Origin: a virus
Lineage: Duplodnaviria > Caudoviricetes
Strand: one strand, 5' to 3'
IMG/VR virus record: IMGVR_UViG_3300031170_000001
Coordinates: 5,977-69,976 of that record
DNA: 64,000 nucleotides
Shown piece after piece: positions 1 through 64,000 of this stretch; the first letter of the stretch is position 1; the number at the start of each line of letters is the position of its first letter. The position numbers were made by a program, and so were the translations under genes. The notes under the pieces were generated by a model. The model ran no database searches. It saw nothing but the letters and a program-made list of their open reading frames with translations, and had not been told where the DNA came from.

Positions 1-392
1 ATCGAGCCATTGGCGCTGTCCTGTACGCAGGCCGTGGCGAAATCGTCGTCAAACGCCAGCGCCGGATCACCCATGTTGTCGCTAAAAGGCGTCTTGACCG
101 CTACCCGCATCAAAGTCCGCTGATTGGTGCTGATGATGACGCTGGTGCCCAATGGGGTGGGCACCTCGTTGCGGTTGGGGTAAAGCGGCAAAATGATCCT
201 GTCGCGCGCCCATAGCTGGATGCCGAGATTAAGCATCTCGCTCATCATCACGTTGAACGTGTCGAAGGCGATGGCGACCGTTTCCGAAGTCCACTTGATA
301 GCCGGGACACCACAACGCCGAAGCGCCGACTCCATCATCTGGCGGGCGGTATAGGGGACAAGTGCGCCTGTGTTATTGCCCGAAAGGCTCAT
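1..392 (-). CDS. Putative head-tail adaptor/tail tubular protein (runs off window start)
   Basis: Hand-translated open frame MSLSGNNTGALVPYTARQMMESALRRCGVPA...; ATG at 392; lies downstream of the capsid genes. Confidence 0.55.
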   Translation of the reverse strand, partial: MSLSGNNTGALVPYTARQMMESALRRCGVPAIKWTSETVAIAFDTFNVMMSEMLNLGIQLWARDRIILPLYPNRNEVPTPLGTSVIISTNQRTLMRVAVKTPFSDNMGDPALAFDDDFATACVQDSANGS

Positions 393-413
393 TCTTGCGC
401 TCCTGTCCCGACA

Positions 414-713
414 CTACCCCGCCTGTAGAATACGCGCCGTAACGGTCCCTGTTCCAGCGTTGACGATCCGGACTGCCGTCACCGGGGCCGTAAGCACGGT
501 CTGCGAGGCTGCAACCTCCGTCACCATGTCCGTACTGTCGAACCAGTTGACGATGGGGACGCTTACGTCGTCGTAGGTGACTTGCAGCTTATAGCTGACC
601 ACACCGGACGCTATGCCAGCGGCAACCACTACCTGAAACGGCGATATATTCTGATCAAGGGCAATCGCACTGCCGTTCGCCGCGCCAACGACCGTCGTCG
701 TGATCGGCCTCAT
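414..713 (-). CDS. Small putative virion protein
   Basis: ORF 414..743; better start is ATG 713 (MRPITT) with a GGAGG RBS; beta-rich; follows the MCP. Confidence 0.6.
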   Translation of the reverse strand: MRPITTTVVGAANGSAIALDQNISPFQVVVAAGIASGVVSYKLQVTYDDVSVPIVNWFDSTDMVTEVAASQTVLTAPVTAVRIVNAGTGTVTARILQAG

Positions 714-736
714 CGGACGCCTCCACGTAAAAGGGC

Positions 737-761
737 GGCCCACCCCTTACGAGGGTGGGCC
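737..761 (-). terminator. Hairpin/likely intrinsic terminator after the major capsid gene
   Basis: GGCCCACCC-CTTACGA-GGGTGGGCC 9-bp stem, followed on the minus strand by GCCCTTTT. Confidence 0.55.
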
Positions 762-779
762 ACGAGTCCCCTCATCAGA

Positions 780-1694
780 CTATGCGCCCGGCGTGCCCCA
801 CACGGTGCGCCAGTTGGTCCAACCCGCATCCCAACGGGAAGTACACTTGTAGCGCATCGTATCGGTGGCGAAGTCGCCTTCCATGGACTTCTGCGCCATC
901 CTACGGGTGATGAACTGCAAGCCCATCTGTTCGTCGGTCTTGATGAACCATGCTGTGGCCGACAGGAGGCGGGTAATCACCTCGTAGCCGTCCGGCAGGG
1001 CCTTGGTCGATGCAATGGCGTTGATGGCGTTGCTGCCCACCGTGCCGGTCGTCAGGGCCGACTTGGTGACACGCTCGGCCTGCCACTCGTTTTCCGGCGA
1101 CACCAGCAACTTGCGCGGGGTGATGCGGACGAACTTGCGGTCGTTGTCCATCGACTTGCGAATTTGAGTCAGCATCGACTCAAGGCTGGTTTCCGACAAG
1201 GCGGCTGGGGTTGCCAGAAGATTGCTGCCAACACCGCCAATGATCGGGTGCGAAGCTGAGCAAAGCGGCTGTCCATCGCCACCCAGATAGGCTCCGTTGA
1301 AGGCCCGGTTGAGGACGTTGGCAGCAACCGTTTCCTCGGTTTCCGCCATGCCCTGACCCATCTGCTCGGAATAGATGCGGCCAATCGAGATGTGATCGCC
1401 GTCTTCCACCAGCACCTTGGTAAGGCCGAAAGCAATGCCGTACTGAAGGAAGGTATAGGTTTTGTTGAAGACCACGCCGCCGGACTTGTACGTTACCGGC
1501 CCGCCTTCACCCATCGCGGGTGCTGAGCCAAGGCCGTACATGACCGGCTCCATCTGGTAAGCCCGCTGGATACCGGGCTTGACGCGCATGAACGTGCGGT
1601 ACTCCTTGCGAAGTTCATACACGCCATCGAAATGTTCACTAAGGATCGGCTCGACCAGAATACGGAACTGGGCGCTATTCATCGGGGTAGGCAT
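780..1694 (-). CDS. Major capsid protein (HK97 fold, Mu gpT-like family)
   Basis: 304 aa; motifs GLGSAP..GEGGPVTY, YGIAFGLT..LVED, AANVLNRAF, GGDGQPLCSASHP, RYKCTSRWDAGWTNWR..WGTPGA. Confidence 0.9.
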   Translation of the reverse strand: MPTPMNSAQFRILVEPILSEHFDGVYELRKEYRTFMRVKPGIQRAYQMEPVMYGLGSAPAMGEGGPVTYKSGGVVFNKTYTFLQYGIAFGLTKVLVEDGDHISIGRIYSEQMGQGMAETEETVAANVLNRAFNGAYLGGDGQPLCSASHPIIGGVGSNLLATPAALSETSLESMLTQIRKSMDNDRKFVRITPRKLLVSPENEWQAERVTKSALTTGTVGSNAINAIASTKALPDGYEVITRLLSATAWFIKTDEQMGLQFITRRMAQKSMEGDFATDTMRYKCTSRWDAGWTNWRTVWGTPGA

Positions 1695-1792
1695 CGGGAA
1701 GTCCCCAAACTATCAACGTCACAGGCCGCTTACTCGGGCAGGGCCGTAGGTGCCAGAAAAGCTCAAACCCGGCCCCGGAGGGCCGGGGAGGG

Positions 1793-2359
1793 TTAGGCAA
1801 TCGGCAGGGCCGGAGTCAGCCGAACACGAACGATAGTGAAAGCGTCGCCCCAAGCATTATCGGGATATCCCGCAATGTTCTGGACGATGAACGTGCCGGG
1901 GGTAGCACCCGTGGTCGTGGCGGCAAGGGCTTGGCTGCTGATGCCGGTGTAGACGGAGCCTGTGGGCGTGGCAGAGGCGAGGTTAATCGCTTCACCCAAC
2001 GCAGTCTGGGCTACCGGACCATTCGCCTGACCTTCAAGAATGGCCTGCGAATCGAACGGCGTGTATTCCGCCCACATCGGCGTACCGGCATCGAAAGTCT
2101 GCCCGGCTGGCCAATACGGCAGCTTGAACGGCCGATTGCCCGAAATGAAGAAACAGCCGCAGAAAAGACCAACGCACGGGGCGGCAACCGGCGTTGGCAT
2201 CAGCTTGCCGGTAGCCGGATCGATACTGACTGCACTGCCGGTATAGATGGGCAACGCCTGCCCAGAAGCGATGCCATTGGCGAGCGTCTCGATACGGGGC
2301 TCGCCAGACGGATGATAGACGTAGCGTAGGCCAAACGGTGCCGCTGGTGCTGCACTCAT
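1793..2359 (-). CDS. Putative capsid decoration/cement protein
   Basis: APFGLRYV start motif; immediately upstream of the MCP; ATG 2359 has a GGAGG RBS. Confidence 0.6.
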   Translation of the reverse strand: MSAAPAAPFGLRYVYHPSGEPRIETLANGIASGQALPIYTGSAVSIDPATGKLMPTPVAAPCVGLFCGCFFISGNRPFKLPYWPAGQTFDAGTPMWAEYTPFDSQAILEGQANGPVAQTALGEAINLASATPTGSVYTGISSQALAATTTGATPGTFIVQNIAGYPDNAWGDAFTIVRVRLTPALPIA

Positions 2360-2399
2360 GGAGCTTCCCTCCAAAGAGAAATCACGACAGATTGATTGC

Positions 2400-2580
2400 T
2401 CGCGGAGGTGGCTATCGACCCGTCGCCACGGGGACTGCCTGCCTGAGTCGCCGGGTAGCTAAGTCTTTGCGGGGCTCTACTGCCACATCCACCAATGATC
2501 AGTCGGCGGACTCACAACGGTTTCCCGTAAAGACCAAACTCGTCCCCGGCGAGGGATGAGCCCTACAATCTAGGCTCAAC
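2400..2580 (-). ncRNA. Candidate structured 5' leader of the capsid operon (pseudoknot)
   Basis: Non-coding gap with several stems, two of which cross (see findings). Confidence 0.4.
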
Positions 2581-2647
2581 TTATTGTACCCGTCAATCCC
2601 GTAACCCACAGTCATGGTATAGATTAGAGATAGACAATAGGTGCCCC

Positions 2648-3331
2648 ATGCAATCAGGCTTTGCGGCTATCCTTCTTGCATTGATTAGCGGCACTGCGTT
2701 GGCGCAAGTAAATAACCCTAACACCAACGTCATCAACAACCCGCTGACCAACAATCCCGGCCCAGTCACCGCCAATACATCCGCGACACTGAGCGGCAGC
2801 AGCACCGTCACCAACCCCAGCGCCACCGGGGGCACAGGAGGCGCATCGGGCTCTTCCAGCGTGTCGGTGACAACGGGTGCTCAAACCACGACTTATCCGG
2901 CCAATCAAACCATAACCAGCGTGCCCTTCGTGTATGTGCCAGCGGTCAACACCGGAAATAGCTGTGCGCTGGGTGTCAGTGCCGGTGCCTCATGGCTGGG
3001 CGCAGGATTTGCCGTTGGTACGGCGTGGGAGAGCATGCAGTGCGAGCGGCGACAGGTGGCGGCGCTGCTGTGGAACATGGGCACGCCAGAAAGCCGGGCC
3101 GCCGCCAAGGAAGTGCTGTGCAATACGCCTGAGATACGCGACGCCTACAGGACCATTGGCCAGCCTTGCGCCAAGGATATGTCGAAGGTCGAAGGACCGG
3201 CCAAGTCCACCACCATCACCAAAGTAGCCTCGGTAGTGTTCGACCCCGGTGCCTACTCATCCGCTGCCGACTGCCTGACGGCAGCACATGCCCAAGGCGC
3301 TCCCCTGTCACTCTGCGGAGACAAAAAATGA
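2648..3331 (+). CDS. Exported phage protein with signal peptide and Cys-patterned C-terminal domain
   Basis: N-terminal signal peptide (ALISGTALAQ), low-complexity linker, SCALGVS...CERRQ...VLC pattern; ATGA overlap with the endolysin. Confidence 0.7.
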   Translation: MQSGFAAILLALISGTALAQVNNPNTNVINNPLTNNPGPVTANTSATLSGSSTVTNPSATGGTGGASGSSSVSVTTGAQTTTYPANQTITSVPFVYVPAVNTGNSCALGVSAGASWLGAGFAVGTAWESMQCERRQVAALLWNMGTPESRAAAKEVLCNTPEIRDAYRTIGQPCAKDMSKVEGPAKSTTITKVASVVFDPGAYSSAADCLTAAHAQGAPLSLCGDKK

Positions 3332-3765
3332 TCATCCACTTCACGCAGGCAGAATTTCTGTCAAGCGACACCGCTGACCTTCAAGGGATCAACAACTATC
3401 CAACTTGGGAAATTACCCGGAATCTTGAACGTCTGGCCCGTGTCATGGAGCTAATCCGCTCCGGTCTGGGCGATAAACCAGTGTCGATCCTGTCGGGCTA
3501 CCGCTGCCCCGAAGTCAATTCGGCAGTCGGCGGGGCCACCAACTCGGCCCACTTATACGGGCTTGCCTGTGACTTCATCATCCCAGACTTCGGCACGCCG
3601 CTCGATATCTGTCTGGCGATTGAGCCACACATGGGCTTTCTCCAGATTGACCAGTTAATCTGGGAGTTCTCGGATTGGGTCCATCTCGGGTTGGCAGTCG
3701 ATGGTGAGCCACGGCATGAGTGCCTCACCATCAACAACAGCGGCACATCTGTAGGCTTCGGCTAG
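3328..3765 (+). CDS. Endolysin, peptidase M15 family
   Basis: SGYRCPEVNSAVGGATNSAHLYGLACD and DQLIWEF..WVHLG zinc-peptidase motifs; ATG 3328. Confidence 0.9.
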   Translation: MIIHFTQAEFLSSDTADLQGINNYPTWEITRNLERLARVMELIRSGLGDKPVSILSGYRCPEVNSAVGGATNSAHLYGLACDFIIPDFGTPLDICLAIEPHMGFLQIDQLIWEFSDWVHLGLAVDGEPRHECLTINNSGTSVGFG

Positions 3766-4472
3766 GTTTCAAACTGCCGTGGCGGGCGGCGAAGGTCGCG
3801 CAACGTCTCCATGCCGGGGGCCATCCGGGTTGTGCCGCCCATGTCACGGACTTGTGCGCCTGCCGCCTCTAGCTGATCGTAGATACCGCGTTCCTGATCC
3901 ATCGGCTTATCATGGTGGTTTTCCCGCATGATCATGCGGATGCCTTCCTGATCGATTTCCATGGCAATCATCTCGCGCCACATCAGGCAGTCCTTGTAGA
4001 TGCTGGTAGCATCGATCACGGCATACTCGTCGGCGTGCCAGTTTTCCTTCTGGGCCTGCTCATATTTGAAAAACCAGTAACCCATCCGCATACGCCGATG
4101 CGGGGTATCGACGTTGTGCGTAGTCGATATCCAGCAACGGTGAAAGCCCTCTCGATGAGGCAACTTGGGCAGCACCGTGTCGTTCATAACCTCTTGCATG
4201 CGCTTGCGGCGCTCTGGATCGGTACGCTCGGCGGCGCGGTCCCATTCGTCGTTTGACCATGCCCCCCGGCTTCCCCCGCGTGCGGCTTCGACGCCCGTGT
4301 CGCGGTAAGCCAGACGGGCTTCTTCTTCGGCCACCAGACGGCGGGCATCGTCCAACCGTTCCTGACGTTCCATCGCCTCTTGCTTGCGGACTTCCGATTC
4401 CGCGACTTCCTCGGCAGTCGGCATGCTCAAATCGTTGCTGCTGGGAATACCGGGCTGGAGTGTCTTGGCCAT
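3762..4472 (-). CDS. Conserved phage head-region protein
   Basis: 236 aa; LPKLPHREGFHRCWISTT...RMRMGY motif; position between scaffold and capsid genes. Confidence 0.75.
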   Translation of the reverse strand: MAKTLQPGIPSSNDLSMPTAEEVAESEVRKQEAMERQERLDDARRLVAEEEARLAYRDTGVEAARGGSRGAWSNDEWDRAAERTDPERRKRMQEVMNDTVLPKLPHREGFHRCWISTTHNVDTPHRRMRMGYWFFKYEQAQKENWHADEYAVIDATSIYKDCLMWREMIAMEIDQEGIRMIMRENHHDKPMDQERGIYDQLEAAGAQVRDMGGTTRMAPGMETLRDLRRPPRQFET

Positions 4473-4482
4473 GGTCAGTCTC

Positions 4483-5658
4483 CTAATTCATGCCGCGTCG
4501 GCGCAGGGTTTCGGCTCCCTTGCGCCACTTGCCAACGATGCGGTCGCGCTTGGCAACGGATGCCTCGTCCAGATTTTCTTCCAGCAAACCCTCGTCGCGC
4601 AGGGCGTCACGCTGCCATTCGGACAGGGCATAACCGCCGCCATTGCCTCGGGTTGATCGTCCTGAGCCGGTTGGCGGACCAGCCCGCCTGACGGCAACGT
4701 CCTGTCCCAACAGGGGGCGACCACCGTTGCCCCCATTCAGACGACGACGGGCGGCATTACGATCTTCCGCCTCGTCAGTGTCCTGATCACCGCCCCTGTC
4801 GGGGTTCAGCCCATACTTCGACATACGACTCTCCATCGTCGTCCAGAATGCCTGCGTCTGGCGTTGATACCCTTGCGTCAGAAGCTCGGCATCGATGGCG
4901 CGCACGATGTTGCAGTCTGCATCGGGGCTTTCCGGGTCAAACCACGGGAAACGCTCCTGAAACCGCTCAAACTTCTCGTCCACCGCTTCCTTGATCGCCG
5001 GATCGATTTGTTGCTGTTGCGGCATGGAAGGTGGCAGAGGTTGAGCCTGCTGCGGCACCTGACCGCCTTCGGTCATCCGCACACGCTGCTGCTTGGTCCC
5101 CCACAGACGGGTAATCACCTCGTCACGGAGCTTGTTCACCTCGGCGTACTTGGCACCGTTGTTGGTCGCCACCGCATCGGCCAATTCCTGATCGGCCATG
5201 CGGAGCGCCTGTTCAAGATTGCCAATCTGGCCGTCCAGACTGTTGGCCGCCAACCCCACCTGACCGTAGGTGAGCCGCTGGACGACGCCGCCCAACTGCT
5301 GAATCTGGTTGGTTAGCTCCTCAATCCGCTGCTCTTGCAGGCGATTGTATTCGCGGTTACGGGCGTTGCGGCGGGCACGACGCGACTTGGATTCACGTTC
5401 TTCCGGCGGTCCTTCGCCTGAGTCTTCGTAGGCCAGTCGGGAGTCTTCTTGGTCGAACTCCTCGGCTGGTTTCTCACGACTTGTCGGTTTGTCGGACGTA
5501 ACGTCCCAATCGGCACTGTCCTCGCTGGGCGAGATTTCCAGATTGGCACCGTCAGTGTCGCCGCCAACCAGTGCTACGTCATCGCCAGCTTCCGCTTCGT
5601 CAGGCAGGGAAAATTCTTCGTGCTTCCCGCCGTCGCCGCGTCTTACGGGTACTGCCAT
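4483..5658 (-). CDS. Putative capsid scaffolding protein
   Basis: 391 aa; acidic N-terminus, long coiled coil, basic C-terminus; downstream of the portal. Confidence 0.65.
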   Translation of the reverse strand: MAVPVRRGDGGKHEEFSLPDEAEAGDDVALVGGDTDGANLEISPSEDSADWDVTSDKPTSREKPAEEFDQEDSRLAYEDSGEGPPEERESKSRRARRNARNREYNRLQEQRIEELTNQIQQLGGVVQRLTYGQVGLAANSLDGQIGNLEQALRMADQELADAVATNNGAKYAEVNKLRDEVITRLWGTKQQRVRMTEGGQVPQQAQPLPPSMPQQQQIDPAIKEAVDEKFERFQERFPWFDPESPDADCNIVRAIDAELLTQGYQRQTQAFWTTMESRMSKYGLNPDRGGDQDTDEAEDRNAARRRLNGGNGGRPLLGQDVAVRRAGPPTGSGRSTRGNGGGYALSEWQRDALRDEGLLEENLDEASVAKRDRIVGKWRKGAETLRRRGMN

Positions 5659-5667
5659 GGTAAGCCC

Positions 5668-6141
5668 CTAGATAAGTGTTTTGATGACCAACGGATCGCC
5701 GTAGATCACGCCAATCACGTCGGCATCGTTCATGGTCATAAACAACGCCTCACGATTCCATTCGTCCTTGAGCGCAACGGCAATACGGTCGCCGCCGTAT
5801 TGCGGGCAACGGATAAACTGACCGGGCACGCACCAATCGCCTTCGGGCCACGGCTCCATGGTCGCGCGGTTCTTGAAGGCTGCCGGTCCCAATGCGCGGA
5901 CCAAGGCCGTCTGTGTACGGAATTTCTCGGCATCGACCGATTCGTCGGGATACCAAAACTTGTTGCCATTGGCCAAAACCTTGAACGAGCCGGGGGTCCT
6001 AAGCTGGACCAGAATGCGGGTGCCTACCGGATGGTAAGGCGGGTCCACGTCCGGATAATTCATCTGATAGCTCTCGGTGTAGGCGTCTCCGAGAAGCTCC
6101 TTGACGGTGTTCACCACCGGAATGATTTTATCGCGCGGCAC
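5668..6141 (-). CDS. GroES/Cpn10-like co-chaperonin
   Basis: PVGTRILVQ...ALVRALGPAAF...WCVPGQFIRCPQYGG...MNDADVIGV matches the Cpn10 strand pattern. Confidence 0.8.
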   Translation of the reverse strand: MPRDKIIPVVNTVKELLGDAYTESYQMNYPDVDPPYHPVGTRILVQLRTPGSFKVLANGNKFWYPDESVDAEKFRTQTALVRALGPAAFKNRATMEPWPEGDWCVPGQFIRCPQYGGDRIAVALKDEWNREALFMTMNDADVIGVIYGDPLVIKTLI

Positions 6142-6347
6142 TAAAACTCCTTTTCTCGTTTATCCTGTTCTGCCGCTTCCGTCTCGACGTGCTGCTCAAG
6201 CTGCCGCTGCAACATCTCAAGGGCGAACAGCATCCCGTGCAACCGGCCAAACGCAAACTCGGTGCGGCGACCTTCATCGGGCAGGCGAAGCTCGTCATAG
6301 ACCAACTGCTGACGCATCTGGTCTATCAGAGCGAAAACATACTCCAC
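6141..6347 (-). CDS. Hypothetical protein
   Basis: 68 aa ORF coupled to its neighbours. Confidence 0.65.
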   Translation of the reverse strand: MEYVFALIDQMRQQLVYDELRLPDEGRRTEFAFGRLHGMLFALEMLQRQLEQHVETEAAEQDKREKEF

Positions 6348-6350
6348 GCG

Positions 6351-6479
6351 CTAGTTGCGCTTGGTCGTCGGAGCCGGGGCCGTCGCCTTGGTCTGGGCTT
6401 CCTTGACACCCTGTCCCGAAGCCAGATTGACTTTCAATCTCGTCGGTCCCGGCGGTAGCGGTACTTTCTTCTCAGCCAT
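6351..6479 (-). CDS. Small basic hypothetical protein (42 aa)
   Basis: Hand-translated MAEKKVPLPPGPTRLKVNLASGQG...; GGAG RBS. Confidence 0.5.
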   Translation of the reverse strand: MAEKKVPLPPGPTRLKVNLASGQGVKEAQTKATAPAPTTKRN

Positions 6480-6481
6480 GA

Positions 6482-6643
6482 TTATCTCCGTGCGCCACGT
6501 TTGATGATCTTGCCGCCCTTGGCTTTCTTGCGCGCCGTATTGAGCGCAATGGCAACGGCCTGTTTCTGAGGCTTGCCCGCCGCCATCTCTGTCTTGATGT
6601 TCCGGCTGACGGTTTCTTTGCTTGAGCCTTTTAGCAGCGGCAT
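6482..6643 (-). CDS. Small basic phage protein (MPLxKG...GKPQKQAVAIAL type)
   Basis: Hand-translated 53 aa MPLLKGSSKETVSRNIKTEMAAGKPQKQAVAIALNTARKKAKGG...; RBS present. Confidence 0.75.
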   Translation of the reverse strand: MPLLKGSSKETVSRNIKTEMAAGKPQKQAVAIALNTARKKAKGGKIIKRGARR

Positions 6644-6668
6644 TATTTGCTCCCTCGTTATATTGGCG

Positions 6669-6911
6669 TCAACGACGCTTCGTCGGTCCTCCCCGACAAA
6701 ATGCCGGATCGTCGTGGTGACGGGGCATCGGGGCGCAGCCGTGCGTGGTGCCGCCCTTGCTGAAGGCGCGCGCCGGAATGGCCGTATCGAGCATGGCAGT
6801 CGGGTTCATGCCCTGCTTCTCGCCGCTGGGCAGTCGCATCGAGGCCGGTGCTGTCATCTTGGGCGGTCGGCCCAATCGGGTGAAGATGTTACGATTTCTT
6901 GCCACTGGCAC
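6669..6911 (-). CDS. Small basic hypothetical protein
   Basis: 80 aa; overlaps the portal stop; contains FSKGG. Confidence 0.5.
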   Translation of the reverse strand: MPVARNRNIFTRLGRPPKMTAPASMRLPSGEKQGMNPTAMLDTAIPARAFSKGGTTHGCAPMPRHHDDPAFCRGGPTKRR

Positions 6912-9621
6912 CTCCTGTCGGCTTGGGCTTCAGCTTGGCTGCCTGAATGGTCGCCTGATTGCGCGCATCCGCTATAGACTCAGCCGATTCATGACCCATT
7001 GAAGCGATGCTTTGACTTGATTGATGACCCGCCGCAGCAATACTTTCAGACGATTCATGCCCAGCCCCGGCAATGGTTAGCTGAGTATTATCGCGGTTTT
7101 CCGCGATAGTCTCGCGCGAAACACGGTCTTCCTCGGAATGATGGTCCGTCTGCTGCATTTTCTGGGCTTCCAGCATCAGCTTCAACTGACCCATCCGCTC
7201 ATCGATATCCTGCTGGCGACGCTCGATTTCGGCGTTTGTATTGGTTTGATGGGCCTTCAAGGCGGCGTCCTGCTTGGACTTTTCCATGCGCGAACGAATG
7301 TCGATGACCTTGGCCTGTGTGTCGGCCTTGTCCTTCTCGCGCTGCCGTTGCACGTCGTCCTGAGCCACCATACTGGGGTCCATGGGGACCGGCGGGGCCA
7401 GCTTCTTCAGCAAGTCCTTGGCCTCCATGATGATCTCGGGAACGTCGCCCATCTCCTCCTTGGCAAGCTCAAACACCTGATCGTCCAACTCGTCCATCAT
7501 GCGGTCGAGCGGAACCTCGGTGCCAGTGGCCATGAATGAATCCAGCGTAATGTCAGGATTTTTTGTCTGGATACGTAGCGCCTGAGTGGCCGCTTCAAGC
7601 ATGGCATCGGAATACCACATCGCAACGTGTTCACCGATATGGTTGATGATGACAGGGATGAACTTCTCTGCCAGTGCCGGATTGGAGCCAAAGATCGGGT
7701 CTTCAAGATATTTCTTGTGCATCTTGATATGGGCTTCGTGGTCCTGACCGGGAAACGCCTTGAGCGGTCCGCCACTGGACGCCGTGACATTCTCCGCCAC
7801 CGCATTGAGTTGCTTCGGGATCGGATTGGGCACTAGGAACTGATCGGGGTTCGTCACCCCGTACTGGCGCAGGAAATTCGCCTCGGTGGCGCGCACGTTG
7901 TAAATCGGGATTTGCGCTTGGTGCATCATCTGGGCACGCTGGGCGATGGTCTGGGCCATCGCCTTGCGCTGCAAGTCCGAGAAGATGCGCGGATCGCTGA
8001 CCGGGATGACGACCATCGGACCCTTGAAGTCCTCCGGGTTGACCGTCAGTTCGCCGTGCTGATCGATGATGGTCTGCGGTGTGAGCGTGTCGCCGTTCAC
8101 TTGATAGAGCCACTTCAGGAACAGCCGCATCGAACGATGGAGCCGTCCATGCACGGCCCCAAAGTTCTTCAAACCCTGTTCGATGAACATCTGGGCCGTA
8201 CCAACGGGCGTCTGCGCGTTGATTTTGTCGTATTCATCGAAAGTGGTCCGGACCACGCCCCGCCCTGCATCGACAAGAAAACCCAGAAGTTGGAATAGGA
8301 CGGGGGAAGGCTCATTGAATTTGAACGGCATGAACGTCTTGCGGATGTCGTCCTGTGCCAGCGATCCTTGGATTTCGGTAATCTCGGTGACTCTGGGCGT
8401 GATGTTCTGAGCACCGGCCGTCGAACCACCCTTCAGGCGCGCGCCTGTCTGGGTGGTGTTAAGCATGGCCGAATCCAAAAGGGCGCGCAGCGTGCCGGTC
8501 GCAGCACCGCTAAGCGAGCCAATGATGTGGGTCATGCCCACCGGATAGCCGCCACGCCACGGCCAAAACGGCCATTCGATCAGGAAGATGAGCCGTTGCT
8601 TGGTGTTGTCGTCCTCGCGCCAGTTGCGATAGATCGACAGTATCTTGCGGGCTTCCACGTCGATGGTGACGAGGTAGGGCTCCAGCACACCGTCGTCGTC
8701 GTCCAGCAACGACATGACGACCGAAGTCTCGTAGACCGGACGGATGCCGTCGAGGTTCTGGCTCGGTGTCTTGCGGCCTATGATGCGGTCATTGGCCTGT
8801 TCCGAATCAGTCTCGTCGGGGATTTGGGTGCCCGTTTGCGTAGAAACGTCGATGGCCGCGATCCAGAGTCCCTTAGCGACATTAGCGCGATACGTCCATT
8901 TATCGATATTTTGGGCGTGAGTGATACGGACTTGGGAATAGAAGTCGCCATCGTTCCAAGGCCGATACACCAAGTCGATGGGAACGAACGAAACCGCAGG
9001 AGTGCCGTTATCTTCATACCCTTTGGTGTAGAACGCGCCTCCCAGAGGGCATTGGGTGAAACCCACCTCGAATTCATGGTAAGCACTGCTCATCTGTTCG
9101 GTCATTTGCCAGTTCATGTAGCGGGTGACGCGCTTGGCCCGCTCATTCTTCTGGTCGTTCTCATCTCCTACTATGGCAGCTTTGACAGGTCCATCGGGCG
9201 GCAGCATCTCGTTCATCACGCCGCCGCCAAAGTCGATGGCGGCTTCCAGCAGCAACGGATGGACGGCACGACTGGCACCGGGGAAGTTGGCACCGCCCAC
9301 GTTGTTGGAGCCCATGCCGGTGCGATTGAGCCCTTCCTCATACTGCTTGTCACGGTCCTCCCGGCTCTCCTTGTCCATGTCGATGGCTTCAAGAAGATCG
9401 AAGCAGATTTCATCGAGCCTAGTCTGATCGAGGGTCGCCGCCAGATTGTCGAAGTGGCTGACTTGCGCCGGGCCGGGGGCGGCACTGGGCGGGATCACCG
9501 TGGCCTGCCCGTCGTCGCCAATGATCACCTGATTGCCCATCGGACGAACGTCGGTCAGGCGCGATGGCCCACCCCTGCCGGGCTGGGCGAACGGATCGAA
9601 TCCGGCTGATTGATCGGTCAC
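6889..9621 (-). CDS. Portal protein
   Basis: 910 aa; ASRAVHPLLLEAAIDF, GPVKAAI, MNWQMTE, LIFLIEWPFWPWRGGYPVGM, TPVGT motifs of P22/T7-like portals; coiled-coil tail. Confidence 0.85.
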   Translation of the reverse strand: MTDQSAGFDPFAQPGRGGPSRLTDVRPMGNQVIIGDDGQATVIPPSAAPGPAQVSHFDNLAATLDQTRLDEICFDLLEAIDMDKESREDRDKQYEEGLNRTGMGSNNVGGANFPGASRAVHPLLLEAAIDFGGGVMNEMLPPDGPVKAAIVGDENDQKNERAKRVTRYMNWQMTEQMSSAYHEFEVGFTQCPLGGAFYTKGYEDNGTPAVSFVPIDLVYRPWNDGDFYSQVRITHAQNIDKWTYRANVAKGLWIAAIDVSTQTGTQIPDETDSEQANDRIIGRKTPSQNLDGIRPVYETSVVMSLLDDDDGVLEPYLVTIDVEARKILSIYRNWREDDNTKQRLIFLIEWPFWPWRGGYPVGMTHIIGSLSGAATGTLRALLDSAMLNTTQTGARLKGGSTAGAQNITPRVTEITEIQGSLAQDDIRKTFMPFKFNEPSPVLFQLLGFLVDAGRGVVRTTFDEYDKINAQTPVGTAQMFIEQGLKNFGAVHGRLHRSMRLFLKWLYQVNGDTLTPQTIIDQHGELTVNPEDFKGPMVVIPVSDPRIFSDLQRKAMAQTIAQRAQMMHQAQIPIYNVRATEANFLRQYGVTNPDQFLVPNPIPKQLNAVAENVTASSGGPLKAFPGQDHEAHIKMHKKYLEDPIFGSNPALAEKFIPVIINHIGEHVAMWYSDAMLEAATQALRIQTKNPDITLDSFMATGTEVPLDRMMDELDDQVFELAKEEMGDVPEIIMEAKDLLKKLAPPVPMDPSMVAQDDVQRQREKDKADTQAKVIDIRSRMEKSKQDAALKAHQTNTNAEIERRQQDIDERMGQLKLMLEAQKMQQTDHHSEEDRVSRETIAENRDNTQLTIAGAGHESSESIAAAGHQSSQSIASMGHESAESIADARNQATIQAAKLKPKPTGGASGKKS

Positions 9622-12302
9622 TTATAGGCCCCCATGAGGCTCTGAGCCTCGGCAATGGCGTCATACGGATCGCCCACCTGACCGCCTTCGGCCCGGTTCT
9701 TCATCATGTCGATCAGGTCGGAGTGCGTGGTCGGGATGCCGCTGGTCGAATCCCAGATCGTGTGATGGGCAAGGTGCTGGTAGAACGGGTCGTACTGCGG
9801 CGGTGCGGCAAAGCTCAACGCGCGCTGGCGGTCGGCAAGGCGCTGCACCGCTTCCTCACCGCCGCCGACACGGCGCATGGCGTTCTCGGCCAGCTTCGGA
9901 TCGATGGCGTGCATGTTAATCTGCCGGGCGTCCAGCGTGGGCCGTCCGCCGTAGCCAATCAGCGAGCCGAAAAAGCCCTTCTTGGCGGCATCGATGCCCT
10001 CGTAGGCATCGGTAACGTCGGCCCATTCGGACGGATGACTCATACCCCTGCGGGCGCGGTCCACTTGCTCGGCAATCTTGGCCTCGGTGCCGGGAACGAT
10101 CTTGGGGGCCGCCGTCATCTGACGACCAAGAAGATTCTGGAAGCCGAAGGGGGTCATGTTCTGCACGGCATCGGCAATCGCCTCGGGATGGGCCTCGCCC
10201 TCCGAAGCGTATTGCAGATACTTCTGGCCCTGCTTGCCGCCCAACCAATCGGCATAGGCCCCTTCGGGCCGGATCATCCGGTCGGGTGACGACAACCTGA
10301 TGCCGGGCAACGCCTCGCGGCCAATCGCCTGCCGCTGCATGCTCGACAAGGTAGTGAGGTAAGCCTTGAGCGCGTCGCGGGTGTCCAAGCCTTCCAGCGA
10401 CACCTTCTTGGAGAAATCGCGCATGAAGTCGCCGTAGTTCAGGACATGCTCGGGCATCTCACGCGGCAGCTTCTTGGCGATGCCACCCAGCGGGTGCCAC
10501 GGCCAATCCTCGATCTTGGTGGTCGCCGCATCCTTGTAGCGCCGCAGGGTGCGGGCGATTTCCGCTACCTTGCTGCCGGTCTGGTAGCCGGGGACGGAGC
10601 CGCCGCTTGCGTAGCCAAACGCCTTTAGCTCGGTGTCGGGAACCTCAACCACCTGACTGTGATACTGGCCGGGTGTCGCGCGCATCCAGATAGGCGGGTC
10701 CTGATTGACGCTCTTGGACCACGACGCGAAGGACGGCACCCCGGTCGTGTCGGCAATACGCTGGGCGTTGGTCGAAGCGATGTCGGGGGCATGAACCCGG
10801 TTCTTGTTGACCATCGCCCGCACGTCTGAGAACGGCAGGCCACCGAAGGTCTGTGTCTCGATGTAGGGGATGTCCGCCGCCCGGTTGAGCCTGCCTGCCG
10901 TGCGCGGCTCATTGGCTTCAAACGGCCTGCCACCGCCCCGGTTTACGTTATTGTAATCCGGGTCCAGCACTTTTTTCATCCACTGATCAAGATCGGCATT
11001 CTGTTTAGTGTCGTTCTCGAAAAACTTATAAGGCCCCCTCGTCCCGATGTTCTGATTCAAGGAATCATCGAGAAAGAACGTCGAACGCGCTTTGACCGAA
11101 GGATCAAGCACCGCGCCCCACTTGCCGTAGCTGGACGATCCGAGATTGCTCAAATCCGCGATGTGCCCGTAGATCGGGCGAAGGTGCATCGGGCTGTCTT
11201 CGGGGATGCCCCACAACGCATGTTCCGTCGCCCGACGATAGCGCGGCGACAGGGTGCCTTCGCTGGTCCCCGTCTCAAATTGGCTTTTGAACCGTCCGTC
11301 GTTGCGGATGCGCGCCCACACGTTGTCCGGCGCGGCGACGGTGATGGGGCGCTTGAAGATGTCGGCAATCGCCGTGGCGTAGTCCTGCATCGCCTGAAGG
11401 CCGCCGACAAGGGCACCGCCCTTGCCGCCGCCATGCTGGAAATGCTCAATCTGACCGCCCTCGGCCTTGAAGATCGGGTTGCCTATCTTATCGACGTACT
11501 TTTGAAATTCCGGCCAGAGATCGCCTATCGGCAGATCATGGCCCCGCACCAAGGTTCCCTTCGGGTCCATGAACAGGGGAGCCGCCTCGGCCAATTTGTT
11601 GGCCAGCAAGCCATGCGCCATGTTGCCGTAGGCTTCGGACTGTTGCTCGGGGCTCAATTTCTTCAGCCACGGCTTGGCAAAATCCTGAAAATCCACGCTA
11701 AAAGTCGTGGCCCCCATCGGCCACTTTCCGGTCGCCTGATCCTTGTAGAGATTCATCTTATACTTTGCGTCGGCGTCCTTGATTTTCCGCAGCGTCTCAT
11801 ATGTGTCGGCATACTTGCCGTATTCCAGCGGCGGCATCAGCGACACGAGATTGGGGTCCTTGGCCCCGGCGATCCACATATTCTCACGGGCATACTTGTC
11901 GGGGGCGACGTAGGTCCCCTGCTTCTTCAAATCCGTGACGTAATAATCCTTGGCCCAATTGGCGAGATCGCCCTGCGACGGCACGACCGTACTTCGCATC
12001 GGATGAGCATGGGCCGAATAGATCGGCTCGCCCTGCGCCGCCATCCGCTGGTTCCACTGCTGATGACCGGAGGGCCATTCAACGCTTCGCGGGCCACCCG
12101 TATTGCTCAGCGTGTTCGACAGATCGGCCGGGCCACCCGTGGGGCCGATGATCAGCTTCTCGTTGCCTGTATCGAGCATGTGCTGGCGCACGTTCCTGAC
12201 CGCCGCCTGCTCGGCAGGCGTGCCGTGGCCCAGCAGGCCCTTGATCCATTGAATCTTGTCAACCATGGCAATTGACGCCTGTTTGGAGGCAATTGCCCCC
12301 AA
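9618..12302 (-). CDS. Polyvalent protein: JAB/JAMM-like + DUF3626-like + HhH glycosylase-like modules
   Basis: 894 aa (start may be ATG 12266); E48..HAHP-x7-SQGD; FKSQFETGTS..RPIYG..YG..RSTF..DS..YIETQ; GIDAAKKGFF..PTLDARQ; modules joined by AxGG linkers. Confidence 0.7.
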   Translation of the reverse strand: MGAIASKQASIAMVDKIQWIKGLLGHGTPAEQAAVRNVRQHMLDTGNEKLIIGPTGGPADLSNTLSNTGGPRSVEWPSGHQQWNQRMAAQGEPIYSAHAHPMRSTVVPSQGDLANWAKDYYVTDLKKQGTYVAPDKYARENMWIAGAKDPNLVSLMPPLEYGKYADTYETLRKIKDADAKYKMNLYKDQATGKWPMGATTFSVDFQDFAKPWLKKLSPEQQSEAYGNMAHGLLANKLAEAAPLFMDPKGTLVRGHDLPIGDLWPEFQKYVDKIGNPIFKAEGGQIEHFQHGGGKGGALVGGLQAMQDYATAIADIFKRPITVAAPDNVWARIRNDGRFKSQFETGTSEGTLSPRYRRATEHALWGIPEDSPMHLRPIYGHIADLSNLGSSSYGKWGAVLDPSVKARSTFFLDDSLNQNIGTRGPYKFFENDTKQNADLDQWMKKVLDPDYNNVNRGGGRPFEANEPRTAGRLNRAADIPYIETQTFGGLPFSDVRAMVNKNRVHAPDIASTNAQRIADTTGVPSFASWSKSVNQDPPIWMRATPGQYHSQVVEVPDTELKAFGYASGGSVPGYQTGSKVAEIARTLRRYKDAATTKIEDWPWHPLGGIAKKLPREMPEHVLNYGDFMRDFSKKVSLEGLDTRDALKAYLTTLSSMQRQAIGREALPGIRLSSPDRMIRPEGAYADWLGGKQGQKYLQYASEGEAHPEAIADAVQNMTPFGFQNLLGRQMTAAPKIVPGTEAKIAEQVDRARRGMSHPSEWADVTDAYEGIDAAKKGFFGSLIGYGGRPTLDARQINMHAIDPKLAENAMRRVGGGEEAVQRLADRQRALSFAAPPQYDPFYQHLAHHTIWDSTSGIPTTHSDLIDMMKNRAEGGQVGDPYDAIAEAQSLMGAYK

Positions 12303-12304
12303 TC

Positions 12305-12535
12305 CTAGCCGGGATCAGGCTCTTTAGCCACCAAATCGGGGGGCGGGTCGCTAATCAACGCCTCGGCCATCTCCGCCAACTGGCCGTCGATCTTTGCGTC
12401 GTTCTCGGCCCCGATGCTCTCGACCAAGCTCTGTGGCGTGGCCGCCAGCGCCCGGTGCTTGTGTTCGTAGTGCCGAAGCCTGCGGGCGCACTGCACCAGA
12501 CAAGTCTTGATCCGCAGTTGGTCTTCCTCAGTCAT
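12305..12535 (-). CDS. Hypothetical protein
   Basis: 76 aa ORF overlapping the terminase end. Confidence 0.6.
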   Translation of the reverse strand: MTEEDQLRIKTCLVQCARRLRHYEHKHRALAATPQSLVESIGAENDAKIDGQLAEMAEALISDPPPDLVAKEPDPG

Positions 12536-14096
12536 AGGGTGCCCTTACGGTCTTGGGTTTCTCGCGGCCCGTCTCCACGTCGTACTGGTACTCAAACTCA
12601 GGGGTGTTCGCAGGCGGCGGCGGCGGGGTGAAAGTGCCGTCGTCATTGACCTTTCCCAGCTTGTGGAAGACGCCATCGGCCACGAACCTATCGGCAAACA
12701 CCCGCCACGCCTGAGAGCATGAATCGACCCAATCATCGTGCGGGGTGGTGCCGGGGCCAGAATACACACAAAGCTGCTTCAGCACAGGCTCAACCCAGTC
12801 CTTCGGCTTGCCGGGGCGCTTGTCGCTCTCGGGCAGCCAGATGCGGCCGTGCCGGGCGATGTGGCTGACCGCGTGGAGCCTGCTGATCTTGTCGGCCCGG
12901 CCGGGATTGTAGGGGTAGGAATCGATGCCGTGCTGGCTCAAAACCTGTCGCAGGGAGATGCCTGAGCCCTTGTCCTCGATGATCAGCAGGTCGGGGTGCT
13001 TGGTCTGCTCCTGAAAATACTTCTGCCCGGCCAAGGTTTCCTGAAGCATCTCCTGCCTGCGACCGTAGAGCGCCTTCATCTCGCCCTTGGCCTTGTCGAG
13101 CAAGTCGGGGAAGCCCAGCCATTCCTCCCAGCATTCCAAGAGGTAGAGATGCCATTGGCGCTTGTGCTGAAACGCCCCCCACACCGTGCAGGCCGTGGGA
13201 TCGGATGAGAAGGTCTTGCGGTCGTAGGTCTTTTCGGTGAAGGCGGTGTCCATCGACACCATGATGTATTCCAGCCAAGGCAGCGGCTCGGACTTGGGCC
13301 AGATTTTCAGCCAGCTACGCTTGATGATGGCGCTTTCGCTGATATCCAGAAGCTCGCCGTGAAGCTCCTGACGGCCGATGTTGGTGCCTTCGTACTGGCG
13401 CAAGTCTTCAAAGAAATTTTCCGCGAGATTCGCCCGATTCTCATAAGTTGAGCCACGGATGAGCCTTGTCTCGGGCGTGCCGTCGCGCTTTTTCTTGTCG
13501 ATCATGTCGGCAAGGAACTGCAACGGCTTGGGCGTGGTGGTGTAGAATTTCTGCGGCTGGACGAGGCTGCCATCGGGCAGGCGGTAGGCAATACGAGTGC
13601 TGAAGTTGATGTTGTAGAGGGCTTCCTCGGCCTTGTACCAAGCGGCAAGCTCGTCGCCCCACACGAACGTACACTGCGGGCCGCGCAATCGGTCGGGGGT
13701 TTCGGACGAGAACCCCCGGATGATTGAGCCGTTCCACAGCGTCATTTCCGGATAAGGGGAATAAGTCAGGCTTTGGATGCAGTCGGCCGGGATGACCGCG
13801 CGCAAACCCGCCGGGCCTTCAAACACCGTGCCTCTCAGATCGGAGTAGGTCGGGGCGACGACGTGAATCACCACGCCGGGATACAGTCCGGCCTGCCGTC
13901 GCACCCAGCTTGCGCCCGTCTTGGTCTTGCCCCAGCCACGACCGGCCATCGCCAGACTGTTAAGCCAGCCTTCCAAGGGAAGTATCTGCTTGGGCCGCCC
14001 GCCGATGTTGGGCTCGCCGGAATGCCACTGCCGCTCGGCCTCCAAGAACGCCATGTCGGCGTGGGAAGCAGAGTCGAGCGTGGCCAGTTCAGGCAT
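12528..14096 (-). CDS. terL: Terminase large subunit
   Basis: Walker A AGRGWGKT, LRGPQ..WGDELAAW, TTTPKP, GSTYEN, nuclease motifs SMDTA and HDDWVDS. Confidence 0.95.
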   Translation of the reverse strand: MPELATLDSASHADMAFLEAERQWHSGEPNIGGRPKQILPLEGWLNSLAMAGRGWGKTKTGASWVRRQAGLYPGVVIHVVAPTYSDLRGTVFEGPAGLRAVIPADCIQSLTYSPYPEMTLWNGSIIRGFSSETPDRLRGPQCTFVWGDELAAWYKAEEALYNINFSTRIAYRLPDGSLVQPQKFYTTTPKPLQFLADMIDKKKRDGTPETRLIRGSTYENRANLAENFFEDLRQYEGTNIGRQELHGELLDISESAIIKRSWLKIWPKSEPLPWLEYIMVSMDTAFTEKTYDRKTFSSDPTACTVWGAFQHKRQWHLYLLECWEEWLGFPDLLDKAKGEMKALYGRRQEMLQETLAGQKYFQEQTKHPDLLIIEDKGSGISLRQVLSQHGIDSYPYNPGRADKISRLHAVSHIARHGRIWLPESDKRPGKPKDWVEPVLKQLCVYSGPGTTPHDDWVDSCSQAWRVFADRFVADGVFHKLGKVNDDGTFTPPPPPANTPEFEYQYDVETGREKPKTVRAPYD

Positions 14097-14219
14097 CTAC
14101 CACCACAGCGAATACAGCACGACAGCCAGTGCCATCGTCCCGAACGCCGCCAAGACAAGCAGCTTGATAGCCGCCCGAAACTCGGAATCGTTGCGCCGCA
14201 GATGGCTCATCGGCGGCAT
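14097..14219 (-). CDS. Small single-TM protein (40 aa)
   Basis: Hand-translated MPPMSHLRRNDSEFRAAIKLLVLAAFGTMALAVVLYSLW; abuts both neighbours. Confidence 0.5.
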   Translation of the reverse strand: MPPMSHLRRNDSEFRAAIKLLVLAAFGTMALAVVLYSLWW

Positions 14220-14504
14220 CTAGCTGGTAATGCCCTTGACCGCCCACATCACGGCTTCCTCGATCTTGGTCTTGGCGATGCTCATCTCGCGGCTGGGACC
14301 CAGCGCATCACACAGTTCGTGGAACGCCAGCCCGATATCCTTGATCGACTTCATATCCGCCATGTCCTTGGGCGTCATTTCCTTGTACTTGTGGCGCATG
14401 ACGTTTTCGCTGGTCGGTGAATTGGCTTCGCTGGTCACGGGAATCCTCGTCAGTTCAGTCGGCGTAGATACTGGCCAATCGTCTTCTCTGTCACTTTCCG
14501 CCAT
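14220..14504 (-). CDS. Acb2/Tad1-like helical hairpin protein (candidate immune-signal sponge)
   Basis: RHKYKEMT..DMADMKSIKDIG...SREMSIAKTKIEEAVMWAVKGIT; start ATG 14504 or GTG 14438. Confidence 0.65.
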   Translation of the reverse strand: MAESDREDDWPVSTPTELTRIPVTSEANSPTSENVMRHKYKEMTPKDMADMKSIKDIGLAFHELCDALGPSREMSIAKTKIEEAVMWAVKGITS

Positions 14505-15315
14505 CTTCCCGTGCCTCCTTCGCTTCCCGCCGCAGTCGCCGCTTGGTCCCGGTGCTGCCGAAGACAGGCGTGCCGAACAGAGTCGGCATCTTGTCGCCTT
14601 GGACCGGGGTGAACAGGTCGTACTTCGACAGTGCCTCGGTGATGCGCTGCCGGGCGGTGGCAAAGTAATCCGGGTTGCGCTCAATGCCAATGAACTTGCG
14701 GCCCAACTCCAAGGCAGCGACGCCGGTAGAGCCTGACCCCATGAAGGGGTCCAAGATCACGTCGCCGGGGTTGGTGAACAGCCTGACCAATTCCTTCATC
14801 AGCGAAATCGGCTTCTCGGTGGGATGGATGACCTTGTGGGGCCGGGCATGGATGAACACGCCAACCTTGCCGCCGCCGTTCCATTTCGGCCTGCCGGGGC
14901 CTGACCAATACGCCTGTATCATTTCATGGCCCTTGCCCGGCCCGTCGCCCTGAAGATTGGGCTTGGCGTTGGGCTTCAGCCAGATCATCGGCCGATAGAA
15001 CCTAGTGCCGTGGCCATACAAGGTGTCCATGTGGCTGCGCCACTGGGCGATGCCCTCGTCCTGACAGAAGATCAGGCTCCAGCCCTTGAGCCGTTCGCGC
15101 ACGAACGATCCGAGAAGATCCATGTCGAGATCGGTCAGGGCCATGAAAGGTATCGGCACGGCGTCAATCTCGCCATCGGCCTTCCTGCCAATGCGGTCCT
15201 TGTGATGCACGTCCGCGCCATAAGGCGGATCGGTGATCACCGCGTTCACGTCGCCCAGCCGGTCGTAAAGGTCTTGATTGTCGCCCTTTATCAGCCACGC
15301 GCGTTCGTTCATCAT
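14491..15315 (-). CDS. DNA N6-adenine/N4-cytosine methyltransferase (beta class)
   Basis: DPPY, HPTEKP, VILDPFMGSGSTG, FIGIE motifs; ATGA overlap at 15315. Confidence 0.92.
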   Translation of the reverse strand: MMNERAWLIKGDNQDLYDRLGDVNAVITDPPYGADVHHKDRIGRKADGEIDAVPIPFMALTDLDMDLLGSFVRERLKGWSLIFCQDEGIAQWRSHMDTLYGHGTRFYRPMIWLKPNAKPNLQGDGPGKGHEMIQAYWSGPGRPKWNGGGKVGVFIHARPHKVIHPTEKPISLMKELVRLFTNPGDVILDPFMGSGSTGVAALELGRKFIGIERNPDYFATARQRITEALSKYDLFTPVQGDKMPTLFGTPVFGSTGTKRRLRREAKEAREDGGK

Positions 15316-15533
15316 GCTCGTACTTTCTGACTTTTCAATTGCTTGAGGGGCGAGAACTTGTTGAGCTTGCCCCACTTCCTGAAGGGGCACTCGATGCGAT
15401 GGTCCAAGGCGTGATCACACGCCTGATCGCAGACTTCGCAGATGAAGCTGGTGCGTATGTGTGGCGGCGGTCCGGGGCTGGCCATCTCGCGATTGAAATC
15501 ATCAAGCCAGCAACGCCTGCAACTACATTCCAT
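15312..15533 (-). CDS. Small Cys-rich (zinc-binding) protein
   Basis: CSCRRC...CEVC..C.H...H..C pattern. Confidence 0.55.
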   Translation of the reverse strand: MECSCRRCWLDDFNREMASPGPPPHIRTSFICEVCDQACDHALDHRIECPFRKWGKLNKFSPLKQLKSQKVRA

Positions 15534-15550
15534 GCAGTTCACTCTAAAAT

Positions 15551-15590
15551 AAAAAAGCCGGTGTGGCCATAGGAGAAACCACACCGGCTA
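15551..15590 (-). terminator. Intrinsic terminator
   Basis: GCCGGTGTGG/CCACACCGGC 10-bp stem followed by a T6 tract on the minus strand. Confidence 0.7.
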
Positions 15591-15631
15591 CGGGCGACGT
15601 GAAGCCCCCTCGATTGGCAGTCGCGCCCGAA

Positions 15632-15820
15632 TCAGTCTTTCATTAAAGCCTTGATCATCAGGCTATCAAGCTCGCCACGGGTCCAGAACTCGACCCGCTT
15701 CAGGATGCCGCTTTCGTAATACTCCATGGCCTTGACCCAAGGACACAGGCCCTTGTGAAAAGGCTCGGCGCACCACTGGCATTTGGGCGTGAAGTCCTTA
15801 CTCAAAACAGCAAAGCCCAT
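15632..15820 (-). CDS. Small zinc-ribbon-like protein
   Basis: CQWC..FH...CPWVKAMEYYESGILKRVEF; probable start ATG 15820. Confidence 0.6.
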   Translation of the reverse strand: MGFAVLSKDFTPKCQWCAEPFHKGLCPWVKAMEYYESGILKRVEFWTRGELDSLMIKALMKD

Positions 15821-15890
15821 GGCCAAGCCCACGTATGGACCGGACCGAAAACGTAGACGAAACCCAAGGCAATCAGCACGCGGTTCCGCA

Positions 15891-16079
15891 TCAGCGCGGC
15901 ACCCGGACATGCCGCCAGATTTCGCGGCGCATGATCATGCCAATCAATCCCACGCTAACGCCAAAACGCTCGGCAACCTCGGTCTGCGAGCGCACGCCAC
16001 GCAGCTTCCTGATCTTGATGACCTTGGTGTCGGTCAACTTGCGATTGCCGTTGCTCATGCCCCTGTTCTTGCCACGCAT
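15891..16079 (-). CDS. HTH DNA-binding protein resembling the C-terminal domain of HNH homing endonucleases (possible remnant)
   Basis: GMSNGNRKLTDTKV..IR...SQTEVAERFGVS..LI..I.R..IWRHV; no intact HNH core upstream (in-frame TGA). Confidence 0.6.
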   Translation of the reverse strand: MRGKNRGMSNGNRKLTDTKVIKIRKLRGVRSQTEVAERFGVSVGLIGMIMRREIWRHVRVPR

Positions 16080-16181
16080 GTTGTATCAAGCCCCTTATTG
16101 TTACAGACACACCATATAGGCACGGTTCTTGGGGGGTTCAAGAACTATCTTGGCAATCGCGCGTTGATTACAGAGCCAGCG

Positions 16182-16340
16182 TCACAGCCCGTGTAAGTGC
16201 CCGGTGAGGAACAAAATCAACAGGATAATCAATACGAGGCCGACAATACCGCCCGCCCCTTGATTGCCCCAGCGGCCATAGCCGTAGTAGCCGCCACCGA
16301 ACAATATCAGAACCAACAAGATAATGAGTATGAGGGTCAT
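16182..16340 (-). CDS. Small two-TM membrane protein (DUF3309-like)
   Basis: MTLILIILLVLILFGGGYYGYGRWG...GGIVGLVLIILLILFLTG. Confidence 0.7.
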   Translation of the reverse strand: MTLILIILLVLILFGGGYYGYGRWGNQGAGGIVGLVLIILLILFLTGHLHGL

Positions 16341-16486
16341 CCGGGGGGATATACCTTCCAGCCGAGAATGGCGATCAGCACCAGCACGACGCCGACACCG
16401 GGAAACCAAGGCTGGACGCGGTAATAGTACCCGCCGCCAAGGGCGGCAAGAACCAAGATCACCCAAAACAGGATCATGAGCAGCAT
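16337..16486 (-). CDS. Small two-TM membrane protein
   Basis: Hand-translated MLLMILFWVILVLAALGGGYYYRVQPWFPGVGVVLVLIAILGWKVYPPG; GGAGG RBS; ATGA coupling. Confidence 0.65.
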   Translation of the reverse strand: MLLMILFWVILVLAALGGGYYYRVQPWFPGVGVVLVLIAILGWKVYPPG

Positions 16487-16661
16487 GTGAGCCTCCTAGG
16501 GGACAGGCTGGCCTTGGCGTGCGGCGAGCGCGCTGTACCGATTGCCGGGAGAATCAGGCAGCAATCCAAGCCGGATAACCGGCACCCGCCCTACGCCGCG
16601 ACCGGGTTGGCAGGAAGTCGCGGCGTAATCAGGACAACGTACATCCAATCAATACGTTGCG

Positions 16662-17105
16662 CTACGGCTTCGCCGGAGCCTCGCGGACCAGCGGATCGGT
16701 GACAGTCCATTCACTCGACGTGGCCGAAGCCTGCCCGCCCGCGTTGGTCGCGGTGACGCTGCACGTCACGGCATAACCCACCATTTCCGGCGTCACCGTG
16801 TAATTGGCCTGATTGGAGCCCACGACGTTGCCGCCGGTCTGCCACTGATAGGCATACGAGGTCGGCACGCCTTCCCAATTGCCCAAGGTACAGGTCAAAA
16901 GGGCACCGTCCTGATAAACCAGCGGAACATCGACATTAACAGGCGGCTCAACCACCGCCGGGGCGGGGTCCTGACTGACCAAGGTCGCACCCACTTGGGG
17001 ATCGACACCGGCCGTGGGATCGCCGGAATAAACCGTAGCGATGGGCTTGGGGGCAGGCTCAGCCGGTGTCTGGCTCTGGGCCTGTGTCGGATAGGGCTCG
17101 GTCAT
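16662..17105 (-). CDS. Ig-like domain protein with Pro-rich N-terminus
   Basis: PPVNVDVP...LTCTLGNWEGVPTSYAYQW...YTVT...VTCSVTATNAGG Ig-fold pattern. Confidence 0.75.
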   Translation of the reverse strand: MTEPYPTQAQSQTPAEPAPKPIATVYSGDPTAGVDPQVGATLVSQDPAPAVVEPPVNVDVPLVYQDGALLTCTLGNWEGVPTSYAYQWQTGGNVVGSNQANYTVTPEMVGYAVTCSVTATNAGGQASATSSEWTVTDPLVREAPAKP

Positions 17106-17226
17106 TGGATATCTCCCTTGCTGCGATTAGCTCCTACACTCACCGTCTTGCAACGCGCACACTGATAAAGATTGCCGTAGATGTAAATCCAGTGGCACGG
17201 CACGAAATGGCACAGCCAGCCCCACA

Positions 17227-17469
17227 TCATGCGTGCCGCGACGTGACCGCCGACTTCATCGCCCACTGCGCCCGCTCGTCGGCCACGCCGCGCAAATACT
17301 CGACCCGCAGGGCGGCCATCAGATCATCCTTGCAGTCGTGCCAGACACAGGTCGGGTCCGTCATGTTGCGTAGCTTGTAATCATCGTGGCAGGCACACGC
17401 GCCCAAGACATTCTGCGCCGCCGAGTGCCAGCGCAGGGCGCGCTCAGCCTCCCTCTTGTCCACGGTCAC
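17227..17469 (-). CDS. Hypothetical protein
   Basis: 80 aa; coupled ORF. Confidence 0.55.
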   Translation of the reverse strand: MTVDKREAERALRWHSAAQNVLGACACHDDYKLRNMTDPTCVWHDCKDDLMAALRVEYLRGVADERAQWAMKSAVTSRHA

Positions 17470-17696
17470 AGCTTATATCCCTCGACTATCCTATTCATCA
17501 GCACGTCCTTCATCACGCTGACGACGACGCGCAGGCGCTCAATCTCGTCAATCGCTCTATACAGATTCTTCGACTGGTCGTCATGCAGGTTGCCAGACGC
17601 CCAATTGTCCGTCTTGAAAAACTCGTCCCGCGCCGTGGCATGGCGGTCGCGCTCGGACTTGAGCCAATCAAGGACATCATCCGACATCCTTGCCAC
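17466..17696 (-). CDS. Hypothetical protein (DEIERLR type)
   Basis: 76 aa; coupled ORF. Confidence 0.55.
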   Translation of the reverse strand: MARMSDDVLDWLKSERDRHATARDEFFKTDNWASGNLHDDQSKNLYRAIDEIERLRVVVSVMKDVLMNRIVEGYKL

Positions 17697-18072
17697 CCTT
17701 TTTCCGAATCTTCGGCACCGCCGTAATTCCGCTCACTATGGCCTCAATGAACGCCTCGCCGCGCGGGGTGCAAACATACGCCCGCTGGGCGCGCGGGTTG
17801 ATGCTGGGACCGGGGCGGTAGCCGCGCTGCTCGATGTAGCCCTTCCTTCTGAGAGGGGCAATACGGGGCACGGTGCTGATCGTGGTCATGCCGCACAGGA
17901 GCGACAATTCCCAGCCATTCTGCGGCAAGCCCTTCTGAAAATACAAAGCTCGCAGGACGACATACTCCAAATACGTCGCACTGATGCTCCGCGCGGCAGC
18001 ACGGCTGGTGTCGGGGTCGACCCTTCGGAAACCACCCGAATCCTCGTCGTCAAAATCGTCTTCATCCGGCAT
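17677..18072 (-). CDS. Putative winged-helix DNA-binding protein
   Basis: RRVDPDTSRAAA...NGWELS...STVPRIAPLRRKGYIE...RAYVCT wHTH-like pattern. Confidence 0.6.
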   Translation of the reverse strand: MPDEDDFDDEDSGGFRRVDPDTSRAAARSISATYLEYVVLRALYFQKGLPQNGWELSLLCGMTTISTVPRIAPLRRKGYIEQRGYRPGPSINPRAQRAYVCTPRGEAFIEAIVSGITAVPKIRKKGGKDVG

Positions 18073-18454
18073 TGGCCTTCATCCTCTCCTGATGGCGCAC
18101 ATCGATAATAAAATCGTCCGGCCGGTGCGTCAGGTTCCATTCAATGGCCACAACCGGCACGTTGCTCAGCATCCTGACTGCCCTCTCCAGCGCCCACGCC
18201 AGCCCGCGTGCCTCGTAGGCCCATGCCGTGCGCCACGGATGGGGATAGCCAAAGCGCCAGTTGGTCGCCAAGCCCTGTGCGGTAGCCGCCGCGTCGATCA
18301 GGTTACGCAACGTTGTCTCGGGAACCGCCTGCTTGCAAAAATCCTCGACCGGAATGCCTATCGTCGCGCTGAAAACCAACTTGCAATCGACCTTGTTGCT
18401 GTACTGACCCATCCACGAATAGGTCACTTCATGCTTCTTCATCTCTATCGTCAT
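18062..18454 (-). CDS. Hypothetical protein
   Basis: 130 aa; first gene after the promoter at about 18646. Confidence 0.6.
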   Translation of the reverse strand: MTIEMKKHEVTYSWMGQYSNKVDCKLVFSATIGIPVEDFCKQAVPETTLRNLIDAAATAQGLATNWRFGYPHPWRTAWAYEARGLAWALERAVRMLSNVPVVAIEWNLTHRPDDFIIDVRHQERMKANAG

Positions 18455-18619
18455 GGATGCACCCTTGGCGTCAAAATGTATTAAGCGGCCCCGCTTTGAC
18501 CATGCCGCCCGGCATAGACCGTGCAGGGGACCCGGCGGTTAGGCAGGCGGTGCTTTACGATGGCCGTCCAGTCGGCCCGTGGAGATAAGAAATGGCCGCC
18601 CCCATGTGCGATACGGGAG

Positions 18620-18646
18620 TTTCCGCTATTTTGTCGGAATCGTCAA
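18620..18646 (-). promoter_or_regulatory. Putative promoter with CCGACAAAATAG operator in the spacer
   Basis: Minus strand TTGACG-ATT-CCGACAAAATAG; -10 element poor. Confidence 0.45.
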
Positions 18647-19245
18647 GATCCTAGTCGCGCTGACTACAGCGCGATTGAGGACCCCAACGTCACACTTATG
18701 GGACCCAAACAAGCACACAGGTCGCGATTTTTTGGTGAACTGCCTACCAAAACAGTCACAGGCTCAATGTTCCCGGCAGAATGCCGAGTCTCGAAAAACG
18801 ATTGAGCCGCCGGGTGTGCAACCCCGCCGCCGGAAGGCACAGTTGCACACCCTCGTCTTTAAGAATTAGCAGTGACAGGGGGCTATGCGACGCGCTCAAC
18901 GGATGGGACCCATAGCGCGCTACGCGCTTGCCGCCATACACACGTCGCGTGCGGGTTGTTTTTGAGAGGGGCGCGCGGTGAGACACATGCGAAACCGGAT
19001 GGGACCCAAACGAATCCGATCCAAAAAGGCTCTACGGGGGGCTCAGGTTCAGGCTCCGCGCATCTTTACACTGTCTAGTTGCACGCATACTGCATCTTGA
19101 CAGTGCCTAGATGCACAGTGTATGCGCCAACACATACTACATATGGTAGAGGGGTGCATATTAACCTAAGCTATTGATATATAACAATAACCTAGGTGTT
19201 ATCGGATAATGGACGTTATGACAAATAACTATTAGTAGATTAACC

Positions 19246-19830
19246 CTATTCACTATCCGGAATAGGGCTAACATCTAGCACGGTGTCGGCACGTTGTGCG
19301 GCGCGCTCTGACATGTCGCGCACTATGTGCTCAATTGTTTGGCGGACGCGCGCGCGTTGCTCCGCTTCCGCAGGATCAACGTCCCCCCGCCGCGCCCCGA
19401 CGCTACCTTCAATCCGCTGAGCCACCATATCCGCCGCGCGTTGGTCCCCTGACATGGCGCGGACTGCCACCGCGTCCGCCACGGCCTGCAATACCGTGAG
19501 GCTAGGCGATACCGCGTCAAGCGCGCTTGCCCGCCGTTCCGTAGGATCGTCGCTATCGGGCGGCAGCATGGTGGCGTGTAGGTTAGCCCGCATGGTGGCG
19601 GCGTGGCGTTGTATGACCGCGCCAGCCCCCTCCGATAGGGTAGACCATAGCGCCATGGTAAACGGGTTAGCCTCCGCCAGATACCCGCTAGGACGCGCCG
19701 CCAAGGCCCGCACGCGCGCCAGCGCGTCGCCGCCGTCCGGCACGGCAGGCAATGCCGGGGCGTCGCTAGCCGGGGCGGGGGCGGGGCTGCTAGGCCCCCT
19801 AGGCGCAACGGCGGGGAGTCGGCGGGGCAT
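19246..19830 (-). CDS. Putative terminase small subunit
   Basis: AVAVRAMSGDQRAADMVAQRIEG resembles the A..GD..A...DR.EG motif of TerS-like proteins; same strand as and upstream of terL. Confidence 0.5.
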   Translation of the reverse strand: MPRRLPAVAPRGPSSPAPAPASDAPALPAVPDGGDALARVRALAARPSGYLAEANPFTMALWSTLSEGAGAVIQRHAATMRANLHATMLPPDSDDPTERRASALDAVSPSLTVLQAVADAVAVRAMSGDQRAADMVAQRIEGSVGARRGDVDPAEAEQRARVRQTIEHIVRDMSERAAQRADTVLDVSPIPDSE

Positions 19831-19854
19831 AACGCCTAGCCTATGCGCCGCCTA

Positions 19855-20178
19855 GTCACTTGTCACCGTTGTCACGCCGTCACAACACGGGTTTAACCCT
19901 ATACGAATCGAGTCCCCCCCTTGTGTTTTTCATGTCGAATTCCATGCAAGCAAACCTAATCACGCGCGCATGCGTTTAATGAATCCTTATGTGACAAGTG
20001 TGACAACGGTGACTCGATTGTTTCCATTGGATTTTTTCTGTCACCTTGCAGGCGGACTGCAAGGTGACACGTCACCTAGACGGTGACAACCCGCACGGCA
20101 CGCGCGGAAACGGGGCGCAATGCGCCCCGTTTTGAACGGTGACAAGCCGGACAAATCCGGCCAGACGGTGACAAGCCG
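19855..20178. repeat. Cluster of 13 GTGAC/GTCAC repeats with two 12-bp inverted repeats (candidate pac/ori)
   Basis: Copies at 19855, 19862, 19871, 19879, 19991, 20000, 20009, 20040, 20064, 20071, 20083, 20139 and 20168. Confidence 0.75.
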
Positions 20179-20179
20179 C

Positions 20180-20566
20180 CTAGGCGTCGCCGCCTTCCCC
20201 CTTCCCCTTAACCGCACGCGCGACTCGGGTTTCCTCTATTATTGCATTAGCTATGCGCCAGTCTCCGATATGCCGCCGAATGATCGAATCGACCAACTCG
20301 TCAAGCCGCCAAAGCGGCAGGCGGACACCGGGCCGCGCGGCCAGCGTTAGGGCGGCTTGGTGGCGGCCCCTCTCGTAAGCAAACTGTGCCTTCCGAGTCC
20401 ACCCATCGTAGGTAAGCCTAAACGGCTTGCCGTCCCGGTAGTCATTCCAACCGCGCAACCGCGCGCGGCCGAGTTCAGAATCGCGCGGCAGCTTGGCCAT
20501 GCGGGCGAAAGCGCCAGCCGGGGCGTTGTGCGCCCCGTCCGGCTTGGCAATCGTTGCGCCGCCCAT
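20180..20566 (-). CDS. Hypothetical early protein
   Basis: Probable start ATG 20566, coupled to the upstream TGA; GWNDYRDG...FAYERGR. Confidence 0.6.
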   Translation of the reverse strand: MGGATIAKPDGAHNAPAGAFARMAKLPRDSELGRARLRGWNDYRDGKPFRLTYDGWTRKAQFAYERGRHQAALTLAARPGVRLPLWRLDELVDSIIRRHIGDWRIANAIIEETRVARAVKGKGEGGDA

Positions 20567-21588
20567 CACAGACTCCAGCCAAAGCGGCGAATACAGACCG
20601 GGCCGATACCCGCCATAACAGACGGCGGATCGGTCAATAACCGGCGGCAGCAAGCGCAATTTCCAGTTTGATGGCCATGAGTCTCCGCCGCCGCGCGGGG
20701 GTTCTCTCCGACAAGCCGGAAGGCGACTAGCGCCGCCGTGTCTGGCGTGCTGCCATAGCGCGCCACGAAACGATTCGCCGCGTCTACATAGCCGCGATAC
20801 GTGCCGCGAAAGTAACAGAGAATCATTCCGGGGCCGCTGCGAAACGTCGCGCCGCTTAGCTTCATAGTCACTTCCCCAAACGTCAACCGCACCTTGCGGA
20901 GTCCGCTGGCACGCGCCGACTCCATGGCCGTCCGCACTAGGTCTAGGTTGACGCTAAGCGGCGGCGACGATGCCGGGGCGGGCACCGCGCGGGCAATCGC
21001 CGCGCGTTCCGCGTCCATGCCCGCCACCGCGAGGGCAACTTGCCCCGCCATGATTGCATCGCTGGCGCTATGGTCCGGCCCTTCCGGAATGCCGTCAATA
21101 AATCCGATGGCCGAGTCGGACGGCAGCGACTCGAAAGCCGCTTCAAAACCGGCCCGCGCGGCAACCGGGGAAGCCGCAACCGGCGCGACAATGGCGGGCG
21201 GCGCGTTGTGCGAAAGATTACGCTCAACCGCCGCAAGCTGGCGCGGCGTCAACCCGCCGTAGCGGGCGCAACCGCTTAGCAGGCTAGCGGCAAAATCCAT
21301 CGTGCCGCGATTAGCAATAAGCCACCCATAGGCGGCCGGGTTGGCGGCGGCGAAAGCCGCCACGTTAGCGCGCTGGCGCGGCGTCCACTGCGAGTCGGAC
21401 GGCGGCAGGGTGGCCGTAGCCGTGGCCATGGTCGCAACCGGCGCGGGGCGATAGCCGCCACGGCGGACAAAGCGCGGGCCGCCCCCTTGGCAGGCAAAGC
21501 ACGCGCCCTCATACGTTGAGCCGTCGCGCCGCGTGCCACGGTAGACGCCGCTACCCTCGCAACGCTGGCAATTGCTAATCACAGTCAT
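20566..21588 (-). CDS. Zn-finger protein with C-terminal DUF6011-like domain
   Basis: N-terminal CQRCEGSG..CFACQG; C-terminal GNCACCRRLLTDPPSVMAGIGPVC. Confidence 0.75.
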   Translation of the reverse strand: MTVISNCQRCEGSGVYRGTRRDGSTYEGACFACQGGGPRFVRRGGYRPAPVATMATATATLPPSDSQWTPRQRANVAAFAAANPAAYGWLIANRGTMDFAASLLSGCARYGGLTPRQLAAVERNLSHNAPPAIVAPVAASPVAARAGFEAAFESLPSDSAIGFIDGIPEGPDHSASDAIMAGQVALAVAGMDAERAAIARAVPAPASSPPLSVNLDLVRTAMESARASGLRKVRLTFGEVTMKLSGATFRSGPGMILCYFRGTYRGYVDAANRFVARYGSTPDTAALVAFRLVGENPRAAAETHGHQTGNCACCRRLLTDPPSVMAGIGPVCIRRFGWSL

Positions 21589-21854
21589 GTCAGACTCCTA
21601 ACCGGGGCGGCGGAATTGCTTGGCCCCGCCGCATACGTAGTAGCTATTTTGGCGGGATACAATAGGCCCGCCGGAATTATTTTGTCGGGATTTCCCGCGC
21701 CACCTTATAGCGGGCCGCGTCACGGGGCGGCGGAGGGGCGGCGGCCGGTCTAGGCGCACGGCCAGCGCAAAAATCCCGCCAAAATAGTCCGGAACCGGCC
21801 CGAATAATCATACCGTATCGGCCCTAATCTACCACGCTTTGTGTTTTTTGAATC

Positions 21855-21893
21855 TTGACACCCGTATTAGTGGTGTGAGAACAGGCAGGGAAC
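21855..21893 (+). promoter_or_regulatory. Sigma70-like promoter overlapped by an alphaproteobacterial LexA box
   Basis: TTGACA at 21855-60; GAAC-AGGCAGG-GAAC at 21879-93 over the -10/+1 region. Confidence 0.65.
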
Positions 21894-22137
21894 AAACGCG
21901 ATCCTGACAAAATAGGTATCAGGGTGCCAGCCACGGCTAAAACGCTTCTACGGTCAAATATGGGCTTCCTAGACGCTATCGCCTTTTTGGCCATGGCGCG
22001 GCGATGCCGGACACCTTGCAGTTTCCGCGCAAATAACTATTTTTCCGTTTCCGTCATTATAGGCTTGCAATCAATCGGCGGCGCGACCATGTTCCGGACG
22101 CGGCATGCTTTCCGCCGCTTTTTTAGGAGTCGCTGTT

Positions 22138-23310
22138 ATGCGCCGTTTCGGAATTGAACTCGAACTCATCGCCCCCCGTGCGATGGCAGGGGCCGCCGAG
22201 TCCCGCACCGCCGACCTACTTAACACCTTGCCGGGCGTGACCGCGCGGACTGCCAACTATAGCGGAACCGCCTATCACCTTTGGCAAGTTAAGCATGACG
22301 GCAGCTTGCAGCCCGCCGATAGGGGTTGCGAGGTTGTTTCGCCCATCATGCCATCCAACCCCGGTGCCTATGACACGATTCAAAGCATCGTCACGCGGCT
22401 AGATGCCGAGGGGTTCGCCGTTAACCGTAAGTGTGGATTCCACGTACACCTAGACGTTTCCGATCTCCCCGTCCGGACGCGCCAGCTTATCGTTTTGAGA
22501 TACAACGAAAGCCGCGCCGATTATGACTCCATCATGCCGCCGTCGCGCCGCACGGGTGCCAACGGCTATTGCGCCGTGCTGGCGGATAGGCCGGGCCTTG
22601 AACGCGCCATTAACTCGGGCGATGACACTTGGCGGCGCGGCCACGGTCGTCACTCCGAGGTCGTCAATACCAAGTTCATGTATGACACGGCGGCGCGCCT
22701 TGAATTCCGGCAGGCTGCCGGAACGTGTGAGGGCGCAAAGGTTGTCGCATGGGTGCGGTATTTGCAGGAAATGGTTTCCGAGGTTGCGCGCCGCGCCATG
22801 GGTGCCACGTTCGCGCAAGCGTCCCGCGCCACCTATACCGCCCCGGTGCGCCCCGCCCCGCTTAACCCGCTGGCCAGCGTGCCGCGCATGCACGCCAACT
22901 CGGACGCCAGCCGGGCCTTGCGCGAGTTGTGCGCCAATGGCGTGGTCACTACCGGCTGGGCCGCTGATAACGGCATCCCCGGACCCGTCATGCGCCGTAT
23001 CATCGTAGGCTTTCGCCGCCATGGCGCGGGACTGCGGACGGTATCGGCCGCACGCGGGCCGGAATACCATTTGGTCGCCGTCACCGCGCCTTGCACCCCG
23101 CAAGCTATCTTTGCCCCCGTCGCGCCCGCCGCGCCGGTAGCCGTGCAAGCCGTTGCCGGTGGCAACGTGGCCAGCAATCCGGCCCCCGTGGTAGCAACCG
23201 TCACCGCCGCACAATTTGTGCAATATGATTTCTTTGCCGGGTTGTCCGCCGAGTCGGTCGCGTGGGTTAGAAGCCGCCGCGATACTTTCGCGGCCGATAC
23301 GCAACCCTAA
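22138..23310 (+). CDS. Putative amidoligase (COOH-NH2 ligase type 2) with C-terminal extension
   Basis: RFGIELE, VKHDGSL, CEVVSP, CGFHVHLD, LEFRQ motifs; AGGAG RBS before ATG 22138. Confidence 0.88.
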   Translation: MRRFGIELELIAPRAMAGAAESRTADLLNTLPGVTARTANYSGTAYHLWQVKHDGSLQPADRGCEVVSPIMPSNPGAYDTIQSIVTRLDAEGFAVNRKCGFHVHLDVSDLPVRTRQLIVLRYNESRADYDSIMPPSRRTGANGYCAVLADRPGLERAINSGDDTWRRGHGRHSEVVNTKFMYDTAARLEFRQAAGTCEGAKVVAWVRYLQEMVSEVARRAMGATFAQASRATYTAPVRPAPLNPLASVPRMHANSDASRALRELCANGVVTTGWAADNGIPGPVMRRIIVGFRRHGAGLRTVSAARGPEYHLVAVTAPCTPQAIFAPVAPAAPVAVQAVAGGNVASNPAPVVATVTAAQFVQYDFFAGLSAESVAWVRSRRDTFAADTQP

Positions 23311-23333
23311 CCCCCTCACCATAGGAGTCTGTT

Positions 23334-24176
23334 ATGACTGATAAGACAAACAACGCCCCCGCCGTTCCGGCGGGGGACGCCGCCCCGCTGGTATCCGCCC
23401 TGCCAATGGCATGGGTGCGGGTAAGCCATAAGAGTCCGGACCATATCGCCGCCCGCTACCTATACGCGGGCTATGGCAGCAACCTTAATCTGGACCAAAT
23501 GACTCGCCGTTGCCCCGGAGTCGATATCGTGGGCGCGGGATTGTTGCGCGACGCGCGCCTAGTGTTCGCCTATCACCTAGGCATCGTGCCGGACAAGGAC
23601 TCAACGACTCTTGTCGGCGTGTTCAAGGTGACGGCGGCGGACGTTGCCGCGCTTGACCGCTATGAAGCACTCGGCCGCAACTACGAAAGAATCCTAGTCA
23701 CCGTTGAGTGCAACGGCCAAGCGGTGCGGTGTTTCACGTACCTAAAGCGCGACAACGCCTTAGAAGCGCCAACCGACTCTTACTATGCGACATGCTTAGA
23801 GGGGTTCAACAATTGGGATTTTGACTCGCGCCGCTTGCGCCATGCCCGCGAACAGGCCCGCAAGCTAGGCAAGCCCACGCGCGCCCCGCGCGTGCGGACT
23901 GCCCCTGATAGGGGCGACTCCGAGCCGGTAGGTAGCGGGACGGCGGAGTATTACCGCACGACTCGCCCGCTTGAAGGCAAGCGCGACCGTGGCCCCCGCC
24001 CCATAGGGGGCCGCCTAGGGGGTGCGGAGTACATGGCGCGGGCAGACTACCGCCAGCAAGTGAAGGCGCTAGGCGGGCTGATAGAAGGCGCTACCGCACG
24101 CGGCCGGGACGGCCAAGCGTGGCAAGCCCACAAGGGGGCGGACGGCCACCTAGTGTGGCGGCGTAGGGACTCCTAA
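23334..24176 (+). CDS. Gamma-glutamylcyclotransferase family protein
   Basis: YAGYGSNLNLDQMTRRCP, LDRYEA..YER, PTDSYY motifs. Confidence 0.85.
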   Translation: MTDKTNNAPAVPAGDAAPLVSALPMAWVRVSHKSPDHIAARYLYAGYGSNLNLDQMTRRCPGVDIVGAGLLRDARLVFAYHLGIVPDKDSTTLVGVFKVTAADVAALDRYEALGRNYERILVTVECNGQAVRCFTYLKRDNALEAPTDSYYATCLEGFNNWDFDSRRLRHAREQARKLGKPTRAPRVRTAPDRGDSEPVGSGTAEYYRTTRPLEGKRDRGPRPIGGRLGGAEYMARADYRQQVKALGGLIEGATARGRDGQAWQAHKGADGHLVWRRRDS

Positions 24177-24284
24177 CCCTAGCCCCGTGGCGGCCATTAC
24201 AGGCCCGCCACGGGGCCTTGGCTAGCAGTCCCGCTAGGGTACTACCCGCCCCTGATAGGGCGAACACAAGCGAAGGAATCTGAC

Positions 24285-24578
24285 ATGATTACGGTTACGC
24301 GATACGACTCGGGCGATACCTACGCCCGTCACCTATTGGTCAAGCTGGGCCGCTTCAAGCTGGACCTTGCCATCGTCGCGCTTGACGATGAAGGGTGCGA
24401 CCAGCGACTCGGCCGCGCCGTTGTCTCATGGGGCGACTCCAATCGGATGTTTGAAGCGGGAGTCGACCGCGACCATACGATTGACTACCGCACGGGCAAC
24501 GTGGCCACGACTCGCTGGCACCCTACCGCGCGGACCTACGCTTGGTCATGGGCGACGCGCGAGGGGGTGCGGCTATGA
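24285..24578 (+). CDS. Hypothetical early protein
   Basis: 97 aa; GGAATCTGAC leader. Confidence 0.6.
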   Translation: MITVTRYDSGDTYARHLLVKLGRFKLDLAIVALDDEGCDQRLGRAVVSWGDSNRMFEAGVDRDHTIDYRTGNVATTRWHPTARTYAWSWATREGVRL

Positions 24579-24796
24579 TGCGGCGCACCCTAGCCCGCGT
24601 GCTGGACTACGCCGCCGCCCTACGGGGTGGCGGCTGGCGGCACGCCATATGCGGCCATTGCGGCATGCGCCCTACCATGGCCGACGACTGCGGGTTTTTC
24701 TACGCTGAGCCGGACGGCCAGCCTATCTGCCATCATTGCTGGCATGGTGCCCCCGGTGCGGCGCACCGCGCCGCCCATGGCGTAGGGGAACGGTAG
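24575..24796 (+). CDS. Small Cys-rich protein
   Basis: CGHC...CHHC; ATGA coupling. Confidence 0.5.
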   Translation: MMRRTLARVLDYAAALRGGGWRHAICGHCGMRPTMADDCGFFYAEPDGQPICHHCWHGAPGAAHRAAHGVGER

Positions 24797-24960
24797 CCCA
24801 TGCGACCCGGCACGCCACTCAACTGAGCCTAGCCACAACCGGCCGAGCGGCCGGGCGGCGCGCGATTCTGAGCGCGCCGCCGACGCCGGGCCGCGTCCCC
24901 CGTCCCGCCGGGCCGGGCCGTTGTTTAATTTGATAGATGAACTCTGGAAAGGAATCCGAA

Positions 24961-25209
24961 ATGCAGTCCCGAATCGAAACCCGCAAGCCGGGGACGTTCT
25001 ACGTCGAAGAACGCGACGGCCGGGTCCGCCGCCTGTTCCGCCTTGATGCGGAGGCGTATCGCCAAGCCCTGCTAAGCATCGCCAAGGGGCTGTCACCCAA
25101 CCTTGATGGTGCGGGGGCTTGCCTGATCGCGACAGCGCAGGCCGCGCCCGATGGCTGGCATATCACCAACGCCGAAGGCGATGGCGTTGTGTGGCAGATG
25201 GAGTCCTGA
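24961..25209 (+). CDS. Hypothetical protein
   Basis: MQSRIETRK...; AGGA RBS. Confidence 0.55.
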   Translation: MQSRIETRKPGTFYVEERDGRVRRLFRLDAEAYRQALLSIAKGLSPNLDGAGACLIATAQAAPDGWHITNAEGDGVVWQMES

Positions 25210-25210
25210 C

Positions 25211-25420
25211 ATGAGCCGCAGCTTCTACGAACTGCAATACGGCGCAACTGATCCTGATAGCTTGGGCGGTTTGCGCTGGCATACCGCGACCGATGGCAAC
25301 GGCCATCCGCGCCGCTGGGAGAATATTACCGAGGCCCGCGCCGCGATGGAAGTTGAGCGCGCGGGTGGCTCGCGGTGCCGCCTGTGCCGGGTGGAGGAAA
25401 TCCGGACTCCTTGTATTTGA
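25211..25420 (+). CDS. Hypothetical protein
   Basis: MSRSFYELQY...; GGAG RBS. Confidence 0.55.
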   Translation: MSRSFYELQYGATDPDSLGGLRWHTATDGNGHPRRWENITEARAAMEVERAGGSRCRLCRVEEIRTPCI

Positions 25421-25453
25421 TAGATGAACTCTGGAGGTGAAAGGAAAAGTATC

Positions 25454-25481
25454 TTGAAATTTCCGCCAAAGTAACTATGTT
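25454..25481 (+). promoter_or_regulatory. Sigma70-like promoter with operator in the spacer
   Basis: TTGAAA-TTTCCGCCAAAGTAAC-TATGTT. Confidence 0.55.
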
Positions 25482-25510
25482 TGATAGACCGACAACAAAA
25501 GGAAGCTGAC

Positions 25511-25843
25511 ATGCCTGACATGAACGAAACCGAAAACGACTCGCCGTTCCCTAGCAACGCCGAAATGGACTTGGACCTTCTAAGGGCCAGCCCCTATATC
25601 GGCCGCGACCATAGCCGGGGCATCACCGGCACGACCGGCGACGTTGTGTGCGTTGTCTATGGTACGCGCCATGACGACCCCGCGCGCGATGCCTTGTGCC
25701 GCCGTATTGAACGCATGGGCGACATTTACGAGGAGTTGCGTCTGCTGGTAGACCGCGCGGCGGCGGCCGGTGTTGACGTGACCGTGGCGCAGGGAGTCAT
25801 CAACGATTTCGTGGCCCCCAAGCCATTCAGCGAAGTGGAGTAG
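25511..25843 (+). CDS. Hypothetical protein
   Basis: ORF with RBS downstream of the promoter. Confidence 0.6.
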   Translation: MPDMNETENDSPFPSNAEMDLDLLRASPYIGRDHSRGITGTTGDVVCVVYGTRHDDPARDALCRRIERMGDIYEELRLLVDRAAAAGVDVTVAQGVINDFVAPKPFSEVE

Positions 25844-25847
25844 GGCC

Positions 25848-26108
25848 ATGAGTAAGTTTGGCTGGTCCTACCCGGCGGGGTGCAGTGGCACCCCGTTTGA
25901 TGCTCCCGACCAACCGTGCGACGTGTGCGGTAAGGATGTGGACCATTGCATCTGTCCCGAGTGCCCGGTGTGCGGCAGTGTGGGCGATCCGCACTGCTAC
26001 GAACACCACGGCATGACGCGCAGCCCGGCTCAGATTGTGAGCCTGCGTCAAGCCGAAGCCGAGTGGGAAGCCGACAACGCATCCCATAACTACAATCCCC
26101 ATGATTGA
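25848..26108 (+). CDS. Cys-rich zinc-binding protein
   Basis: FGWSYPAGC..CDVC...C.CPECPVCG..GDPHCY. Confidence 0.7.
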   Translation: MSKFGWSYPAGCSGTPFDAPDQPCDVCGKDVDHCICPECPVCGSVGDPHCYEHHGMTRSPAQIVSLRQAEAEWEADNASHNYNPHD

Positions 26109-26120
26109 TAGAGGGACAAA

Positions 26121-26198
26121 ATGTTTGCAGTAGCAGGTGGCATCTTGCTTGCCGTCGCGGTGATCGTGGTGATTGCCGCTTTACTCACCGACACCTAA
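26121..26198 (+). CDS. 25-aa hydrophobic peptide
   Basis: MFAVAGGILLAVAVIVVIAALLTDT; GAGG RBS. Confidence 0.45.
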   Translation: MFAVAGGILLAVAVIVVIAALLTDT

Positions 26199-26212
26199 TC
26201 AAGGAGTCTGAC

Positions 26213-26422
26213 ATGACCGACATGACGCCCGAGTCAAATTATGAGCGCCGCGTTCTCAGCGGCGCGCTTAACCTCTACAGGAAGCATCTAGAGAGGCGCA
26301 TACGCTCTACTGATAGACAAGGCTGGGAACCTAAGCCGGGCGATACCGACATCAATCGAAAACGAATCGATATAGTCGATCAGCTTATTGCCCGCTGGCA
26401 TCTTATCAAGCGGACTCCGTGA
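26213..26422 (+). CDS. Hypothetical protein
   Basis: AGGAGTCTGAC-ATG 26213. Confidence 0.6.
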   Translation: MTDMTPESNYERRVLSGALNLYRKHLERRIRSTDRQGWEPKPGDTDINRKRIDIVDQLIARWHLIKRTP

Positions 26423-26484
26423 TGCTGATGCTGTTCGGATTGATTGCTTTGATTGGGCTTATAGCCATAGGCTTGCCCGATTAA
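26422..26484 (+). CDS. 20-aa hydrophobic peptide
   Basis: MLMLFGLIALIGLIAIGLPD; overlaps the upstream stop. Confidence 0.4.
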   Translation: MLMLFGLIALIGLIAIGLPD

Positions 26485-26501
26485 CTTGTGCAAAACAGAA
26501 C

Positions 26502-26530
26502 AAGGCCCCGGAATTTCCATCCGGGGCCTT
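26502..26530 (+). terminator. Terminator-like hairpin ending the early operon
   Basis: AAGGCCCCGGA-N7-TCCGGGGCCTT perfect 11-bp stem. Confidence 0.6.
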
Positions 26531-26639
26531 GAAACTGTCTTGTCATCTGGCGTAGCGTCTTAGACCGACACAGGTCGCGCGACGGGTCTCTCACTAAGCT
26601 CCATCGTAGCGGCACCACTAAACGCGCGTCAACTCGCGA

Positions 26640-27191
26640 ATGGAGTCGCTTGGTCAAATGTCAAATAGACACCCCCTGCGTCCCGTATGGAACGCCATGA
26701 AGGCCCGCTGTAATAATCCAAGTCATAAGGCTTGGAAGTATTATGGTGGACGAGGCATTGGCGTGTGTCCGGAATGGCTTGATTTCCAAGCATTTTTTGC
26801 ATGGGCCATGACATCCGGCTACCGCGTCGGACTGACCATAGAAAGAAAGGACAATAACGCCGGATATAATCCGACCAATTGCATTTGGACCACCCAAAAA
26901 GAACAAAACCAAAACCGGCAAAATACCATCTTAGTCGATGTAGAAGGTGAGACCGTCCCGGCATGTGTGATCGCCGTGCAGCATGGACTGTCCCCTCGCA
27001 CTGTCCTTAAGCGCGCCCGAAGGGGAGTGTCTCCAGATAAGTGGTTTGAGCCTTCAAAGAGAGACAATCGCAAATATCCGATTCCTGATAACAGGAACGG
27101 ACTAAACATTTCCGTCATCATTAGTCGCATCAAAAGAGGCTGGCCGGAGGATCGCTGGCTTGAGCCTACTCGCGCCTATGTGCGCCGATGA
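26640..27191 (+). CDS. HNH homing endonuclease
   Basis: WNAMKARC.NP....YYGGRGI.VC..W, TIERKDNNAGY.P.NC.W.T..EQ..N; lower GC than its neighbours. Confidence 0.88.
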   Translation: MESLGQMSNRHPLRPVWNAMKARCNNPSHKAWKYYGGRGIGVCPEWLDFQAFFAWAMTSGYRVGLTIERKDNNAGYNPTNCIWTTQKEQNQNRQNTILVDVEGETVPACVIAVQHGLSPRTVLKRARRGVSPDKWFEPSKRDNRKYPIPDNRNGLNISVIISRIKRGWPEDRWLEPTRAYVRR

Positions 27192-28120
27192 TGATTTCGC
27201 TTACCTATTTCGCCGACAGCCATGACCGGCAGGGCCGCCAGTTCACCGCGCCGTGGGCGGATATATGCGCGCGGATCGTTCATAAAATTGGTGAGAAAGA
27301 TGGTCCGGCCATAGCTTGCGCCACGTTCAACGGTCCGCGTGGTAACGCTAATTTAGTGCAACGGAGCGCCATAGCCTTGGACGTGGAAACCTCACGCGAT
27401 GGTGAGGTGCCGCCTTCCTTTGAGTTCACCGTCAACGGGCTGAAAACCCGCCGCGTGCGGTCTTTTTGCTGGACCACGCATAGCCACACCCCCGAAGCGC
27501 CACGCTACCGCGTGCTGCTGCCGTTGCCGGTGTCGCTGCCCTATGACCGCGAGATTGACGTAGCCCTTAGCGCCGCCTTGGCATCCGACCTTGCGCTGTA
27601 CTCTGTCTGCGACAGATCGAAGTTTGGCGCGGCCTCTTTGTTTTATCTGCCTAGGCACCGCGAAGGCTCAGAGTTTGCTGCTGTTGCTATCGAGGGCAGC
27701 CCCGTCAATGTCGGCAAACTCCAGACATCCGCGCTCAACATCGCGCAGCGTGTCGAGGCCAGCGCCGCCGAAGCAGCGGCTCGCCGCGCCGCCAATGCCC
27801 TGCCTGCCGAGTTGCAGGCGTTGATAGAACAGTACAACGCCACGCACCCTTTGATAGATCGACTCCCGGCTTACGGTTATCACCGCGACGGACAACGCTG
27901 GCGGTCGCGTTACCAGCATGGCCAAGGGGCCACGGTCATTCTGCCCGAAGGCACGGGTTGGGTGTCATTCAGCGAAACCGATGCCGCCGAAGGCGTGGGC
28001 CGCCGTCCCGCCCGCTCGTCATCGCAGTGTGCATGCTTTGGCGATGCCTTCTCGCTGTACGTCCACTACGAACACTACGGTTCATTTCGCGCTGCGTTGG
28101 AGTCCTTGCAATGCCCGTAA
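27188..28120 (+). CDS. Primase/primase-polymerase (AEP-like)
   Basis: IALDVE, TTHSHTPEAPRYRVLLPL, D.S...LFYLP motifs. Confidence 0.8.
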   Translation: MMISLTYFADSHDRQGRQFTAPWADICARIVHKIGEKDGPAIACATFNGPRGNANLVQRSAIALDVETSRDGEVPPSFEFTVNGLKTRRVRSFCWTTHSHTPEAPRYRVLLPLPVSLPYDREIDVALSAALASDLALYSVCDRSKFGAASLFYLPRHREGSEFAAVAIEGSPVNVGKLQTSALNIAQRVEASAAEAAARRAANALPAELQALIEQYNATHPLIDRLPAYGYHRDGQRWRSRYQHGQGATVILPEGTGWVSFSETDAAEGVGRRPARSSSQCACFGDAFSLYVHYEHYGSFRAALESLQCP

Positions 28121-29874
28121 TTCTGCCGCCTGAGCCGACGCCCGATGAAATCGCGCAGATACTTGATAGGTCCAAGGGGGCAATCGATGAAGGCCGCGAT
28201 CCACGCGCCATCCTGACCGCCGAAGAACATGGGACGTTGATCAGGCTCCACATCACCAATCCGGGGGGTGCCGCCGTGCTGCTGTCGCAGTTGCGCGACC
28301 ATGCCGAGCATCATCCTGATCTGGAACGGCGCTGGACTCCGACGCGGACTTTCCGCGTCATCACGTTCGCCAACTACGCCACCGCCGCCCGCATGTGGCA
28401 CGACGAGCAGGCGCAGGCCGAGCGCACTGCCAACGTCGTATCGTTGGCTGAGAGACGCAACGCCAATCAGCAACGGGTGCGCGGGCCTCTGGCGCAGTTG
28501 AACCCGGCGCAGATGATACTGGAACCCTCGCTGCGTATGCGCGGCATTGGCCTGCTGCGGCTGCGCCGTGACGGGCGCATCTGGTACGACGACTTCTATA
28601 AGCGAGTGATGGTCGATTGGGACGGCACGAACAGCGAAGCGACGGTGCCGGAACACACGCTTAACGACGAATTCATCCGCAACGTCGCCCTGTGGATGGT
28701 GCAGACTGATCCGAAGCTGGGCAATTCCACGGACAATCAGGTGCGGACGTGGATCGCCACGATGGCCGACATGGACAAGCGTAATGCGCCGCGTGATTGG
28801 CTCAACGGCCTGACATGGGATGGCACGCATCGCCTTGGTGTCGTCCTGTCGCGCGGATTTGGCGCGCTGCATACCGAGTTCATCGAGCAGGCAGGCCGCT
28901 GCTGGTTTGTCGGCATGGTGGCTCGCATCCTGCGCCCCGGCTGCCAGTTGGACACCATGCCCGTCCTGATCGGGCCGCAGGGCATCTTCAAGTCGCAGGC
29001 TCTACGGGTGATTGGTGGCGACTGGTACAGGTCCGCCGTCAGCGATATCCATTCCAAGGACTTCAAGCAGGAATTGTTTGGCGCGGTGGTCTTTGAAATC
29101 CCTGAGCTTCATAGCCTTGTGACCAGCAACGCCGCCGCCGCCAAGGTCAAGGCTGTCATATCCAATCAGATAGACCATTTTCGCCTGCCCTACGGTTACA
29201 CCGTCGAGGAGTTCAAGCGCACGGCTGTCATGGTGGGCACCACCAACAACCGCGACTGGCACCACGATGAAAGTGGAGCCCGTCGCTTCTGGCCGGTGCA
29301 TTGCGGCGACATTGATCTGGAGTGGTTACGCGAGAACCGCGACCAGTTGTTTGCAGAGGCACGGCATTATTTCGAGTTGCCGATGATGCGGATACCGTTG
29401 GAAGGCGATGATTACGTTGAGCGCCGTGATCCCCGGTCGATGTGGTGGAATGTGCCGCAGGAGGCTCAACGTGCGGCGATGGAGGACGAGACTTCCGAAG
29501 ACGTGTGGCAAGGCATGATCGAATCTCGGCTTGGCCGCGAGACAGTATGGAACAACGGCGACCCGGCTACTATCGTGCCGCACGACGGCTCACTTACGGA
29601 GGCGGCTGATTGGGGCAATCTGCTGACGACTGCCCGTATCGCCTATGTGTGGCTGGCCCTTAACAGTAGTGAGGCTGGGAAGCGCATGACCAGCAACCGT
29701 ATCGGTTCAATCATGCGAAACCTAGGCTGGCAACGTAGTCAACAACGCCTGCCAAGCAGCAATGTTCGTTGCTGGATATGGACCAACCCCGACGCCGCCA
29801 CCGCCCCCCTCCTGTTTACACCTTCTACAGGGGCCACTGCGAACGGTGCCGCCGACGACGATATCCCCTTCTAA
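28111..29874 (+). CDS. VapE/virulence-associated E family replicative helicase-ATPase
   Basis: PGCQLD.MPVLIGPQGIFKS, FEIPEL, RLPYG, GTTN, SGARRFWPV; start ATG 28111. Confidence 0.88.
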   Translation: MPVILPPEPTPDEIAQILDRSKGAIDEGRDPRAILTAEEHGTLIRLHITNPGGAAVLLSQLRDHAEHHPDLERRWTPTRTFRVITFANYATAARMWHDEQAQAERTANVVSLAERRNANQQRVRGPLAQLNPAQMILEPSLRMRGIGLLRLRRDGRIWYDDFYKRVMVDWDGTNSEATVPEHTLNDEFIRNVALWMVQTDPKLGNSTDNQVRTWIATMADMDKRNAPRDWLNGLTWDGTHRLGVVLSRGFGALHTEFIEQAGRCWFVGMVARILRPGCQLDTMPVLIGPQGIFKSQALRVIGGDWYRSAVSDIHSKDFKQELFGAVVFEIPELHSLVTSNAAAAKVKAVISNQIDHFRLPYGYTVEEFKRTAVMVGTTNNRDWHHDESGARRFWPVHCGDIDLEWLRENRDQLFAEARHYFELPMMRIPLEGDDYVERRDPRSMWWNVPQEAQRAAMEDETSEDVWQGMIESRLGRETVWNNGDPATIVPHDGSLTEAADWGNLLTTARIAYVWLALNSSEAGKRMTSNRIGSIMRNLGWQRSQQRLPSSNVRCWIWTNPDAATAPLLFTPSTGATANGAADDDIPF

Positions 29875-29983
29875 ACTATTTTAGCGATTGCGCTTGTATA
29901 TAGGTCGAAGCCGTGCCATCTTCCCTTTGCGCGATAACCGGCGGCGCGCAGTAAACCCTCCGCCGTAGCTAGGAGAAAAGTCG

Positions 29984-30550
29984 ATGTTCCGTTCTATCTC
30001 GTTTCCCATCACGTTAAGCCGTCCATCCGATCCCCTTGTTCTCGGGGCGCGCATGGCGGTTGCCGACGTTATCCGGCTTGAAGCCAAGTCGGCCATTGCC
30101 CGTGGCACGTCTGCGGGTATGGATGAGTTGACGCTGGGCCAGCGTCTAGTGATGAACTACGTCAACGCCTGCCGGGCCAGCCGCTTTCTGCGGGGCTTCC
30201 CGCAGGCCGTCGCCCGCTGGTGCTTTGAGGTGGAACAGGCGTCCAACGCCCTGCCCGCTACCGAAGCCTATCCGGCCGCGCAGCCCAACTGTATCGGCAG
30301 TCATGGCGGACGGTGGATCACCGTCATGCCCAACCGCACGGTGCTGATCAGTGCCGGTGGCGTGCGGGCAGTCGGCACCCTGATTGAGGGTGATGCGATT
30401 GTATCGCATGAGGTCCGCGAGGTCCGCATCTTCAAGTCGGTCAACGACAACGGCGAGCCCGAATATCAGTGCATGGTCATCATGTCGTCTGATACCGGCC
30501 ATCGTGAGGAAGTGTTCGATCCTGAGTTGGTCGAAGGCGAAGACCAGTAA
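29984..30550 (+). CDS. Hypothetical protein
   Basis: 188 aa; AGGAG RBS. Confidence 0.65.
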   Translation: MFRSISFPITLSRPSDPLVLGARMAVADVIRLEAKSAIARGTSAGMDELTLGQRLVMNYVNACRASRFLRGFPQAVARWCFEVEQASNALPATEAYPAAQPNCIGSHGGRWITVMPNRTVLISAGGVRAVGTLIEGDAIVSHEVREVRIFKSVNDNGEPEYQCMVIMSSDTGHREEVFDPELVEGEDQ

Positions 30551-31101
30551 TGCCCGTTGTATCACGCTCAGCTAGGGGGGTTGCCGCGCTAGTCGCGGCA
30601 ACCCTCAAGGTTCAGGAATTGGAACGCGACCTTGCCGATGCCAAGGCCGAAGTGGGCCGTCTGGAACGCGATGAGCTTCCGGCCGCCTTCATCGAGGATG
30701 GTATCAGCGAGTTGCGGTTGCCGGACGGCCCCGCCGCCCGGCGCGATCTGTCGGTGCAGGGTAGCCTGCCAACCGATGAACCACGCCATGCCGCAGGCTT
30801 GGAGTGGGCCGTAGCCAACGGCTACGAGGGCGTTATCCGCTCAGTCGTTTCTGCCAACTTCGGCATGGAACACCGTGCGGCTGCGCTGGATTACTACAAT
30901 GCCATGCGCCTTGATAACCGTGCATCTACCACGCTTAACGAAACCATCCATCATTCAACACTCAAAGCAATCGCCGCAGAACGAGCCAGAAACGGACAAC
31001 CAGTTGATTGGGACAATTTAGGACTGACTCTGATCCGTCGCGTAAAACTCATGCGTCCACCCATCCGCCGTACAGACACCACAGGAGAAAACGATGCCTG
31101 A
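30550..31101 (+). CDS. Conserved phage replication-region protein
   Basis: Coiled coil followed by ELPAAF.E.GISELRLPDG...IHHSTLKA. Confidence 0.7.
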   Translation: MPVVSRSARGVAALVAATLKVQELERDLADAKAEVGRLERDELPAAFIEDGISELRLPDGPAARRDLSVQGSLPTDEPRHAAGLEWAVANGYEGVIRSVVSANFGMEHRAAALDYYNAMRLDNRASTTLNETIHHSTLKAIAAERARNGQPVDWDNLGLTLIRRVKLMRPPIRRTDTTGENDA

Positions 31102-31945
31102 ATCAAATCTGCCAGCCACCTTGAGCGCCGAAGACCTTGCCCTGATGGAGGAAGGTGCCCGCACGGGCGTCGAACACTTCACCTTGCGCCAGCGTGTCGT
31201 CCCCTATCTGCGCCTTGTGCAGGCCGGGACGCCCTACGGCAAGCGCAGTCACCCGCAGTACGTCGAGGGCTGCGTTGAAGGCGACATCATCGACACGTTG
31301 ATGCTGAAGCCGATGAAGCAGGCCGTCGTCATCCCGTGCAAGTATGAGGATCATTGGACCGAATGGGAGCCCAAGACCGAGGAAGGCATGGGCCGTCTGG
31401 TCAAGCAGTGGTTCACCGACTCCAGCAAGTACGATGCCTGCCCGTCTAGCATGGGCGCGGGCATGCCGCGCACCACGGCAGAGGGCAACGTCATCAACCA
31501 GACGCCAACGTACTATTGTCTGCTGGTTGATCCCGACACCGGCACAGGCCGCCCTGTCGTGCTGGCGTTGCAGTCAACCCAAGCCAAAAAGTCGAAGAAC
31601 TGGAACGGCCTGATTGACGCGCTGACATACAACAGCCCGAACGGCGGCAGGTTCATCGCCGCCATCTACTCCCGTTCCTACGTCCTGACCACCGTGCCAG
31701 AGAAGTCGCGTAACCGGCCTGAGCCGTACATGGGCTGGGTCATCCGCGAGGGTGAACTCACCTTGTCGATGCCCAACGGACGCGCCTTGTGGAAGCACGC
31801 ACAGGAAGTCCGCGCCGCCGTTGAGCGGGGCGAAATGCGCGGCGACCAGCAAACCCCCCGTGAGGTCGATGCCGAGGTGACGACCCGTCCAACCCGCTCA
31901 AATGGGAACACGCCGCCGGTATCCGACGACGATATCCCTTTTTGA
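31094..31945 (+). CDS. Putative ssDNA-binding/annealing protein
   Basis: PYLRLVQ..P..K...GD...EW.P...YYCL; acidic tail SDDDIPF. Confidence 0.7.
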   Translation: MPESNLPATLSAEDLALMEEGARTGVEHFTLRQRVVPYLRLVQAGTPYGKRSHPQYVEGCVEGDIIDTLMLKPMKQAVVIPCKYEDHWTEWEPKTEEGMGRLVKQWFTDSSKYDACPSSMGAGMPRTTAEGNVINQTPTYYCLLVDPDTGTGRPVVLALQSTQAKKSKNWNGLIDALTYNSPNGGRFIAAIYSRSYVLTTVPEKSRNRPEPYMGWVIREGELTLSMPNGRALWKHAQEVRAAVERGEMRGDQQTPREVDAEVTTRPTRSNGNTPPVSDDDIPF

Positions 31946-31958
31946 TAGGTGAACTCTC

Positions 31959-32486
31959 ATGGCCAAATCTACTTCCAGACAGCGAAGTAACGGCAAGCGT
32001 AAGCATTCGTCTACCGTGCGGCAAAAGCCGCGCAGCCGACGTGTCATTAAAGGCAAGTACAACGGGAAGCCTGTCTATGACGCTACGACTTCTCTAGTCA
32101 TCAAGATAGGCAGGGCCGATATTGTGAAGTCTAAAATGGGCGATCCGGATCATTGCGCCGCTGCAATCGCACTGGTCCGGCAAGAGCCCATCATGGCGGC
32201 TCACGTTTATCGGTCGCGGGTGTTCATCGAGTTTCGCGACAAGGTGATACGCTACATAACGCCCGGTCGCCTGCGGCAGGAAACCATCAGCTTTGATAGA
32301 GGGACACCCGAGAAGTTTCTGGAAGGCGATTACACTTTGATTCCGCCTTCCGATTCGCTTCGGCTGGGACAAGATCATCGCAAGTGGGGCAAGGCGAAGT
32401 CCAAGAAAATCCTTGTCGAGCAACAGCCCGTCCAAGGGGCGCGTCCGTCGTCATCCGGCCACTGGCATTATTTGAGGGAAACCTGA
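31959..32486 (+). CDS. Hypothetical basic protein
   Basis: 175 aa ORF with AGGTG RBS. Confidence 0.65.
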   Translation: MAKSTSRQRSNGKRKHSSTVRQKPRSRRVIKGKYNGKPVYDATTSLVIKIGRADIVKSKMGDPDHCAAAIALVRQEPIMAAHVYRSRVFIEFRDKVIRYITPGRLRQETISFDRGTPEKFLEGDYTLIPPSDSLRLGQDHRKWGKAKSKKILVEQQPVQGARPSSSGHWHYLRET

Positions 32487-32487
32487 C

Positions 32488-32706
32488 ATGGCACTGCCGC
32501 CAAATCCTAAACTTGAAGCCGCCATTGGCCGCGCCGACACCGACACGCTCGCAGTAGCCTATGCGCTGCTGCGGGTGGGCGAAGCCCTGCGCGACCTTGA
32601 CGGGCAAAGCCCGGCACTGGTGGGGGCGCTCAACAACATCGCCAACAGGATCGAGGACGGCTTGGACAAGATTGCCAACGCCATCGACAAGCACAAAAAG
32701 CCCTGA
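32488..32706 (+). CDS. Hypothetical protein
   Basis: 72 aa; coupled ORF. Confidence 0.55.
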   Translation: MALPPNPKLEAAIGRADTDTLAVAYALLRVGEALRDLDGQSPALVGALNNIANRIEDGLDKIANAIDKHKKP

Positions 32707-32852
32707 TGTGGTCGTTGGTGGTCCTGATCCTTGGCACCATTCCGCCGCAGGGCGTGGTGGTCAAAGACCTGTCGGAGACGGAGTGCGTGGAGCAAAACCG
32801 GCGCTACTGCGACGGTGACAGGAAATTTCGCTGCAAGTGTGAGAGACAATGA
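32706..32852 (+). CDS. Small exported Cys-containing protein
   Basis: Hand-translated MWSLVVLILG...CVEQ..YC...CKC; TGATG coupling. Confidence 0.45.
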   Translation: MWSLVVLILGTIPPQGVVVKDLSETECVEQNRRYCDGDRKFRCKCERQ

Positions 32853-33013
32853 ACCTCTACATGTCCCGCGCCAAGTTTGAGTCGTTGCCGTTCCGCGAAG
32901 ACCTTGTGAACGATCCGGTGCAGGGCGCGTTGTTTCGCTCCAAGCATTGGCCCCGCAACGTATTCAAGGCTCAACCGTGGGGCTGGGACTGTTTTCGAGT
33001 GGACTTCCAATGA
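32849..33013 (+). CDS. Small hypothetical protein
   Basis: Hand-translated 54 aa; ATGA overlaps at both ends. Confidence 0.5.
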   Translation: MNLYMSRAKFESLPFREDLVNDPVQGALFRSKHWPRNVFKAQPWGWDCFRVDFQ

Positions 33014-33969
33014 ACCTGATCGACGCCCTCTCTGCCGTCGCCCCTGTCGTGGGCGACGGCAAGCTCATCCCGCAGCACGCCTACGTTCTGGTGAAGGACT
33101 CCACCCTCCATGCCACCGATGGACGGCAGTGGGTAGAAGTGTCGGTCGAAGGTGTGGGGGACAACAGCCTTTTTTGCGTGCGCTACGAGCCGCTTAGGAA
33201 GGCGCTGGAACGCGAGCATACAAGGATAGAGTCGGATGGCGACAATGGTTTGATCGTGCGTTACGGACGCGGCAGGGCACGCCTGCGCGGCGTCGATCCA
33301 GCTACCTTTCCGATGGTCAACAAGCCCGACATCACGGGGATAGTGGCGACGCCCGACGACTTCCAGAAGCGGGTGAAAGACCTCATGTCGTTCGCCGCCG
33401 ATGGCGACGGCCACGTCTGGCAACAGGCCGTCCATGTCTACGGCAACATGATATTTGCCGCCAACAGCTACGCGCTCGCCAAGACGGACATGGACCGGAT
33501 GCTGGATGTGCGTGTCGGCATCCCGATATGGGCTTGTAACTTCATCGCCAACATGGAGGGTGAGCCGCCCATATTGCGTGAACGCGGCAATATGATCAGC
33601 TTTTCGTGGCCGCAAGTTGAGCTATTCACAACCCTGCTGGTGCAGAACGCGCCCGACAACATCATCGACTTCGCCATCAACATCGCCGTGCCGACCGATC
33701 CGGTGCCCGATGGCTTGAAGGAAGCGGTCAAGCGCATCGCCGGGTATGGCGGAACGACGTGCAAGATTGGCAACGGCGAAATCACCTTCGGCACCGATGC
33801 CATCGAGCTTGTCGATGGACTGGACGTGGTGCGGGGACCGATCAAGACGTGGGGCGTCGAAACCCTTGCCGCCGCGCTGGAACACGCCAGCTTGCTTGAC
33901 CTGTCCAACACCAACGCGACGTGGGCCGGTGGCGGCTATGTCGGCATATTCAGCGGAAGGGCCAACTGA
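33010..33969 (+). CDS. DNA polymerase III beta-clamp-like protein
   Basis: AL..V...IPQHAYVLV...LHATDG...FCV...L..AL...RARLRGVDPATFP resembles the DnaN N-terminal domain; 319 aa. Confidence 0.7.
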   Translation: MNLIDALSAVAPVVGDGKLIPQHAYVLVKDSTLHATDGRQWVEVSVEGVGDNSLFCVRYEPLRKALEREHTRIESDGDNGLIVRYGRGRARLRGVDPATFPMVNKPDITGIVATPDDFQKRVKDLMSFAADGDGHVWQQAVHVYGNMIFAANSYALAKTDMDRMLDVRVGIPIWACNFIANMEGEPPILRERGNMISFSWPQVELFTTLLVQNAPDNIIDFAINIAVPTDPVPDGLKEAVKRIAGYGGTTCKIGNGEITFGTDAIELVDGLDVVRGPIKTWGVETLAAALEHASLLDLSNTNATWAGGGYVGIFSGRAN

Positions 33970-34316
33970 TGAGCGTCACCATCCACGTCAAGCTCAAGCG
34001 GGAAACCGACAAGGCCATATTGGTCGAACACGACGGTACGGATATCTGGCTGCCCAAGTCTCAGATTGACAGTCAGGTGCATGGTCCTGTCGGCACCGTG
34101 CAGGACATCGACATCAGCGATTGGATTGCCGAGCAGAAAGACCTGACGACCAGCGCGGTGGAACGCTATGTCGTTGAGCCGGGACCGCACCCTCCGACCT
34201 ATTGGGCGGTGAAGGACATGCAGGCGAACCCCATTCACGTCATGTGCCAATGCGGCAACTCCCGCGACGCCAACATCATCTGTGCGTCGTTGGAAATGAC
34301 CAAGAACAAGCTATAA
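33969..34316 (+). CDS. Hypothetical protein
   Basis: KRETDKAILVE....IWLPKSQI motif; ATG 33969. Confidence 0.65.
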   Translation: MSVTIHVKLKRETDKAILVEHDGTDIWLPKSQIDSQVHGPVGTVQDIDISDWIAEQKDLTTSAVERYVVEPGPHPPTYWAVKDMQANPIHVMCQCGNSRDANIICASLEMTKNKL

Positions 34317-34322
34317 TCAATC

Positions 34323-36254
34323 ATGCAACTGCAACTGTTCGATGATATCTCGCCTGTTAAGGTTAGAGGGAAGCGACGACAGCATGTCCAAATGTCCCGT
34401 CCCATCTTCACCAAGCCCGATGGCTGGACCCCCCACACCGCGCTTCCCGAGCTACACGGCTTTGTCGCAATCGACTCGGAAAACCATGACCCCGGTCTGT
34501 CTGCTGGCATGGGTTCATCATGGCCTTACGCTGGCGTGGGGTTTAATTGTGGTTGGGCTTTCAGTAGCGACGCTGGCGATTTCTATGTTCCTTTGGCTCA
34601 TAGCGATGGCAACGTGGACCGTGTGCGATTTCTGCGCTGGTTTGCTGCTCAAGCTGCAAAACCGGAGGTAACATTCATCTATGCAAACGCTGCCTATGAC
34701 CTTGGTTGGCTTGACCGAGAAGGTATCCGACCTGCAAACCTCCCGATTGACGTTCAAGGAATTGCGGCTCTACTTGATGAGTTCCGACATTCCTATTCTC
34801 TCGATTCCTTGGGACTCGATTACCTATCTCGCGGGAAGGCGGATAAACCGTTCCTCGCCGCCTGCGCGGCCGGGGGCCTAGGCGATCCCAAGTCGCACAT
34901 GGACATGGTGCCCGCGTGGCTGGCTGAGCCCTACGCGATTGCCGACGCCCGTCTGACGCTGGATTTATTTCATCATTTGATGCCGATGGTCAGGGACCAA
35001 CGGATGGTCCGGATACTTGATCTTGAACGCGAGTGCATACTGGTTGGCGTGGACATGAAAAAGCGTGGCGTGCGGGTGGACGTGGACCGTGCGGCTCAAC
35101 TTATGCAGGAGTTTGAGAGGAAGCGTGACCAGCAATTGGATTTGGTACGTTCTATTAGCGGCGTGGCTTGCAGTGCTACCGATAACGTATCGCTTGCAAG
35201 GGCTTTACGTGCTGAGAATCCTGCTCTGGATTTACCTCAGACTGCCACAGGTAAGGATTCGATCCGGAAGGAAGTGATCGATGCCTTGCGCTCACCTGTC
35301 GCCAACGCCATCAACGCAGCGAGACGTTATGCCAAAGCCATCAGCACGTTCCTCCAAGGTTACATTCTGGACAGCGCAGTCAACGGACGTATCCATGCTG
35401 ATTTTAATCCCCTTCGGCGGAGCGGTACTGATAACGACAGAGAAGGAATGCGTGGCACTGCTTCGGGCCGCTGGTCGTGTACCGATCCCAATCTCCAAAA
35501 CCTCCCGACCCGCGATCCGGAAATTGGCGACGCAGTTCGCGCATGCTTCCAACCTGAAAAGGGCGAGCAGTGGGGCAAGCTCGACTACGCGAGCCAAGAG
35601 CCGCGCCTAGCCGTTCACATAGCCGAGAAAGCAGGCATCCGGGGGGCCAAGGAAATGGCCGACCGCTTCCGCGCCGATCCCCACACCGACCTTCACGGCG
35701 AGGTGGGGCAGATGATGGACATCCCCCGCCGCGACGCCAAGACCATCAATCTGGCGATCCTGTACGGGGCTGGCGGTGCCGAGATATGCCGCCGCCTTGG
35801 CTTGCCGACCGTCCGGCGCAGCCACTACGAGGCTGCCGGTGTCGAAGGCCAACGCCTGCTGGACGCTCATTATAGCGCCTTCCCTTTCATCAAGGGCTTG
35901 CAGCGCGAGACAAAGGAAGCCGCCGACCGGCGCGGCTGGGTACAAACAATCGGCGGTCGTCGTTGCCACTTTCAGAAGGAAGGCGAGGAATACCAACGTA
36001 CATACAAAGCCTGTAATTCCGTGATCCAAGGGTCTGCGGCAGATCAAATGAAGCGCGCTCAGATTCAGCTTAGGCGGGCAGGGATTACCCCTTTGGTGGT
36101 AGTCCACGACGACTGCAACGTCTCCATACCGATGGGCGCGGCGGGCGATAGGGCCGTGGCGGACATCAAGGACATCATGGAGACAAGCACCCGGCTCACC
36201 ATTCCAGTCATTGCCGATGTGAAGGTTGGCGCGACGTGGGCAGAGGTCCGCTAA
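34323..36254 (+). CDS. DNA polymerase, family A
   Basis: Exonuclease motifs AIDSE, NAAYD, YAIAD; SGRWSCTDPNLQNLP, DYASQEPR, RRDAKTINLAILYG, QGSAAD, VHDD. Confidence 0.95.
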   Translation: MQLQLFDDISPVKVRGKRRQHVQMSRPIFTKPDGWTPHTALPELHGFVAIDSENHDPGLSAGMGSSWPYAGVGFNCGWAFSSDAGDFYVPLAHSDGNVDRVRFLRWFAAQAAKPEVTFIYANAAYDLGWLDREGIRPANLPIDVQGIAALLDEFRHSYSLDSLGLDYLSRGKADKPFLAACAAGGLGDPKSHMDMVPAWLAEPYAIADARLTLDLFHHLMPMVRDQRMVRILDLERECILVGVDMKKRGVRVDVDRAAQLMQEFERKRDQQLDLVRSISGVACSATDNVSLARALRAENPALDLPQTATGKDSIRKEVIDALRSPVANAINAARRYAKAISTFLQGYILDSAVNGRIHADFNPLRRSGTDNDREGMRGTASGRWSCTDPNLQNLPTRDPEIGDAVRACFQPEKGEQWGKLDYASQEPRLAVHIAEKAGIRGAKEMADRFRADPHTDLHGEVGQMMDIPRRDAKTINLAILYGAGGAEICRRLGLPTVRRSHYEAAGVEGQRLLDAHYSAFPFIKGLQRETKEAADRRGWVQTIGGRRCHFQKEGEEYQRTYKACNSVIQGSAADQMKRAQIQLRRAGITPLVVVHDDCNVSIPMGAAGDRAVADIKDIMETSTRLTIPVIADVKVGATWAEVR

Positions 36255-36283
36255 AATAATTTAAGCCGCGCGTTAAATGCCGC

Positions 36284-36312
36284 TTGTTATTTTAGCGGAA
36301 ACGGTTATGTTG
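36284..36312 (+). promoter_or_regulatory. Putative promoter with inverted operator copy
   Basis: TTGTTA...TATGTT; CCGCTAAAATAA at 36248-59 (+) and 36287-98 (-). Confidence 0.5.
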
Positions 36313-36336
36313 GGTACACCGAAATAGGAGACGGTG

Positions 36337-37317
36337 ATGCCCGACATTATTCCCTTGAAGGGACGTAAGGCGGCCCCCAAGGCCCAGCGCAGTACGATGG
36401 AAACCCTGATCATCACGCCCGATCAGGTCAACTCTTGGCGTATCCCGTCGTGGCAACGGCCGGTATCGGTCAACGCCAAGGTCGAGGAAATCGCCGCCGA
36501 AATGCGTGAGGATGGCGTATCCATGTCGGGCCAATTGACGTTGGGCACGCTGCCCAATGATCTAAAGGTCTATTACATTGTCGATGGCCAGCACCGCATC
36601 GAGGCGTTCCGCATCAGCGGCATGGGCGAGATCATTGCCGACATCCGTGTCGTCCACTTCGACACCATGGCGGAAATGGCCGACGAGTTCGTCAAGCTGA
36701 ACACCGCCATCAAGAAAATGAAGCCCGACGACTTGCTGCGCGGCTTGGCTCCAAACATGCCCAACCTCCAGCGCATCATGCGTGAGTGCCCGTTTATCGG
36801 TTACACCCATATCCGGCGCAAGGGCAGCGGCGGGCCGCTTGTCAATCTGGCGACGGTATTGCGCGGTTGGGACAAGTCGTCCACCGAGACGCCCAGCGGC
36901 AGCAGCCGTGGCCTGTCCATCACACAAGTCGCCTCCGCACAGGACAACACAAGCACAGCCAACCTGATCAAGGTGATGAGCTTGATGGATAACGCATGGG
37001 GCCGTGACCCGGAGTATTACAAGCTGTGGGGCAACCTCAACATGACCATCTGCATGTGGCTGTACCGCCGCATGGTCATCGACACCACCCGCAAGGGCGG
37101 TGCGCGCGTCAGCGTCCTGTCCGACACGCAGTTCAAGCACTGCCTCATGGCGCTCAGCGCCAACAGCAGCTATCTGGACTGGCTGGTTAGCCGCACGCTC
37201 AACGACCGTGATCGTAGCCCGGCGCTGTCGCGCATCAAGACCATCTTCACGCGCCGCCTGATCGAAGACGGCATGACCAAGCCGTATCTGCCACAGCCCG
37301 CATGGTCGTCAAAGTAG
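36337..37317 (+). CDS. DGQHR/ParB-like domain protein
   Basis: WQRP, YYIVDGQHR, EFVKLN motifs. Confidence 0.75.
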   Translation: MPDIIPLKGRKAAPKAQRSTMETLIITPDQVNSWRIPSWQRPVSVNAKVEEIAAEMREDGVSMSGQLTLGTLPNDLKVYYIVDGQHRIEAFRISGMGEIIADIRVVHFDTMAEMADEFVKLNTAIKKMKPDDLLRGLAPNMPNLQRIMRECPFIGYTHIRRKGSGGPLVNLATVLRGWDKSSTETPSGSSRGLSITQVASAQDNTSTANLIKVMSLMDNAWGRDPEYYKLWGNLNMTICMWLYRRMVIDTTRKGGARVSVLSDTQFKHCLMALSANSSYLDWLVSRTLNDRDRSPALSRIKTIFTRRLIEDGMTKPYLPQPAWSSK

Positions 37318-37327
37318 GGGATGATAG

Positions 37328-37615
37328 ATGAGCACCACTTTCGATGGTCGGACGCTGCGTAAAAATCGCGGCGTGGACCAGATGCTTTTTGCCGGGCTGA
37401 TACTGGTGCAGCGCGGCAACTGGCGACCAACGGCGAAGGAAATTTCCGCTCAGTCGGGCGTTTCCATTCGCACCTTTTTCACCCACTTCGGCACGGTCGA
37501 AGATTACTACAAGGCGTTGTTCAAGAGGCATGAGTCGGAGTTGTACGACTGCCTGCGTGTCTGTGGCACATCCATCCAGACACGCATCGCCATCACGGGA
37601 TGGGCAAGCCCATGA
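37328..37615 (+). CDS. TetR-like HTH regulator
   Basis: PTAKEISAQSGVSIRTFFTHFGTVEDY, a TetR N-terminal HTH pattern. Confidence 0.75.
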   Translation: MSTTFDGRTLRKNRGVDQMLFAGLILVQRGNWRPTAKEISAQSGVSIRTFFTHFGTVEDYYKALFKRHESELYDCLRVCGTSIQTRIAITGWASP

Positions 37616-38031
37616 CTAAGCTGCCCAACGAGATTGCCATCAAGATCGTGACGCAGATGGAAGTGGCCACGCGCTATCAGAACATCCGCCCGATTGAGCA
37701 GCACCTTGCCCTGACTGCCGTGCGCCTGTTCTTGCAGCGTTTCGGCTACGACCAGATCGTGTCCAACATCAAGGTCCACGGTGCCGACCGCATGGCCAAG
37801 GCGGCGCAGAATGAGTTGAAGGAAATGGCGGAAACATGGACCTTTGCGCTGGCGGTTGAGCCGCCGCCCCCCGACAAGGCGGAACACATCCGCAAGGACG
37901 TGGAGATTGTCCAAGTCGGCGCGACCAGCAAGGATATCAACGAGCGCATCCACAAGATCATGGCCCGGCTGCAAGTCCGCGAAGCCATGTTCCAGAACCG
38001 GCGGGCCAGCCCGCCACCGATGGTGCAGTGA
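37612..38031 (+). CDS. Hypothetical protein
   Basis: ATGA-coupled ORF. Confidence 0.6.
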   Translation: MTKLPNEIAIKIVTQMEVATRYQNIRPIEQHLALTAVRLFLQRFGYDQIVSNIKVHGADRMAKAAQNELKEMAETWTFALAVEPPPPDKAEHIRKDVEIVQVGATSKDINERIHKIMARLQVREAMFQNRRASPPPMVQ

Positions 38032-38264
38032 TGACCGATATCGTGAAAAAGATGGCTATCAACAAGCGCGTTGCTGCGCTCTACGACCGGCTGATGAATG
38101 AAGGCAGGCACGGCCACTACGAAACGCTGTTCCACATCGTCCATGCCGAGCGCAAGGAAGCCGCCGACGAAATCGAGCGGCTGCGTAATCTGCTCGCGGC
38201 GACCAACCGCGACCTCGAAAAGGCGCTGGCCGCGCTTGATCATCACCTTAAAGCCGACAGATAA
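38028..38264 (+). CDS. Small AADEIERLR-family protein
   Basis: MTDIV...EAADEIERLR. Confidence 0.6.
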   Translation: MMTDIVKKMAINKRVAALYDRLMNEGRHGHYETLFHIVHAERKEAADEIERLRNLLAATNRDLEKALAALDHHLKADR

Positions 38265-38275
38265 AGGAGATCATC

Positions 38276-38620
38276 ATGGTTAATTACATGAAGTATAAAA
38301 GCAATCCGGACGATCAGGTGCCTCATGCCCGTTCCGATCAAGCACGACGTGAGGCCGAAATGGCCGAGCCAAAATATGATCCGATGACACAGCCCTACGA
38401 CGAGCCGTCGAGGCATGTCGATGGCGACGTGCTGGACCGGATGCGGCGATTGCAGGCGGCGTGGAAAGACGACCCTCACGGTGTGGGTGAAGCGTTTGGC
38501 CAAGCCGCCGACGAGATCGAGCGACTGCGCGCGGTGCTGCACGAAATCAAACGCTGCAACGCCCAATATAATTTCGGCTCCAAGCTCGTGCGGCTGGTCG
38601 ATGCTGCCCTCAAAGGATAA
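38276..38620 (+). CDS. Small AADEIERLR-family protein
   Basis: LDRMRR...QAADEIERLR; AGGAG RBS. Confidence 0.6.
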   Translation: MVNYMKYKSNPDDQVPHARSDQARREAEMAEPKYDPMTQPYDEPSRHVDGDVLDRMRRLQAAWKDDPHGVGEAFGQAADEIERLRAVLHEIKRCNAQYNFGSKLVRLVDAALKG

Positions 38621-38623
38621 GCC

Positions 38624-38794
38624 ATGACCGACATCGTTGAGCGGCTGCGCGACAGGATATGGAGGAACGACCTGCAAGACGAAGCCGCCGACGAGATCGA
38701 GCGGCTGCGGGCAGGGCTGGAATATATGAGGACGTTGGCAGACGACATTGAAACTGCCGCGCGCGTCGCGCTGAGAGGACAGAGGAAAGAATAA
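38624..38794 (+). CDS. Small AADEIERLR-family protein
   Basis: Hand-translated MTDIVERLRDRIWRNDLQDEAADEIERLRA... Confidence 0.6.
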   Translation: MTDIVERLRDRIWRNDLQDEAADEIERLRAGLEYMRTLADDIETAARVALRGQRKE

Positions 38795-39081
38795 TGCCCG
38801 ACGAGCCAATGACAGTGGCGGAGATACGCGAGAAGCATGGCGCGTTCATGGACAAATTCGGCCGCGACGTAAAGATCGCGTGGCCGACCGTCTACGCTTT
38901 GCTCGACGCTCTCCCTTCCCTTGCCGACGAGATCGATAAGCTGCGTCGCGAGATCAACATGGTGCTGGAGGAAGCGGCCAAGGTCGCTGACGGGTATGGC
39001 GCGGGCATTGTGCCGCGACGGATTGCCCAAGACATTCGCTCCCTGAAGCGGGAGTGCAGCCGATATCAGAGGATCAGATGA
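38794..39081 (+). CDS. Small hypothetical protein
   Basis: LADEIDKLR...VLEEAAKVA. Confidence 0.6.
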   Translation: MPDEPMTVAEIREKHGAFMDKFGRDVKIAWPTVYALLDALPSLADEIDKLRREINMVLEEAAKVADGYGAGIVPRRIAQDIRSLKRECSRYQRIR

Positions 39082-40859
39082 CCGCCACCATCACCGTCAC
39101 TCCCAGCCTGATCACCGTGACCGGCATCGACCGGCTGCGAATAGGGGACATCTATGCGGGCGCTCCCGATTTTGATCCTGAGATTGGCGATGGTTTACCT
39201 ACTTGCGGTGCTAATCTCCTATATCTTCATTCCCTTCTAGCCGATGCCATCTGGCGCGACCCCGGCAACCGGCTGATGGAAGCCCGCACCTACCGCTACA
39301 TGGAGCGTCTGCGCGCCGCTGAGCCGGGCGAGTATGAACACACTTGGCCGTTCAAGGTAACGCCGCACGCCTATCAGCTAAAGCTGTTCACCCACGCCCG
39401 TCACCTCGACAACATGGCGCTGGCTCCCTGTGCGCTGGGCACCGGCAAGTCCAAGATGATCTTGGACATCGCGGCGGACAAGTACATGCGCGGCTTGATA
39501 GATGGACTCTGCATCATCGCGCCCAATGGTGTTCACAAACAGTGGATTGAGCAGGCCGTGCCGGAACACCTGACGGATATGGTGGGTCGTCTTACACATA
39601 TCTGGAAGCCGCGCGGACGCATTCCGTGGGGAGTTTCCATGGCGCAGGCCGGTTCGCTGCGGATCATGGCGTTTAACGTCGAAGCCTTTAGCTCCGACAC
39701 GTCGCCTTCGACCAACGATATCACCGAGTTTCTGCGTTCCGGTCGCATGATGCTGGTTTTGGACGAATCAACTCGCATCAAAAACTACAAGGCCCAACGG
39801 ACAAAGCGAATCTTGCGGTTAGCGCCACTGGCAAATTGCCGCGCGATTCTGAGCGGGACGCCTATTACCAAGGGATTGGAAGATATTTTCACGCAGTACC
39901 AATTCCTCGATGAAAATATCATAGGGCACCGCAACTACTTTTCCTTCCGCAGTCATTACTGCATCACCCGGCCAGTGCCGGGGCGGGCGGGCGGCATGGG
40001 TGCCTTGGAGATTGTCGGCTATCGCAATCAGGAAGAACTGGTCCGCAAGATTGCGCCAGTCAGCTTCATGGTGCCCGACACCGTGCTGGGACTGCCGCCG
40101 CAGCGTTTCGAGCGCATCAACGTGGACATGACACCGGAGCAAAGCCGCATCTACACGATGCTGGCCAAGCAGCTTGTCGAGGATTTGGCGCAGCGTCGCA
40201 TCGAAAGCCCGGCCATTGCCCTCACCCGCATCCTTCGGCTCCAGCAAGTCCTGTGCGGTCGCTACTACGAAACCGTGACGGACGAGGACGGCATGGAAAC
40301 CGCCGTGCCCAAAAAGGTCCGCAACAACCGGCCACAAGCCTTGGCCGATGCGCTGGAAGCCCATGACGGGCAGGCGCTCATTTGGGTGCGCTTCAAGGAC
40401 GACATTCGGTAGATCATGGAAGTGGTCGACCGTCCGGAACGCTTTGCGTTCATTGACGGCAGTGTGTCGCTGGCCGACCGGGCGGCAAACATCGCTGCCT
40501 TCCGGCGCGGCGAAATTGACTACATGATCCTGAACGTCGCGGCGGGCAGTACCGGCTTGGACGGACTGCAATGCTGCAACACGTCGTTCTACTACTCCAA
40601 CACGTTCAATCGGGAACATCGCTGGCAAAGCGAAGGGCGCATCCACCGGCTGGGCCAGCAGCATTCCGCTCTATACGTCGATTTCGTAACGCCGGGGACT
40701 GTCGATGAGCTTATACTCGACGCGCACGCCGCAACGGCGGACCTTGCGCGGACCCTCATGGCCTCGCCGCACTTGCTCCAAGGGGGAATCGATGGACGGC
40801 AACGCCCTGAAATTCATGCTCATGTCGCTGGTCGATCAGGGCTTGAAGCCCACGATTGA
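39078..40859 (+). CDS. SNF2-family helicase interrupted by an in-frame TAG at 40410-40412
   Basis: Motif I LGTGKS, II VLDESTRIK, III ILSGTP, IV IWVRF upstream of the TAG; V AGSTGL and VI QSEGRIHRLGQ downstream in the same frame. Confidence 0.85.
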
Positions 40860-40977
40860 AGATTTGATCCGTGCGCTGGATTGGGCCGAACTTGCCGGTA
40901 AGCCCGACCTGATCGACATCGAATTTCATATGGAGCGTGACGCTAGGCGTCGGGCGTCCGATAAAACGGGGGCTTAA
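40792..40977 (+). CDS. Hypothetical protein
   Basis: GGGGA RBS; 61 aa; overlaps the helicase end. Confidence 0.45.
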   Translation: MDGNALKFMLMSLVDQGLKPTIEDLIRALDWAELAGKPDLIDIEFHMERDARRRASDKTGA

Positions 40978-41260
40978 TCTCGGTGGCAAACTTGAAGTCG
41001 CGGTAGAAGCGCGGCTTGCCCTTGTAGCCGAAGCAGACATAAAACGGGATGCGCTGGCGCAGGCACTCGTAGCCAAATTCTATCTGCTTCGGCCTGAGCT
41101 TTTTGGTCGCCGGTTTGCCGATCTTTAGCTCGCACCACCATGTGTGGCCCTGCCACAGGCCGAAAGTGTCGGGCAGCCCGTCCGGCACCACCGTCTCCAG
41201 ACGCCACCACCGGCCCCGCAGATTAGGCCGGATGGCATTCCAAAGATCGTCTTCCGTCAC
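40943..41260 (-). CDS. VRR-NUC-like PD-(D/E)xK nuclease
   Basis: RLE....GLPD........WCELK......LRPKQ. Confidence 0.8.
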   Translation of the reverse strand: MTEDDLWNAIRPNLRGRWWRLETVVPDGLPDTFGLWQGHTWWCELKIGKPATKKLRPKQIEFGYECLRQRIPFYVCFGYKGKPRFYRDFKFATEIKPPFYRTPDA

Positions 41261-42006
41261 GTCCTCTTATAGCTGGGAAAATTGAGCGACGTATCGGTCA
41301 GGTGGTATTTCCGGATGGCATCCAGCCCCGTGCGGAAGGCGGCATTGGACGCCTGCATCATGGCGTCCGGTCCTTTGAGGGGCTTCACCTTGCGGCGACG
41401 CGGGAAGCCCTGCTTGGGCTCAGGGTCCAGCCCGCCCAGCATCACGGCCCCCATCATCAGGTACAGCACACTTAGGCCGGACAGGTCCGTGCGGGTCATC
41501 GACAGGGACTTGTACCAGCATGGTTTGTGGCCCGGTAAATAGGCTGTGGAGGCGAATTTCTTGGCCAGCCAGCGTTGCTGGTAGGCGTCCGGACGCCACC
41601 CTTCCAGAGCCTCCCTAGCCGCTTCCAGCCCCGGTTTATAACCCGCCAGTTCAGCCAGCGGATCGGCAAAGCCCCGCCATCTTGGCAGGGGCACGACGGC
41701 TCCTATGATGAACGTCGTTCCGCTGTAGAATCCGGCACCCAGCCATGCCCTGCGGTACACGGTGTGGGAGTTGAGGATGGCATAACAGGACCCGTCCGTA
41801 TGACCGGCAACGACGAAGTGCCTGCCCTTCTCGGGACTGTCCACGTCGGCGTGCGCCTTGCCCTGTGCGGCAAAGACAGGCTTGAATCCCTGTTGCGCGA
41901 TATGGCGCAGAAAGGCAGAGGTGTCGATCAACGCATCGCTAGTCTTGGCCAGTTTTTGCGTTGCCGGTGCCTTCTCGCGAAGGCTTGTGGGGGTAAGGTA
42001 ATCCAT
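41257..42006 (-). CDS. DUF932-like protein
   Basis: LIDT..FL......GF.PV.A.Q......G.H.V......ILNSH pattern. Confidence 0.6.
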   Translation of the reverse strand: MDYLTPTSLREKAPATQKLAKTSDALIDTSAFLRHIAQQGFKPVFAAQGKAHADVDSPEKGRHFVVAGHTDGSCYAILNSHTVYRRAWLGAGFYSGTTFIIGAVVPLPRWRGFADPLAELAGYKPGLEAAREALEGWRPDAYQQRWLAKKFASTAYLPGHKPCWYKSLSMTRTDLSGLSVLYLMMGAVMLGGLDPEPKQGFPRRRKVKPLKGPDAMMQASNAAFRTGLDAIRKYHLTDTSLNFPSYKRT

Positions 42007-42046
42007 CGTCTTATATTAGTGGTTTTTCCTAAATTTTCCAGCAGAG

Positions 42047-42074
42047 TTGCAATTACCGACAAAATAAGTATAGT
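42047..42074 (+). promoter_or_regulatory. Sigma70-like promoter with operator in the spacer
   Basis: TTGCAA-TTACCGACAAAATAAG-TATAGT. Confidence 0.6.
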
Positions 42075-42081
42075 GGATAAA

Positions 42082-42567
42082 ATGAAAATACATTCCTCGA
42101 CCCACCCTCATCGTCTCTTTGTCTATGGCACTTTGAAGCGTCCGTGGGGCAACCACCGTCTGCTGGTCGAACACAAGTCCCGGTTCATTGGCGACGCCAC
42201 GACCTTGGAGCAGTTCGTGCTGACCGATGGCTTTCCCTACGTCTGGAAGCCTTCCGTCAAGTTCCGGGGAATCTACACGGATTATCTAGGCCAAGTCGTC
42301 GGTGAGCTTTATGCCGTCACCCATGAAGGGCTAGCCGCCGTTGACCGTCTTGAAGGGCATCCCAACTACTACCGCCGGACGCCCATCCAAGTCGTCTTCG
42401 GCCCCGAAGACGATCAGACGACCGTCACCGCAGGCATCTACCTCCGTCAGGAGTCCATCGATCCAAGTCAGTTGGCCGAACCAAGAAAAGGCTTGCTGGA
42501 ATGGGGTACGGAAAGGTTACAACATCTGGAACGCCTGCATCCGCAGTTTGAACGCAAGGAGTCGTAA
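42082..42567 (+). CDS. Gamma-glutamylcyclotransferase (YtfP/GGACT-like)
   Basis: LFVYGTLKR..GNH, GFPY, VVGELY, VDRLEGHPNYYRR. Confidence 0.88.
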   Translation: MKIHSSTHPHRLFVYGTLKRPWGNHRLLVEHKSRFIGDATTLEQFVLTDGFPYVWKPSVKFRGIYTDYLGQVVGELYAVTHEGLAAVDRLEGHPNYYRRTPIQVVFGPEDDQTTVTAGIYLRQESIDPSQLAEPRKGLLEWGTERLQHLERLHPQFERKES

Positions 42568-42902
42568 TGGAAATCAAGGTTGGAGCCCATCTTCTCGATC
42601 TGGAAGGCGATCCGCTGCTGCATCCGGAAACCAAGCAGCCGTGGACGGTTGGCATGGTCCTGATCACGGTGTCGCTGGGCACCCCTCCGCAGGGGCAGAC
42701 CTATACCGAGTCGGAATCGGTGTCGCGCTACATGACGGCAATGGATATCCGCGACGCCCTCAAGAAGGGCAACGGTCAAGTCGTGGATATCCCGCCCGAC
42801 ATGCTGGTCAAGCTCAAGGCTGACGTTGTGCGGTCGTTTGGCCCCATCGTCGCCGGACAGATGACGCCGCTGCTCAACGGCTCACCGGGCCGCCCCAACT
42901 AG
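42567..42902 (+). CDS. Hypothetical protein
   Basis: 111 aa; TAATG coupling. Confidence 0.65.
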   Translation: MEIKVGAHLLDLEGDPLLHPETKQPWTVGMVLITVSLGTPPQGQTYTESESVSRYMTAMDIRDALKKGNGQVVDIPPDMLVKLKADVVRSFGPIVAGQMTPLLNGSPGRPN

Positions 42903-43153
42903 GCGGCTTTTGCCGGTGTCTTGAAGGCGACAAACTGCGCCGAGCAGCCGGGGCACAGAAGCACGTAGCTATTCTGCTGAATAGGCGGCGTCGCCGGTTG
43001 ACCTTCGACCGGCGGCGGCGGCGTGCTTGTCGTCAAGCACTGCAACGTCGTCCAGCCCGCAGGCAGGCCAGCAGAGGACGGCTCCGAGACGTAGGCGTCC
43101 CTGTCGCAAGTGTAAATCGTGGTTGATACTGCGGGCATTGTTGTCTCCCTCAA
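42899..43153 (-). CDS. Small Cys-containing protein downstream of the tail fibre
   Basis: YTCDRD...LLCPGC; coupled to the fibre stop. Confidence 0.55.
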   Translation of the reverse strand: MRETTMPAVSTTIYTCDRDAYVSEPSSAGLPAGWTTLQCLTTSTPPPPVEGQPATPPIQQNSYVLLCPGCSAQFVAFKTPAKAA

Positions 43154-46100
43154 GTGCTGGACAGGAACGCATATAGCTCGTCGTAGCGCAGGCCAAGCCT
43201 ATGCTGCCCGCCTTCGATTTCATCCGAACACAGCATGCCGTAGGCCCACGGATCGAGCCCTTCGGCGGCCAGTGCATCGCGTATGTCTTCGGCCACGTAG
43301 CCGAAATGATAGCGCGCCTTGTCGCCCTTTTTCTCGACGGCATCGCGAAACTTATAGCGCGTTGTACCAATTGATTTGATGCGGGCGGCGGCCCGGCGCT
43401 CAGCGTCGGTGGGACCGCTCAACTCGGTCTTGGTGTCTCGGCCTGATGTATTGATGGTGGCGCTAACAGCATAAACTACCGACCAACGATTACCGGCAGC
43501 CCCTAGAGTGTAAGCACCATCGGCAGCCGGACATGCGACACCGTTGAACAACGTATTGCCGTCGTAGTTGATCGCCATTGCCTGAGTAAGTGTCGCATCC
43601 GTATCGACCCTGCGTGTGGCAAAAACGAGTTGGCCCTGCGTATTGTTCGCGCCATTGACGCCTTGTCCCTTGATAGCGGCGTAGCCGGTGCCGCCCTGCA
43701 TGCCGAACAGGATCATGCCACCCGTACCGGGAGCTACGTTATCGGTGTGGATGCGAAGCGTCGCGCTAAGGCCGGTTGTCGTTGACGGATTGGGAGAAGT
43801 CGCGCCGCCACCGTAAACGGTCATGGCAGGACGAGTGTCCCAGCCGCCGTTGACCCACATCGATTGATTGAAGGCATGGCCGACACCGCCAGCACCAATG
43901 AAGTAGTTCATCATAGGTGGCTCAGTTGGGCCGTTGTTGTTCAGTTCGACCAAGCCGTAAGCATTGGCGACGTTGTTCAAGTTGAACAGGATGCGCGATC
44001 CTGCGTTGTCTCCCGTGCTGAGATTTTCAAGGAAAATCTGAGTCAGAGCGCCGTTAGTATTGCCCCGTAAAATGACTGCCTTGCTTATCAAGCCATCAGT
44101 AGTGAACTGTCCGAAAATATCCGCCTGATCGAGCGCACGGAACATATGAACGGCGTTGGTGTAATAGGACGTGGGATTGACCGTGTTTCCCATCGTGAGG
44201 TTGTTGACGGCGCTGAGCGGGGCGCGTAGCGCGGTGTAGTCGCCAGCTTCACGTATCAGCACCGGCTGGCCATTGAGCTTGTAGGTGTTGATCGTGTTCA
44301 CTTCGCCGTAAAAAGTCGTCGCGGCGGTGGCCATTTCCATATCCCACAGGCCGACATTGCCAGCAGTGGTCTTGTTGGTAGAGAACATACGAAGCGTGTT
44401 CTGGAACGCATCGAACGTCGCGTTGTGCGTGCCGCTCGACGCCGATACAAACTGAATTTCCCCGCCCTCGTTAGGCTGGATATTCGGCTGGAGAGTCAGC
44501 GGGCCAGTAACAAGAAGGCCAGCAAGGGCATCAATCGGGCCGCCCGCGAATACATGATTTCCCGGCGCAGTGTCGAGGACATAGCTCAGGCCGCCCGCCG
44601 CACCACCGAAGCCGATATAGCCGCGACGAACATTGGCCGGGGTCCAAAACGCCATGTAGCCGGTGTTCGCGCCACCGTCAGCCATCGATATCCGGCCTGT
44701 GCTAACGCCGCCAACGGTAATTCCGTTAGTAACGACTACGGAGGGACCGTTAAATGAGCCATCGGGGCCGACGTAAGAGGCACCATTGGCAAAATTAACG
44801 TAGCCATTCGATCCCAATCCTATGCCGCGTGGATAAGTGTTCCAACCAAATCCAATCTCTCCGCCCTGCCAGTATATGTGACCGCCCTCGTTGCCATCGA
44901 CGGTGCGCTCAATTTCGACGCGGGTCTTGCTCCAATCATTTCCGGCAACCACGCGCTTTAGATAGAAGGTCAGGTTTTCGATGTTGCCGTCGTTGGTCTG
45001 AAGGCGCAGTGGCACCATGGTATCATTCAAGACCTGTCCGAGAGCAGGCGAGTCAAACGCCGCTCTTTTCGCAAGAATCCAATCGCCCACTTTCAAGTTG
45101 GCGTTGGCATCGACAAACATGCGCGGGTAATAGGTGCGACCGTTATAGGCGACCGATCCCGTATCAGCGACCGGCAAGCCCACGGCATCGTTGAGCCAAG
45201 AGAACCTGTAGCCGCCCAAGGTAGTAAGCCACTTGGCTCCGTCGATATCGCCCTGAAAGACCATAGTGGGAGACATATTGTTGGCTTCGATTGCGCCGCT
45301 GAATCTCGCCGTGCCAGCCGATATGGGAGAATTAAAATTGATGATGGTTCCGGCAAAACTTAGCGGTTGGTAGCTCAGGCCCAACGTATGATCGACACCC
45401 TCGATCATCGCACCAACAGCGTCAGCGAAAATGCGTATGCCCTTGGTAGCGCCGGAACCGCCAAGGATGAGCGCACCATCGATGGCCGAAAACCTCCCCG
45501 TCTTGGCGATCATGCTGCCGGACGTATCGACGGAGAAAACCGTAGCGCCGCCGACATTTAACCTGATGAGTTTGGAGCCAGCACCGCTTGCCGTGTTGGT
45601 GAGATCGAGGGCGTAGGCGGCAAAATCAACCGCACCGTCGTTCCACGTTACGTTGGCCCTGATCGCAGGTTGAGCGTTAGAGCCCCCGTACGGACTGCCG
45701 ACAAGGAGCGGACCAAACATATTCATCCCGCCAAAGCGGTTGAATATAAAGTTCGTCGGAGTTCCGATGAGATCGTCGTTTCGGGACGAGAGCCAAAGAT
45801 CGCCTTGAGTCTGGTACATCCGCCAGAAGCGATAATTGGCGATGTACTGTGAATTGTTCCACCAAAGGCCCGCTGTGTCGCTGATAGCGGGCGCGATAAG
45901 CTCAACCTTGTCGGGGAACGACGTGCTGCCGTCGCGATTAAAAATCCAATTCGGTCCAATAGGCGAATAATCATCGCCACGCGCCTGAAACGACAGAGCG
46001 TTAGCCGGTATACCGCCTCCAGTAGCACTAGCTCTAGTCTCAATTACCCAGACTTTCTTATTAGCTGGTGCATCCGATATAGTAAGTTCAAGTGCCGCTT

Positions 46101-46341
46101 CATTCTGTGTGGTATCGCTGAATATACCTATCCAACCAAAGTCCGCGTAAGCATGAAGCCCATTAACATTGTCACTGCCGACAATCAGATCGCCGCTCAA
46201 CGTCCCGCCGGTCAGCGGCAAGTATGAAGGGCCGACACCCGTGGCGACCATCCAGTAGGAGCCGTTCCAGATGTAGGCGACGCCATTGGCGGCCAAAAAC
46301 TGCTGGTTGAGCGAAGGCGCGGCCGGGAAATCTAAAGGCAT
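43150..46341 (-). CDS. Tail fibre/spike with C-terminal intramolecular chaperone (S74-like)
   Basis: MPLDFPAAP..YIWNG.YW N-terminus; YLPLTGGT; INTS.RD.K...HFGYVAED...LRYDEL. Confidence 0.88.
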   Translation of the reverse strand: MPLDFPAAPSLNQQFLAANGVAYIWNGSYWMVATGVGPSYLPLTGGTLSGDLIVGSDNVNGLHAYADFGWIGIFSDTTQNEAALELTISDAPANKKVWVIETRASATGGGIPANALSFQARGDDYSPIGPNWIFNRDGSTSFPDKVELIAPAISDTAGLWWNNSQYIANYRFWRMYQTQGDLWLSSRNDDLIGTPTNFIFNRFGGMNMFGPLLVGSPYGGSNAQPAIRANVTWNDGAVDFAAYALDLTNTASGAGSKLIRLNVGGATVFSVDTSGSMIAKTGRFSAIDGALILGGSGATKGIRIFADAVGAMIEGVDHTLGLSYQPLSFAGTIINFNSPISAGTARFSGAIEANNMSPTMVFQGDIDGAKWLTTLGGYRFSWLNDAVGLPVADTGSVAYNGRTYYPRMFVDANANLKVGDWILAKRAAFDSPALGQVLNDTMVPLRLQTNDGNIENLTFYLKRVVAGNDWSKTRVEIERTVDGNEGGHIYWQGGEIGFGWNTYPRGIGLGSNGYVNFANGASYVGPDGSFNGPSVVVTNGITVGGVSTGRISMADGGANTGYMAFWTPANVRRGYIGFGGAAGGLSYVLDTAPGNHVFAGGPIDALAGLLVTGPLTLQPNIQPNEGGEIQFVSASSGTHNATFDAFQNTLRMFSTNKTTAGNVGLWDMEMATAATTFYGEVNTINTYKLNGQPVLIREAGDYTALRAPLSAVNNLTMGNTVNPTSYYTNAVHMFRALDQADIFGQFTTDGLISKAVILRGNTNGALTQIFLENLSTGDNAGSRILFNLNNVANAYGLVELNNNGPTEPPMMNYFIGAGGVGHAFNQSMWVNGGWDTRPAMTVYGGGATSPNPSTTTGLSATLRIHTDNVAPGTGGMILFGMQGGTGYAAIKGQGVNGANNTQGQLVFATRRVDTDATLTQAMAINYDGNTLFNGVACPAADGAYTLGAAGNRWSVVYAVSATINTSGRDTKTELSGPTDAERRAAARIKSIGTTRYKFRDAVEKKGDKARYHFGYVAEDIRDALAAEGLDPWAYGMLCSDEIEGGQHRLGLRYDELYAFLSST

Positions 46342-46348
46342 GGCTCAC

Positions 46349-47023
46349 CTATGATGCGTAGAAAATGATGCGGACGCGGCCAATGGAGCCGACCGGATTA
46401 GTGGCAACGGTGTTGTTGCCACCACCACCTCCCGGTGCCGTGCCCGCCGCGCCCGTGCCGCCGCCGTTACCCCCGGCCATGGTGGGCGAACTGAGCCCGG
46501 TCGTATCGGTGCCGCCGGTCTGGCCACTCGCCGCTGTCGTCGCTCCTGAGCCGCCACCACCCGGCGAGTTGTTGCCGGTCGTGCCGTTGCCGCCATTGCG
46601 TATGGTAGCACCAACGCCACCTGCGGTGCTGCCGATGCCTGCCGTTGACGCCGCCGCGTTGGTGCCGCCTCTGGCGCGGCATCCTGTCGTTGCGACCGTA
46701 GGCACTGCGTTGGTCGTATTGACCCAACTATCGTTGCCGCCGCCGATGGCACCGACCGAGTAGAAAATCGTATTACCAACCGACGTAGCGATCTTGGCGT
46801 TGCTGATGGCGTACTGCCCGCCACCACCACCCGCCCGCTGACCCGTCGTGGCACTGCCGAAGCCGTTGCCCCCCGAGCCAATCGCCTCTGCGGTGAACAC
46901 GGTCGCCCCCGCAGGCACGGTGACGCTGCCTGCCCCCGCCGTCTGGATGAGATCGACGCGCACCGGGGCGGCACCCGCCGCGCCGGTATTGTTGGCCAGC
47001 AGAATGGCTGCCCCCGCACTCAC
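46349..47023 (-). CDS. Glycine-rich tail-associated protein
   Basis: GTG 47023 overlaps the fibre stop; TAGAGSVTVPAG..GGGG..G.VRIIFY. Confidence 0.7.
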   Translation of the reverse strand: MSAGAAILLANNTGAAGAAPVRVDLIQTAGAGSVTVPAGATVFTAEAIGSGGNGFGSATTGQRAGGGGGQYAISNAKIATSVGNTIFYSVGAIGGGNDSWVNTTNAVPTVATTGCRARGGTNAAASTAGIGSTAGGVGATIRNGGNGTTGNNSPGGGGSGATTAASGQTGGTDTTGLSSPTMAGGNGGGTGAAGTAPGGGGGNNTVATNPVGSIGRVRIIFYAS

Positions 47024-50000
47024 GTAAGGCCCGTTCCGGAAAGCACCCAGCGGGTAGCCGTGACCTTCACCGCTGTCGCCACGCCGTACTGAGCCAGCGT
47101 GCGATTGCCCGTCGTGCCCGCAGGCGACCACACCATCGTATCGCCGCAGATGATCGTCACGGCATTGGTGCTGTCATTGATGAAGGTTATCGTTGAGCCA
47201 ATCTGGTAAGCGACCGTGGCGTTGGCCGGGATCGTCCAGTTGGCCGCCGCTGCCGCTGCGGGATGATAGACGCTGCCGCCCGCATCACTAAGGACCGTCG
47301 AATAAGTGCCGGTCTGCGAGGTTTGGGCGAGGGTAGCAATCTCGGCTTGGACGTAGGCCGTCGTCGCAATCGACGTGTCGTTGTCGCCAATCGCAGGCGT
47401 GGGCGCTGTCGGGTTGCCGCTCAACGCAGGCGAAGCCGCCGTCACATAGCCCTGCGCCTTGACGAAAGCTGTCGTTGCGACCGTCGTGTCATTGTCGGCG
47501 GTAGCTGGCGTTGCCGCAGTAATTTCACCGGAGAAAGCTGCCGTGGTGCCGGTCAGCGCACCGCTGAATGTCGCCGCCATGTTGTCAGCTAAGCTGAACA
47601 TCACCGTTCCGGCATTGTTCAAAATTTCGAGCTTGGTGGCGTTGTGGCGGATGTACTTGTTGGTGCTGTCGCCTAGTGTCTGAAATTGAATTGTGGGAAA
47701 TGCACCTCGTAAAACCATACCACCATCAGCGGTAATTGAGCCGCTGATGGTTAAATTACCAAGCATCGACACGTTGCCGGTCGAGAACTCGTGGATGTAT
47801 CCCAAATCGGCGTTGTACGACACTTTGCCGGGATTGAAGCCGATATAGCCCAGACGGACCTCTCCGGGGGCCATGAGGGCAAGGTAGCCGGGATGCGTGG
47901 CATCGCCGCCCTGTATGAAGGCCCGGCCACCGCCAGAAGATGGAGTGCCCGCACTGACGAAACTGGTGAAAGTCGCATCCGTGCCAACCAACGCATGATA
48001 AAACTGCGAATAGGTGTCGTTGACCGAAAACTTGTTGACGCTGTTGATCCAGAAATTGATGGGATCGACGGTGAGGGTTTGGAGGTTGATCGCGGCGTTG
48101 GAGAGCAGGCTGCCGCCCGCTCCATACGTAACCAGACGCAAGTCGAAGTCTTCCGTGCTGGGGCTGACCAGATCGATGTAGGCCCCGCTGGGGCCGGTGA
48201 CTTGCAATTCGCCAAAGCCCGACGAGGCGACGATATCGACAACGCCGCGCAGGGTCGTTGAGCCGTTGACGAAAAAGTCTCCCGTGATGGTGTTGCTGCT
48301 GCTGCCACCGCCGCCAACCGCTGGCGCAGCAGGAATCCATTGAACCGAATTTCCGTCGTTATAATAAACGTAAAGCTGCCCGCCGCCGGTCACGGCATCG
48401 CTGTTCCACCAAAGCTGATCGATCACCGGGGCTGGCGGGGGTGCCGGGCCGACGAAGAAGATAGCGCCCGTGCCGCTGCCGCCACCGGCATGCTCAAGCA
48501 CCCATGCCGCCGTCACCAGTTCCGTGCCCAGTGCGCCCACCGGGGGTGTCACGCCAAGGGCGACACCGGGAAATTGCGTGGTGCCGTTGCGATAGAACGA
48601 CCACGTAGCCTGAACGGCATCACCGTCGCTTCTGTGCCTGATGACCAACGCACCTTGATCGGTGTCAGCAATGTATATCTGCGATGCCTTCTGATCCACC
48701 GCTGAGTAAGTCGATACAAGGTCCATACCGGCCCAGCCGGTAAGGTTGAGCCACGACGCCTGCACATAGCCAGTGTCGTAACCCGGCCCAATAACAACAC
48801 CCGGTCCAGCCTCACCGGGGAATGTCACCGTGCCCAAACGCCCGAAGACATACTTCGACTGTATGTTAAACAGGTCGTTGTGGTGAAACAGGACGGTATC
48901 GCCGTTCTCGGTACGCCACGATGACCGCTTCTGATCGACGGCTCCATCTGTCTTGTAGAAGGCAAACAGTGGATTTGTGCCTTGGGCCGTATAGTCGGCG
49001 GCCTGTATGTAGCCCTCAGTAACAAACGAAAGCGTGTAGCCATTCAGCGCATTGAGCGCGCCGGGCAAGGTCAGGATGCCCGAGCGGGAAAAAGTCCACA
49101 ACGCCAGCGGGTTTCCCGCGCTTTCGGGATTGGCCTGCAAGCGCAAGGACTGATCAGTTGACCAGCCGCGCAGGGACCAGTTTTTACGGTCAACGGGTGC
49201 GCCCGTGATGATCCAGTTGACCATCGGATCATCGTTGTCATAGAGCGAGAGATGGCCGCCGGTCTGGGCAATCTCCACCCGGCCTTCTGTCGGATTGTTG
49301 ATGATGACCGGGCCAATCGGCCCGCCCGTGATCGGCACATAACCGGCAAGCTGAGACACCAGCGCCACCGTGCCGGTCGCAGCGGGCCACGTAATGACAA
49401 CGCTGCCGGAAACGGCAGCAGCCTGAATCTGGGCGGTGCCGGACGTTGCGCCGTAATAGACAGTCTGCCGGTTGCTATTGATGGCAAACAGATTTTTGTT
49501 GCCTGCCGTATTGGCGAATACATGGCTGTCAAAATTGCTGCTACGAAGCGTGACGCCGACACCAGACTCAAGCAGCGTTCCAAACAAGGACCATCCCAAT
49601 TCTCTGGTGACACGGACAGGTCCGGCGTCCTGTTGAATGATCTGGCTGCCCCCTCCCGTATCGATATTGGCGAAGATGACCTTTGAGGAACTCGCGACAT
49701 TAGCAGCAACATCGAAGATGGCAGTCGGGGCGCGGCCAATGCCCAAAGGCCCGGTGAGCGTGCCGCCGCTCAACGGCAGGAATCCCCCAAGGCCGCCAAG
49801 TCCCGACGTGACAAACTCCGTCGTCGCCAGCTTGAGCGTGCTGTCCCCTACCGGGGGTGTCGGGGCGATGGGATAGGTGATGAAGCTGACGATGCGGTTG
49901 GAGGAAATCCGCATCGCTTCCGTAGGTCCAAAGCCGCCCACCGGAGTAACCATGAACTCCAGCCGGGACGGAATGAGCCCATACGTTTCAGCCGTACCCG

Positions 50001-51399
50001 GAGTGACCGTAGCATCCACTCTGGCCCGCATGCTGGCGCTCTCGGTAAACTGAACGCCGTCGCTGCCATCGAAGGAAATGATGCCCATCGTGTCCCCGAC
50101 ATTGAGGACACCGGGGGCTCCGATTGTCGTGTTACGCGACGTGCCCATGACGATAACCGGCCCGGCTTGGGAAGCCGTGTACCGATACATGGACAAGGTG
50201 GTGCTTGTCGTAGGCGAGTTTACAATCTGGAGCGATCCATACGTGCCCTGACCTTGGGCCTGACCGATAATGCGCGCGGTGTAGCCGCCAATCGTTGCGT
50301 AGTTGGAGATGTTGGCAATCGTGCCGTTGATCACCGTGCCGGTGAGCGAGCCGGGAAATACCGTGCTGCCGTCACGATGGAAATACCAGCCCTTCTGGAC
50401 GGTTACGGCAGCGGCATCGGTAAGTGCCTCAATGGCAAAAGAACCACTGCCGGGAGTAGAATTGCGGGGTTGAACGAGCCAAGACTTCGCATCTACCGGA
50501 TTGTCGATGATCCTGAAATGAAAGCCGCGCGCAAGGTTGGCTCTGGAATACGAAGTAAACGATCCGTCTTGCCAGACATGCGAGCCCGCACCGGGATTGG
50601 GCCAGTTGTAATGAACATGCAAATCGCTCTGCATCGTCAGGCCGCCGAAACGGTCCCACGCCGACGAATAGAACGGCACGCCTGCGTCGTTGACCGCGCC
50701 TAGCTCAAAAAAGCCATCGCCGTCTCGAACCCGCGTCGCCCATTTTTTCTGGTTGGCCGGATTGCTGGTGTTTGAATAGTTGAGCGTGGGCACCGAGAGG
50801 GCAGTGATGTTGATTTTCGCCGCCGTGATCGAGGCGTCGTCCGGCTCCATGTGAATGACCGAGCCCACCCACAGATCGCCGCTGACCGTGCCGCCGGTCA
50901 GCGGCAAGTAAGCCCCGGTAATCTCGGTGGCGATGGCCGCCGCCACGTAGGCCGTGGTCGCAACGGTCGTGTCGTTATCGGGATAGGGCACGGTCGGTGC
51001 CGTCACCGCCCCGGTGAAGTGGGCGTTGTTGCCGGTAAGGGTGTCGCTGTAGGTGATGTCACCCGTGATTTCGAGCCCGGTGGACGAGAAGTCGGCAACC
51101 TCGATGCCGTTGATGGTGACGTTTACGTGGCCCGGCCCTTCGCTATAGAAGCCGTCGTCATTCAGGATGTCGCCAAAGTAGATCGCCGGGGCCGTGACCG
51201 TGCCGGGGTCCAGCCCAATCGCCTGCCCGTTGAGCCAGATCGCCCGCCCGGTAAAAGTAGGATTGTTGAGGATCGGGTTGTCGGCAAACACCAACGCGCC
51301 GCGTCCCGTCGTGGGATACGGAGCGCCCCTCTGGTCGCTAATGCGGACGGGGGTGCCGCCTTGAACGACAAGGGTGACGTACTGCGGGGCAGTGGTCAT
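47020..51399 (-). CDS. Long modular tail fibre
   Basis: 1459 aa; YLPLTGGT and DNDTTVATTAFV repeats; five approximately 55-aa beta modules. Confidence 0.85.
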   Translation of the reverse strand: MTTAPQYVTLVVQGGTPVRISDQRGAPYPTTGRGALVFADNPILNNPTFTGRAIWLNGQAIGLDPGTVTAPAIYFGDILNDDGFYSEGPGHVNVTINGIEVADFSSTGLEITGDITYSDTLTGNNAHFTGAVTAPTVPYPDNDTTVATTAYVAAAIATEITGAYLPLTGGTVSGDLWVGSVIHMEPDDASITAAKINITALSVPTLNYSNTSNPANQKKWATRVRDGDGFFELGAVNDAGVPFYSSAWDRFGGLTMQSDLHVHYNWPNPGAGSHVWQDGSFTSYSRANLARGFHFRIIDNPVDAKSWLVQPRNSTPGSGSFAIEALTDAAAVTVQKGWYFHRDGSTVFPGSLTGTVINGTIANISNYATIGGYTARIIGQAQGQGTYGSLQIVNSPTTSTTLSMYRYTASQAGPVIVMGTSRNTTIGAPGVLNVGDTMGIISFDGSDGVQFTESASMRARVDATVTPGTAETYGLIPSRLEFMVTPVGGFGPTEAMRISSNRIVSFITYPIAPTPPVGDSTLKLATTEFVTSGLGGLGGFLPLSGGTLTGPLGIGRAPTAIFDVAANVASSSKVIFANIDTGGGSQIIQQDAGPVRVTRELGWSLFGTLLESGVGVTLRSSNFDSHVFANTAGNKNLFAINSNRQTVYYGATSGTAQIQAAAVSGSVVITWPAATGTVALVSQLAGYVPITGGPIGPVIINNPTEGRVEIAQTGGHLSLYDNDDPMVNWIITGAPVDRKNWSLRGWSTDQSLRLQANPESAGNPLALWTFSRSGILTLPGALNALNGYTLSFVTEGYIQAADYTAQGTNPLFAFYKTDGAVDQKRSSWRTENGDTVLFHHNDLFNIQSKYVFGRLGTVTFPGEAGPGVVIGPGYDTGYVQASWLNLTGWAGMDLVSTYSAVDQKASQIYIADTDQGALVIRHRSDGDAVQATWSFYRNGTTQFPGVALGVTPPVGALGTELVTAAWVLEHAGGGSGTGAIFFVGPAPPPAPVIDQLWWNSDAVTGGGQLYVYYNDGNSVQWIPAAPAVGGGGSSSNTITGDFFVNGSTTLRGVVDIVASSGFGELQVTGPSGAYIDLVSPSTEDFDLRLVTYGAGGSLLSNAAINLQTLTVDPINFWINSVNKFSVNDTYSQFYHALVGTDATFTSFVSAGTPSSGGGRAFIQGGDATHPGYLALMAPGEVRLGYIGFNPGKVSYNADLGYIHEFSTGNVSMLGNLTISGSITADGGMVLRGAFPTIQFQTLGDSTNKYIRHNATKLEILNNAGTVMFSLADNMAATFSGALTGTTAAFSGEITAATPATADNDTTVATTAFVKAQGYVTAASPALSGNPTAPTPAIGDNDTSIATTAYVQAEIATLAQTSQTGTYSTVLSDAGGSVYHPAAAAAANWTIPANATVAYQIGSTITFINDSTNAVTIICGDTMVWSPAGTTGNRTLAQYGVATAVKVTATRWVLSGTGLT

Positions 51400-51410
51400 G
51401 TATTGATCCC

Positions 51411-53633
51411 CTAGGTCTTGATTATCTTATTCATAATGATGGTCGGCTGCACGTTGGTCCGCACGTCCGAAGCCACGTTAGCTGCGTCCGTCACGCCATG
51501 CGCGCCGAAGCTGTTGATGTAGGCGTTGAGGCCCTGACCTTGGGTCCAAGCACCACCATCATGGGTGTGCGCCTGCGCGGCGTAGCCACCGCCACCGAAC
51601 TGCAAGCCACCGACACCGGAACTCTCGCCGCCCGTGGTGAAAGCGACGTACTGCGCGCCCGTCGTGTAGCCGCTGGCGGTATAACCGTAATTGGAGCCGT
51701 TGCCCGCCCAGCCGCCGACACGGACGAAAAATCCACCGAAGTATGAATTGTACTGGACGGCATCTATACCGCCGGGATGACCAAGCGTGTTGGAATCATT
51801 ACCGCCGGGGAAGTAGGCATTACGCAGCCTGCCCGTACCGCCATCCGGCGCGGCGATAACACGACCGCGAAGATCGGGAAGATTGAACGTCGTTGATCCG
51901 TCGCCTGCGCCATAATAGGCACCAATAACGCCAAACAGCGCCGCGTAGGTCGTCCGGCTCACCGCCTGCCCTTGGCACATCAGCCAGCCGGTCGGTGCCG
52001 TGGCCCCGGCATAGTCTATGATGGAGCCGGTCGGGACCATAACGTCAGCCGTAAGCCGCGCCTTCACCCATTCCGTCGAGGCAATTTCTTTGTTGGAACT
52101 GGCCGGGTCCGGCGATCTTCCAATGATGCCCAGTCCGTCGTCCTTGAGAACGAGCAGCGGCGCAGTGTAGGCGTTGTTGATGATGTCGAACTGACCGCCA
52201 ATGGAACGCAGCCACTTGCGCGGCGTGGCGCTATCTCCGAACAGAAGAAGGCCCGCGCCGTTGACGCCCGTTCCCGTCACCTGAAGTATCTGGGTATTGC
52301 CGCTGTTGTCGGTGAACACGCCGCTGGTGCCGCTGAAAGGCTGGTAGACGTTGAGAACACCAGTCTGCGCGTTGACGATGTGAATACCGTTGACGAACGT
52401 ATTGACGGCACCTGAGCCGGAAAGATCGATGGCCCCGGTGGACATAACGGTGCCGCCACTGCCCAGCGTGTAGAGTCGCAAATCGAAGTCGTCGCTTTCC
52501 GGCACCTTCAAATCCAGATAGGCCCCGGTGACGCCGCCAATTTCGATCATGCCGTAGTCGGTGGACGACTTGACCGTCAGGAAGCTGGCGTTGAGCGTTA
52601 CCGGCGTAAAAATCTCAATCCCAGCCCCAGCGATTTGCATGTACGGCGTCGTTTGATCAACTGCACGAAACAGATGGAACGTATTGGTGTAATAGTTTGT
52701 GGCATTGGTGGCATTGCCAACAGTGACGTTGTTGACAGGCGACAACGGCGCGCGGAGCGCCGTGTAGTTGCCGTCCACTTCCGGAAGCAGGACCGGCTGG
52801 CCGTTGAACTGGAAATTGCCTAGGGTATTGACGTTGCTGCTGAAGCTGGCGCTCGTGCCGGTGAGCGTGCCATGGAGGGTCAGATTGCCGGGACCGCTGA
52901 GCGTGCCGCCGGTCAGCGGAAGGTAATTGCCCGGTGCTGCGGTCGTCTCCGATATGGTGAGTATGCGGCCATACGTATCGACTTCAATCGTGAGCGCCTT
53001 ACCGGCACTGCCGTAGATGCCGACAGTCACACCGCTGTTCATCAGCGAAATGGTGCCCTGATTGACCAGCGGATTGGTCGGCGTAATGCTGATGCCGTCG
53101 CCACCCATGATGCTGGTGACTGTGCCCGCACCGGCAAAAACCCAAACGGCATCGATGCCGTTGCTGCCCATGACTGAGCCCGGCGGACCAAGCGGCAGGC
53201 GGGTGTCGGCTTCGCCGTAATACCAGATATCGCCGCGCGTCGTCAGCGGCGAATGGTAGGGACCGTTAAGCTCGCCGGTATAGGTGATGTCACCGTTGAT
53301 GACGATGCCGTCGCCGTTGATATCGACAATCGGCTCGCCGTTGATGCCGATATTGATGTGGCCCGGCCCCGAGCTATAGATGCCGTCGAGATTGTCCTCG
53401 TCGCCAAAGTAGAGCGGCGGATCGGCTACTGATCCGCTATCAAGACCAAGATCGGTGCCGGGGTCCAAGGTGATAGAGCCCTTGAAGACCGCCGAATACA
53501 TGGTCGGGTTGACGTTGAACACCAACGCGCCATGGCCCGTTGTCGGGTATGGCTTGCCCAACTGATCGGCCATACGGATCGGCGTTCCGCCACCGCTGAC
53601 GAGGGTGACGTACTGGATTGGATTGGCGCTCAT
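51411..53633 (-). CDS. Tail fibre with phage tail collar domain
   Basis: PTGSIIDYAGATAPTGWLMCQGQAVSRTTYAALF...FNLPDLRGR. Confidence 0.9.
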   Translation of the reverse strand: MSANPIQYVTLVSGGGTPIRMADQLGKPYPTTGHGALVFNVNPTMYSAVFKGSITLDPGTDLGLDSGSVADPPLYFGDEDNLDGIYSSGPGHINIGINGEPIVDINGDGIVINGDITYTGELNGPYHSPLTTRGDIWYYGEADTRLPLGPPGSVMGSNGIDAVWVFAGAGTVTSIMGGDGISITPTNPLVNQGTISLMNSGVTVGIYGSAGKALTIEVDTYGRILTISETTAAPGNYLPLTGGTLSGPGNLTLHGTLTGTSASFSSNVNTLGNFQFNGQPVLLPEVDGNYTALRAPLSPVNNVTVGNATNATNYYTNTFHLFRAVDQTTPYMQIAGAGIEIFTPVTLNASFLTVKSSTDYGMIEIGGVTGAYLDLKVPESDDFDLRLYTLGSGGTVMSTGAIDLSGSGAVNTFVNGIHIVNAQTGVLNVYQPFSGTSGVFTDNSGNTQILQVTGTGVNGAGLLLFGDSATPRKWLRSIGGQFDIINNAYTAPLLVLKDDGLGIIGRSPDPASSNKEIASTEWVKARLTADVMVPTGSIIDYAGATAPTGWLMCQGQAVSRTTYAALFGVIGAYYGAGDGSTTFNLPDLRGRVIAAPDGGTGRLRNAYFPGGNDSNTLGHPGGIDAVQYNSYFGGFFVRVGGWAGNGSNYGYTASGYTTGAQYVAFTTGGESSGVGGLQFGGGGYAAQAHTHDGGAWTQGQGLNAYINSFGAHGVTDAANVASDVRTNVQPTIIMNKIIKT

Positions 53634-54542
53634 CTAGGCCCCCAACAGGCTACGCAGATAGCGGACGCGACCGCCTTCCGCTTTTTTCTCGGCCGGGGGA
53701 CGACCAACGACCGCTATGTAGTTTTGCGTCTCAGGAGGCAAAAACTCCGCATAATGTCGTCCCGTTTCCTTGGCCTTCTCCAGAGCCCTCTGTACGTTTC
53801 CCGGCCCTGCGTTGTAGGCCGCCGCTGCCAAGATCGGATCGCCAAACGTCTTCAGTTGCGCCTCGTAGTAGGCTTTTCCAAGCGCAAGATTGTAGTCGCG
53901 CGCCTCCGCATCCTTGGCCGGATCGCCAGTCGGGCCGCGATTGAATAGCTCAGGGTTCCATGGCAGTCCCGCCAGCTTGGCGGCTTCCGGAGCCGTGCCC
54001 GGCATGATCTGGGCGATGCCCAGCGCGCCAGCAGGCGACGTGATGATCTTGCCGTTGCTGAAGTGCGTCCCGCCGCTTTCCTGTTTGATCATGTTGCCGA
54101 AGATGCCTTCGGCAGTGCCGGTCAACGTGGTGCCTGAGCCCTTTGCCGCATTGGGATTGGCCGCCACGGCAGCCGCCATCTTCTTGCGTTCTTCCGCCAT
54201 GGCCTGAAGCTGGGCGTCGATGGCGCTCATCCGCTGATTGAAGTCGCCCTTGTCCTCTTTCTGGGACTCCGGGTTGATGATGCCCGCGATGCTCTTGCCG
54301 ATATCGCTAATCTCATGGCTGGCTTCGGTCGGCATCTTCAGCATTTCCGGCTGCGGGATGTCCATGCGCGGCGGCGGCGGCGATTGCAGCATGGTCGATG
54401 GACCGACAGGACGGGCTTCCGGTATGGCAACGGACTTGCCGAACACGCTGGAAGGCGCACGCGCGGCGGCGCGCATCGCGGCAACAGGAACCCCCGCCTC
54501 GCTGGTCGGTGCTTGGTCGAAGAAGTTGCCCCAGCTTTCCAT
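53634..54542 (-). CDS. Virion-associated lytic transglycosylase (SLT domain)
   Basis: QESGG, GALGIAQIMPGT, AAAYNAGPGNV, ETQNY motifs. Confidence 0.9.
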   Translation of the reverse strand: MESWGNFFDQAPTSEAGVPVAAMRAAARAPSSVFGKSVAIPEARPVGPSTMLQSPPPPRMDIPQPEMLKMPTEASHEISDIGKSIAGIINPESQKEDKGDFNQRMSAIDAQLQAMAEERKKMAAAVAANPNAAKGSGTTLTGTAEGIFGNMIKQESGGTHFSNGKIITSPAGALGIAQIMPGTAPEAAKLAGLPWNPELFNRGPTGDPAKDAEARDYNLALGKAYYEAQLKTFGDPILAAAAYNAGPGNVQRALEKAKETGRHYAEFLPPETQNYIAVVGRPPAEKKAEGGRVRYLRSLLGA

Positions 54543-56902
54543 TACTGAGTCCTGTCGCTTTCCTGTGGCACGTAGTGCCGCTCAGAACCGGGGACCCCGC
54601 TGTACGGCAATACCTTCGCCGTCCTGTTTATGCCGGTGTTCCAGTTGGCCTTGTTGCGCTGACTCTTGGACAGAATTTCTCGGATTGCCTCGACGGCATC
54701 CTGATTGCCGCGCTCACCTTTCATCGCCAGCAGCTTGGCCACGGCATTGGCTGTAGCCTTGGACGCCTCACCCCGGTCAGTGAGACGCCCCACCCAGTGA
54801 CGCCAAGTCGATGGCGCAGACGGATTGACCACCGTCGCCACGATGTCGGAAAGCACGCTGGGATCATCGAACTCCTTGCTCATCTCGCCGCGTCGTGCCG
54901 TTTGGCTGCCTGCCAGCGCGCGCGCCGCATTGCTGTGGCGCTCTTCCAACTGCATCATTTCCTTACGCATCTGGTCCCACTCGCCCATCTTGTCAGGCGG
55001 CACCAATGCCTTGTACTTCTCGGCCAGATTGGGCTTGTTCATTATGTCAGCCCAATTCGTCTGGAATTTGCTGGCGTCGCTGCCTACCAGCTTTTGATAC
55101 AACGCCCGCTGCCCGCCGATACGAAACATATCCTTGGCGGCATCCGAAATATTCGGATCGGCAAGGAATGCCTCGATATCCTGTTTGCCAATGCCCTGAT
55201 CCAGTTCATTGACACCCTTGCCGAACACATCTTCGCGGCCCTTGCGGAGGGCATCGATCAACTGCGATTCCTCGCCATACTTCCGCATTGCCTGCTTGTA
55301 TGGGTCACTGGAGTTCATGATCGCTTCGTTCAAGTCGTTGCGAATATCAAACGTGTTCTTGGTATTGAATTTGGGCTCAGTCTTGGCCAAAAGATCAAGC
55401 GACCGCTTGATGTCGTGAAGATGCTGGACATTGAGATCGATGATATTGCCATCGGCATCGAACGTGCCAATCTGACGAGGGCCGCCACGTTGCGTCTGCG
55501 CCCACGTTCTGGCTGTTCCAACCACGTCAGGATGCAATTGAGACGCACGCCGGTAAGCATCGAGAATTTCTGGCGACGTGACGTTCTGGGCGTAGGCGGG
55601 CTGAAATCCGGTCAAAGCCTCCTGCGCGCGATGCTTCAACATCTGGTCTTCGGTGCCACGGAAATTGGCGTCGCCCATCAGTCGCTTGAACCAATTGCTG
55701 ACAAGCCCGTGCTGCGACTCGTCGCGCGCAAGGTCTTCCGGCAAGGTCTTGTTGTACTGGCGACGGACAATATCCTTCGCCAGATTGGCAGTGTCTTCGC
55801 CGCCTTTGAGCGACACGGCTTCGGTCGTGCCGGGCAGCACATCGGCCATCATCACGTCCCGGCCCTTTTGCTGCGGCCCTATGGGACCCGGCACCGATAT
55901 CGCCGCGTTGGCGCGCTGCTCAGCCAGTGCCGTCTTTAGATCGTTGGCAGCCGCGTTGGCGAAGTCGGGATGTGTCGTGTCGATGGTGCCATTGGGGCGG
56001 CGCGGAACGGCATTAGGCAAGCCATAGGCATCGGAACGATCCGTCTGCAACCTCTTACGCAGATAATCGGCAACCGAATTGTTCTTGCTCAGCACGACGT
56101 TTTTGCCGTGTTCAAGCAGCTTGCCAACGCCTGTTGTAGCCAGCCCGGCCCCGGTGCCGAACAGGGCACCATAGCCCGCGTTTTCGAGACGATTTTCAAC
56201 TCCGCCTTCGCCACCGGCAAAGCCGCCCGCCGCGCCCAGTCCCGCGCCCGCAGCGGTGTTTTTGATCAACTGAGCCCACTTGGGACTGTTGGCGGCAAAC
56301 TCTGCGGCACGTCCCGCCATGGGCAGCTTGGAGGCTAGATTAGCCGCCATCAGCCCCCCACGGGTGCCCTGCAACAGTGCGCCAGCACCCATGGTCAGCG
56401 GAATAGTCGCCAGCGCGCCCGCACCCTGTAAGGCTATGCTTTCGAGATTGCCGTGCTTGTCGGCGTAGTCCTTGACGCCCTGCCGCTCAGCCGCCAGCGC
56501 CGTGTCGTAATCGGTGCCGCCCCAGCTTTGAGGAATGAGCGAGCGTATCTTGGCGACGCCTTCGTCGGCCAATGGAATGACGCCCTGTCCAAAGGTGCGA
56601 TAGAAATTCACGTCCCCCAAACGGCTGTTGACCGCCTCGCTGACACCGGGAATCGCCATCAACGGGCCAAGCGGCGTCGCGGCAGTGGCGATGCGGGCAA
56701 TCCTCGCCAGATTGCTCTTGGGAAGATAATTTGTTCCGTCGTCGGTAGATGATGCGGCGGGAGGAGCCGGTGTGGGTGACGCAGGGAGCTTATCTGGCGC
56801 GTTCTGCTTCATCCAGCTTTCGATGCGTCGATCTATGACCTTCTGATCGGTGTCATCGTCAAAGGTGAACTCTTGGCCATATCGGGTGACTTTTTTCGTC
56901 AT
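54542..56902 (-). CDS. Putative DNA ejection/internal virion protein
   Basis: 786 aa; helical with glycine-zipper segments; podoviral ejectosome position. Confidence 0.65.
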   Translation of the reverse strand: MTKKVTRYGQEFTFDDDTDQKVIDRRIESWMKQNAPDKLPASPTPAPPAASSTDDGTNYLPKSNLARIARIATAATPLGPLMAIPGVSEAVNSRLGDVNFYRTFGQGVIPLADEGVAKIRSLIPQSWGGTDYDTALAAERQGVKDYADKHGNLESIALQGAGALATIPLTMGAGALLQGTRGGLMAANLASKLPMAGRAAEFAANSPKWAQLIKNTAAGAGLGAAGGFAGGEGGVENRLENAGYGALFGTGAGLATTGVGKLLEHGKNVVLSKNNSVADYLRKRLQTDRSDAYGLPNAVPRRPNGTIDTTHPDFANAAANDLKTALAEQRANAAISVPGPIGPQQKGRDVMMADVLPGTTEAVSLKGGEDTANLAKDIVRRQYNKTLPEDLARDESQHGLVSNWFKRLMGDANFRGTEDQMLKHRAQEALTGFQPAYAQNVTSPEILDAYRRASQLHPDVVGTARTWAQTQRGGPRQIGTFDADGNIIDLNVQHLHDIKRSLDLLAKTEPKFNTKNTFDIRNDLNEAIMNSSDPYKQAMRKYGEESQLIDALRKGREDVFGKGVNELDQGIGKQDIEAFLADPNISDAAKDMFRIGGQRALYQKLVGSDASKFQTNWADIMNKPNLAEKYKALVPPDKMGEWDQMRKEMMQLEERHSNAARALAGSQTARRGEMSKEFDDPSVLSDIVATVVNPSAPSTWRHWVGRLTDRGEASKATANAVAKLLAMKGERGNQDAVEAIREILSKSQRNKANWNTGINRTAKVLPYSGVPGSERHYVPQESDRTQ

Positions 56903-56905
56903 GGT

Positions 56906-58474
56906 CTAATCCCATTCCGGACCAAGATGAACGGCTCCACCGCCCTTGTACTGGCCGCCTTCGGCATGGGCTGGTGCAGCATCACCGTGTTTCTTCTTCA
57001 TGTATTCTTGCCATGAGATGCGTGCCGGGTTGGGCACCACCATGCCGTTATCGGTGAAGCCTGCGCGTCCTTCATCCGAACGGGCATACTCGGCCCACGC
57101 ATCATCGGCACCCATAGTCGTCTTGTAGTGACTGAAGTAGGTATTGATGAATTTGCGCTTCTCGATCTGGTCTTTCAAAATCTGGCTACGAACAGCCAAT
57201 AGATTCCTGTTGGCGTCTTCCAAGCCACCAATCCGGGGCACGGCTTTCTCAAACAACTCGCGCTCAAAGTTGGAGATAGCGCCCTGTCCCTGCGGCACAC
57301 CATGAATCTGGTTCTTGGTGAAGATGGCTTCGATTTCGTCGTGCGCCGCTTGCGGATAACGCGCATGGGGGAAGACCCCCGCCGTACGACCAGTGATGCC
57401 GGGGTATTTCTTCATAATCTCGGTAGCCCGCTCGATGCCGCGAAGCTCTGCAAGGTTCTTGTCCTGCTCGACTTGATTGTCCTTGGTTTCCTTCTCGTAG
57501 TTGGCCCGCTCTATCTTGTAGGCAGCCATCGCGTCGGTCGGGCTGGTAAGGCCGTCGTAGGTGTAGCCGGTCGGCTTGGGAGGCAACCCCAGCGACTTGG
57601 CCTTGTCGATATCTTCCGGCTTGTCGCCCGGCACCTTGAAACCGCCCTTGGGCGCGGAATCAAAGATGGCGCGATTTTGCTCGACAAACTTCTTGATGCT
57701 TTCCTCGGGCACCTTGAGCGAACGCGCAGTCCCTTCATAGAAGCTGAGAAGTGCCGCCTGTCTTGCTTCCGGTGTCGCAAAGTGGCCTTCACCCATAACC
57801 TTGATTTGAGCCAAGGCCCTTTCCATGGCGTGATTGTTGGCCTTTTCTTCCAGCGCCGCCGCGTTGTCCGCCGCCTTCTGCCCAACCTTGTCGGTCTGTC
57901 CCACCGTCTTGATAAGGCCCGATTCGATGGCGCGAATGGTCGATTCGTCGCCCACTTGCAGTGCGCGCAGATAGGCCAGCTTGTCCTGTAGCGGGGCCTG
58001 TTCGATGCCTGCCCGCTTCATCGCCATCGTCGCCAGCTTGTACTGATAGTCTTCCTCGTCGCTGCGGTCCTTCTGGATCGCCGGAACCATCTGTTTGATG
58101 CCCGCACCAAGCTGCGAACCAAAATCCCCGGTTCCGCTCAACATGCCCGCACCCAGCGCCATCAACGGCAGATTGGAACGGCCTTCACGGCTGCGCTTCA
58201 ACGACGCCGTAGTGTCGTCCAACAGCTTGCTCATCGTATCGACGGTTAGCTGCTGCTTGCTGAAGACGTTATCGACTTCCTTGGTGCGGTTGGCCATCGA
58301 CGCTTCATGCTTGGCCAGAAACTCCAATCCCATGGCCTTTGCGGCTTCGGGATTGGTCATCGGCGCTTCGATCACGGGCGGCGCAGGCGCAGGCGCTACC
58401 GCAGGCGCAACGGTCCCACCATCGTCATAGCCCGGCGGGGGATTGCCGAAGGGAGAGGGACCGTTGCCAGCCAT
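56906..58474 (-). CDS. Putative DNA ejection/internal virion protein
   Basis: 522 aa coiled coil; GAISNFERELF motif; YDDGG and AEGG motifs near the ends. Confidence 0.65.
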   Translation of the reverse strand: MAGNGPSPFGNPPPGYDDGGTVAPAVAPAPAPPVIEAPMTNPEAAKAMGLEFLAKHEASMANRTKEVDNVFSKQQLTVDTMSKLLDDTTASLKRSREGRSNLPLMALGAGMLSGTGDFGSQLGAGIKQMVPAIQKDRSDEEDYQYKLATMAMKRAGIEQAPLQDKLAYLRALQVGDESTIRAIESGLIKTVGQTDKVGQKAADNAAALEEKANNHAMERALAQIKVMGEGHFATPEARQAALLSFYEGTARSLKVPEESIKKFVEQNRAIFDSAPKGGFKVPGDKPEDIDKAKSLGLPPKPTGYTYDGLTSPTDAMAAYKIERANYEKETKDNQVEQDKNLAELRGIERATEIMKKYPGITGRTAGVFPHARYPQAAHDEIEAIFTKNQIHGVPQGQGAISNFERELFEKAVPRIGGLEDANRNLLAVRSQILKDQIEKRKFINTYFSHYKTTMGADDAWAEYARSDEGRAGFTDNGMVVPNPARISWQEYMKKKHGDAAPAHAEGGQYKGGGAVHLGPEWD

Positions 58475-61400
58475 CAGCGCCCGCCCCCGCTGTAAGGCAT
58501 ATTCGTCGCCATCGAAACCGTATTGAACGCATCACCCAGATAAGGGAAAAGACTTTCTATCCGGCGAGCGTGTTGGGCTGCTCTAATCAATTTATCGGCG
58601 CTGCCAACGCCTATGGCGTTGGTGAGCCAGTTACCGGCCTGTCGGGCCTTTTCCCCGCCGCCCGTCTGTGGCGCACCAAAGAAATTGTCCACCCCGGTAC
58701 GGATGCCTTCCATGGTCGGAAGCCAAGACTTGCCGCCTATGTCCAAGCCCTCGCGCGCGGCGTTAAGCGCGCTGCCGGGAAGTCCCGCAACCTGCGCCAT
58801 GTCGGCAATGCCATGAAGGCCCTGCCAACCCATGTCCTTCCAGTAACGCGGCAAGTCAGCCCGCGCCTCCTGTTCGTATCCCTCAAGCCGCGAGTTGTTT
58901 TCTGCCAAACGCTGTTGCCGCAAGGCATGGCGGTCCGCCGGACTCCGCGAGAAAGGCCCCGGATTAAGCCGCTTGTCGAGGCCCACACTGGAATCGAGGA
59001 ACGGGCTATCCATGTCCCGCATCCAAGAATCGTAATCGGGGTCAAGGGTTTCACCGCCTTGGTAATAGCCCGGTATCGACCCGCCACGCGCCCGTCGCAG
59101 GGCTTCGTGATAGTTCACCGTCTTGTAGCCCTGTTCGTTGTGGCCCACGGCATGCGGGCGCTTGCGCTCCACGTCCTGTGCGCTCAAGCCCCTCATGCGG
59201 AAGGGCGAGTTCTTGTAGTTGTAATCGATGACCTTCAGGCCGTTGTGGGTGGTGCCCACACGTTCGATGTTCTCTTTCGCCCGCTCGTCAGACAGGAAGG
59301 GGAGGACTGACGAGGCGATGCTGGCAACGGGGCCTAGTATGCTGCCGATACCGCCTCCGCCCCCTCCGCCCCCACCACCACCGCCTCCCAGAAGGCCGCC
59401 AAGGCCGCCCATCAGGCCGCCAAGGCCGCCACCGCCGCCTCCACCGCCCGAAGGCGCGGCTGCTGGTGCCGCTTGGGGCAATGGTCCGAAGTTGCCATAT
59501 GTCGCTTGGCTGGGAGCTACAGGGCCTATTTTAAGTTCATCACCAAACGGTCCATCCGGAGAATCTTCATCTAAGGCCGAGCCACCTTGAGCGTAGCCCA
59601 CGGGACCTCCGTGCGCGAACGTGATGCCCGTTCCGGCAACGTCGCCCCATCCTGAGCCCATCATGTCGAAGTAATTGCCGCCCGGCTGAAAATCTGCGGG
59701 CATGTAGGCATTGTCCGCACCACTTCCCACCGCAGCGGTTGGCGTGATGCCAAGCATCTCGTCGGTCGGGTTTCCAGATTCGCTACCACCGAACAGGCCC
59801 ATGATGCCCTTCGCCAACTTGCCCAAGTCCTTGTTGTTGACGGCATTGCTGGTGCCGCTGGAGCCTGATCCACTCCCGCTGCCCCTTTCAGATGTGGGCA
59901 GAGGCCCGAAACGACCGTACTCGGCGTGGGCTGGGCCTATTTGGCCCATCTTGAGCAGCGTGCCGAAGGGGCCACTGGGAGCGTCTTCGTCCAAGGCCGC
60001 GCGATCAGTTTCCTTCGGCGGAGCAGCCTGTCCACCCGCTGCAAGATTGATAAAGGTCAGCGGCGTGCCTTCGGTAACATCATTCCACGCTTCGCCGGGA
60101 TGACCTTCGATAAGTGCGCCGATACCGGCACCCGCGCGGCCCAAGCCTTCGGCCCATACATCACCAAAGCCGGGGGTGATGATGTTGCCGAGAACATCGC
60201 CAACAAGACGCCCGCCCTTATTGCCAATCTGCTCACCTTGGCCGTACTTCTCGCGTCCGCTGCTGCCGTCGAAGCCTTCCCAGATGTTGGCCACCGGATC
60301 GAGCGGCGTCTCAGGCGAATCCTTCTCGCCCTGATAATTGAAGATGCTGTCGCCTGTGCCATAGAGGTCTTTGGCAATGCTGAGCCACGGCATGCCAGTG
60401 CCGCCGCCCACGTCGCCGCCGCCCAGATAACCCGGCACGCCACCACCATCGGCAAAGTCCAACTTGCCGCGAATGCCCGCGCCCCAGTTGGGCTTCGCCT
60501 GCGCTCCATCAGGACCAACATCCTTGCTGAAATGCCCTTGGACACCGAGACGTAAATTCGGGGAAACCTGATGCTCGTATCCGCCTTCGGCAGAAAACAT
60601 CCTGTCGCGCGGATCGTAGAAGGCCCCACCCGACAGGCGACCCTTGCCAATATCAACCCCGGCATTCCACGGCGATACGCCCTGCGGATTGATGAGATGG
60701 GTCCGGCCACCTTCATCGTAACCCGGCACGCCACCGCCACGGGCCAGCCGCAGCTTGGTCAATTCGCCGGTCGTCGCCTTGTGCATCTGTCGTTCATGCT
60801 GATGCACTCCGCGCTCAATCATTGAGCGGTCCTGAGCCTCGTCGTTGTTAAACGGACCACCATGAAACACGCCACCCTTGGCAAACCGGCGATTGGCCGG
60901 ATGCGGCATCGGCGGGGGCGGCTGCGGCATCGGATTAAGGGCCGCCGCCGTAGGGGGAGACGGCGGCGGCATTCCCGGCATGCCTGTGGGCTGCATGCCT
61001 CCCATCCCGCCCATAGGGCCGGGCTGGGGTGGTGCCCTCATGGCGTTGCGCTTACGGACGCCGGTCACAGTCGGAACGTAGCCGCCCGCGTTGAAGTAGT
61101 TAATCTGGCCGCCGCGTGCGGAGTTTTGGGTTTGGTTGTTGTTGTTCTTTTCTTCCTCGCCGCCGCCCATCGCGCCCGCAAGGGCTGCACCCGCACCGAC
61201 AATCTGACCGAACGGTGAACCACCCGCCTGCGTGGATGAGCCTCCTACCTGCGTGTTGCTGCTGGTCTGATTGTTGAAGTTGCTGGTGGTCGGAAGCTGC
61301 CAGCCTTGAGCCAAGGACTGCTGCATCTGCAAGCCTTGCAGCGGCAGGGACTTCTTCTGCTGTTCAAGCCCCTGCTGCTGATTGCCCACGCTCAGCAAGG

Positions 61401-62640
61401 CATTGGCGTCGGTATAGCCCGCGTTCTGGCGGTCCAGACCCATCTTCTCCTGCGCCTGCGCGGCGCTGATGTTGGCCGCCGTCGCCTGCGTGCCGATATC
61501 GGCCGTCGTCTTGCCAAAACCGGCGCGGGTCTGGGCGTCCTGAATGGCTGTCTGTGCAGCTTGCGGAGCAAGGCCCGCTATTCTGTTCTGATCAGCGGTT
61601 GCCGCCGTCAGCCCGCTCTGCCAGCCCTGATTGGCCATCTGGGCTAGCTGCTGATTGAGCGAGTTTTGCTGGTTGTAGACGGCATTGCCCACGGCATCGC
61701 CATGCCGCTCACGGCCAAACTGGGCCGCCGCTCCACCCGTAAACTGATCGTTGATACGCTCCAGCGTACCACCCGGTGCTTGGAATGCCGTATTGCTGGC
61801 ATCGGCCACAGCACCCATCGCGTCCTTCTGGAACGGGCTCATGTAATTGCCAACCGTGGTATTCGCACCTTGGCTGGCTTGCTGAGCGAACGGATTGAAG
61901 GCTTCGGTGCCGGTCTGCATGGCGGCAGCCTGATTGACGAAAGGCTGTGCGCTGCCCTGAATGCCCGCCGCCGTACCCTGCGCCGTGTTCAGTCCATTCT
62001 GAGCGGCGTTGAAGTTGCCCTGATAGACGCCTTGATTGTTGCGGACACCTTGGAAGGCGTTTGTCTGATCGGCGTTGAAGTCCGCGATGTACTTGCTGGG
62101 ATCGCTGAAATCCAGATTGGTGGCGGCATTCAGCACGTTGCCACGCAACGTGTTGTACGCCGGATCGGTAATCTGGTTGTTGGTCGTGCCTGAGCTAGAG
62201 CCCTGTGAACTGGTGGTCTGCGACTGCGTAGCCGGGGTGCCGCCGAACAGGCTGCCCAAGAAAAAGCCGGGAAGATTGCTGCCTTTCTTGAAGGTGCCGC
62301 CCTTCTTGTAGTTGGGCACGTTAGGCGTACCTGCACTCTGCCGCCGGTCCTTGTAGACGTTTTCAAGCCGCTCACGCGCGTCGTTGCGCTTGATCACCGC
62401 ATCAAGCAATCCCTCATGGCGGGCACGCTTGCCCTCTGGGCTGTAGTACGTGAAGGGCGATGGAGGAGCCTTCGGGACCGCAGGCACCGCTTTGACGAGC
62501 GGATCAACCTCGCCGCCCGTGTCGTACTTGCCGCCGCGCTTGAACGCCTTGCGTGGCTTACGAATGCCGCCCATGGCCCCGAACGGACCAGCCGAAGGCC
62601 CCACCGAAGCGGGGCTGAGCAGAGGGAATTTCTTGGCCAT
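58474..62640 (-). CDS. Modular ejection/pilot protein with S74-like domain and about 16 xxxGG motifs
   Basis: 1388 aa; Q/A-rich pilot-like region, glycine zippers, LSDERAKENI...GLSAQDVE...VNY. Confidence 0.7.
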   Translation of the reverse strand: MAKKFPLLSPASVGPSAGPFGAMGGIRKPRKAFKRGGKYDTGGEVDPLVKAVPAVPKAPPSPFTYYSPEGKRARHEGLLDAVIKRNDARERLENVYKDRRQSAGTPNVPNYKKGGTFKKGSNLPGFFLGSLFGGTPATQSQTTSSQGSSSGTTNNQITDPAYNTLRGNVLNAATNLDFSDPSKYIADFNADQTNAFQGVRNNQGVYQGNFNAAQNGLNTAQGTAAGIQGSAQPFVNQAAAMQTGTEAFNPFAQQASQGANTTVGNYMSPFQKDAMGAVADASNTAFQAPGGTLERINDQFTGGAAAQFGRERHGDAVGNAVYNQQNSLNQQLAQMANQGWQSGLTAATADQNRIAGLAPQAAQTAIQDAQTRAGFGKTTADIGTQATAANISAAQAQEKMGLDRQNAGYTDANALLSVGNQQQGLEQQKKSLPLQGLQMQQSLAQGWQLPTTSNFNNQTSSNTQVGGSSTQAGGSPFGQIVGAGAALAGAMGGGEEEKNNNNQTQNSARGGQINYFNAGGYVPTVTGVRKRNAMRAPPQPGPMGGMGGMQPTGMPGMPPPSPPTAAALNPMPQPPPPMPHPANRRFAKGGVFHGGPFNNDEAQDRSMIERGVHQHERQMHKATTGELTKLRLARGGGVPGYDEGGRTHLINPQGVSPWNAGVDIGKGRLSGGAFYDPRDRMFSAEGGYEHQVSPNLRLGVQGHFSKDVGPDGAQAKPNWGAGIRGKLDFADGGGVPGYLGGGDVGGGTGMPWLSIAKDLYGTGDSIFNYQGEKDSPETPLDPVANIWEGFDGSSGREKYGQGEQIGNKGGRLVGDVLGNIITPGFGDVWAEGLGRAGAGIGALIEGHPGEAWNDVTEGTPLTFINLAAGGQAAPPKETDRAALDEDAPSGPFGTLLKMGQIGPAHAEYGRFGPLPTSERGSGSGSGSSGTSNAVNNKDLGKLAKGIMGLFGGSESGNPTDEMLGITPTAAVGSGADNAYMPADFQPGGNYFDMMGSGWGDVAGTGITFAHGGPVGYAQGGSALDEDSPDGPFGDELKIGPVAPSQATYGNFGPLPQAAPAAAPSGGGGGGGGLGGLMGGLGGLLGGGGGGGGGGGGGIGSILGPVASIASSVLPFLSDERAKENIERVGTTHNGLKVIDYNYKNSPFRMRGLSAQDVERKRPHAVGHNEQGYKTVNYHEALRRARGGSIPGYYQGGETLDPDYDSWMRDMDSPFLDSSVGLDKRLNPGPFSRSPADRHALRQQRLAENNSRLEGYEQEARADLPRYWKDMGWQGLHGIADMAQVAGLPGSALNAAREGLDIGGKSWLPTMEGIRTGVDNFFGAPQTGGGEKARQAGNWLTNAIGVGSADKLIRAAQHARRIESLFPYLGDAFNTVSMATNMPYSGGGR

Positions 62641-63851
62641 CAGCCCTTATCCTTTCCCCGGCGACGCAAGCCGTCGCCCATCGGATTGCCGACAAGGTAT
62701 TCCTGTGCCGATTTGGCAGGCGGCGAGAACTTGCCTCTCGTCAACGCCTTGCCTTTGTGCTTGCGAAGATTGGCGCGCATCTCGTCCATTTTCTTGGCAC
62801 CATGATCGGGATTGCCGTCGCCCAGCAACGCCATCGACTCGGCGTCCATGACATATTCCTTGGGGCTCAATCGGGCGTTCACGTCGTCGGCCCGGCCGCT
62901 GGTGCCGCCGTACTCGTTGCCCACGAAATTCTCGCCACCGCTGTCGAAGGTGTGGCGCACCGGCATCTTGGCCGAACCGTAAAGCTCCGGATATCCCCCA
63001 CGCATCAAGGGAATCGGTCCACCATCGGCTTTGTTGAAAGGCGACTTGGAAGTGTTAGGTCCGGCTGTTTTCGGCTGCACGTTTGTCACCCGGCCCTTGG
63101 CCGCCACCCGCTCAGCCCACGTTGGATCGCGCGCCGGATTTTGGCTGAACAGATTTACGTCGGGCGGGTACAGCGTGGACATATCGACCGAAGGGGGCGG
63201 CGGCGGCGGCCACTGTGGCGCAACGGCATTGTCCTCGCCCGGCATCGGTCCGAATGGTGTCTGGGACACCTGTGCTGATGGCGGCGGCCATTGCGGAGCC
63301 GTTGCCCTGTCTTCACCGGGCATCGCACCGACACCCGGTCCACTACCGGGAACCGGAAACATGCTCATCGGATTGGGCAGCGTGCTGGGATCGGGCAGCG
63401 GTCCAATCATCTTGTTGATCTTGTTATTCAGCGCGGCGGCACTGGAAATCTTGGTAACGGGCTTTGAGGCGGGCTTGGGCGGTCCGTACTGCACGTTGCC
63501 GAAGGGCGTGGGGGAATTTTCCAGCGACCGGAACCACGCATCCACGGCCGGATTTTTGCGGTCGTAGGGATCGGTTACACGCGGGTTCTTGCTGCCACCC
63601 GGCCGATACGGATCGCTTTCAAACTGGCGGCCAATCCAATCGACCACGCGCGAGCCAGCGGACGGACCGGGACGGCTGGCAGCCTTGTCGCTGCCGAACT
63701 GGCGACCAATCCAGTCCAAGACGCGCTGAAGGGCATCGGGCTCATAGCCCCGTGCCTGATTGGCCTGTTGTCGGGCAGCGTCGCGAGATTGCGTGAGATT
63801 CGAGCTACCGGGCGGGTTAGCCCTATCATACGGCGATACGGGCGGCGGCAT
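62640..63851 (-). CDS. Pro-rich virion-region protein with conserved C-terminal GxSDxxxAxLSxxEYV-type domain
   Basis: GGTSGRADDVNARLSPKEYVMDAESMALLGDGNPDHGAKKMDEMR. Confidence 0.7.
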   Translation of the reverse strand: MPPPVSPYDRANPPGSSNLTQSRDAARQQANQARGYEPDALQRVLDWIGRQFGSDKAASRPGPSAGSRVVDWIGRQFESDPYRPGGSKNPRVTDPYDRKNPAVDAWFRSLENSPTPFGNVQYGPPKPASKPVTKISSAAALNNKINKMIGPLPDPSTLPNPMSMFPVPGSGPGVGAMPGEDRATAPQWPPPSAQVSQTPFGPMPGEDNAVAPQWPPPPPPSVDMSTLYPPDVNLFSQNPARDPTWAERVAAKGRVTNVQPKTAGPNTSKSPFNKADGGPIPLMRGGYPELYGSAKMPVRHTFDSGGENFVGNEYGGTSGRADDVNARLSPKEYVMDAESMALLGDGNPDHGAKKMDEMRANLRKHKGKALTRGKFSPPAKSAQEYLVGNPMGDGLRRRGKDKG

Positions 63852-64000
63852 GGGCAGACTCGCTTTGAGGTGTTACCTCACCAAGCCACTGTGCGCCGCA
63901 GGGCCTTTTAGGGCGCGGTATCATACAACGCCCATATCTGGCCCTACAATCAATTTGCGTCCCTACTCCTTGTTCCTGATGCCCAGTTTCGAGATGGCAT

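Follow-up and report, generated by a model that had tools for sequence, protein, structure and literature searches.

A phage protein encoded between the terminase and portal-like genes combines JAB, DUF3626 and DNA glycosylase-fold modules separated by AxGG linkers at which modules are exchanged

Introduction

What kind of protein is encoded by the long open reading frame that lies between the genes for the terminase large subunit (TerL) and a portal-like protein in a 70-kb IMG/VR phage genome? An earlier note, made from the sequence alone, read it as a polyvalent protein in which a JAB, a DUF3626/ADP-ribosyltransferase (ART)-like and a helix-hairpin-helix (HhH) glycosylase-like module are separated by AxGG linkers and injected into the host as an effector cassette. 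Polyvalent proteins are regarded as one of the chief means of bringing phage enzymes for counter-defence or takeover into the host, and few of their domains have been identified. Here we analyse the locus within a window of 64,000 nucleotides, together with its relatives in other phages.

Results

Genetic organisation of the locus

The open reading frame was found to be a real gene for a protein of 882-894 amino acids, referred to below as the polyvalent protein (Table 1). In a database record of this protein the first residue is M13 (ATG 12266, 882 aa), and a homologue with 65% identity (P0005) starts at the equivalent methionine. The upstream neighbour was recognised as TerL by Terminase_6N/6C and adjoins a DNA methylase; the downstream neighbour has homologues that several phage records name as portal or head-to-tail connector and is, judging by this homology, portal-like. 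The location between terminase and portal given in the earlier note was therefore borne out. The GTG start codon of the portal-like gene and the stop codon of the polyvalent gene share 4 nt (AAGTGA), an arrangement also present in the related phage L006, which encodes a 90-aa ORF in the slot matching the 76-aa ORF upstream. The phage itself is podovirus-like and related to Caulobacter, Roseobacter and Pelagibacter phages.

The polyvalent protein had no match in NCBIfam, and in PHROGs it matched only phrog_8314 (unknown function), over its DUF3626 part. No MuF, portal or known capsid-targeting domain was found in its 882-894 amino acids. All of the motifs quoted in the earlier note were present in this open reading frame at the places given, and the motif residues of all three modules were invariant across 11-18 diverged homologues, which shows that the motifs are not due to chance. 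Profile and structure searches placed the three modules as had been proposed, in the JAB fold, the DUF3626 family and the HhH-GPD glycosylase fold.

Table 1. Coordinates of the polyvalent gene, its modules and linkers, and other genes discussed in the text (positions in the window)
Feature	Residues	Position (bp)	Strand	Remarks
Portal-like protein, 910 aa		6889..9621	-	GTG start
Polyvalent protein gene		9618..12302	-	894 aa from TTG 12302; 882 aa from ATG 12266 more likely
Linker 3 and conserved C-terminal tail	AEGG 871-874, then tail	9621..9692	-	Tail DPYDxIAEAxxLMGAYK
Module 3	579-870	9693..10568	-	Unannotated domain, predicted HhH-GPD superfamily (DNA-glycosylase fold)
Elements of module 3	757-781; 774; 791; 842-851; 859-862			HhH; K774; Gly/Pro loop followed by D791; QHLxHHxxWD; THxD
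Linker 2	565-578	10569..10610	-	ASGGSVPGYQTGSK; left edge of swapped cassette
Module 2	302-564	10611..11399	-	DUF3626, putative SopF-family ADP-ribosyltransferase
Linker 1	280-301	11400..11465	-	AEGG then Gly-rich stretch; A280, G282, G283 invariant
Module 1	13-279	11466..12266	-	Predicted JAB/MPN+ metallopeptidase domain and helical C-terminal subdomain
76-aa ORF		12305..12535	-	No function assigned; between TerL and polyvalent gene
TerL		12528..14096	-	Upstream neighbour; Terminase_6N/6C
Ejection-protein-like virion protein (P0064), 1388 aa		58474..62640	-	Six [FLY]AxGG(xVPGY) motifs

Module 1 has a JAB/JAMM fold

The JAMM-type set of residues claimed for module 1 was located at E48, H98-x-H100 and S109-x-x-D112 (nt 12161-11967), and all five residues were invariant in 13 sequences of the module. 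The AlphaFold2 (AF2) model of module 1 had a pLDDT of 79; this model and that of module 3 were built on shallow alignments of 13-18 sequences. Comparison of the model by Foldseek returned a top list consisting mostly of JAMM/MPN proteins (BRCC36, Rpn11, AMSH/Sst2, Cap3, BubCD and RadC), and the top 16 VIA rows were all JAMM/MPN with modest Z-scores of 4.2-6.2, the best of which (6.2) was to PfJAMM1. The Pfam Prok-JAB profile (PF14464) gave no match to this protein itself and scored 25.0 bits, equal to the cut-off, in P0005 and 20.8 bits in another relative (P0028). Nothing was found for module 1 among PDB sequences by single-sequence or profile search; PDB rows to myosin-IXb, a herpes polymerase and OXA-1, returned by the searches with modules 1 and 3, were weak and were discarded as chance matches. 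From its model, module 1 is predicted to be a JAB/MPN fold with a full JAMM motif, and it looks catalytically intact.

Module 1 resembles the prokaryotic JAB/JAMM isopeptidases (PfJAMM1, 5ld9; Cap3, 9ild; 8tyy; BubCD, 9ea4) in its MPN fold and E...HxH...SxxD zinc site. Unlike these, it has about 150 additional residues that make up a helical subdomain, is contained in a polyvalent protein, has no recognised ubiquitin-like (Ubl) partner gene and has 8 residues, not 7, from the second His to the Ser, 7 being the spacing found in most of its relatives. JAB copies were also multiplied and diverged within single proteins, with two in P0005 and four in P0026, the latter having a longer insert between HxH and SxxD.

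Module 2 belongs with DUF3626 and SopF

The motifs of module 2, GRFKSQFETGTS (R337), RPIYG (Y378), YG (Y392), RSTF (R406) and YIETQ (E482), span nt about 11294-10859, and Y378, Y392 and E482 were invariant in its relatives. Pfam DUF3626 (PF12294) matched with 29 bits against a cut-off of 27, the match covering only profile positions 21-126 of 301; in relatives this profile scored 29-42 bits (42 bits in P0005). DUF3626 also accounted for 26/30 of the ESM Atlas clusters nearest to module 2. A search of the PDB with a profile of module 2 gave a single, weak match (E 0.14) to chain 7dn8_C, which is SopF by sequence, in agreement with the mutagenesis primers printed in PMC11937434. SopF carries DUF3626 (PMC6682159). 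In this profile alignment (E 0.14), Y378, Y392 and E482 fell onto Y224, Y240 and E325 of SopF, which are nicotinamide- and ribose-binding residues.

The DUF3626 pattern seen by the earlier note was thus upheld, with a Pfam match above the cut-off and conservation of the NAD-binding residues of SopF. The 'R-S-E-like' residues that it described were rejected as a triad because the residues aligned with the NAD site of SopF, which was defined by experiment, are Tyr-Tyr-Glu. On sequence grounds, module 2 is a putative SopF-family (DUF3626) ADP-ribosyltransferase. It shares its Pfam family and these three aligned residues with the Salmonella T3SS effector SopF (PDB 7dn8), from which it differs in its very low sequence similarity, in that no membrane-targeting or ARF-binding parts were identified in it, and in its target, which cannot be the eukaryotic V-ATPase.

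Module 3 represents a putative new HhH-GPD family

Module 3 contains the motifs GIDAAKKGFFGSLIGYGGRPTLDARQ (K774, D791) and QHLAHHTIWD (842-851) at nt about 9983-9750. An alignment of 18 module 3 sequences showed K774, G783, G785, P788 and D791 to be invariant and placed the hairpin at G769-I-x. In the AF2 model (pLDDT 79, core >90), a G-I-G hairpin lies between helices 194-201 and 209-218 (model numbering), K774 is on the second HhH helix and D791 N-caps the next helix after the Gly/Pro loop. The Lys probably lies one residue further past the G-x-G hairpin than in EndoIII and OGG1. The best VIA match to the model was the Thermotoga Ogg Tm1821 (3n0u_A; Z 16.4, rmsd 2.9 A, 203/209 residues), and the next 23 rows were all from the HhH-GPD superfamily, comprising DNA glycosylases and the queuine-salvage DUF2419. 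Foldseek and the ESM Atlas concurred, the top two Atlas rows being EndoIII/HhH-GPD clusters. An ESM Atlas feature search returned weak viral clusters only (0.79-0.82), some of them with DUF7178, and was kept as a lead only.

Module 3 of this protein had no Pfam match at E values up to 1, PF00730 included, and the 13 relatives bearing module 3 that were scanned had no Pfam HhH-GPD match over it at E thresholds of 0.01-0.05. Single-sequence and profile searches of PDB sequences likewise gave no glycosylase match. As there was no match at the level of sequence, module 3 was assigned by the fold of its model to a putative new family of the HhH-GPD superfamily and not to an existing family. The glycosylase-like HhH with its Lys and Asp, suggested in the earlier note, is consistent with this fold (Z 16.4) and with the K774/D791 pair. 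Because the HhH Lys and the catalytic Asp are kept, module 3 is predicted from the model most likely to cleave an N-glycosidic bond, either of DNA or of a nucleotide, and it may have lyase activity as well.

Module 3 has the two-lobed, all-helical fold of Ogg2-type Tm1821 (3n0u), EndoIII, MagIII, OGG1, AGOG and DUF2419, and like HhH-GPD enzymes it has an HhH with the Lys on its second helix, then a Gly/Pro loop and, after the loop, an invariant Asp. Identity to Tm1821 and other HhH-GPD enzymes is about 10%, and Pfam HhH-GPD gave no match. Unlike these enzymes, module 3 carries about 40 additional residues at its N-terminal end, among them invariant Trp residues, and was found here only in phage virion-gene contexts; its invariant QHLxHHxxWD / THxD C-terminal motif sets it apart in a comparison made by name. 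Our literature search found no prior account of a glycosylase domain in polyvalent proteins.

AxGG linkers are the borders of exchanged cassettes

AxGG was present three times, and each copy (residue 280, 565 or 871) stands exactly where a module ends, in agreement with the linkers described in the earlier note. Three copies are not significant by count alone in this protein (0.87 expected, p 0.06); the linker columns A280/G282/G283 and G873/G874 were invariant in relatives. Home-made HMMs for the three modules were used to map about 35 relatives, most of which had AxGG at the module borders, and the conserved linker that closes each module reads [YF]-A-x-G-G-x-V(-P-G-Y).

An alignment of the window with L006 showed the two to be collinear with 76-84% DNA identity, except between 9693 and 10588, where L006 has a second JAB in place of module 3. 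The borders of this exchange are linker 2, where homology stops at 10589, and the very start of the AEGG (codon 871, first base), homology restarting exactly at 9692. The C-terminal tail stays conserved when the preceding module is replaced. This exchange at the DNA level agrees with the suggestion of the earlier note that modules swap at AxGG junctions in related phages: the linkers are cassette borders at which related phages trade modules.

Distribution of the modules and accessory status of the gene

Module 3 was found in at least about 45 protein clusters (90% identity), either in fusions with further domains of polyvalent proteins or as a protein of its own, encoded between the genes for portal and capsid. 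It occupied N-terminal, middle or C-terminal positions and occurred with ART-PolyVal, LPD23, DUF6782, PcfJ and DUF6973. The order TerL, polyvalent gene, portal-like gene and then capsid was kept in L006, in a further locus (L005) and in the contig encoding P0006, with differing sets of modules. In unrelated phages (L008 and L009), a stand-alone module 3 was encoded between the portal and the major head protein.

Caulobacter phage RW is among the closest cultured relatives and shares the portal at 39% identity. Its TerL and portal-homologue genes are separated by nothing but a tRNA, and the polyvalent protein had no match anywhere in its genome; the polyvalent gene is therefore accessory.

Discussion

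The locus is a variant of a known theme. Like the polyvalent proteins described by Iyer, Burroughs, Anand, de Souza and Aravind in 2017 (PMC5512222), the protein has several unrelated effector domains in one polypeptide, its architecture varies among close relatives and its gene is in a virion gene neighbourhood. Three unrelated modules were mapped in this phage polypeptide by HMMs, Pfam and folds, and relatives of its modules occur in variable architectures fused to hallmark domains of polyvalent proteins (ART-PolyVal, LPD23, the DUF6782 metallopeptidase and PcfJ). Neither a glycosylase nor DUF3626 nor a linker motif occurs in the text of PMC5512222, where JAB is covered solely by the RadC clade, predicted to act on nucleic acids. 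The present protein differs from those polyvalent proteins in its classic-isopeptidase-like JAB, its SopF-type ART, its new HhH-GPD family and the conserved AxGG between modules. It also resembles the head-packaged phage ARTs, namely T4 Alt and the MuF-ART fusions discussed in PMC9503650, in that the gene for an ART stands in the company of those for terminase, portal and capsid and its product is presumed to enter the host by injection; unlike them it has no MuF domain, belongs to another ART family and carries two further enzymes.

With moderate confidence, we favour an accessory polyvalent effector in which three intact-looking enzymes on AxGG linkers are co-packaged and delivered with the DNA. 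One polypeptide would thus unite a JAMM/JAB zinc isopeptidase, a SopF-family NAD+-dependent ADP-ribosyltransferase and an HhH-GPD-superfamily module. Its gene appears to belong to a head-morphogenesis operon and to be translationally coupled to the portal gene. From this position, and by analogy, the protein would become part of the capsid during assembly and enter the host along with the DNA, after which the ART and the glycosylase-like module may act on host macromolecules. The JAB might either cut behind the linker Gly-Gly and so set the modules free, or strip host ubiquitin-like conjugates. Of the earlier reading as a whole, the three enzyme families and the swapping at AxGG have stood, and the R-S-E triad of module 2 has not; the injection and the targets that it proposed, namely host Ubl conjugates and modified bases, would likewise follow from gene position and analogy. 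That the protein is not packaged and acts late in the cytoplasm seems improbable. In that case it would be a multi-enzyme at work on the DNA of the phage itself or on the maturation of the virion; it might, for instance, repair phage DNA by base excision or edit it ahead of packaging, while the ART would regulate a protein of the phage or the host. The lack of a recognised capsid-targeting domain, the classical role of HhH-GPD enzymes in repair and the methylase next to TerL would suit such a role; relatives of each module nevertheless occur in polyvalent architectures with ART-PolyVal, LPD23 or MuF, unrelated phages encode a stand-alone module 3 in the midst of their portal and capsid genes, and conservation of the C-terminal tail does not depend on which module comes last. 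An essential structural or morphogenetic head protein, analogous to MuF and with degenerate enzyme-like domains, would be expected where this gene is found, between TerL and the portal gene and apparently translationally coupled to the latter. This reading was rejected as the gene is missing from Caulobacter phage RW despite the related portal, and it is made more implausible still by module contents that differ wholly between related phages and by the invariance of all catalytic residues.

Two further readings concern what the JAB of such an effector would do. It is conceivable, though we hold it only tentatively, that the JAB is a counter-defence deconjugase like Cap3 or BilB which strips host Ubl conjugates (CBASS CD-NTase priming or Bil/Bub tagging), the linkers being mere flexible joints and recombination sites. 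The Bil system tags virion proteins with Ubl, and expression of the gene with late structural genes would fit the site of such tagging. The catalytic motif is intact, the structural neighbours include Cap3 with CD-NTase (9ild), a bacterial Ubl-deubiquitinase complex (8tyy) and BubCD (9ea4/9ea5), and the duplication and divergence of the JAB in P0005 and P0026 are more in keeping with an arsenal of effectors than with a housekeeping protease. Against this, the Z-scores (all 4.5-6.2) do not split Cap3/BilB-like from archaeal or proteasomal JAMMs, no host was identified and hence no host Ubl system can be named, and a literature search found no phage JAB in a counter-defence role.

It is rather doubtful that the protein is a self-processing polyprotein whose JAMM domain cuts after the Gly-Gly of [YF]AxGG, both here and in the ejection-like protein, to give the ART, the glycosylase-like enzyme and a C-terminal anchoring tail as separate pieces, much as eukaryotic viral polyproteins are cut at xGG by deubiquitinase-like proteases. 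JAMM enzymes cleave after a C-terminal Gly-Gly or Gly, and the nearest solved structures include Ub/Ubl isopeptidases, several of them with a ubiquitin, Ubl or CD-NTase substrate. An invariant A-x-G-G closes every module, several relatives stop two or three residues past the GG as Ubl precursors do, and stand-alone module 3 proteins retain the motif and a short tail. The motif was 8-fold enriched in the ejection-like protein of the same phage (6 against 0.72 expected, a number reached in 0/5000 shuffles) and was not enriched in Caulobacter phage RW, which is without the JAB. As the same linker is enriched in the ejection-like protein, cleavage by the JAB after the linker GG is possible on sequence. 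Autoproteolytic release of polyvalent proteins was predicted by Iyer et al. in 2017, though by MPTase domains (PMC5512222). The complete phage MW202675.1 argues the other way, encoding module 3 and YAxGG in three large virion-region proteins and having no module 1-type JAB in a search based on the module 1 alignment (A2); Prok-JAB misses the JAB even in its own genome, so its negative result for MW202675.1 is uninformative. The sampled part of the contig of a further relative (P0016; L005) was also without a module 1-type JAB. Tandem motifs 12-18 residues apart at the N-termini of P0037 and P0038 would yield pointless tiny peptides and resemble a docking repeat, and in the module 1 model the AEGG tail was disordered and not docked in the active site. 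A complex prediction of the JAB module (alignment A2) with a 61-residue peptide of the module 2/module 3 junction scored 0.01, which speaks neither for nor against cleavage. Equally doubtful is the fuller version, in which a packaged self-processing polyprotein, its JAMM protease perhaps acting on the ejection protein as well, would release a SopF-type ART and a new glycosylase after delivery; if true, bacterial viruses would have a counterpart of the deubiquitinase-like proteases with which eukaryotic viruses cut their polyproteins at GG, and the GG linkers would at the same time be the sites of cassette exchange.

Whichever role the JAB has, the AxGG grammar marks both the borders of modules and the points of their exchange, and it is found together with a protease fold of the GG type, which makes the long-standing prediction of autoproteolytic release in polyvalent proteins directly testable. 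Module 3 would add to the theme a widespread, previously unannotated glycosylase-fold family, and its seeming confinement to phage virion-gene modules points to phages bringing base-excision chemistry into their hosts. Module 2 links SopF, a Salmonella effector that acts on human cells, to a phage head-associated ART family and hints at the origin of such effectors. Other members of that family have similar settings: as in MuF-toxin fusions, the relative P0025 joins DUF3626 to Phage_Mu_F, and in phage DSL-LC01 DUF3626 is encoded after the portal gene.

Genetic context of the polyvalent gene

The IMG/VR record is 69,976 bp in length and was rated complete by CheckV; the window represents its bases 5977–69,976. 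The 910-aa protein encoded after the polyvalent gene showed 28–39% identity to proteins from 18 phage records, the nearest being those of Caulobacter phages GB2A, RW, RLK and KcrB and the next nearest those of Roseobacter and Pelagibacter phages. As several of these homologues were annotated as portal or head-to-tail connector proteins, and TerL had its own Pfam match, the earlier note was right to place the polyvalent gene between terminase and portal. The polyvalent stop codon and the GTG start codon of the portal-like gene share 4 nt (AAGTGA, 9618 bp–9621 bp). The same overlap was found in the related contig L006 (5003 bp–5006 bp), and its conservation suggests translational coupling of the two genes.

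Features of the window discussed in the text
Feature	Position (bp)	Strand	Remarks
Mu gpT-like major capsid protein	780–1694	-	
Small genes		-	between portal-like gene and major capsid gene
Portal-like protein	6889–9621	-	910 aa
Polyvalent ORF	9618–12,302	-	
76-aa ORF		-	between TerL and polyvalent ORF
TerL	12,528–14,096	-	Terminase_6N/6C
N6/N4 DNA methyltransferase	14,491–15,390	-	Pfam N6_N4_Mtase, 108 bits; immediately upstream of TerL
SLT lytic transglycosylase-domain protein	53,634–54,542	-	among large tail and ejection genes
522-aa protein	56,906–58,474	-	weak head-maturation-protease PHROG match (E 8e-4); among large tail/ejection genes
Ejection-like protein	58,474–62,640	-	1388 aa, low-complexity; PHROG 'DNA ejection protein' / 'virion structural protein'

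Translated from TTG, the polyvalent ORF encodes 894 aa; the start in the database copy and in the 65% identical homologue P0005 is a Met 12 codons after this TTG. BLAST and home-made HMMs divided the protein into M1 (residues ~13–279), M2 (~302–564) and M3 (~579–870), each of which also turned up independently in other proteins. The three-module protein described in the earlier note was confirmed, and its domain-level interpretation was backed by independent profile and fold evidence.

Domain assignment of the three modules

Fifteen relatives of M1 were identified when 1.84 billion representatives were scanned in full with HMMER. An alignment of 13 sequences showed E48, H98, H100, S109 and D112, the zinc-site residues, to be invariant. 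Pfam Prok-JAB gave no match to the polyvalent protein of the window, its cut-off being reached only in P0005. The AF2 model of M1 (pLDDT 79) retrieved a Foldseek top list consisting mostly of JAMM/MPN proteins (BRCC36, Rpn11, AMSH/Sst2, Cap3, BubCD and RadC), and rows 1–16 of an exhaustive VIA search were all JAMM/MPN, with modest scores (best Z 6.2, PfJAMM1). Despite these scores, the list was homogeneous and the zinc site complete, and M1 was accepted as a JAB domain to which a helical subdomain has been added, in agreement with the JAB originally proposed.

M2 scored 29 bits against Pfam DUF3626 (cut-off 27), its relatives scored up to 42 bits, and 26 of the 30 ESM Atlas clusters nearest to M2 were DUF3626. 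This domain is carried by Salmonella SopF (PMC6682159), an ADP-ribosyltransferase that binds the N-ribose of NAD+ through E325 and the nicotinamide through Y224/Y240 (PMC11937434). The only PDB match of the M2 profile was 7dn8_C, the sequence of which, near the aligned motifs, agreed with the residues encoded by the SopF mutagenesis primers (PMC11937434). The profile alignment, at an offset of 69, placed RPIY378, Y392-G and YIE482 of M2 on SopF Y224, Y240 and E325. Y378, Y392 and E482 were invariant in 11 relatives, from which the predicted NAD site of M2 is Tyr-Tyr-Glu. The DUF3626 identification of the earlier note was upheld, but its R-S-E triad was rejected on this alignment to the NAD residues of SopF.

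M3 matched nothing at the sequence level in Pfam, NCBIfam or the PDB, but was strongly conserved, with 52 columns invariant across 18 sequences. Its AF2 model (pLDDT 79, core >90) matched Tm1821, an Ogg2-type 8-oxoguanine glycosylase, with a Z of 16.4 and an rmsd of 2.9 Å (203/209 residues). The next 23 rows all belonged to the HhH-GPD superfamily and included EndoIII, the queuine-salvage DUF2419, MagIII, OGG1, MIG, Mag1, NTHL1, AGOG, ROS1, AlkA, MutY and MBD4; Foldseek and an Atlas shape search gave the same assignment. The HhH-GPD signature was present in M3: a helix (757–764), a G-I-x hairpin, a helix (772–781) on which K774 is invariant, a Gly/Pro loop (G783, G785 and P788) and D791, likewise invariant, which caps the next helix. 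K774 comes three residues past the hairpin Gly, against two for the Lys of EndoIII and OGG1. M3 was filed, by its modelled fold, as a putative new family of the HhH-GPD superfamily, which bears out the glycosylase-like module of the earlier note. Two additional invariant motifs, QHLxHHxxWD and THxD, probably line the substrate pocket. As the model is structurally close to the queuine-salvage enzyme, nucleotides are possible substrates besides DNA.

Linkers and cassette exchange

AxGG was present at residues 280, 565 and 871, each an invariant alignment column. Among ~35 relatives, [YF]-A-x-G-G-x-V, often followed by P-G-Y, occurred at the majority of HMM-defined module borders, and in most relatives the motif was ~2 to 17 times commoner than in shuffles. 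The window and L006 were collinear, with 76% DNA identity, from TerL to 10,589 bp, seven codons beyond ASGG. The following section of the window (9693 bp–10,588 bp) was unrelated to its 1112 bp counterpart in L006, which encodes a second, diverged JAB in place of M3. Collinearity returned, at 84%, from exactly 9692 bp, the base with which the AEGG codon starts, and extended into the portal gene. This exchange of M3 between two linkers demonstrates the module swapping at AxGG junctions in related phages that the earlier note had raised.

The 24-residue tail beyond the last AEGG showed ~83% identity between the window and L006 and was also present in the related protein P0040. The C-terminal tail DPYDxIAEAxxLMGAYK (9621 bp–9680 bp, minus strand; C-termini of P0005 and P0040) was kept whichever module preceded it and is a candidate peptide for docking to the capsid or portal. 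Another conserved tail, ...TLDEFLSKQGY, ends more distant relatives.

Role of the JAB domain

The JAB may process the polyvalent protein itself at the GG linkers: the class of M1 is similar to GG-specific isopeptidases, GG is invariant at each module border, and the C-terminus of some relatives is only two or three residues beyond GG. The phage's own ejection-like protein also carries six linker copies against 0.72 expected, a number reached in none of 5000 shuffles. However, the complete phage MW202675.1 has the linker motif and M3 but no M1-type JAB, and the tandem motif arrays of some relatives, 12–18 residues apart, look more like docking repeats. Alternatively, as the earlier note suggested, the JAB may be a deconjugase directed against host Ubl-based defences, a reading in keeping with the finding that JAB copies have been duplicated and have diverged inside single proteins. 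We infer injection of the polyvalent protein, and its targets.

The six [FLY]AxGG(xVPGY) copies of the ejection-like protein lie between residues 588 and 1023, and Peptidase_S74 at 1117–1165. P0026, a metagenomic protein of 2437 aa, contained four tandem M1-like JAB modules, each with E + HxH, a longer insert ahead of SxxD and [YF][AQ]xGGPVKM at its bounds. In MW202675.1 (3233 bp–7992 bp), YAxGG motifs were also found in two proteins encoded ahead of the M3-bearing 'type I restriction enzyme' protein, one annotated 'peptidase M15' (739 aa) and the other hypothetical (847 aa).

Distribution of the modules

M3 was carried by 20 clusters of long proteins and 24 of short ones. In the long proteins it occupied any position, joined with ART-PolyVal, LPD23, DUF6782 metallopeptidase, PcfJ or DUF6973, and many had no known domain. 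In two contigs, stand-alone M3 lay between the genes for the portal (phrog_12082, E 4e-163) and for the major head protein; these 310-aa copies (L008, 8001 bp–8933 bp; L009, 4312 bp–5244 bp) belong to an unrelated phage lineage represented by 17 contigs. DUF3626 was fused to Phage_Mu_F in the related protein P0025. In phage DSL-LC01 it came after the portal gene, and in phage SP-15 it formed part of a protein whose annotation notes similarity to the TP901-1 ORF33 C-terminus. Relative to the published polyvalent-protein catalogue, the domain set of the polyvalent protein, a large unannotated family of predicted HhH-GPD fold in phage head modules, and the AxGG linker grammar with its demonstrated cassette swap are new.

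The order TerL, polyvalent, portal-like and capsid was kept in three other contigs, with differing polyvalent gene contents. The polyvalent gene is accessory, as the TerL–portal slot of Caulobacter phage RW (MK929790.1) held a tRNA gene alone (tRNA-Val, 5328 bp–5401 bp) and the polyvalent protein had no match anywhere in that genome. The TerL gene of phage RW was itself interrupted by a SAM-dependent methyltransferase gene.

What the first reader, a model, noticed from the sequence alone, without database searches (positions are those of the whole stretch)
53634..63851. A recurrent A-x-G-G linear motif delimits modules across virion proteins: candidate di-glycine polyprotein processing or virion-loading signal
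Seen: the motif (F/Y/L/K/R)-A-x-G-G, often doubled as AxGG-x-(V/I)-x(1-2)-(Y/F)-x-x-GG, recurs at domain junctions and termini of otherwise unrelated proteins. Examples in 58474..62640 are FKRGGKYDTGG, SARGGQINYFNAGG, FAKGG, LARGGGVPGYDEGG, FADGGGVPGYLGGG, LAAGG, FAHGGPVGYAQGG and RARGGSIPGYYQGG. Others: 56906..58474 (YDDGG, HAEGG), 53634..54542 (KAEGG at the C-terminus), 62640..63851 (KADGGPIPLMRGG), 9618..12302 (KAEGGQIEHFQHGG, YASGGSVPGY, RAEGG) and the small genes 6482 (KAKGG) and 6669 (FSKGG). That is roughly 25 copies in 8 proteins. I did not see this pattern at module junctions in the replication proteins. Established: JAMM/JAB metallopeptidases cleave after C-terminal Gly-Gly of ubiquitin-like proteins. 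Inference: the motif is either a protease site that releases cargo modules or a tag for loading proteins into the head. The JAB-like module in 9618..12302 is an in-cis candidate protease; no prohead protease gene was recognised in this window.
Basis: partly seen in the sequence, partly recalled or inferred. Interest (0 to 1): 0.85.

Follow-up and report, generated by a model that had tools for sequence, protein, structure and literature searches.

The report
Glycine joint motif in ejected phage proteins
A short peptide (aromatic or basic residue, Ala, x, Gly, Gly, x, Val/Ile, often doubled) recurs at module borders in the proteins this short-tailed phage stores in its head and shoots into its host, and many unrelated phages carry the same joint, in T5 right beside where the tail ruler protein is cut, but whether it is cut here is untested.

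Summary
All listed copies exist. The extended motif is 30-50 times commoner than in shuffled sequence in six late proteins, and at chance level in the rest of the proteome.

The genome is a 70-kb circularly permuted podovirus with an SU10-type adaptor and no tape measure. The motif-bearing proteins are the ejection or internal-virion proteins and a polyvalent protein (JAB-like, DUF3626, HhH-GPD-like) next to the terminase.

The motif is not private to this phage.
- It borders modules in hundreds of polyvalent proteins: 298 copies against 11.8 expected in 150 representatives.
- It occurs in many tape measure proteins, including lambda gpH, T5 pb2 and JBD30.
- In T5 the single copy starts exactly at the published maturation cut (after R1127). 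In lambda two copies lie in the region where gpH is cut at an unmapped site.

This scan found the same joint before in giant tape measure proteins of other genomes. New here is its use outside tape measures.

My reading is an exposed junction peptide, most likely a processing site (about 0.4), otherwise an uncut hinge or docking strand (about 0.3).

The JAB module is probably real but cannot be the general protease. Only 1 of 43 related joint-bearing proteins has one, and the T5 cut lies before the Ala, not after Gly-Gly. No cleavage has been shown.

The parts
9618..12302 (-). 894-aa polyvalent protein between the terminase large subunit and the presumed portal. It has three modules separated by joint copies.
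   Evidence: 1365 homologues in the exhaustive search, mostly to single modules in other architectures.
11943..12110 (-). JAB-like (JAMM-type) core of module 1, aa 65-120, with E48, H98, H100, S109, D112
   Evidence: Pfam Prok-JAB E 0.005 here and 1.9e-5 in orthologue P0011. Motif conserved in 3 orthologues. The fold was not resolved.
11424..11468 (-). Joint copy, aa 279-293 (K-A-E-G-G ... G-G), between module 1 and the DUF3626 module
   Evidence: Homologue alignments to module 2 begin at aa 275-282. Conserved in P0011 and P0024 while the linker around it has indels.
11016..11312 (-). DUF3626 module (aa 331-429)
   Evidence: Pfam PF12294, E 7e-7, 29 bits against cut-off 27
10569..10613 (-). 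Joint copy, aa 564-578 (Y-A-S-G-G-S-V-P-G-Y), in front of module 3
   Evidence: Most of 150 homologue alignments start at aa 561-588. pLDDT below 50 for aa 549-588.
9693..10535 (-). Module 3, aa 590-870, helical HhH-GPD glycosylase-like fold
   Evidence: pLDDT 76-95. Foldseek matches 3n0u and 3knt (8-oxoguanine glycosylases): TM 0.64-0.66 by target, probability 1.0, E 0.01. No Pfam, PHROG or NCBIfam family.
9651..9695 (-). Joint copy, aa 870-884 (R-A-E-G-G-Q-V), followed by a 20-residue helical tail that ends the protein
   Evidence: 89 of 114 internal ends of this module in other proteins are followed at once by A-x-G-G. pLDDT falls below 50 at aa 871.
6482..6643 (-). 53-aa basic protein with a joint copy (nt 6485-6526) 9 residues from its C-terminus
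   Evidence: The orthologue in relative L124 (59 aa) ends with A-K-G-G-K.
6669..6911 (-). 80-aa protein with the variant F-S-K-G-G (nt 6720-6764). A weak member.
   Evidence: The gene is conserved in L124.
62640..63851 (-). 403-aa protein, first of the ejection-protein block. Joint copy at nt 62988-63032 (aa 274-288).
   Evidence: The copy is conserved in the 550-aa counterpart of relative L122, which has three further copies.
58474..62640 (-). 1388-aa ejection-type protein. It has an N-terminal domain (aa 111-500), a joint-rich middle, a poly-Gly tract, an S74 domain and a C-terminal domain.
   Evidence: PHROG 6121 (virion structural protein) and 4287 (DNA ejection protein). Homologues P0001 and P0002.
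60412..61122 (-). Five joint copies at aa 507, 586, 632, 683 and 729. The last four are spaced 46-51 residues apart.
59551..60045 (-). Joint copies at aa 866 and the doublet at aa 1008/1016. Each is followed by a repeated L-D-E-D...G-P-F-G element.
59146..59292 (-). Peptidase_S74 (self-cleaving intramolecular chaperone) domain, aa 1117-1165, preceded by a poly-Gly tract (nt 59341-59454)
   Evidence: Pfam PF13884, 23.1 bits against cut-off 22. The same domain sits in ejection-type proteins P0003-P0010.
59050..59094 (-). Joint copy at aa 1183-1197, directly after the S74 domain
62500..62544 (-). N-terminal variant copy (K-R-G-G ... G-G), aa 33-47
56906..58474 (-). 522-aa protein with a half-copy at aa 16-20 (nt 58385-58429) and a joint copy 19 residues from the C-terminus (nt 56924-56968)
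53634..54542 (-). 302-aa lytic transglycosylase (SLT, nt 53760-54092) with a joint copy 15 residues from the C-terminus (nt 53640-53684)
   Evidence: Pfam SLT E 2e-12. PHROGs include 'internal virion protein with endolysin domain'.
54542..56902 (-). 786-aa protein of the same block with no canonical copy, only a Gly-rich A-A-G-G

Best explanation
The A-x-G-G element is the core of a 9-15-residue junction peptide: hydrophobic or basic residue, A, x, G, G, x, V/I, often continued as P-G-Y/F-x-x-G-G.

It fences separately folding modules in the proteins that this SU10-like podovirus keeps inside the capsid and expels through the tail. These are the block of ejection or internal-virion proteins after the nozzle genes, the JAB-like/DUF3626/HhH-GPD-like polyvalent protein beside the terminase, and one or two tiny basic proteins.

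It is the same joint that borders modules in hundreds of phage polyvalent proteins and sits in the C-terminal region of tape measure proteins. It is an exposed, flexible linear motif kept by selection on the protein, not on the DNA.

The mechanism I commit to is that the chain is severed beside the joint during or after assembly, so that modules and short C-terminal tails are separated. The model is T5 pb2 (cut mapped after R1127, directly before its only A-E-G-G), and probably lambda gpH.

Shown: the motif, its placement, its distribution and its selection. Inferred: that it is cut, by what, and on which side.
For: Real and specific:
- Enrichment in the six late proteins only.
- Positions are conserved in orthologues at 57-60% identity and in more distant relatives, while the linkers around them have indels.

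At borders:
- Homologue alignment ends, pLDDT drops and Pfam domain ends all coincide with copies.

General:
- In 150 representatives (no two over 50% identical) of proteins sharing module 3, the strict pattern occurs 298 times against 11.8 in shuffles.
- Spacing is either 8-9 residues or domain-sized.
- 89 of 114 internal module ends are followed at once by the motif.
- These are polyvalent proteins in the published sense, with ART-PolyVal, PBECR5, SLT and Hydrolase_2 domains.
- A DNA pattern scan of IMG/VR found the motif in at least 92 distinct contexts, 69 of them in ORFs of 300 aa or more. Features not in the pattern are also conserved: F/L/Y/M at -1 in 60 of 80, and G-G at +11/+12 in 34 of 80.
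- Those ORFs are tape measure proteins, a 'DNA ejection protein' and unannotated giants.
- Non-seed copies in them have Tyr at -1 at 10.7 times background.

Link to processing:
- T5 pb2 has a single A-x-G-G, beginning at A1128. Linares et al. map the maturation cut after R1127.
- Lambda gpH has two copies (A734, A779) inside the unresolved Gly-rich region 690-817, where a piece of about 14 kDa is removed at an unmapped site by an unknown protease.
- A cut before A734 would give 79.8 + 12.5 kDa, against the reported 78-79 kDa for gpH*.
- JBD30 has the same two-copy layout.
- In lambda, JBD30, T5 and several IMG/VR tape measures the last copy lies 75-92 residues from the C-terminus, which is the plug seen in hub structures.
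- Precedent: the glycine-rich junction of TP901-1 Tal is a proven processing site in front of a catalytic domain.

Protein-level selection:
- Ala and Gly codons at the 15 window copies vary freely.
Against: - No cleavage product has been observed for any protein of this phage or its relatives.
- The T5 site is disputed. An older measurement puts it after V1148, and R1127 is also a trypsin site.
- The lambda fit rests on gel masses.
- No protease is shared by joint-bearing phages, and none beyond the JAB-like module was found here.
- Some stand-alone module-3 proteins end two residues after the motif, where a cut would achieve nothing.
- Tandem copies 8-9 residues apart are odd for cleavage sites.
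- Several polyvalent proteins are known to travel uncut, such as N4 vRNAP and ArdC, as reviewed.
- Brucella phage Tb, which shares the S74 ejection-protein domain, lacks the motif.
Confidence: 0.4

Rival explanations
1. Uncut hinge or docking strand. The joint is a short strand-turn-strand element (hydrophobic, A, x, G-G turn, x, V). It lets neighbouring modules fold, unfold and thread through the portal and tail channel one by one. Alternatively it adds as a beta strand to a partner, or to other copies, inside the channel. The chain stays intact.
For: - Hydrophobic positions flank an invariant G-G, and tandem units have a 8-9 residue period.
- Stand-alone modules end with the motif itself.
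- The motif lies in regions that are disordered in the AlphaFold model and unresolved in the lambda and T5 cryo-EM maps.
- No shared protease was found.
- Some polyvalent proteins are delivered uncut.
- All carriers must pass a narrow channel, which is the one thing tape measures, ejection proteins and head-packaged polyvalent proteins have in common (inference).
Against: - An invariant Ala and a preferred Tyr/Phe/basic residue before it are more than a flexible linker needs.
- No partner is known.
- Heads and tails offer different partners.
- The T5 cut coincides with the motif.
- A profile of 47 copies finds no solved structure showing the motif in any conformation.
Confidence: 0.3
2. The JAMM-type module at the N-terminus of the 894-aa protein cuts after Gly-Gly at the joints, in cis and in trans inside the head, as JAMM enzymes trim ubiquitin-like tails.
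For: - The JAB-like module has a conserved E48, H98-x-H100, S109, D112 set, with atlas leads to the same families.
- Hydrophobic-x-G-G tails are the classical JAMM/DUB substrate (established knowledge).
- Lambda, whose gpH is cut by an unknown enzyme, has a Prok-JAB domain in tail protein K.
Against: - The Pfam score is below the gathering threshold in the window protein, and the fold was not resolved.
- Only 1 of 43 joint-bearing relatives has a JAB.
- No JAB in the T5 tail genes.
- The T5 cut is reported before the Ala.
- JAB domains in polyvalent proteins have been read as RadC-like nucleic-acid enzymes.
- No ubiquitin-like fold precedes the joints, as far as tested.
Confidence: 0.1
3. Evolutionary seam only. 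The joint is a neutral, tolerant boundary at which recombination has shuffled cassettes. It persists because exchanges that happen there give viable proteins, and it has no biochemical role of its own.
For: - Modules recur in many orders and contexts, with the joint at their edges.
- The alignment to the nearest homologue of the 1388-aa protein breaks inside a copy, next to a 590-residue insertion.
- Earlier reports of this scan saw cassette swaps exactly at the joint in giant tape measures.
Against: - Synonymous sites at the copies vary freely, so there is no DNA-level homology to guide recombination.
- The residue pattern is conserved across phages with no other similarity.
- Copies also sit at C-termini, where nothing is joined.
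Confidence: 0.08
4. Head-loading (capsid-targeting) tag recognised by the portal, scaffold or capsid interior.
For: - In this phage the motif is confined to proteins expected inside the head.
- 43 of 142 polyvalent proteins end with a joint plus a conserved short tail, which looks like a docking peptide.
Against: - The same joint is abundant in tape measure proteins, which assemble in tails.
- Copies are mostly internal and multiple.
Confidence: 0.07
5. Chance or low-complexity effect of glycine-rich linkers.
For: The 1388-aa protein is 17% Gly and has poly-Gly tracts.
Against: Composition-preserving shuffles never reach the observed counts. Flanking positions not used to find the copies are conserved.
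Confidence: 0.02

Closest known systems
Maturation of siphophage tape measure proteins: T5 pb2 to pb2* + pb2C, lambda gpH to gpH* + gpHC
   Same: Same residue pattern (R/F/Y, then A, E/T, G, G) in a Gly-rich, structurally unresolved stretch that separates a C-terminal piece from the body. In T5 the published cut is at the motif's first residue.
   Different: This phage has no tape measure (SU10-type adaptor). Copies are spread over six to eight gene products and are many per protein. The T5 site is disputed, and the lambda site and protease are unknown.
Polyvalent proteins of phages and conjugative elements (Iyer, Burroughs, Anand, de Souza, Aravind 2017, PMC5512222)
   Same: The 894-aa protein is one: several enzyme-like modules in one chain, encoded among the packaging and head genes, each module recurring in other architectures. 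Proteolytic release of modules was proposed for the class.
   Different: That paper proposes zincin-like MPTase domains as the processing enzymes. By text search it does not use the words 'linker' or 'glycine'. No MPTase was found here.
Glycine-rich processing site of the tail-associated lysin Tal of TP901-1/Tuc2009
   Same: A glycine motif at the junction in front of a catalytic domain of a virion protein. It is cut in part of the population, and Gly-to-Arg changes block the cut.
   Different: Different sequence (a G/N/S run, with no Ala or flanking hydrophobics), a single site, and Gram-positive siphophages.
Junction ('pre-toxin') motifs of polymorphic toxins such as VENN in CdiA or the Rhs core end (from general knowledge, not tested here)
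   Same: A short conserved peptide marking the border at which variable modules are exchanged, in some families also a self-cleavage site.
   Different: Unrelated sequences and secretion routes. One junction per protein.
Di-glycine processing by JAMM/DUB, clan CE or C39 peptidases (ubiquitin-like tails, coronavirus L-x-G-G, adenovirus, bacteriocin leaders; general knowledge)
   Same: A small or hydrophobic residue, x, G, G as a recognition element. A JAMM-like module is present in cis.
   Different: Here Ala is invariant and residues after G-G are conserved too. No ubiquitin-like fold or leader context. The only mapped cut (T5) is on the other side of the motif.

Membership tests
Polyvalent proteins (Iyer et al. 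2017) | Two or more unrelated enzymatic or effector domains in one polypeptide | tested here: met
   JAB-like, DUF3626 and an HhH-GPD-like fold in the 894-aa protein
Polyvalent proteins (Iyer et al. 2017) | Encoded among late genes of a portal-terminase phage | tested here: met
   The gene lies directly after the terminase large subunit and a 76-aa gene, and before the presumed portal and capsid genes. Same order in relative L124.
Polyvalent proteins (Iyer et al. 2017) | The same modules recur in many different domain orders | tested here: met
   1365 homologues. Module 3 is found anywhere in proteins of 300-2300 aa, together with ART-PolyVal, PBECR5, SLT and others.
Polyvalent proteins (Iyer et al. 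2017) | Packaged in the virion and delivered into the host | not testable with these tools
   Needs virion proteomics and infection assays
Tape measure protein maturation site (lambda gpH, T5 pb2) | The carrier is a tape measure protein of a long-tailed phage | tested here: not met
   No TMP family hit in any window protein. SU10-type podovirus adaptor in the genome.
Tape measure protein maturation site (lambda gpH, T5 pb2) | Hydrophobic or basic residue, A, x, G, G in a Gly-rich stretch next to the cut | tested here: met
   The pattern is present in T5 at A1128, in lambda at A734 and A779, in JBD30 at A1020 and A1082, and in the window proteins
Tape measure protein maturation site (lambda gpH, T5 pb2) | The chain is cleaved there | not testable with these tools
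   Literature only for T5. Unmapped in lambda. Nothing known for this phage.
JAMM/JAB metallopeptidase | E ... H-x-H ... S-x-x-D metal site in a JAB fold | tested here: inconclusive
   The residues are present and conserved. Pfam Prok-JAB scores 17.1 bits against cut-off 25 here and 25.0 in the orthologue. The fold is not resolved, pLDDT below 50.
JAMM/JAB metallopeptidase | Substrate is a ubiquitin-like beta-grasp domain ending in G-G | not tested
   No fold data for the segments before the joints, except module 3, which is all-helical
Peptidase S74 self-cleaving intramolecular chaperone | Match to the family profile above the curated score | tested here: met
   PF13884, 23.1 bits against 22, aa 1117-1165 of the 1388-aa protein
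Peptidase S74 self-cleaving intramolecular chaperone | Catalytic Ser-Lys pair and actual self-cleavage | not tested
   Residues were not examined. Cleavage needs experiment.
Prohead-protease substrate sites (T4 gp21, phiKZ gp175 type) | A prohead protease gene in the head module | tested here: not met
   No protease family in any head-module protein. The 391-aa candidate is a coiled-coil, scaffold-like protein. Three small proteins remain unassigned.

The most novel reading that the evidence does not exclude
The hydrophobic/basic-A-x-G-G joint is the common recognition element for the severing of all proteins that leave tailed-phage virions ahead of the DNA: tape measures, podovirus ejection proteins and head-packaged polyvalent enzymes. 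The cut is made by an assembly-dependent or self-catalysed reaction, or in some phages by a JAMM module such as the one here or in lambda gpK. This would identify the 50-year-unknown cleavage sites and mechanism of lambda gpH and T5 pb2, and would show that phages deliver strings of enzymes as polyproteins.
Probability: 0.15. Interest if true: 0.85.

Novelty: new variant of a known kind. Interest (0 to 1): 0.62.

Why it matters
A recent structural paper states that neither the site nor the enzyme of the lambda tape measure cut is known, and the T5 site is in dispute. A conserved motif that starts at the published T5 site and lies in the lambda cut region gives two concrete residues to test by mass spectrometry and mutation.

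The same joint fences enzyme modules in hundreds of polyvalent proteins. In this genome it appears in podovirus ejection proteins. That points to one shared rule for how phages build, and perhaps take apart, the protein cargo they inject.

The motif is not modelled as a unit by Pfam, PHROGs or NCBIfam, and I found no description of it in the searchable literature. A profile for it would help annotate ejected proteins and module borders in uncultured phages.

Tried and rejected
Searches that gave nothing:
- Megablast of the region against isolate phages: no match.
- Relatives of the 403-aa protein in IMG/VR: none.
- A profile of 47 motif copies against PDB sequences: no hit.
- tblastn of short motif-bearing pieces against isolate phages: nothing usable.
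- Paper searches for the motif string, and for polyvalent proteins together with linkers: nothing relevant.
- Notes of this scan by sequence, and by the first word set: nothing.
- Protein atlas search for the 236-aa head-module protein: no usable hit.

Phages checked that lack the motif:
- Caulobacter phage RW, the nearest isolate by terminase (45% identity), largely lacks it.
- Brucella phage Tb, which shares the S74 domain, lacks it.
So the joint is patchy, not universal.

Folding:
- AlphaFold on the whole 894-aa protein resolved only module 3. The JAB-like and DUF3626 parts stayed below pLDDT 50 with the thin alignment.
- AlphaFold of the 391-aa head-module protein was run to look for a prohead protease. 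It gave a coiled coil.

Ideas rejected:
- A DNA-level recombination joint, because of free synonymous variation.
- A general head-loading tag, because tape measures carry the joint.

Not run:
- No complex prediction. No specific pair of partners is claimed, and the JAB-like module could not be folded.


Full report
**What the window is.** The window is bases 5977-69976 of a single 69,976-bp contig whose ends overlap by 143 bp, so the genome is circular or circularly permuted.

One long minus-strand late operon runs in this order:
- terminase large subunit (12528..14096; Pfam Terminase_6N/6C) and a 76-aa gene
- an 894-aa protein (9618..12302)
- a 910-aa protein with no family hit, the presumed portal
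- two tiny genes
- a 391-aa coiled-coil, scaffold-like protein
- the Mu gpT-type capsid protein (780..1694)

Outside the window, on the first 6 kb of the contig, the operon continues with an SU10-type adaptor (E 1.7e-14), a 689-aa tail protein and a 528-aa virion protein. Across the circular junction it continues with the block in the finding: proteins of 403, 1388, 522, 786 and 302 aa (the last with an SLT domain), followed by three fibre proteins. This is the layout of a short-tailed phage, in which the genes between nozzle and fibres encode internal or ejection proteins. No tape measure exists. The nearest isolates are Caulobacter phages RW, GB2A, RLK and KcrB (terminase 45% identical). Metagenomic relatives with the same gene order were fetched as L122-L124.

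**The observation.** The common form is hydrophobic or basic residue, A, x, G, G, x, V/I. In the best copies it continues as P-G-Y/F-x-x-G-G.

Against composition-preserving shuffles the extended form is 50-fold enriched in the 1388-aa protein and nearly 40-fold in the other five late proteins. It is at chance in the remaining 15.7 thousand residues. Ten of 17 strict matches in a six-frame scan of the whole genome fall in these genes.

The copies are at borders.
- In the 894-aa protein, alignments of its 1365 homologues begin at aa 275-282 or 561-588 and end near 876, which are the three copies.
- The AlphaFold model is confident only for aa 590-870, and confidence collapses in both flanks.
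- In the 1388-aa protein, the alignment to its nearest homologue ends at aa 636, inside a copy, next to a 590-residue insertion.
- A copy follows the S74 domain, and another follows the SLT domain of the 302-aa protein.

Copies are kept at the same places in orthologues 57-60% identical, and in more distant relatives, while the surrounding linkers gain and lose residues. Codons for the invariant Ala and Gly vary freely among the 15 copies, so selection acts on the peptide.

**The motif is not private to this phage.** There were 92 distinct contexts, 69 of them in ORFs of 300 residues or more. Features that were not part of the pattern are conserved: F, L, Y or M before the Ala in 60 of 80, and G-G three residues after the Tyr in 34 of 80.

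Those ORFs are tape measure proteins (Pfam TMP_3, PhageMin_Tail and many PHROG tape measure families), a 'DNA ejection protein' (phrog_4287, with the motif directly after the N-terminal domain) and unannotated giants. They often carry 4-7 copies each. In the further A-x-G-G copies of these ORFs, Tyr precedes the Ala at 10.7 times background, and the neighbouring positions show the tandem 9-residue unit.

The 150 listed representatives of proteins sharing module 3 of the 894-aa protein hold the strict pattern 298 times against 11.8 in shuffles. Spacing is 8-9 residues or domain-sized (100-350). 89 of 114 internal ends of the module are followed at once by the motif. 43 of 142 proteins end with a last copy plus a conserved short tail. 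A Pfam census shows that these are polyvalent proteins in the published sense (ART-PolyVal, PBECR5, DUF3626, SLT, Hydrolase_2).

Pfam, PHROGs and NCBIfam do not model the joint. TIGR01541 spans the lambda region but does not match the window proteins. By text search, the founding paper on polyvalent proteins does not use the words 'linker' or 'glycine'.

**Link to known processing.**
- T5. The tape measure pb2 (1219 aa) has one A-x-G-G in its whole length, starting at A1128. Linares et al. 2023 place the maturation cut after R1127. Others dispute this and cite an older value, after V1148. Both positions flank the same short module.
- Lambda. gpH has two copies, at A734 and A779. Both lie inside residues 690-817, which is Gly-rich and unresolved by cryo-EM. 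A piece of about 14 kDa is removed there by an unknown enzyme at an unmapped site. A cut before A734 would give 79.8 and 12.5 kDa, close to the reported sizes.
- JBD30 has the same two-copy layout.
- In these three phages, and in several IMG/VR tape measures, the last copy lies 75-92 residues from the C-terminus. That is the plug which structures show bound in the hub.
- A different glycine motif in TP901-1 Tal is a proven junction cleavage site.

**The JAB idea.** The N-terminal module of the 894-aa protein has E48, H98-x-H100, S109 and D112, conserved in two orthologues. Pfam Prok-JAB matches at E 0.005 here and reaches the gathering score in the closest orthologue. Language-model neighbours are JAB families, at scores that count only as leads. 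So a JAMM-like module is probable.

It does not explain the joint in general.
- Only 1 of 43 related joint-bearing proteins has it.
- The T5 tail genes have none, though lambda gpK does.
- JAB domains in polyvalent proteins have been read as RadC-like nucleic-acid enzymes.
- The T5 cut is on the wrong side of the motif for a JAMM-type reaction.

No prohead protease was found.

**Reading.** It is well supported that the joint is a conserved, exposed junction peptide of proteins that leave the virion through the tail. Its function is inferred.
- I give 0.4 to a processing site. The support is the T5 coincidence, the lambda fit, placement in front of enzyme modules and short C-terminal tails, and the Tal precedent.
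- I give 0.3 to an uncut hinge or docking strand. The support is tandem 9-residue units, stand-alone modules that end with the motif, the lack of a shared protease, and the fact that some polyvalent proteins travel uncut.
The head-loading tag fails for tape measures.

**Relation to earlier notes of this scan.** After I had reached the lambda and T5 link on my own, a word search showed that the scan had already reported the same [F/Y/M]-A-x-G-G joint several times. Those reports were in giant cargo-carrying tape measure proteins of other genomes. They reached the same verdict: real, at swap points, derived from the lambda cut region, cutting untested.

This window adds four things:
- the joint outside tape measures, spread over the ejection proteins and a head-side polyvalent protein of a podovirus
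- a JAMM-like module in cis
- the measurement on 150 polyvalent proteins
- the frequent 'joint plus short tail' C-termini

Noticed in passing
window 59146-59292 (-), with poly-Gly at 59341-59454: The 1388-aa ejection-type protein contains a Peptidase_S74 self-cleaving chaperone domain after a run of about 35 glycines. The same domain sits mid-chain in 1200-1745-aa proteins that also carry SLT, VanY or lysozyme domains (P0003-P0010). This is a second, independent route to cutting this protein.
   Followed up: partly
window 9693-10535 (-): Module 3 of the 894-aa protein folds like HhH-GPD 8-oxoguanine glycosylases and DUF2419 queuine-salvage enzymes. It has over a thousand homologues in polyvalent proteins but no Pfam, PHROG or NCBIfam family.
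   Followed up: partly
P0011-P0160 (homologues of window 9618-12302): Many polyvalent proteins end with a last joint followed by one of a few conserved 10-20-residue tails, for example ones ending ...E-E-R-P-L, ...S-K-Q-G-Y or ...K-Y-G-L. These may be docking or pro-peptides.
   Followed up: no
window 59500-60000 (-), aa about 895-935 and 1024-1060 of the 1388-aa protein: An internal duplication: each of two joint copies is followed by an L-D-E-D-x-P-x-G-P-F-G ... Y-G-x-F-G-P-L-P element.
   Followed up: no
L003:4273-4968 (-), genome bases outside the window: An SU10-type adaptor protein (Pfam PF24175, E 1.7e-14), which places the phage among podoviruses with an SU10-like neck. A greedy ORF choice had hidden it under a 280-aa plus-strand ORF.
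   Followed up: yes
window 63858-64000 and L003:1-143: The contig ends repeat 143 bp, so the genome is circular or circularly permuted. The late operon runs across the junction.
   Followed up: yes
window 43150-46341 (-): The 1063-aa fibre protein ends with an endosialidase-type tail-spike segment and a second Peptidase_S74 domain (aa 922-1028).
   Followed up: no
window 4483-5658 (-): The 391-aa protein of the head module is predicted as a disordered N-terminus plus a 100-residue coiled coil and small helical domains, which is scaffold-like. It has 18 homologues and no family.
   Followed up: partly
L118 (lambda), L119 (T5), L120 (JBD30): In three model siphophages the last A-x-G-G of the tape measure lies 75-92 residues from the C-terminus. 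In lambda and JBD30 a first copy lies 45-62 residues upstream and is followed by a D/E...G-E/D-E-F-V/M segment.
   Followed up: partly
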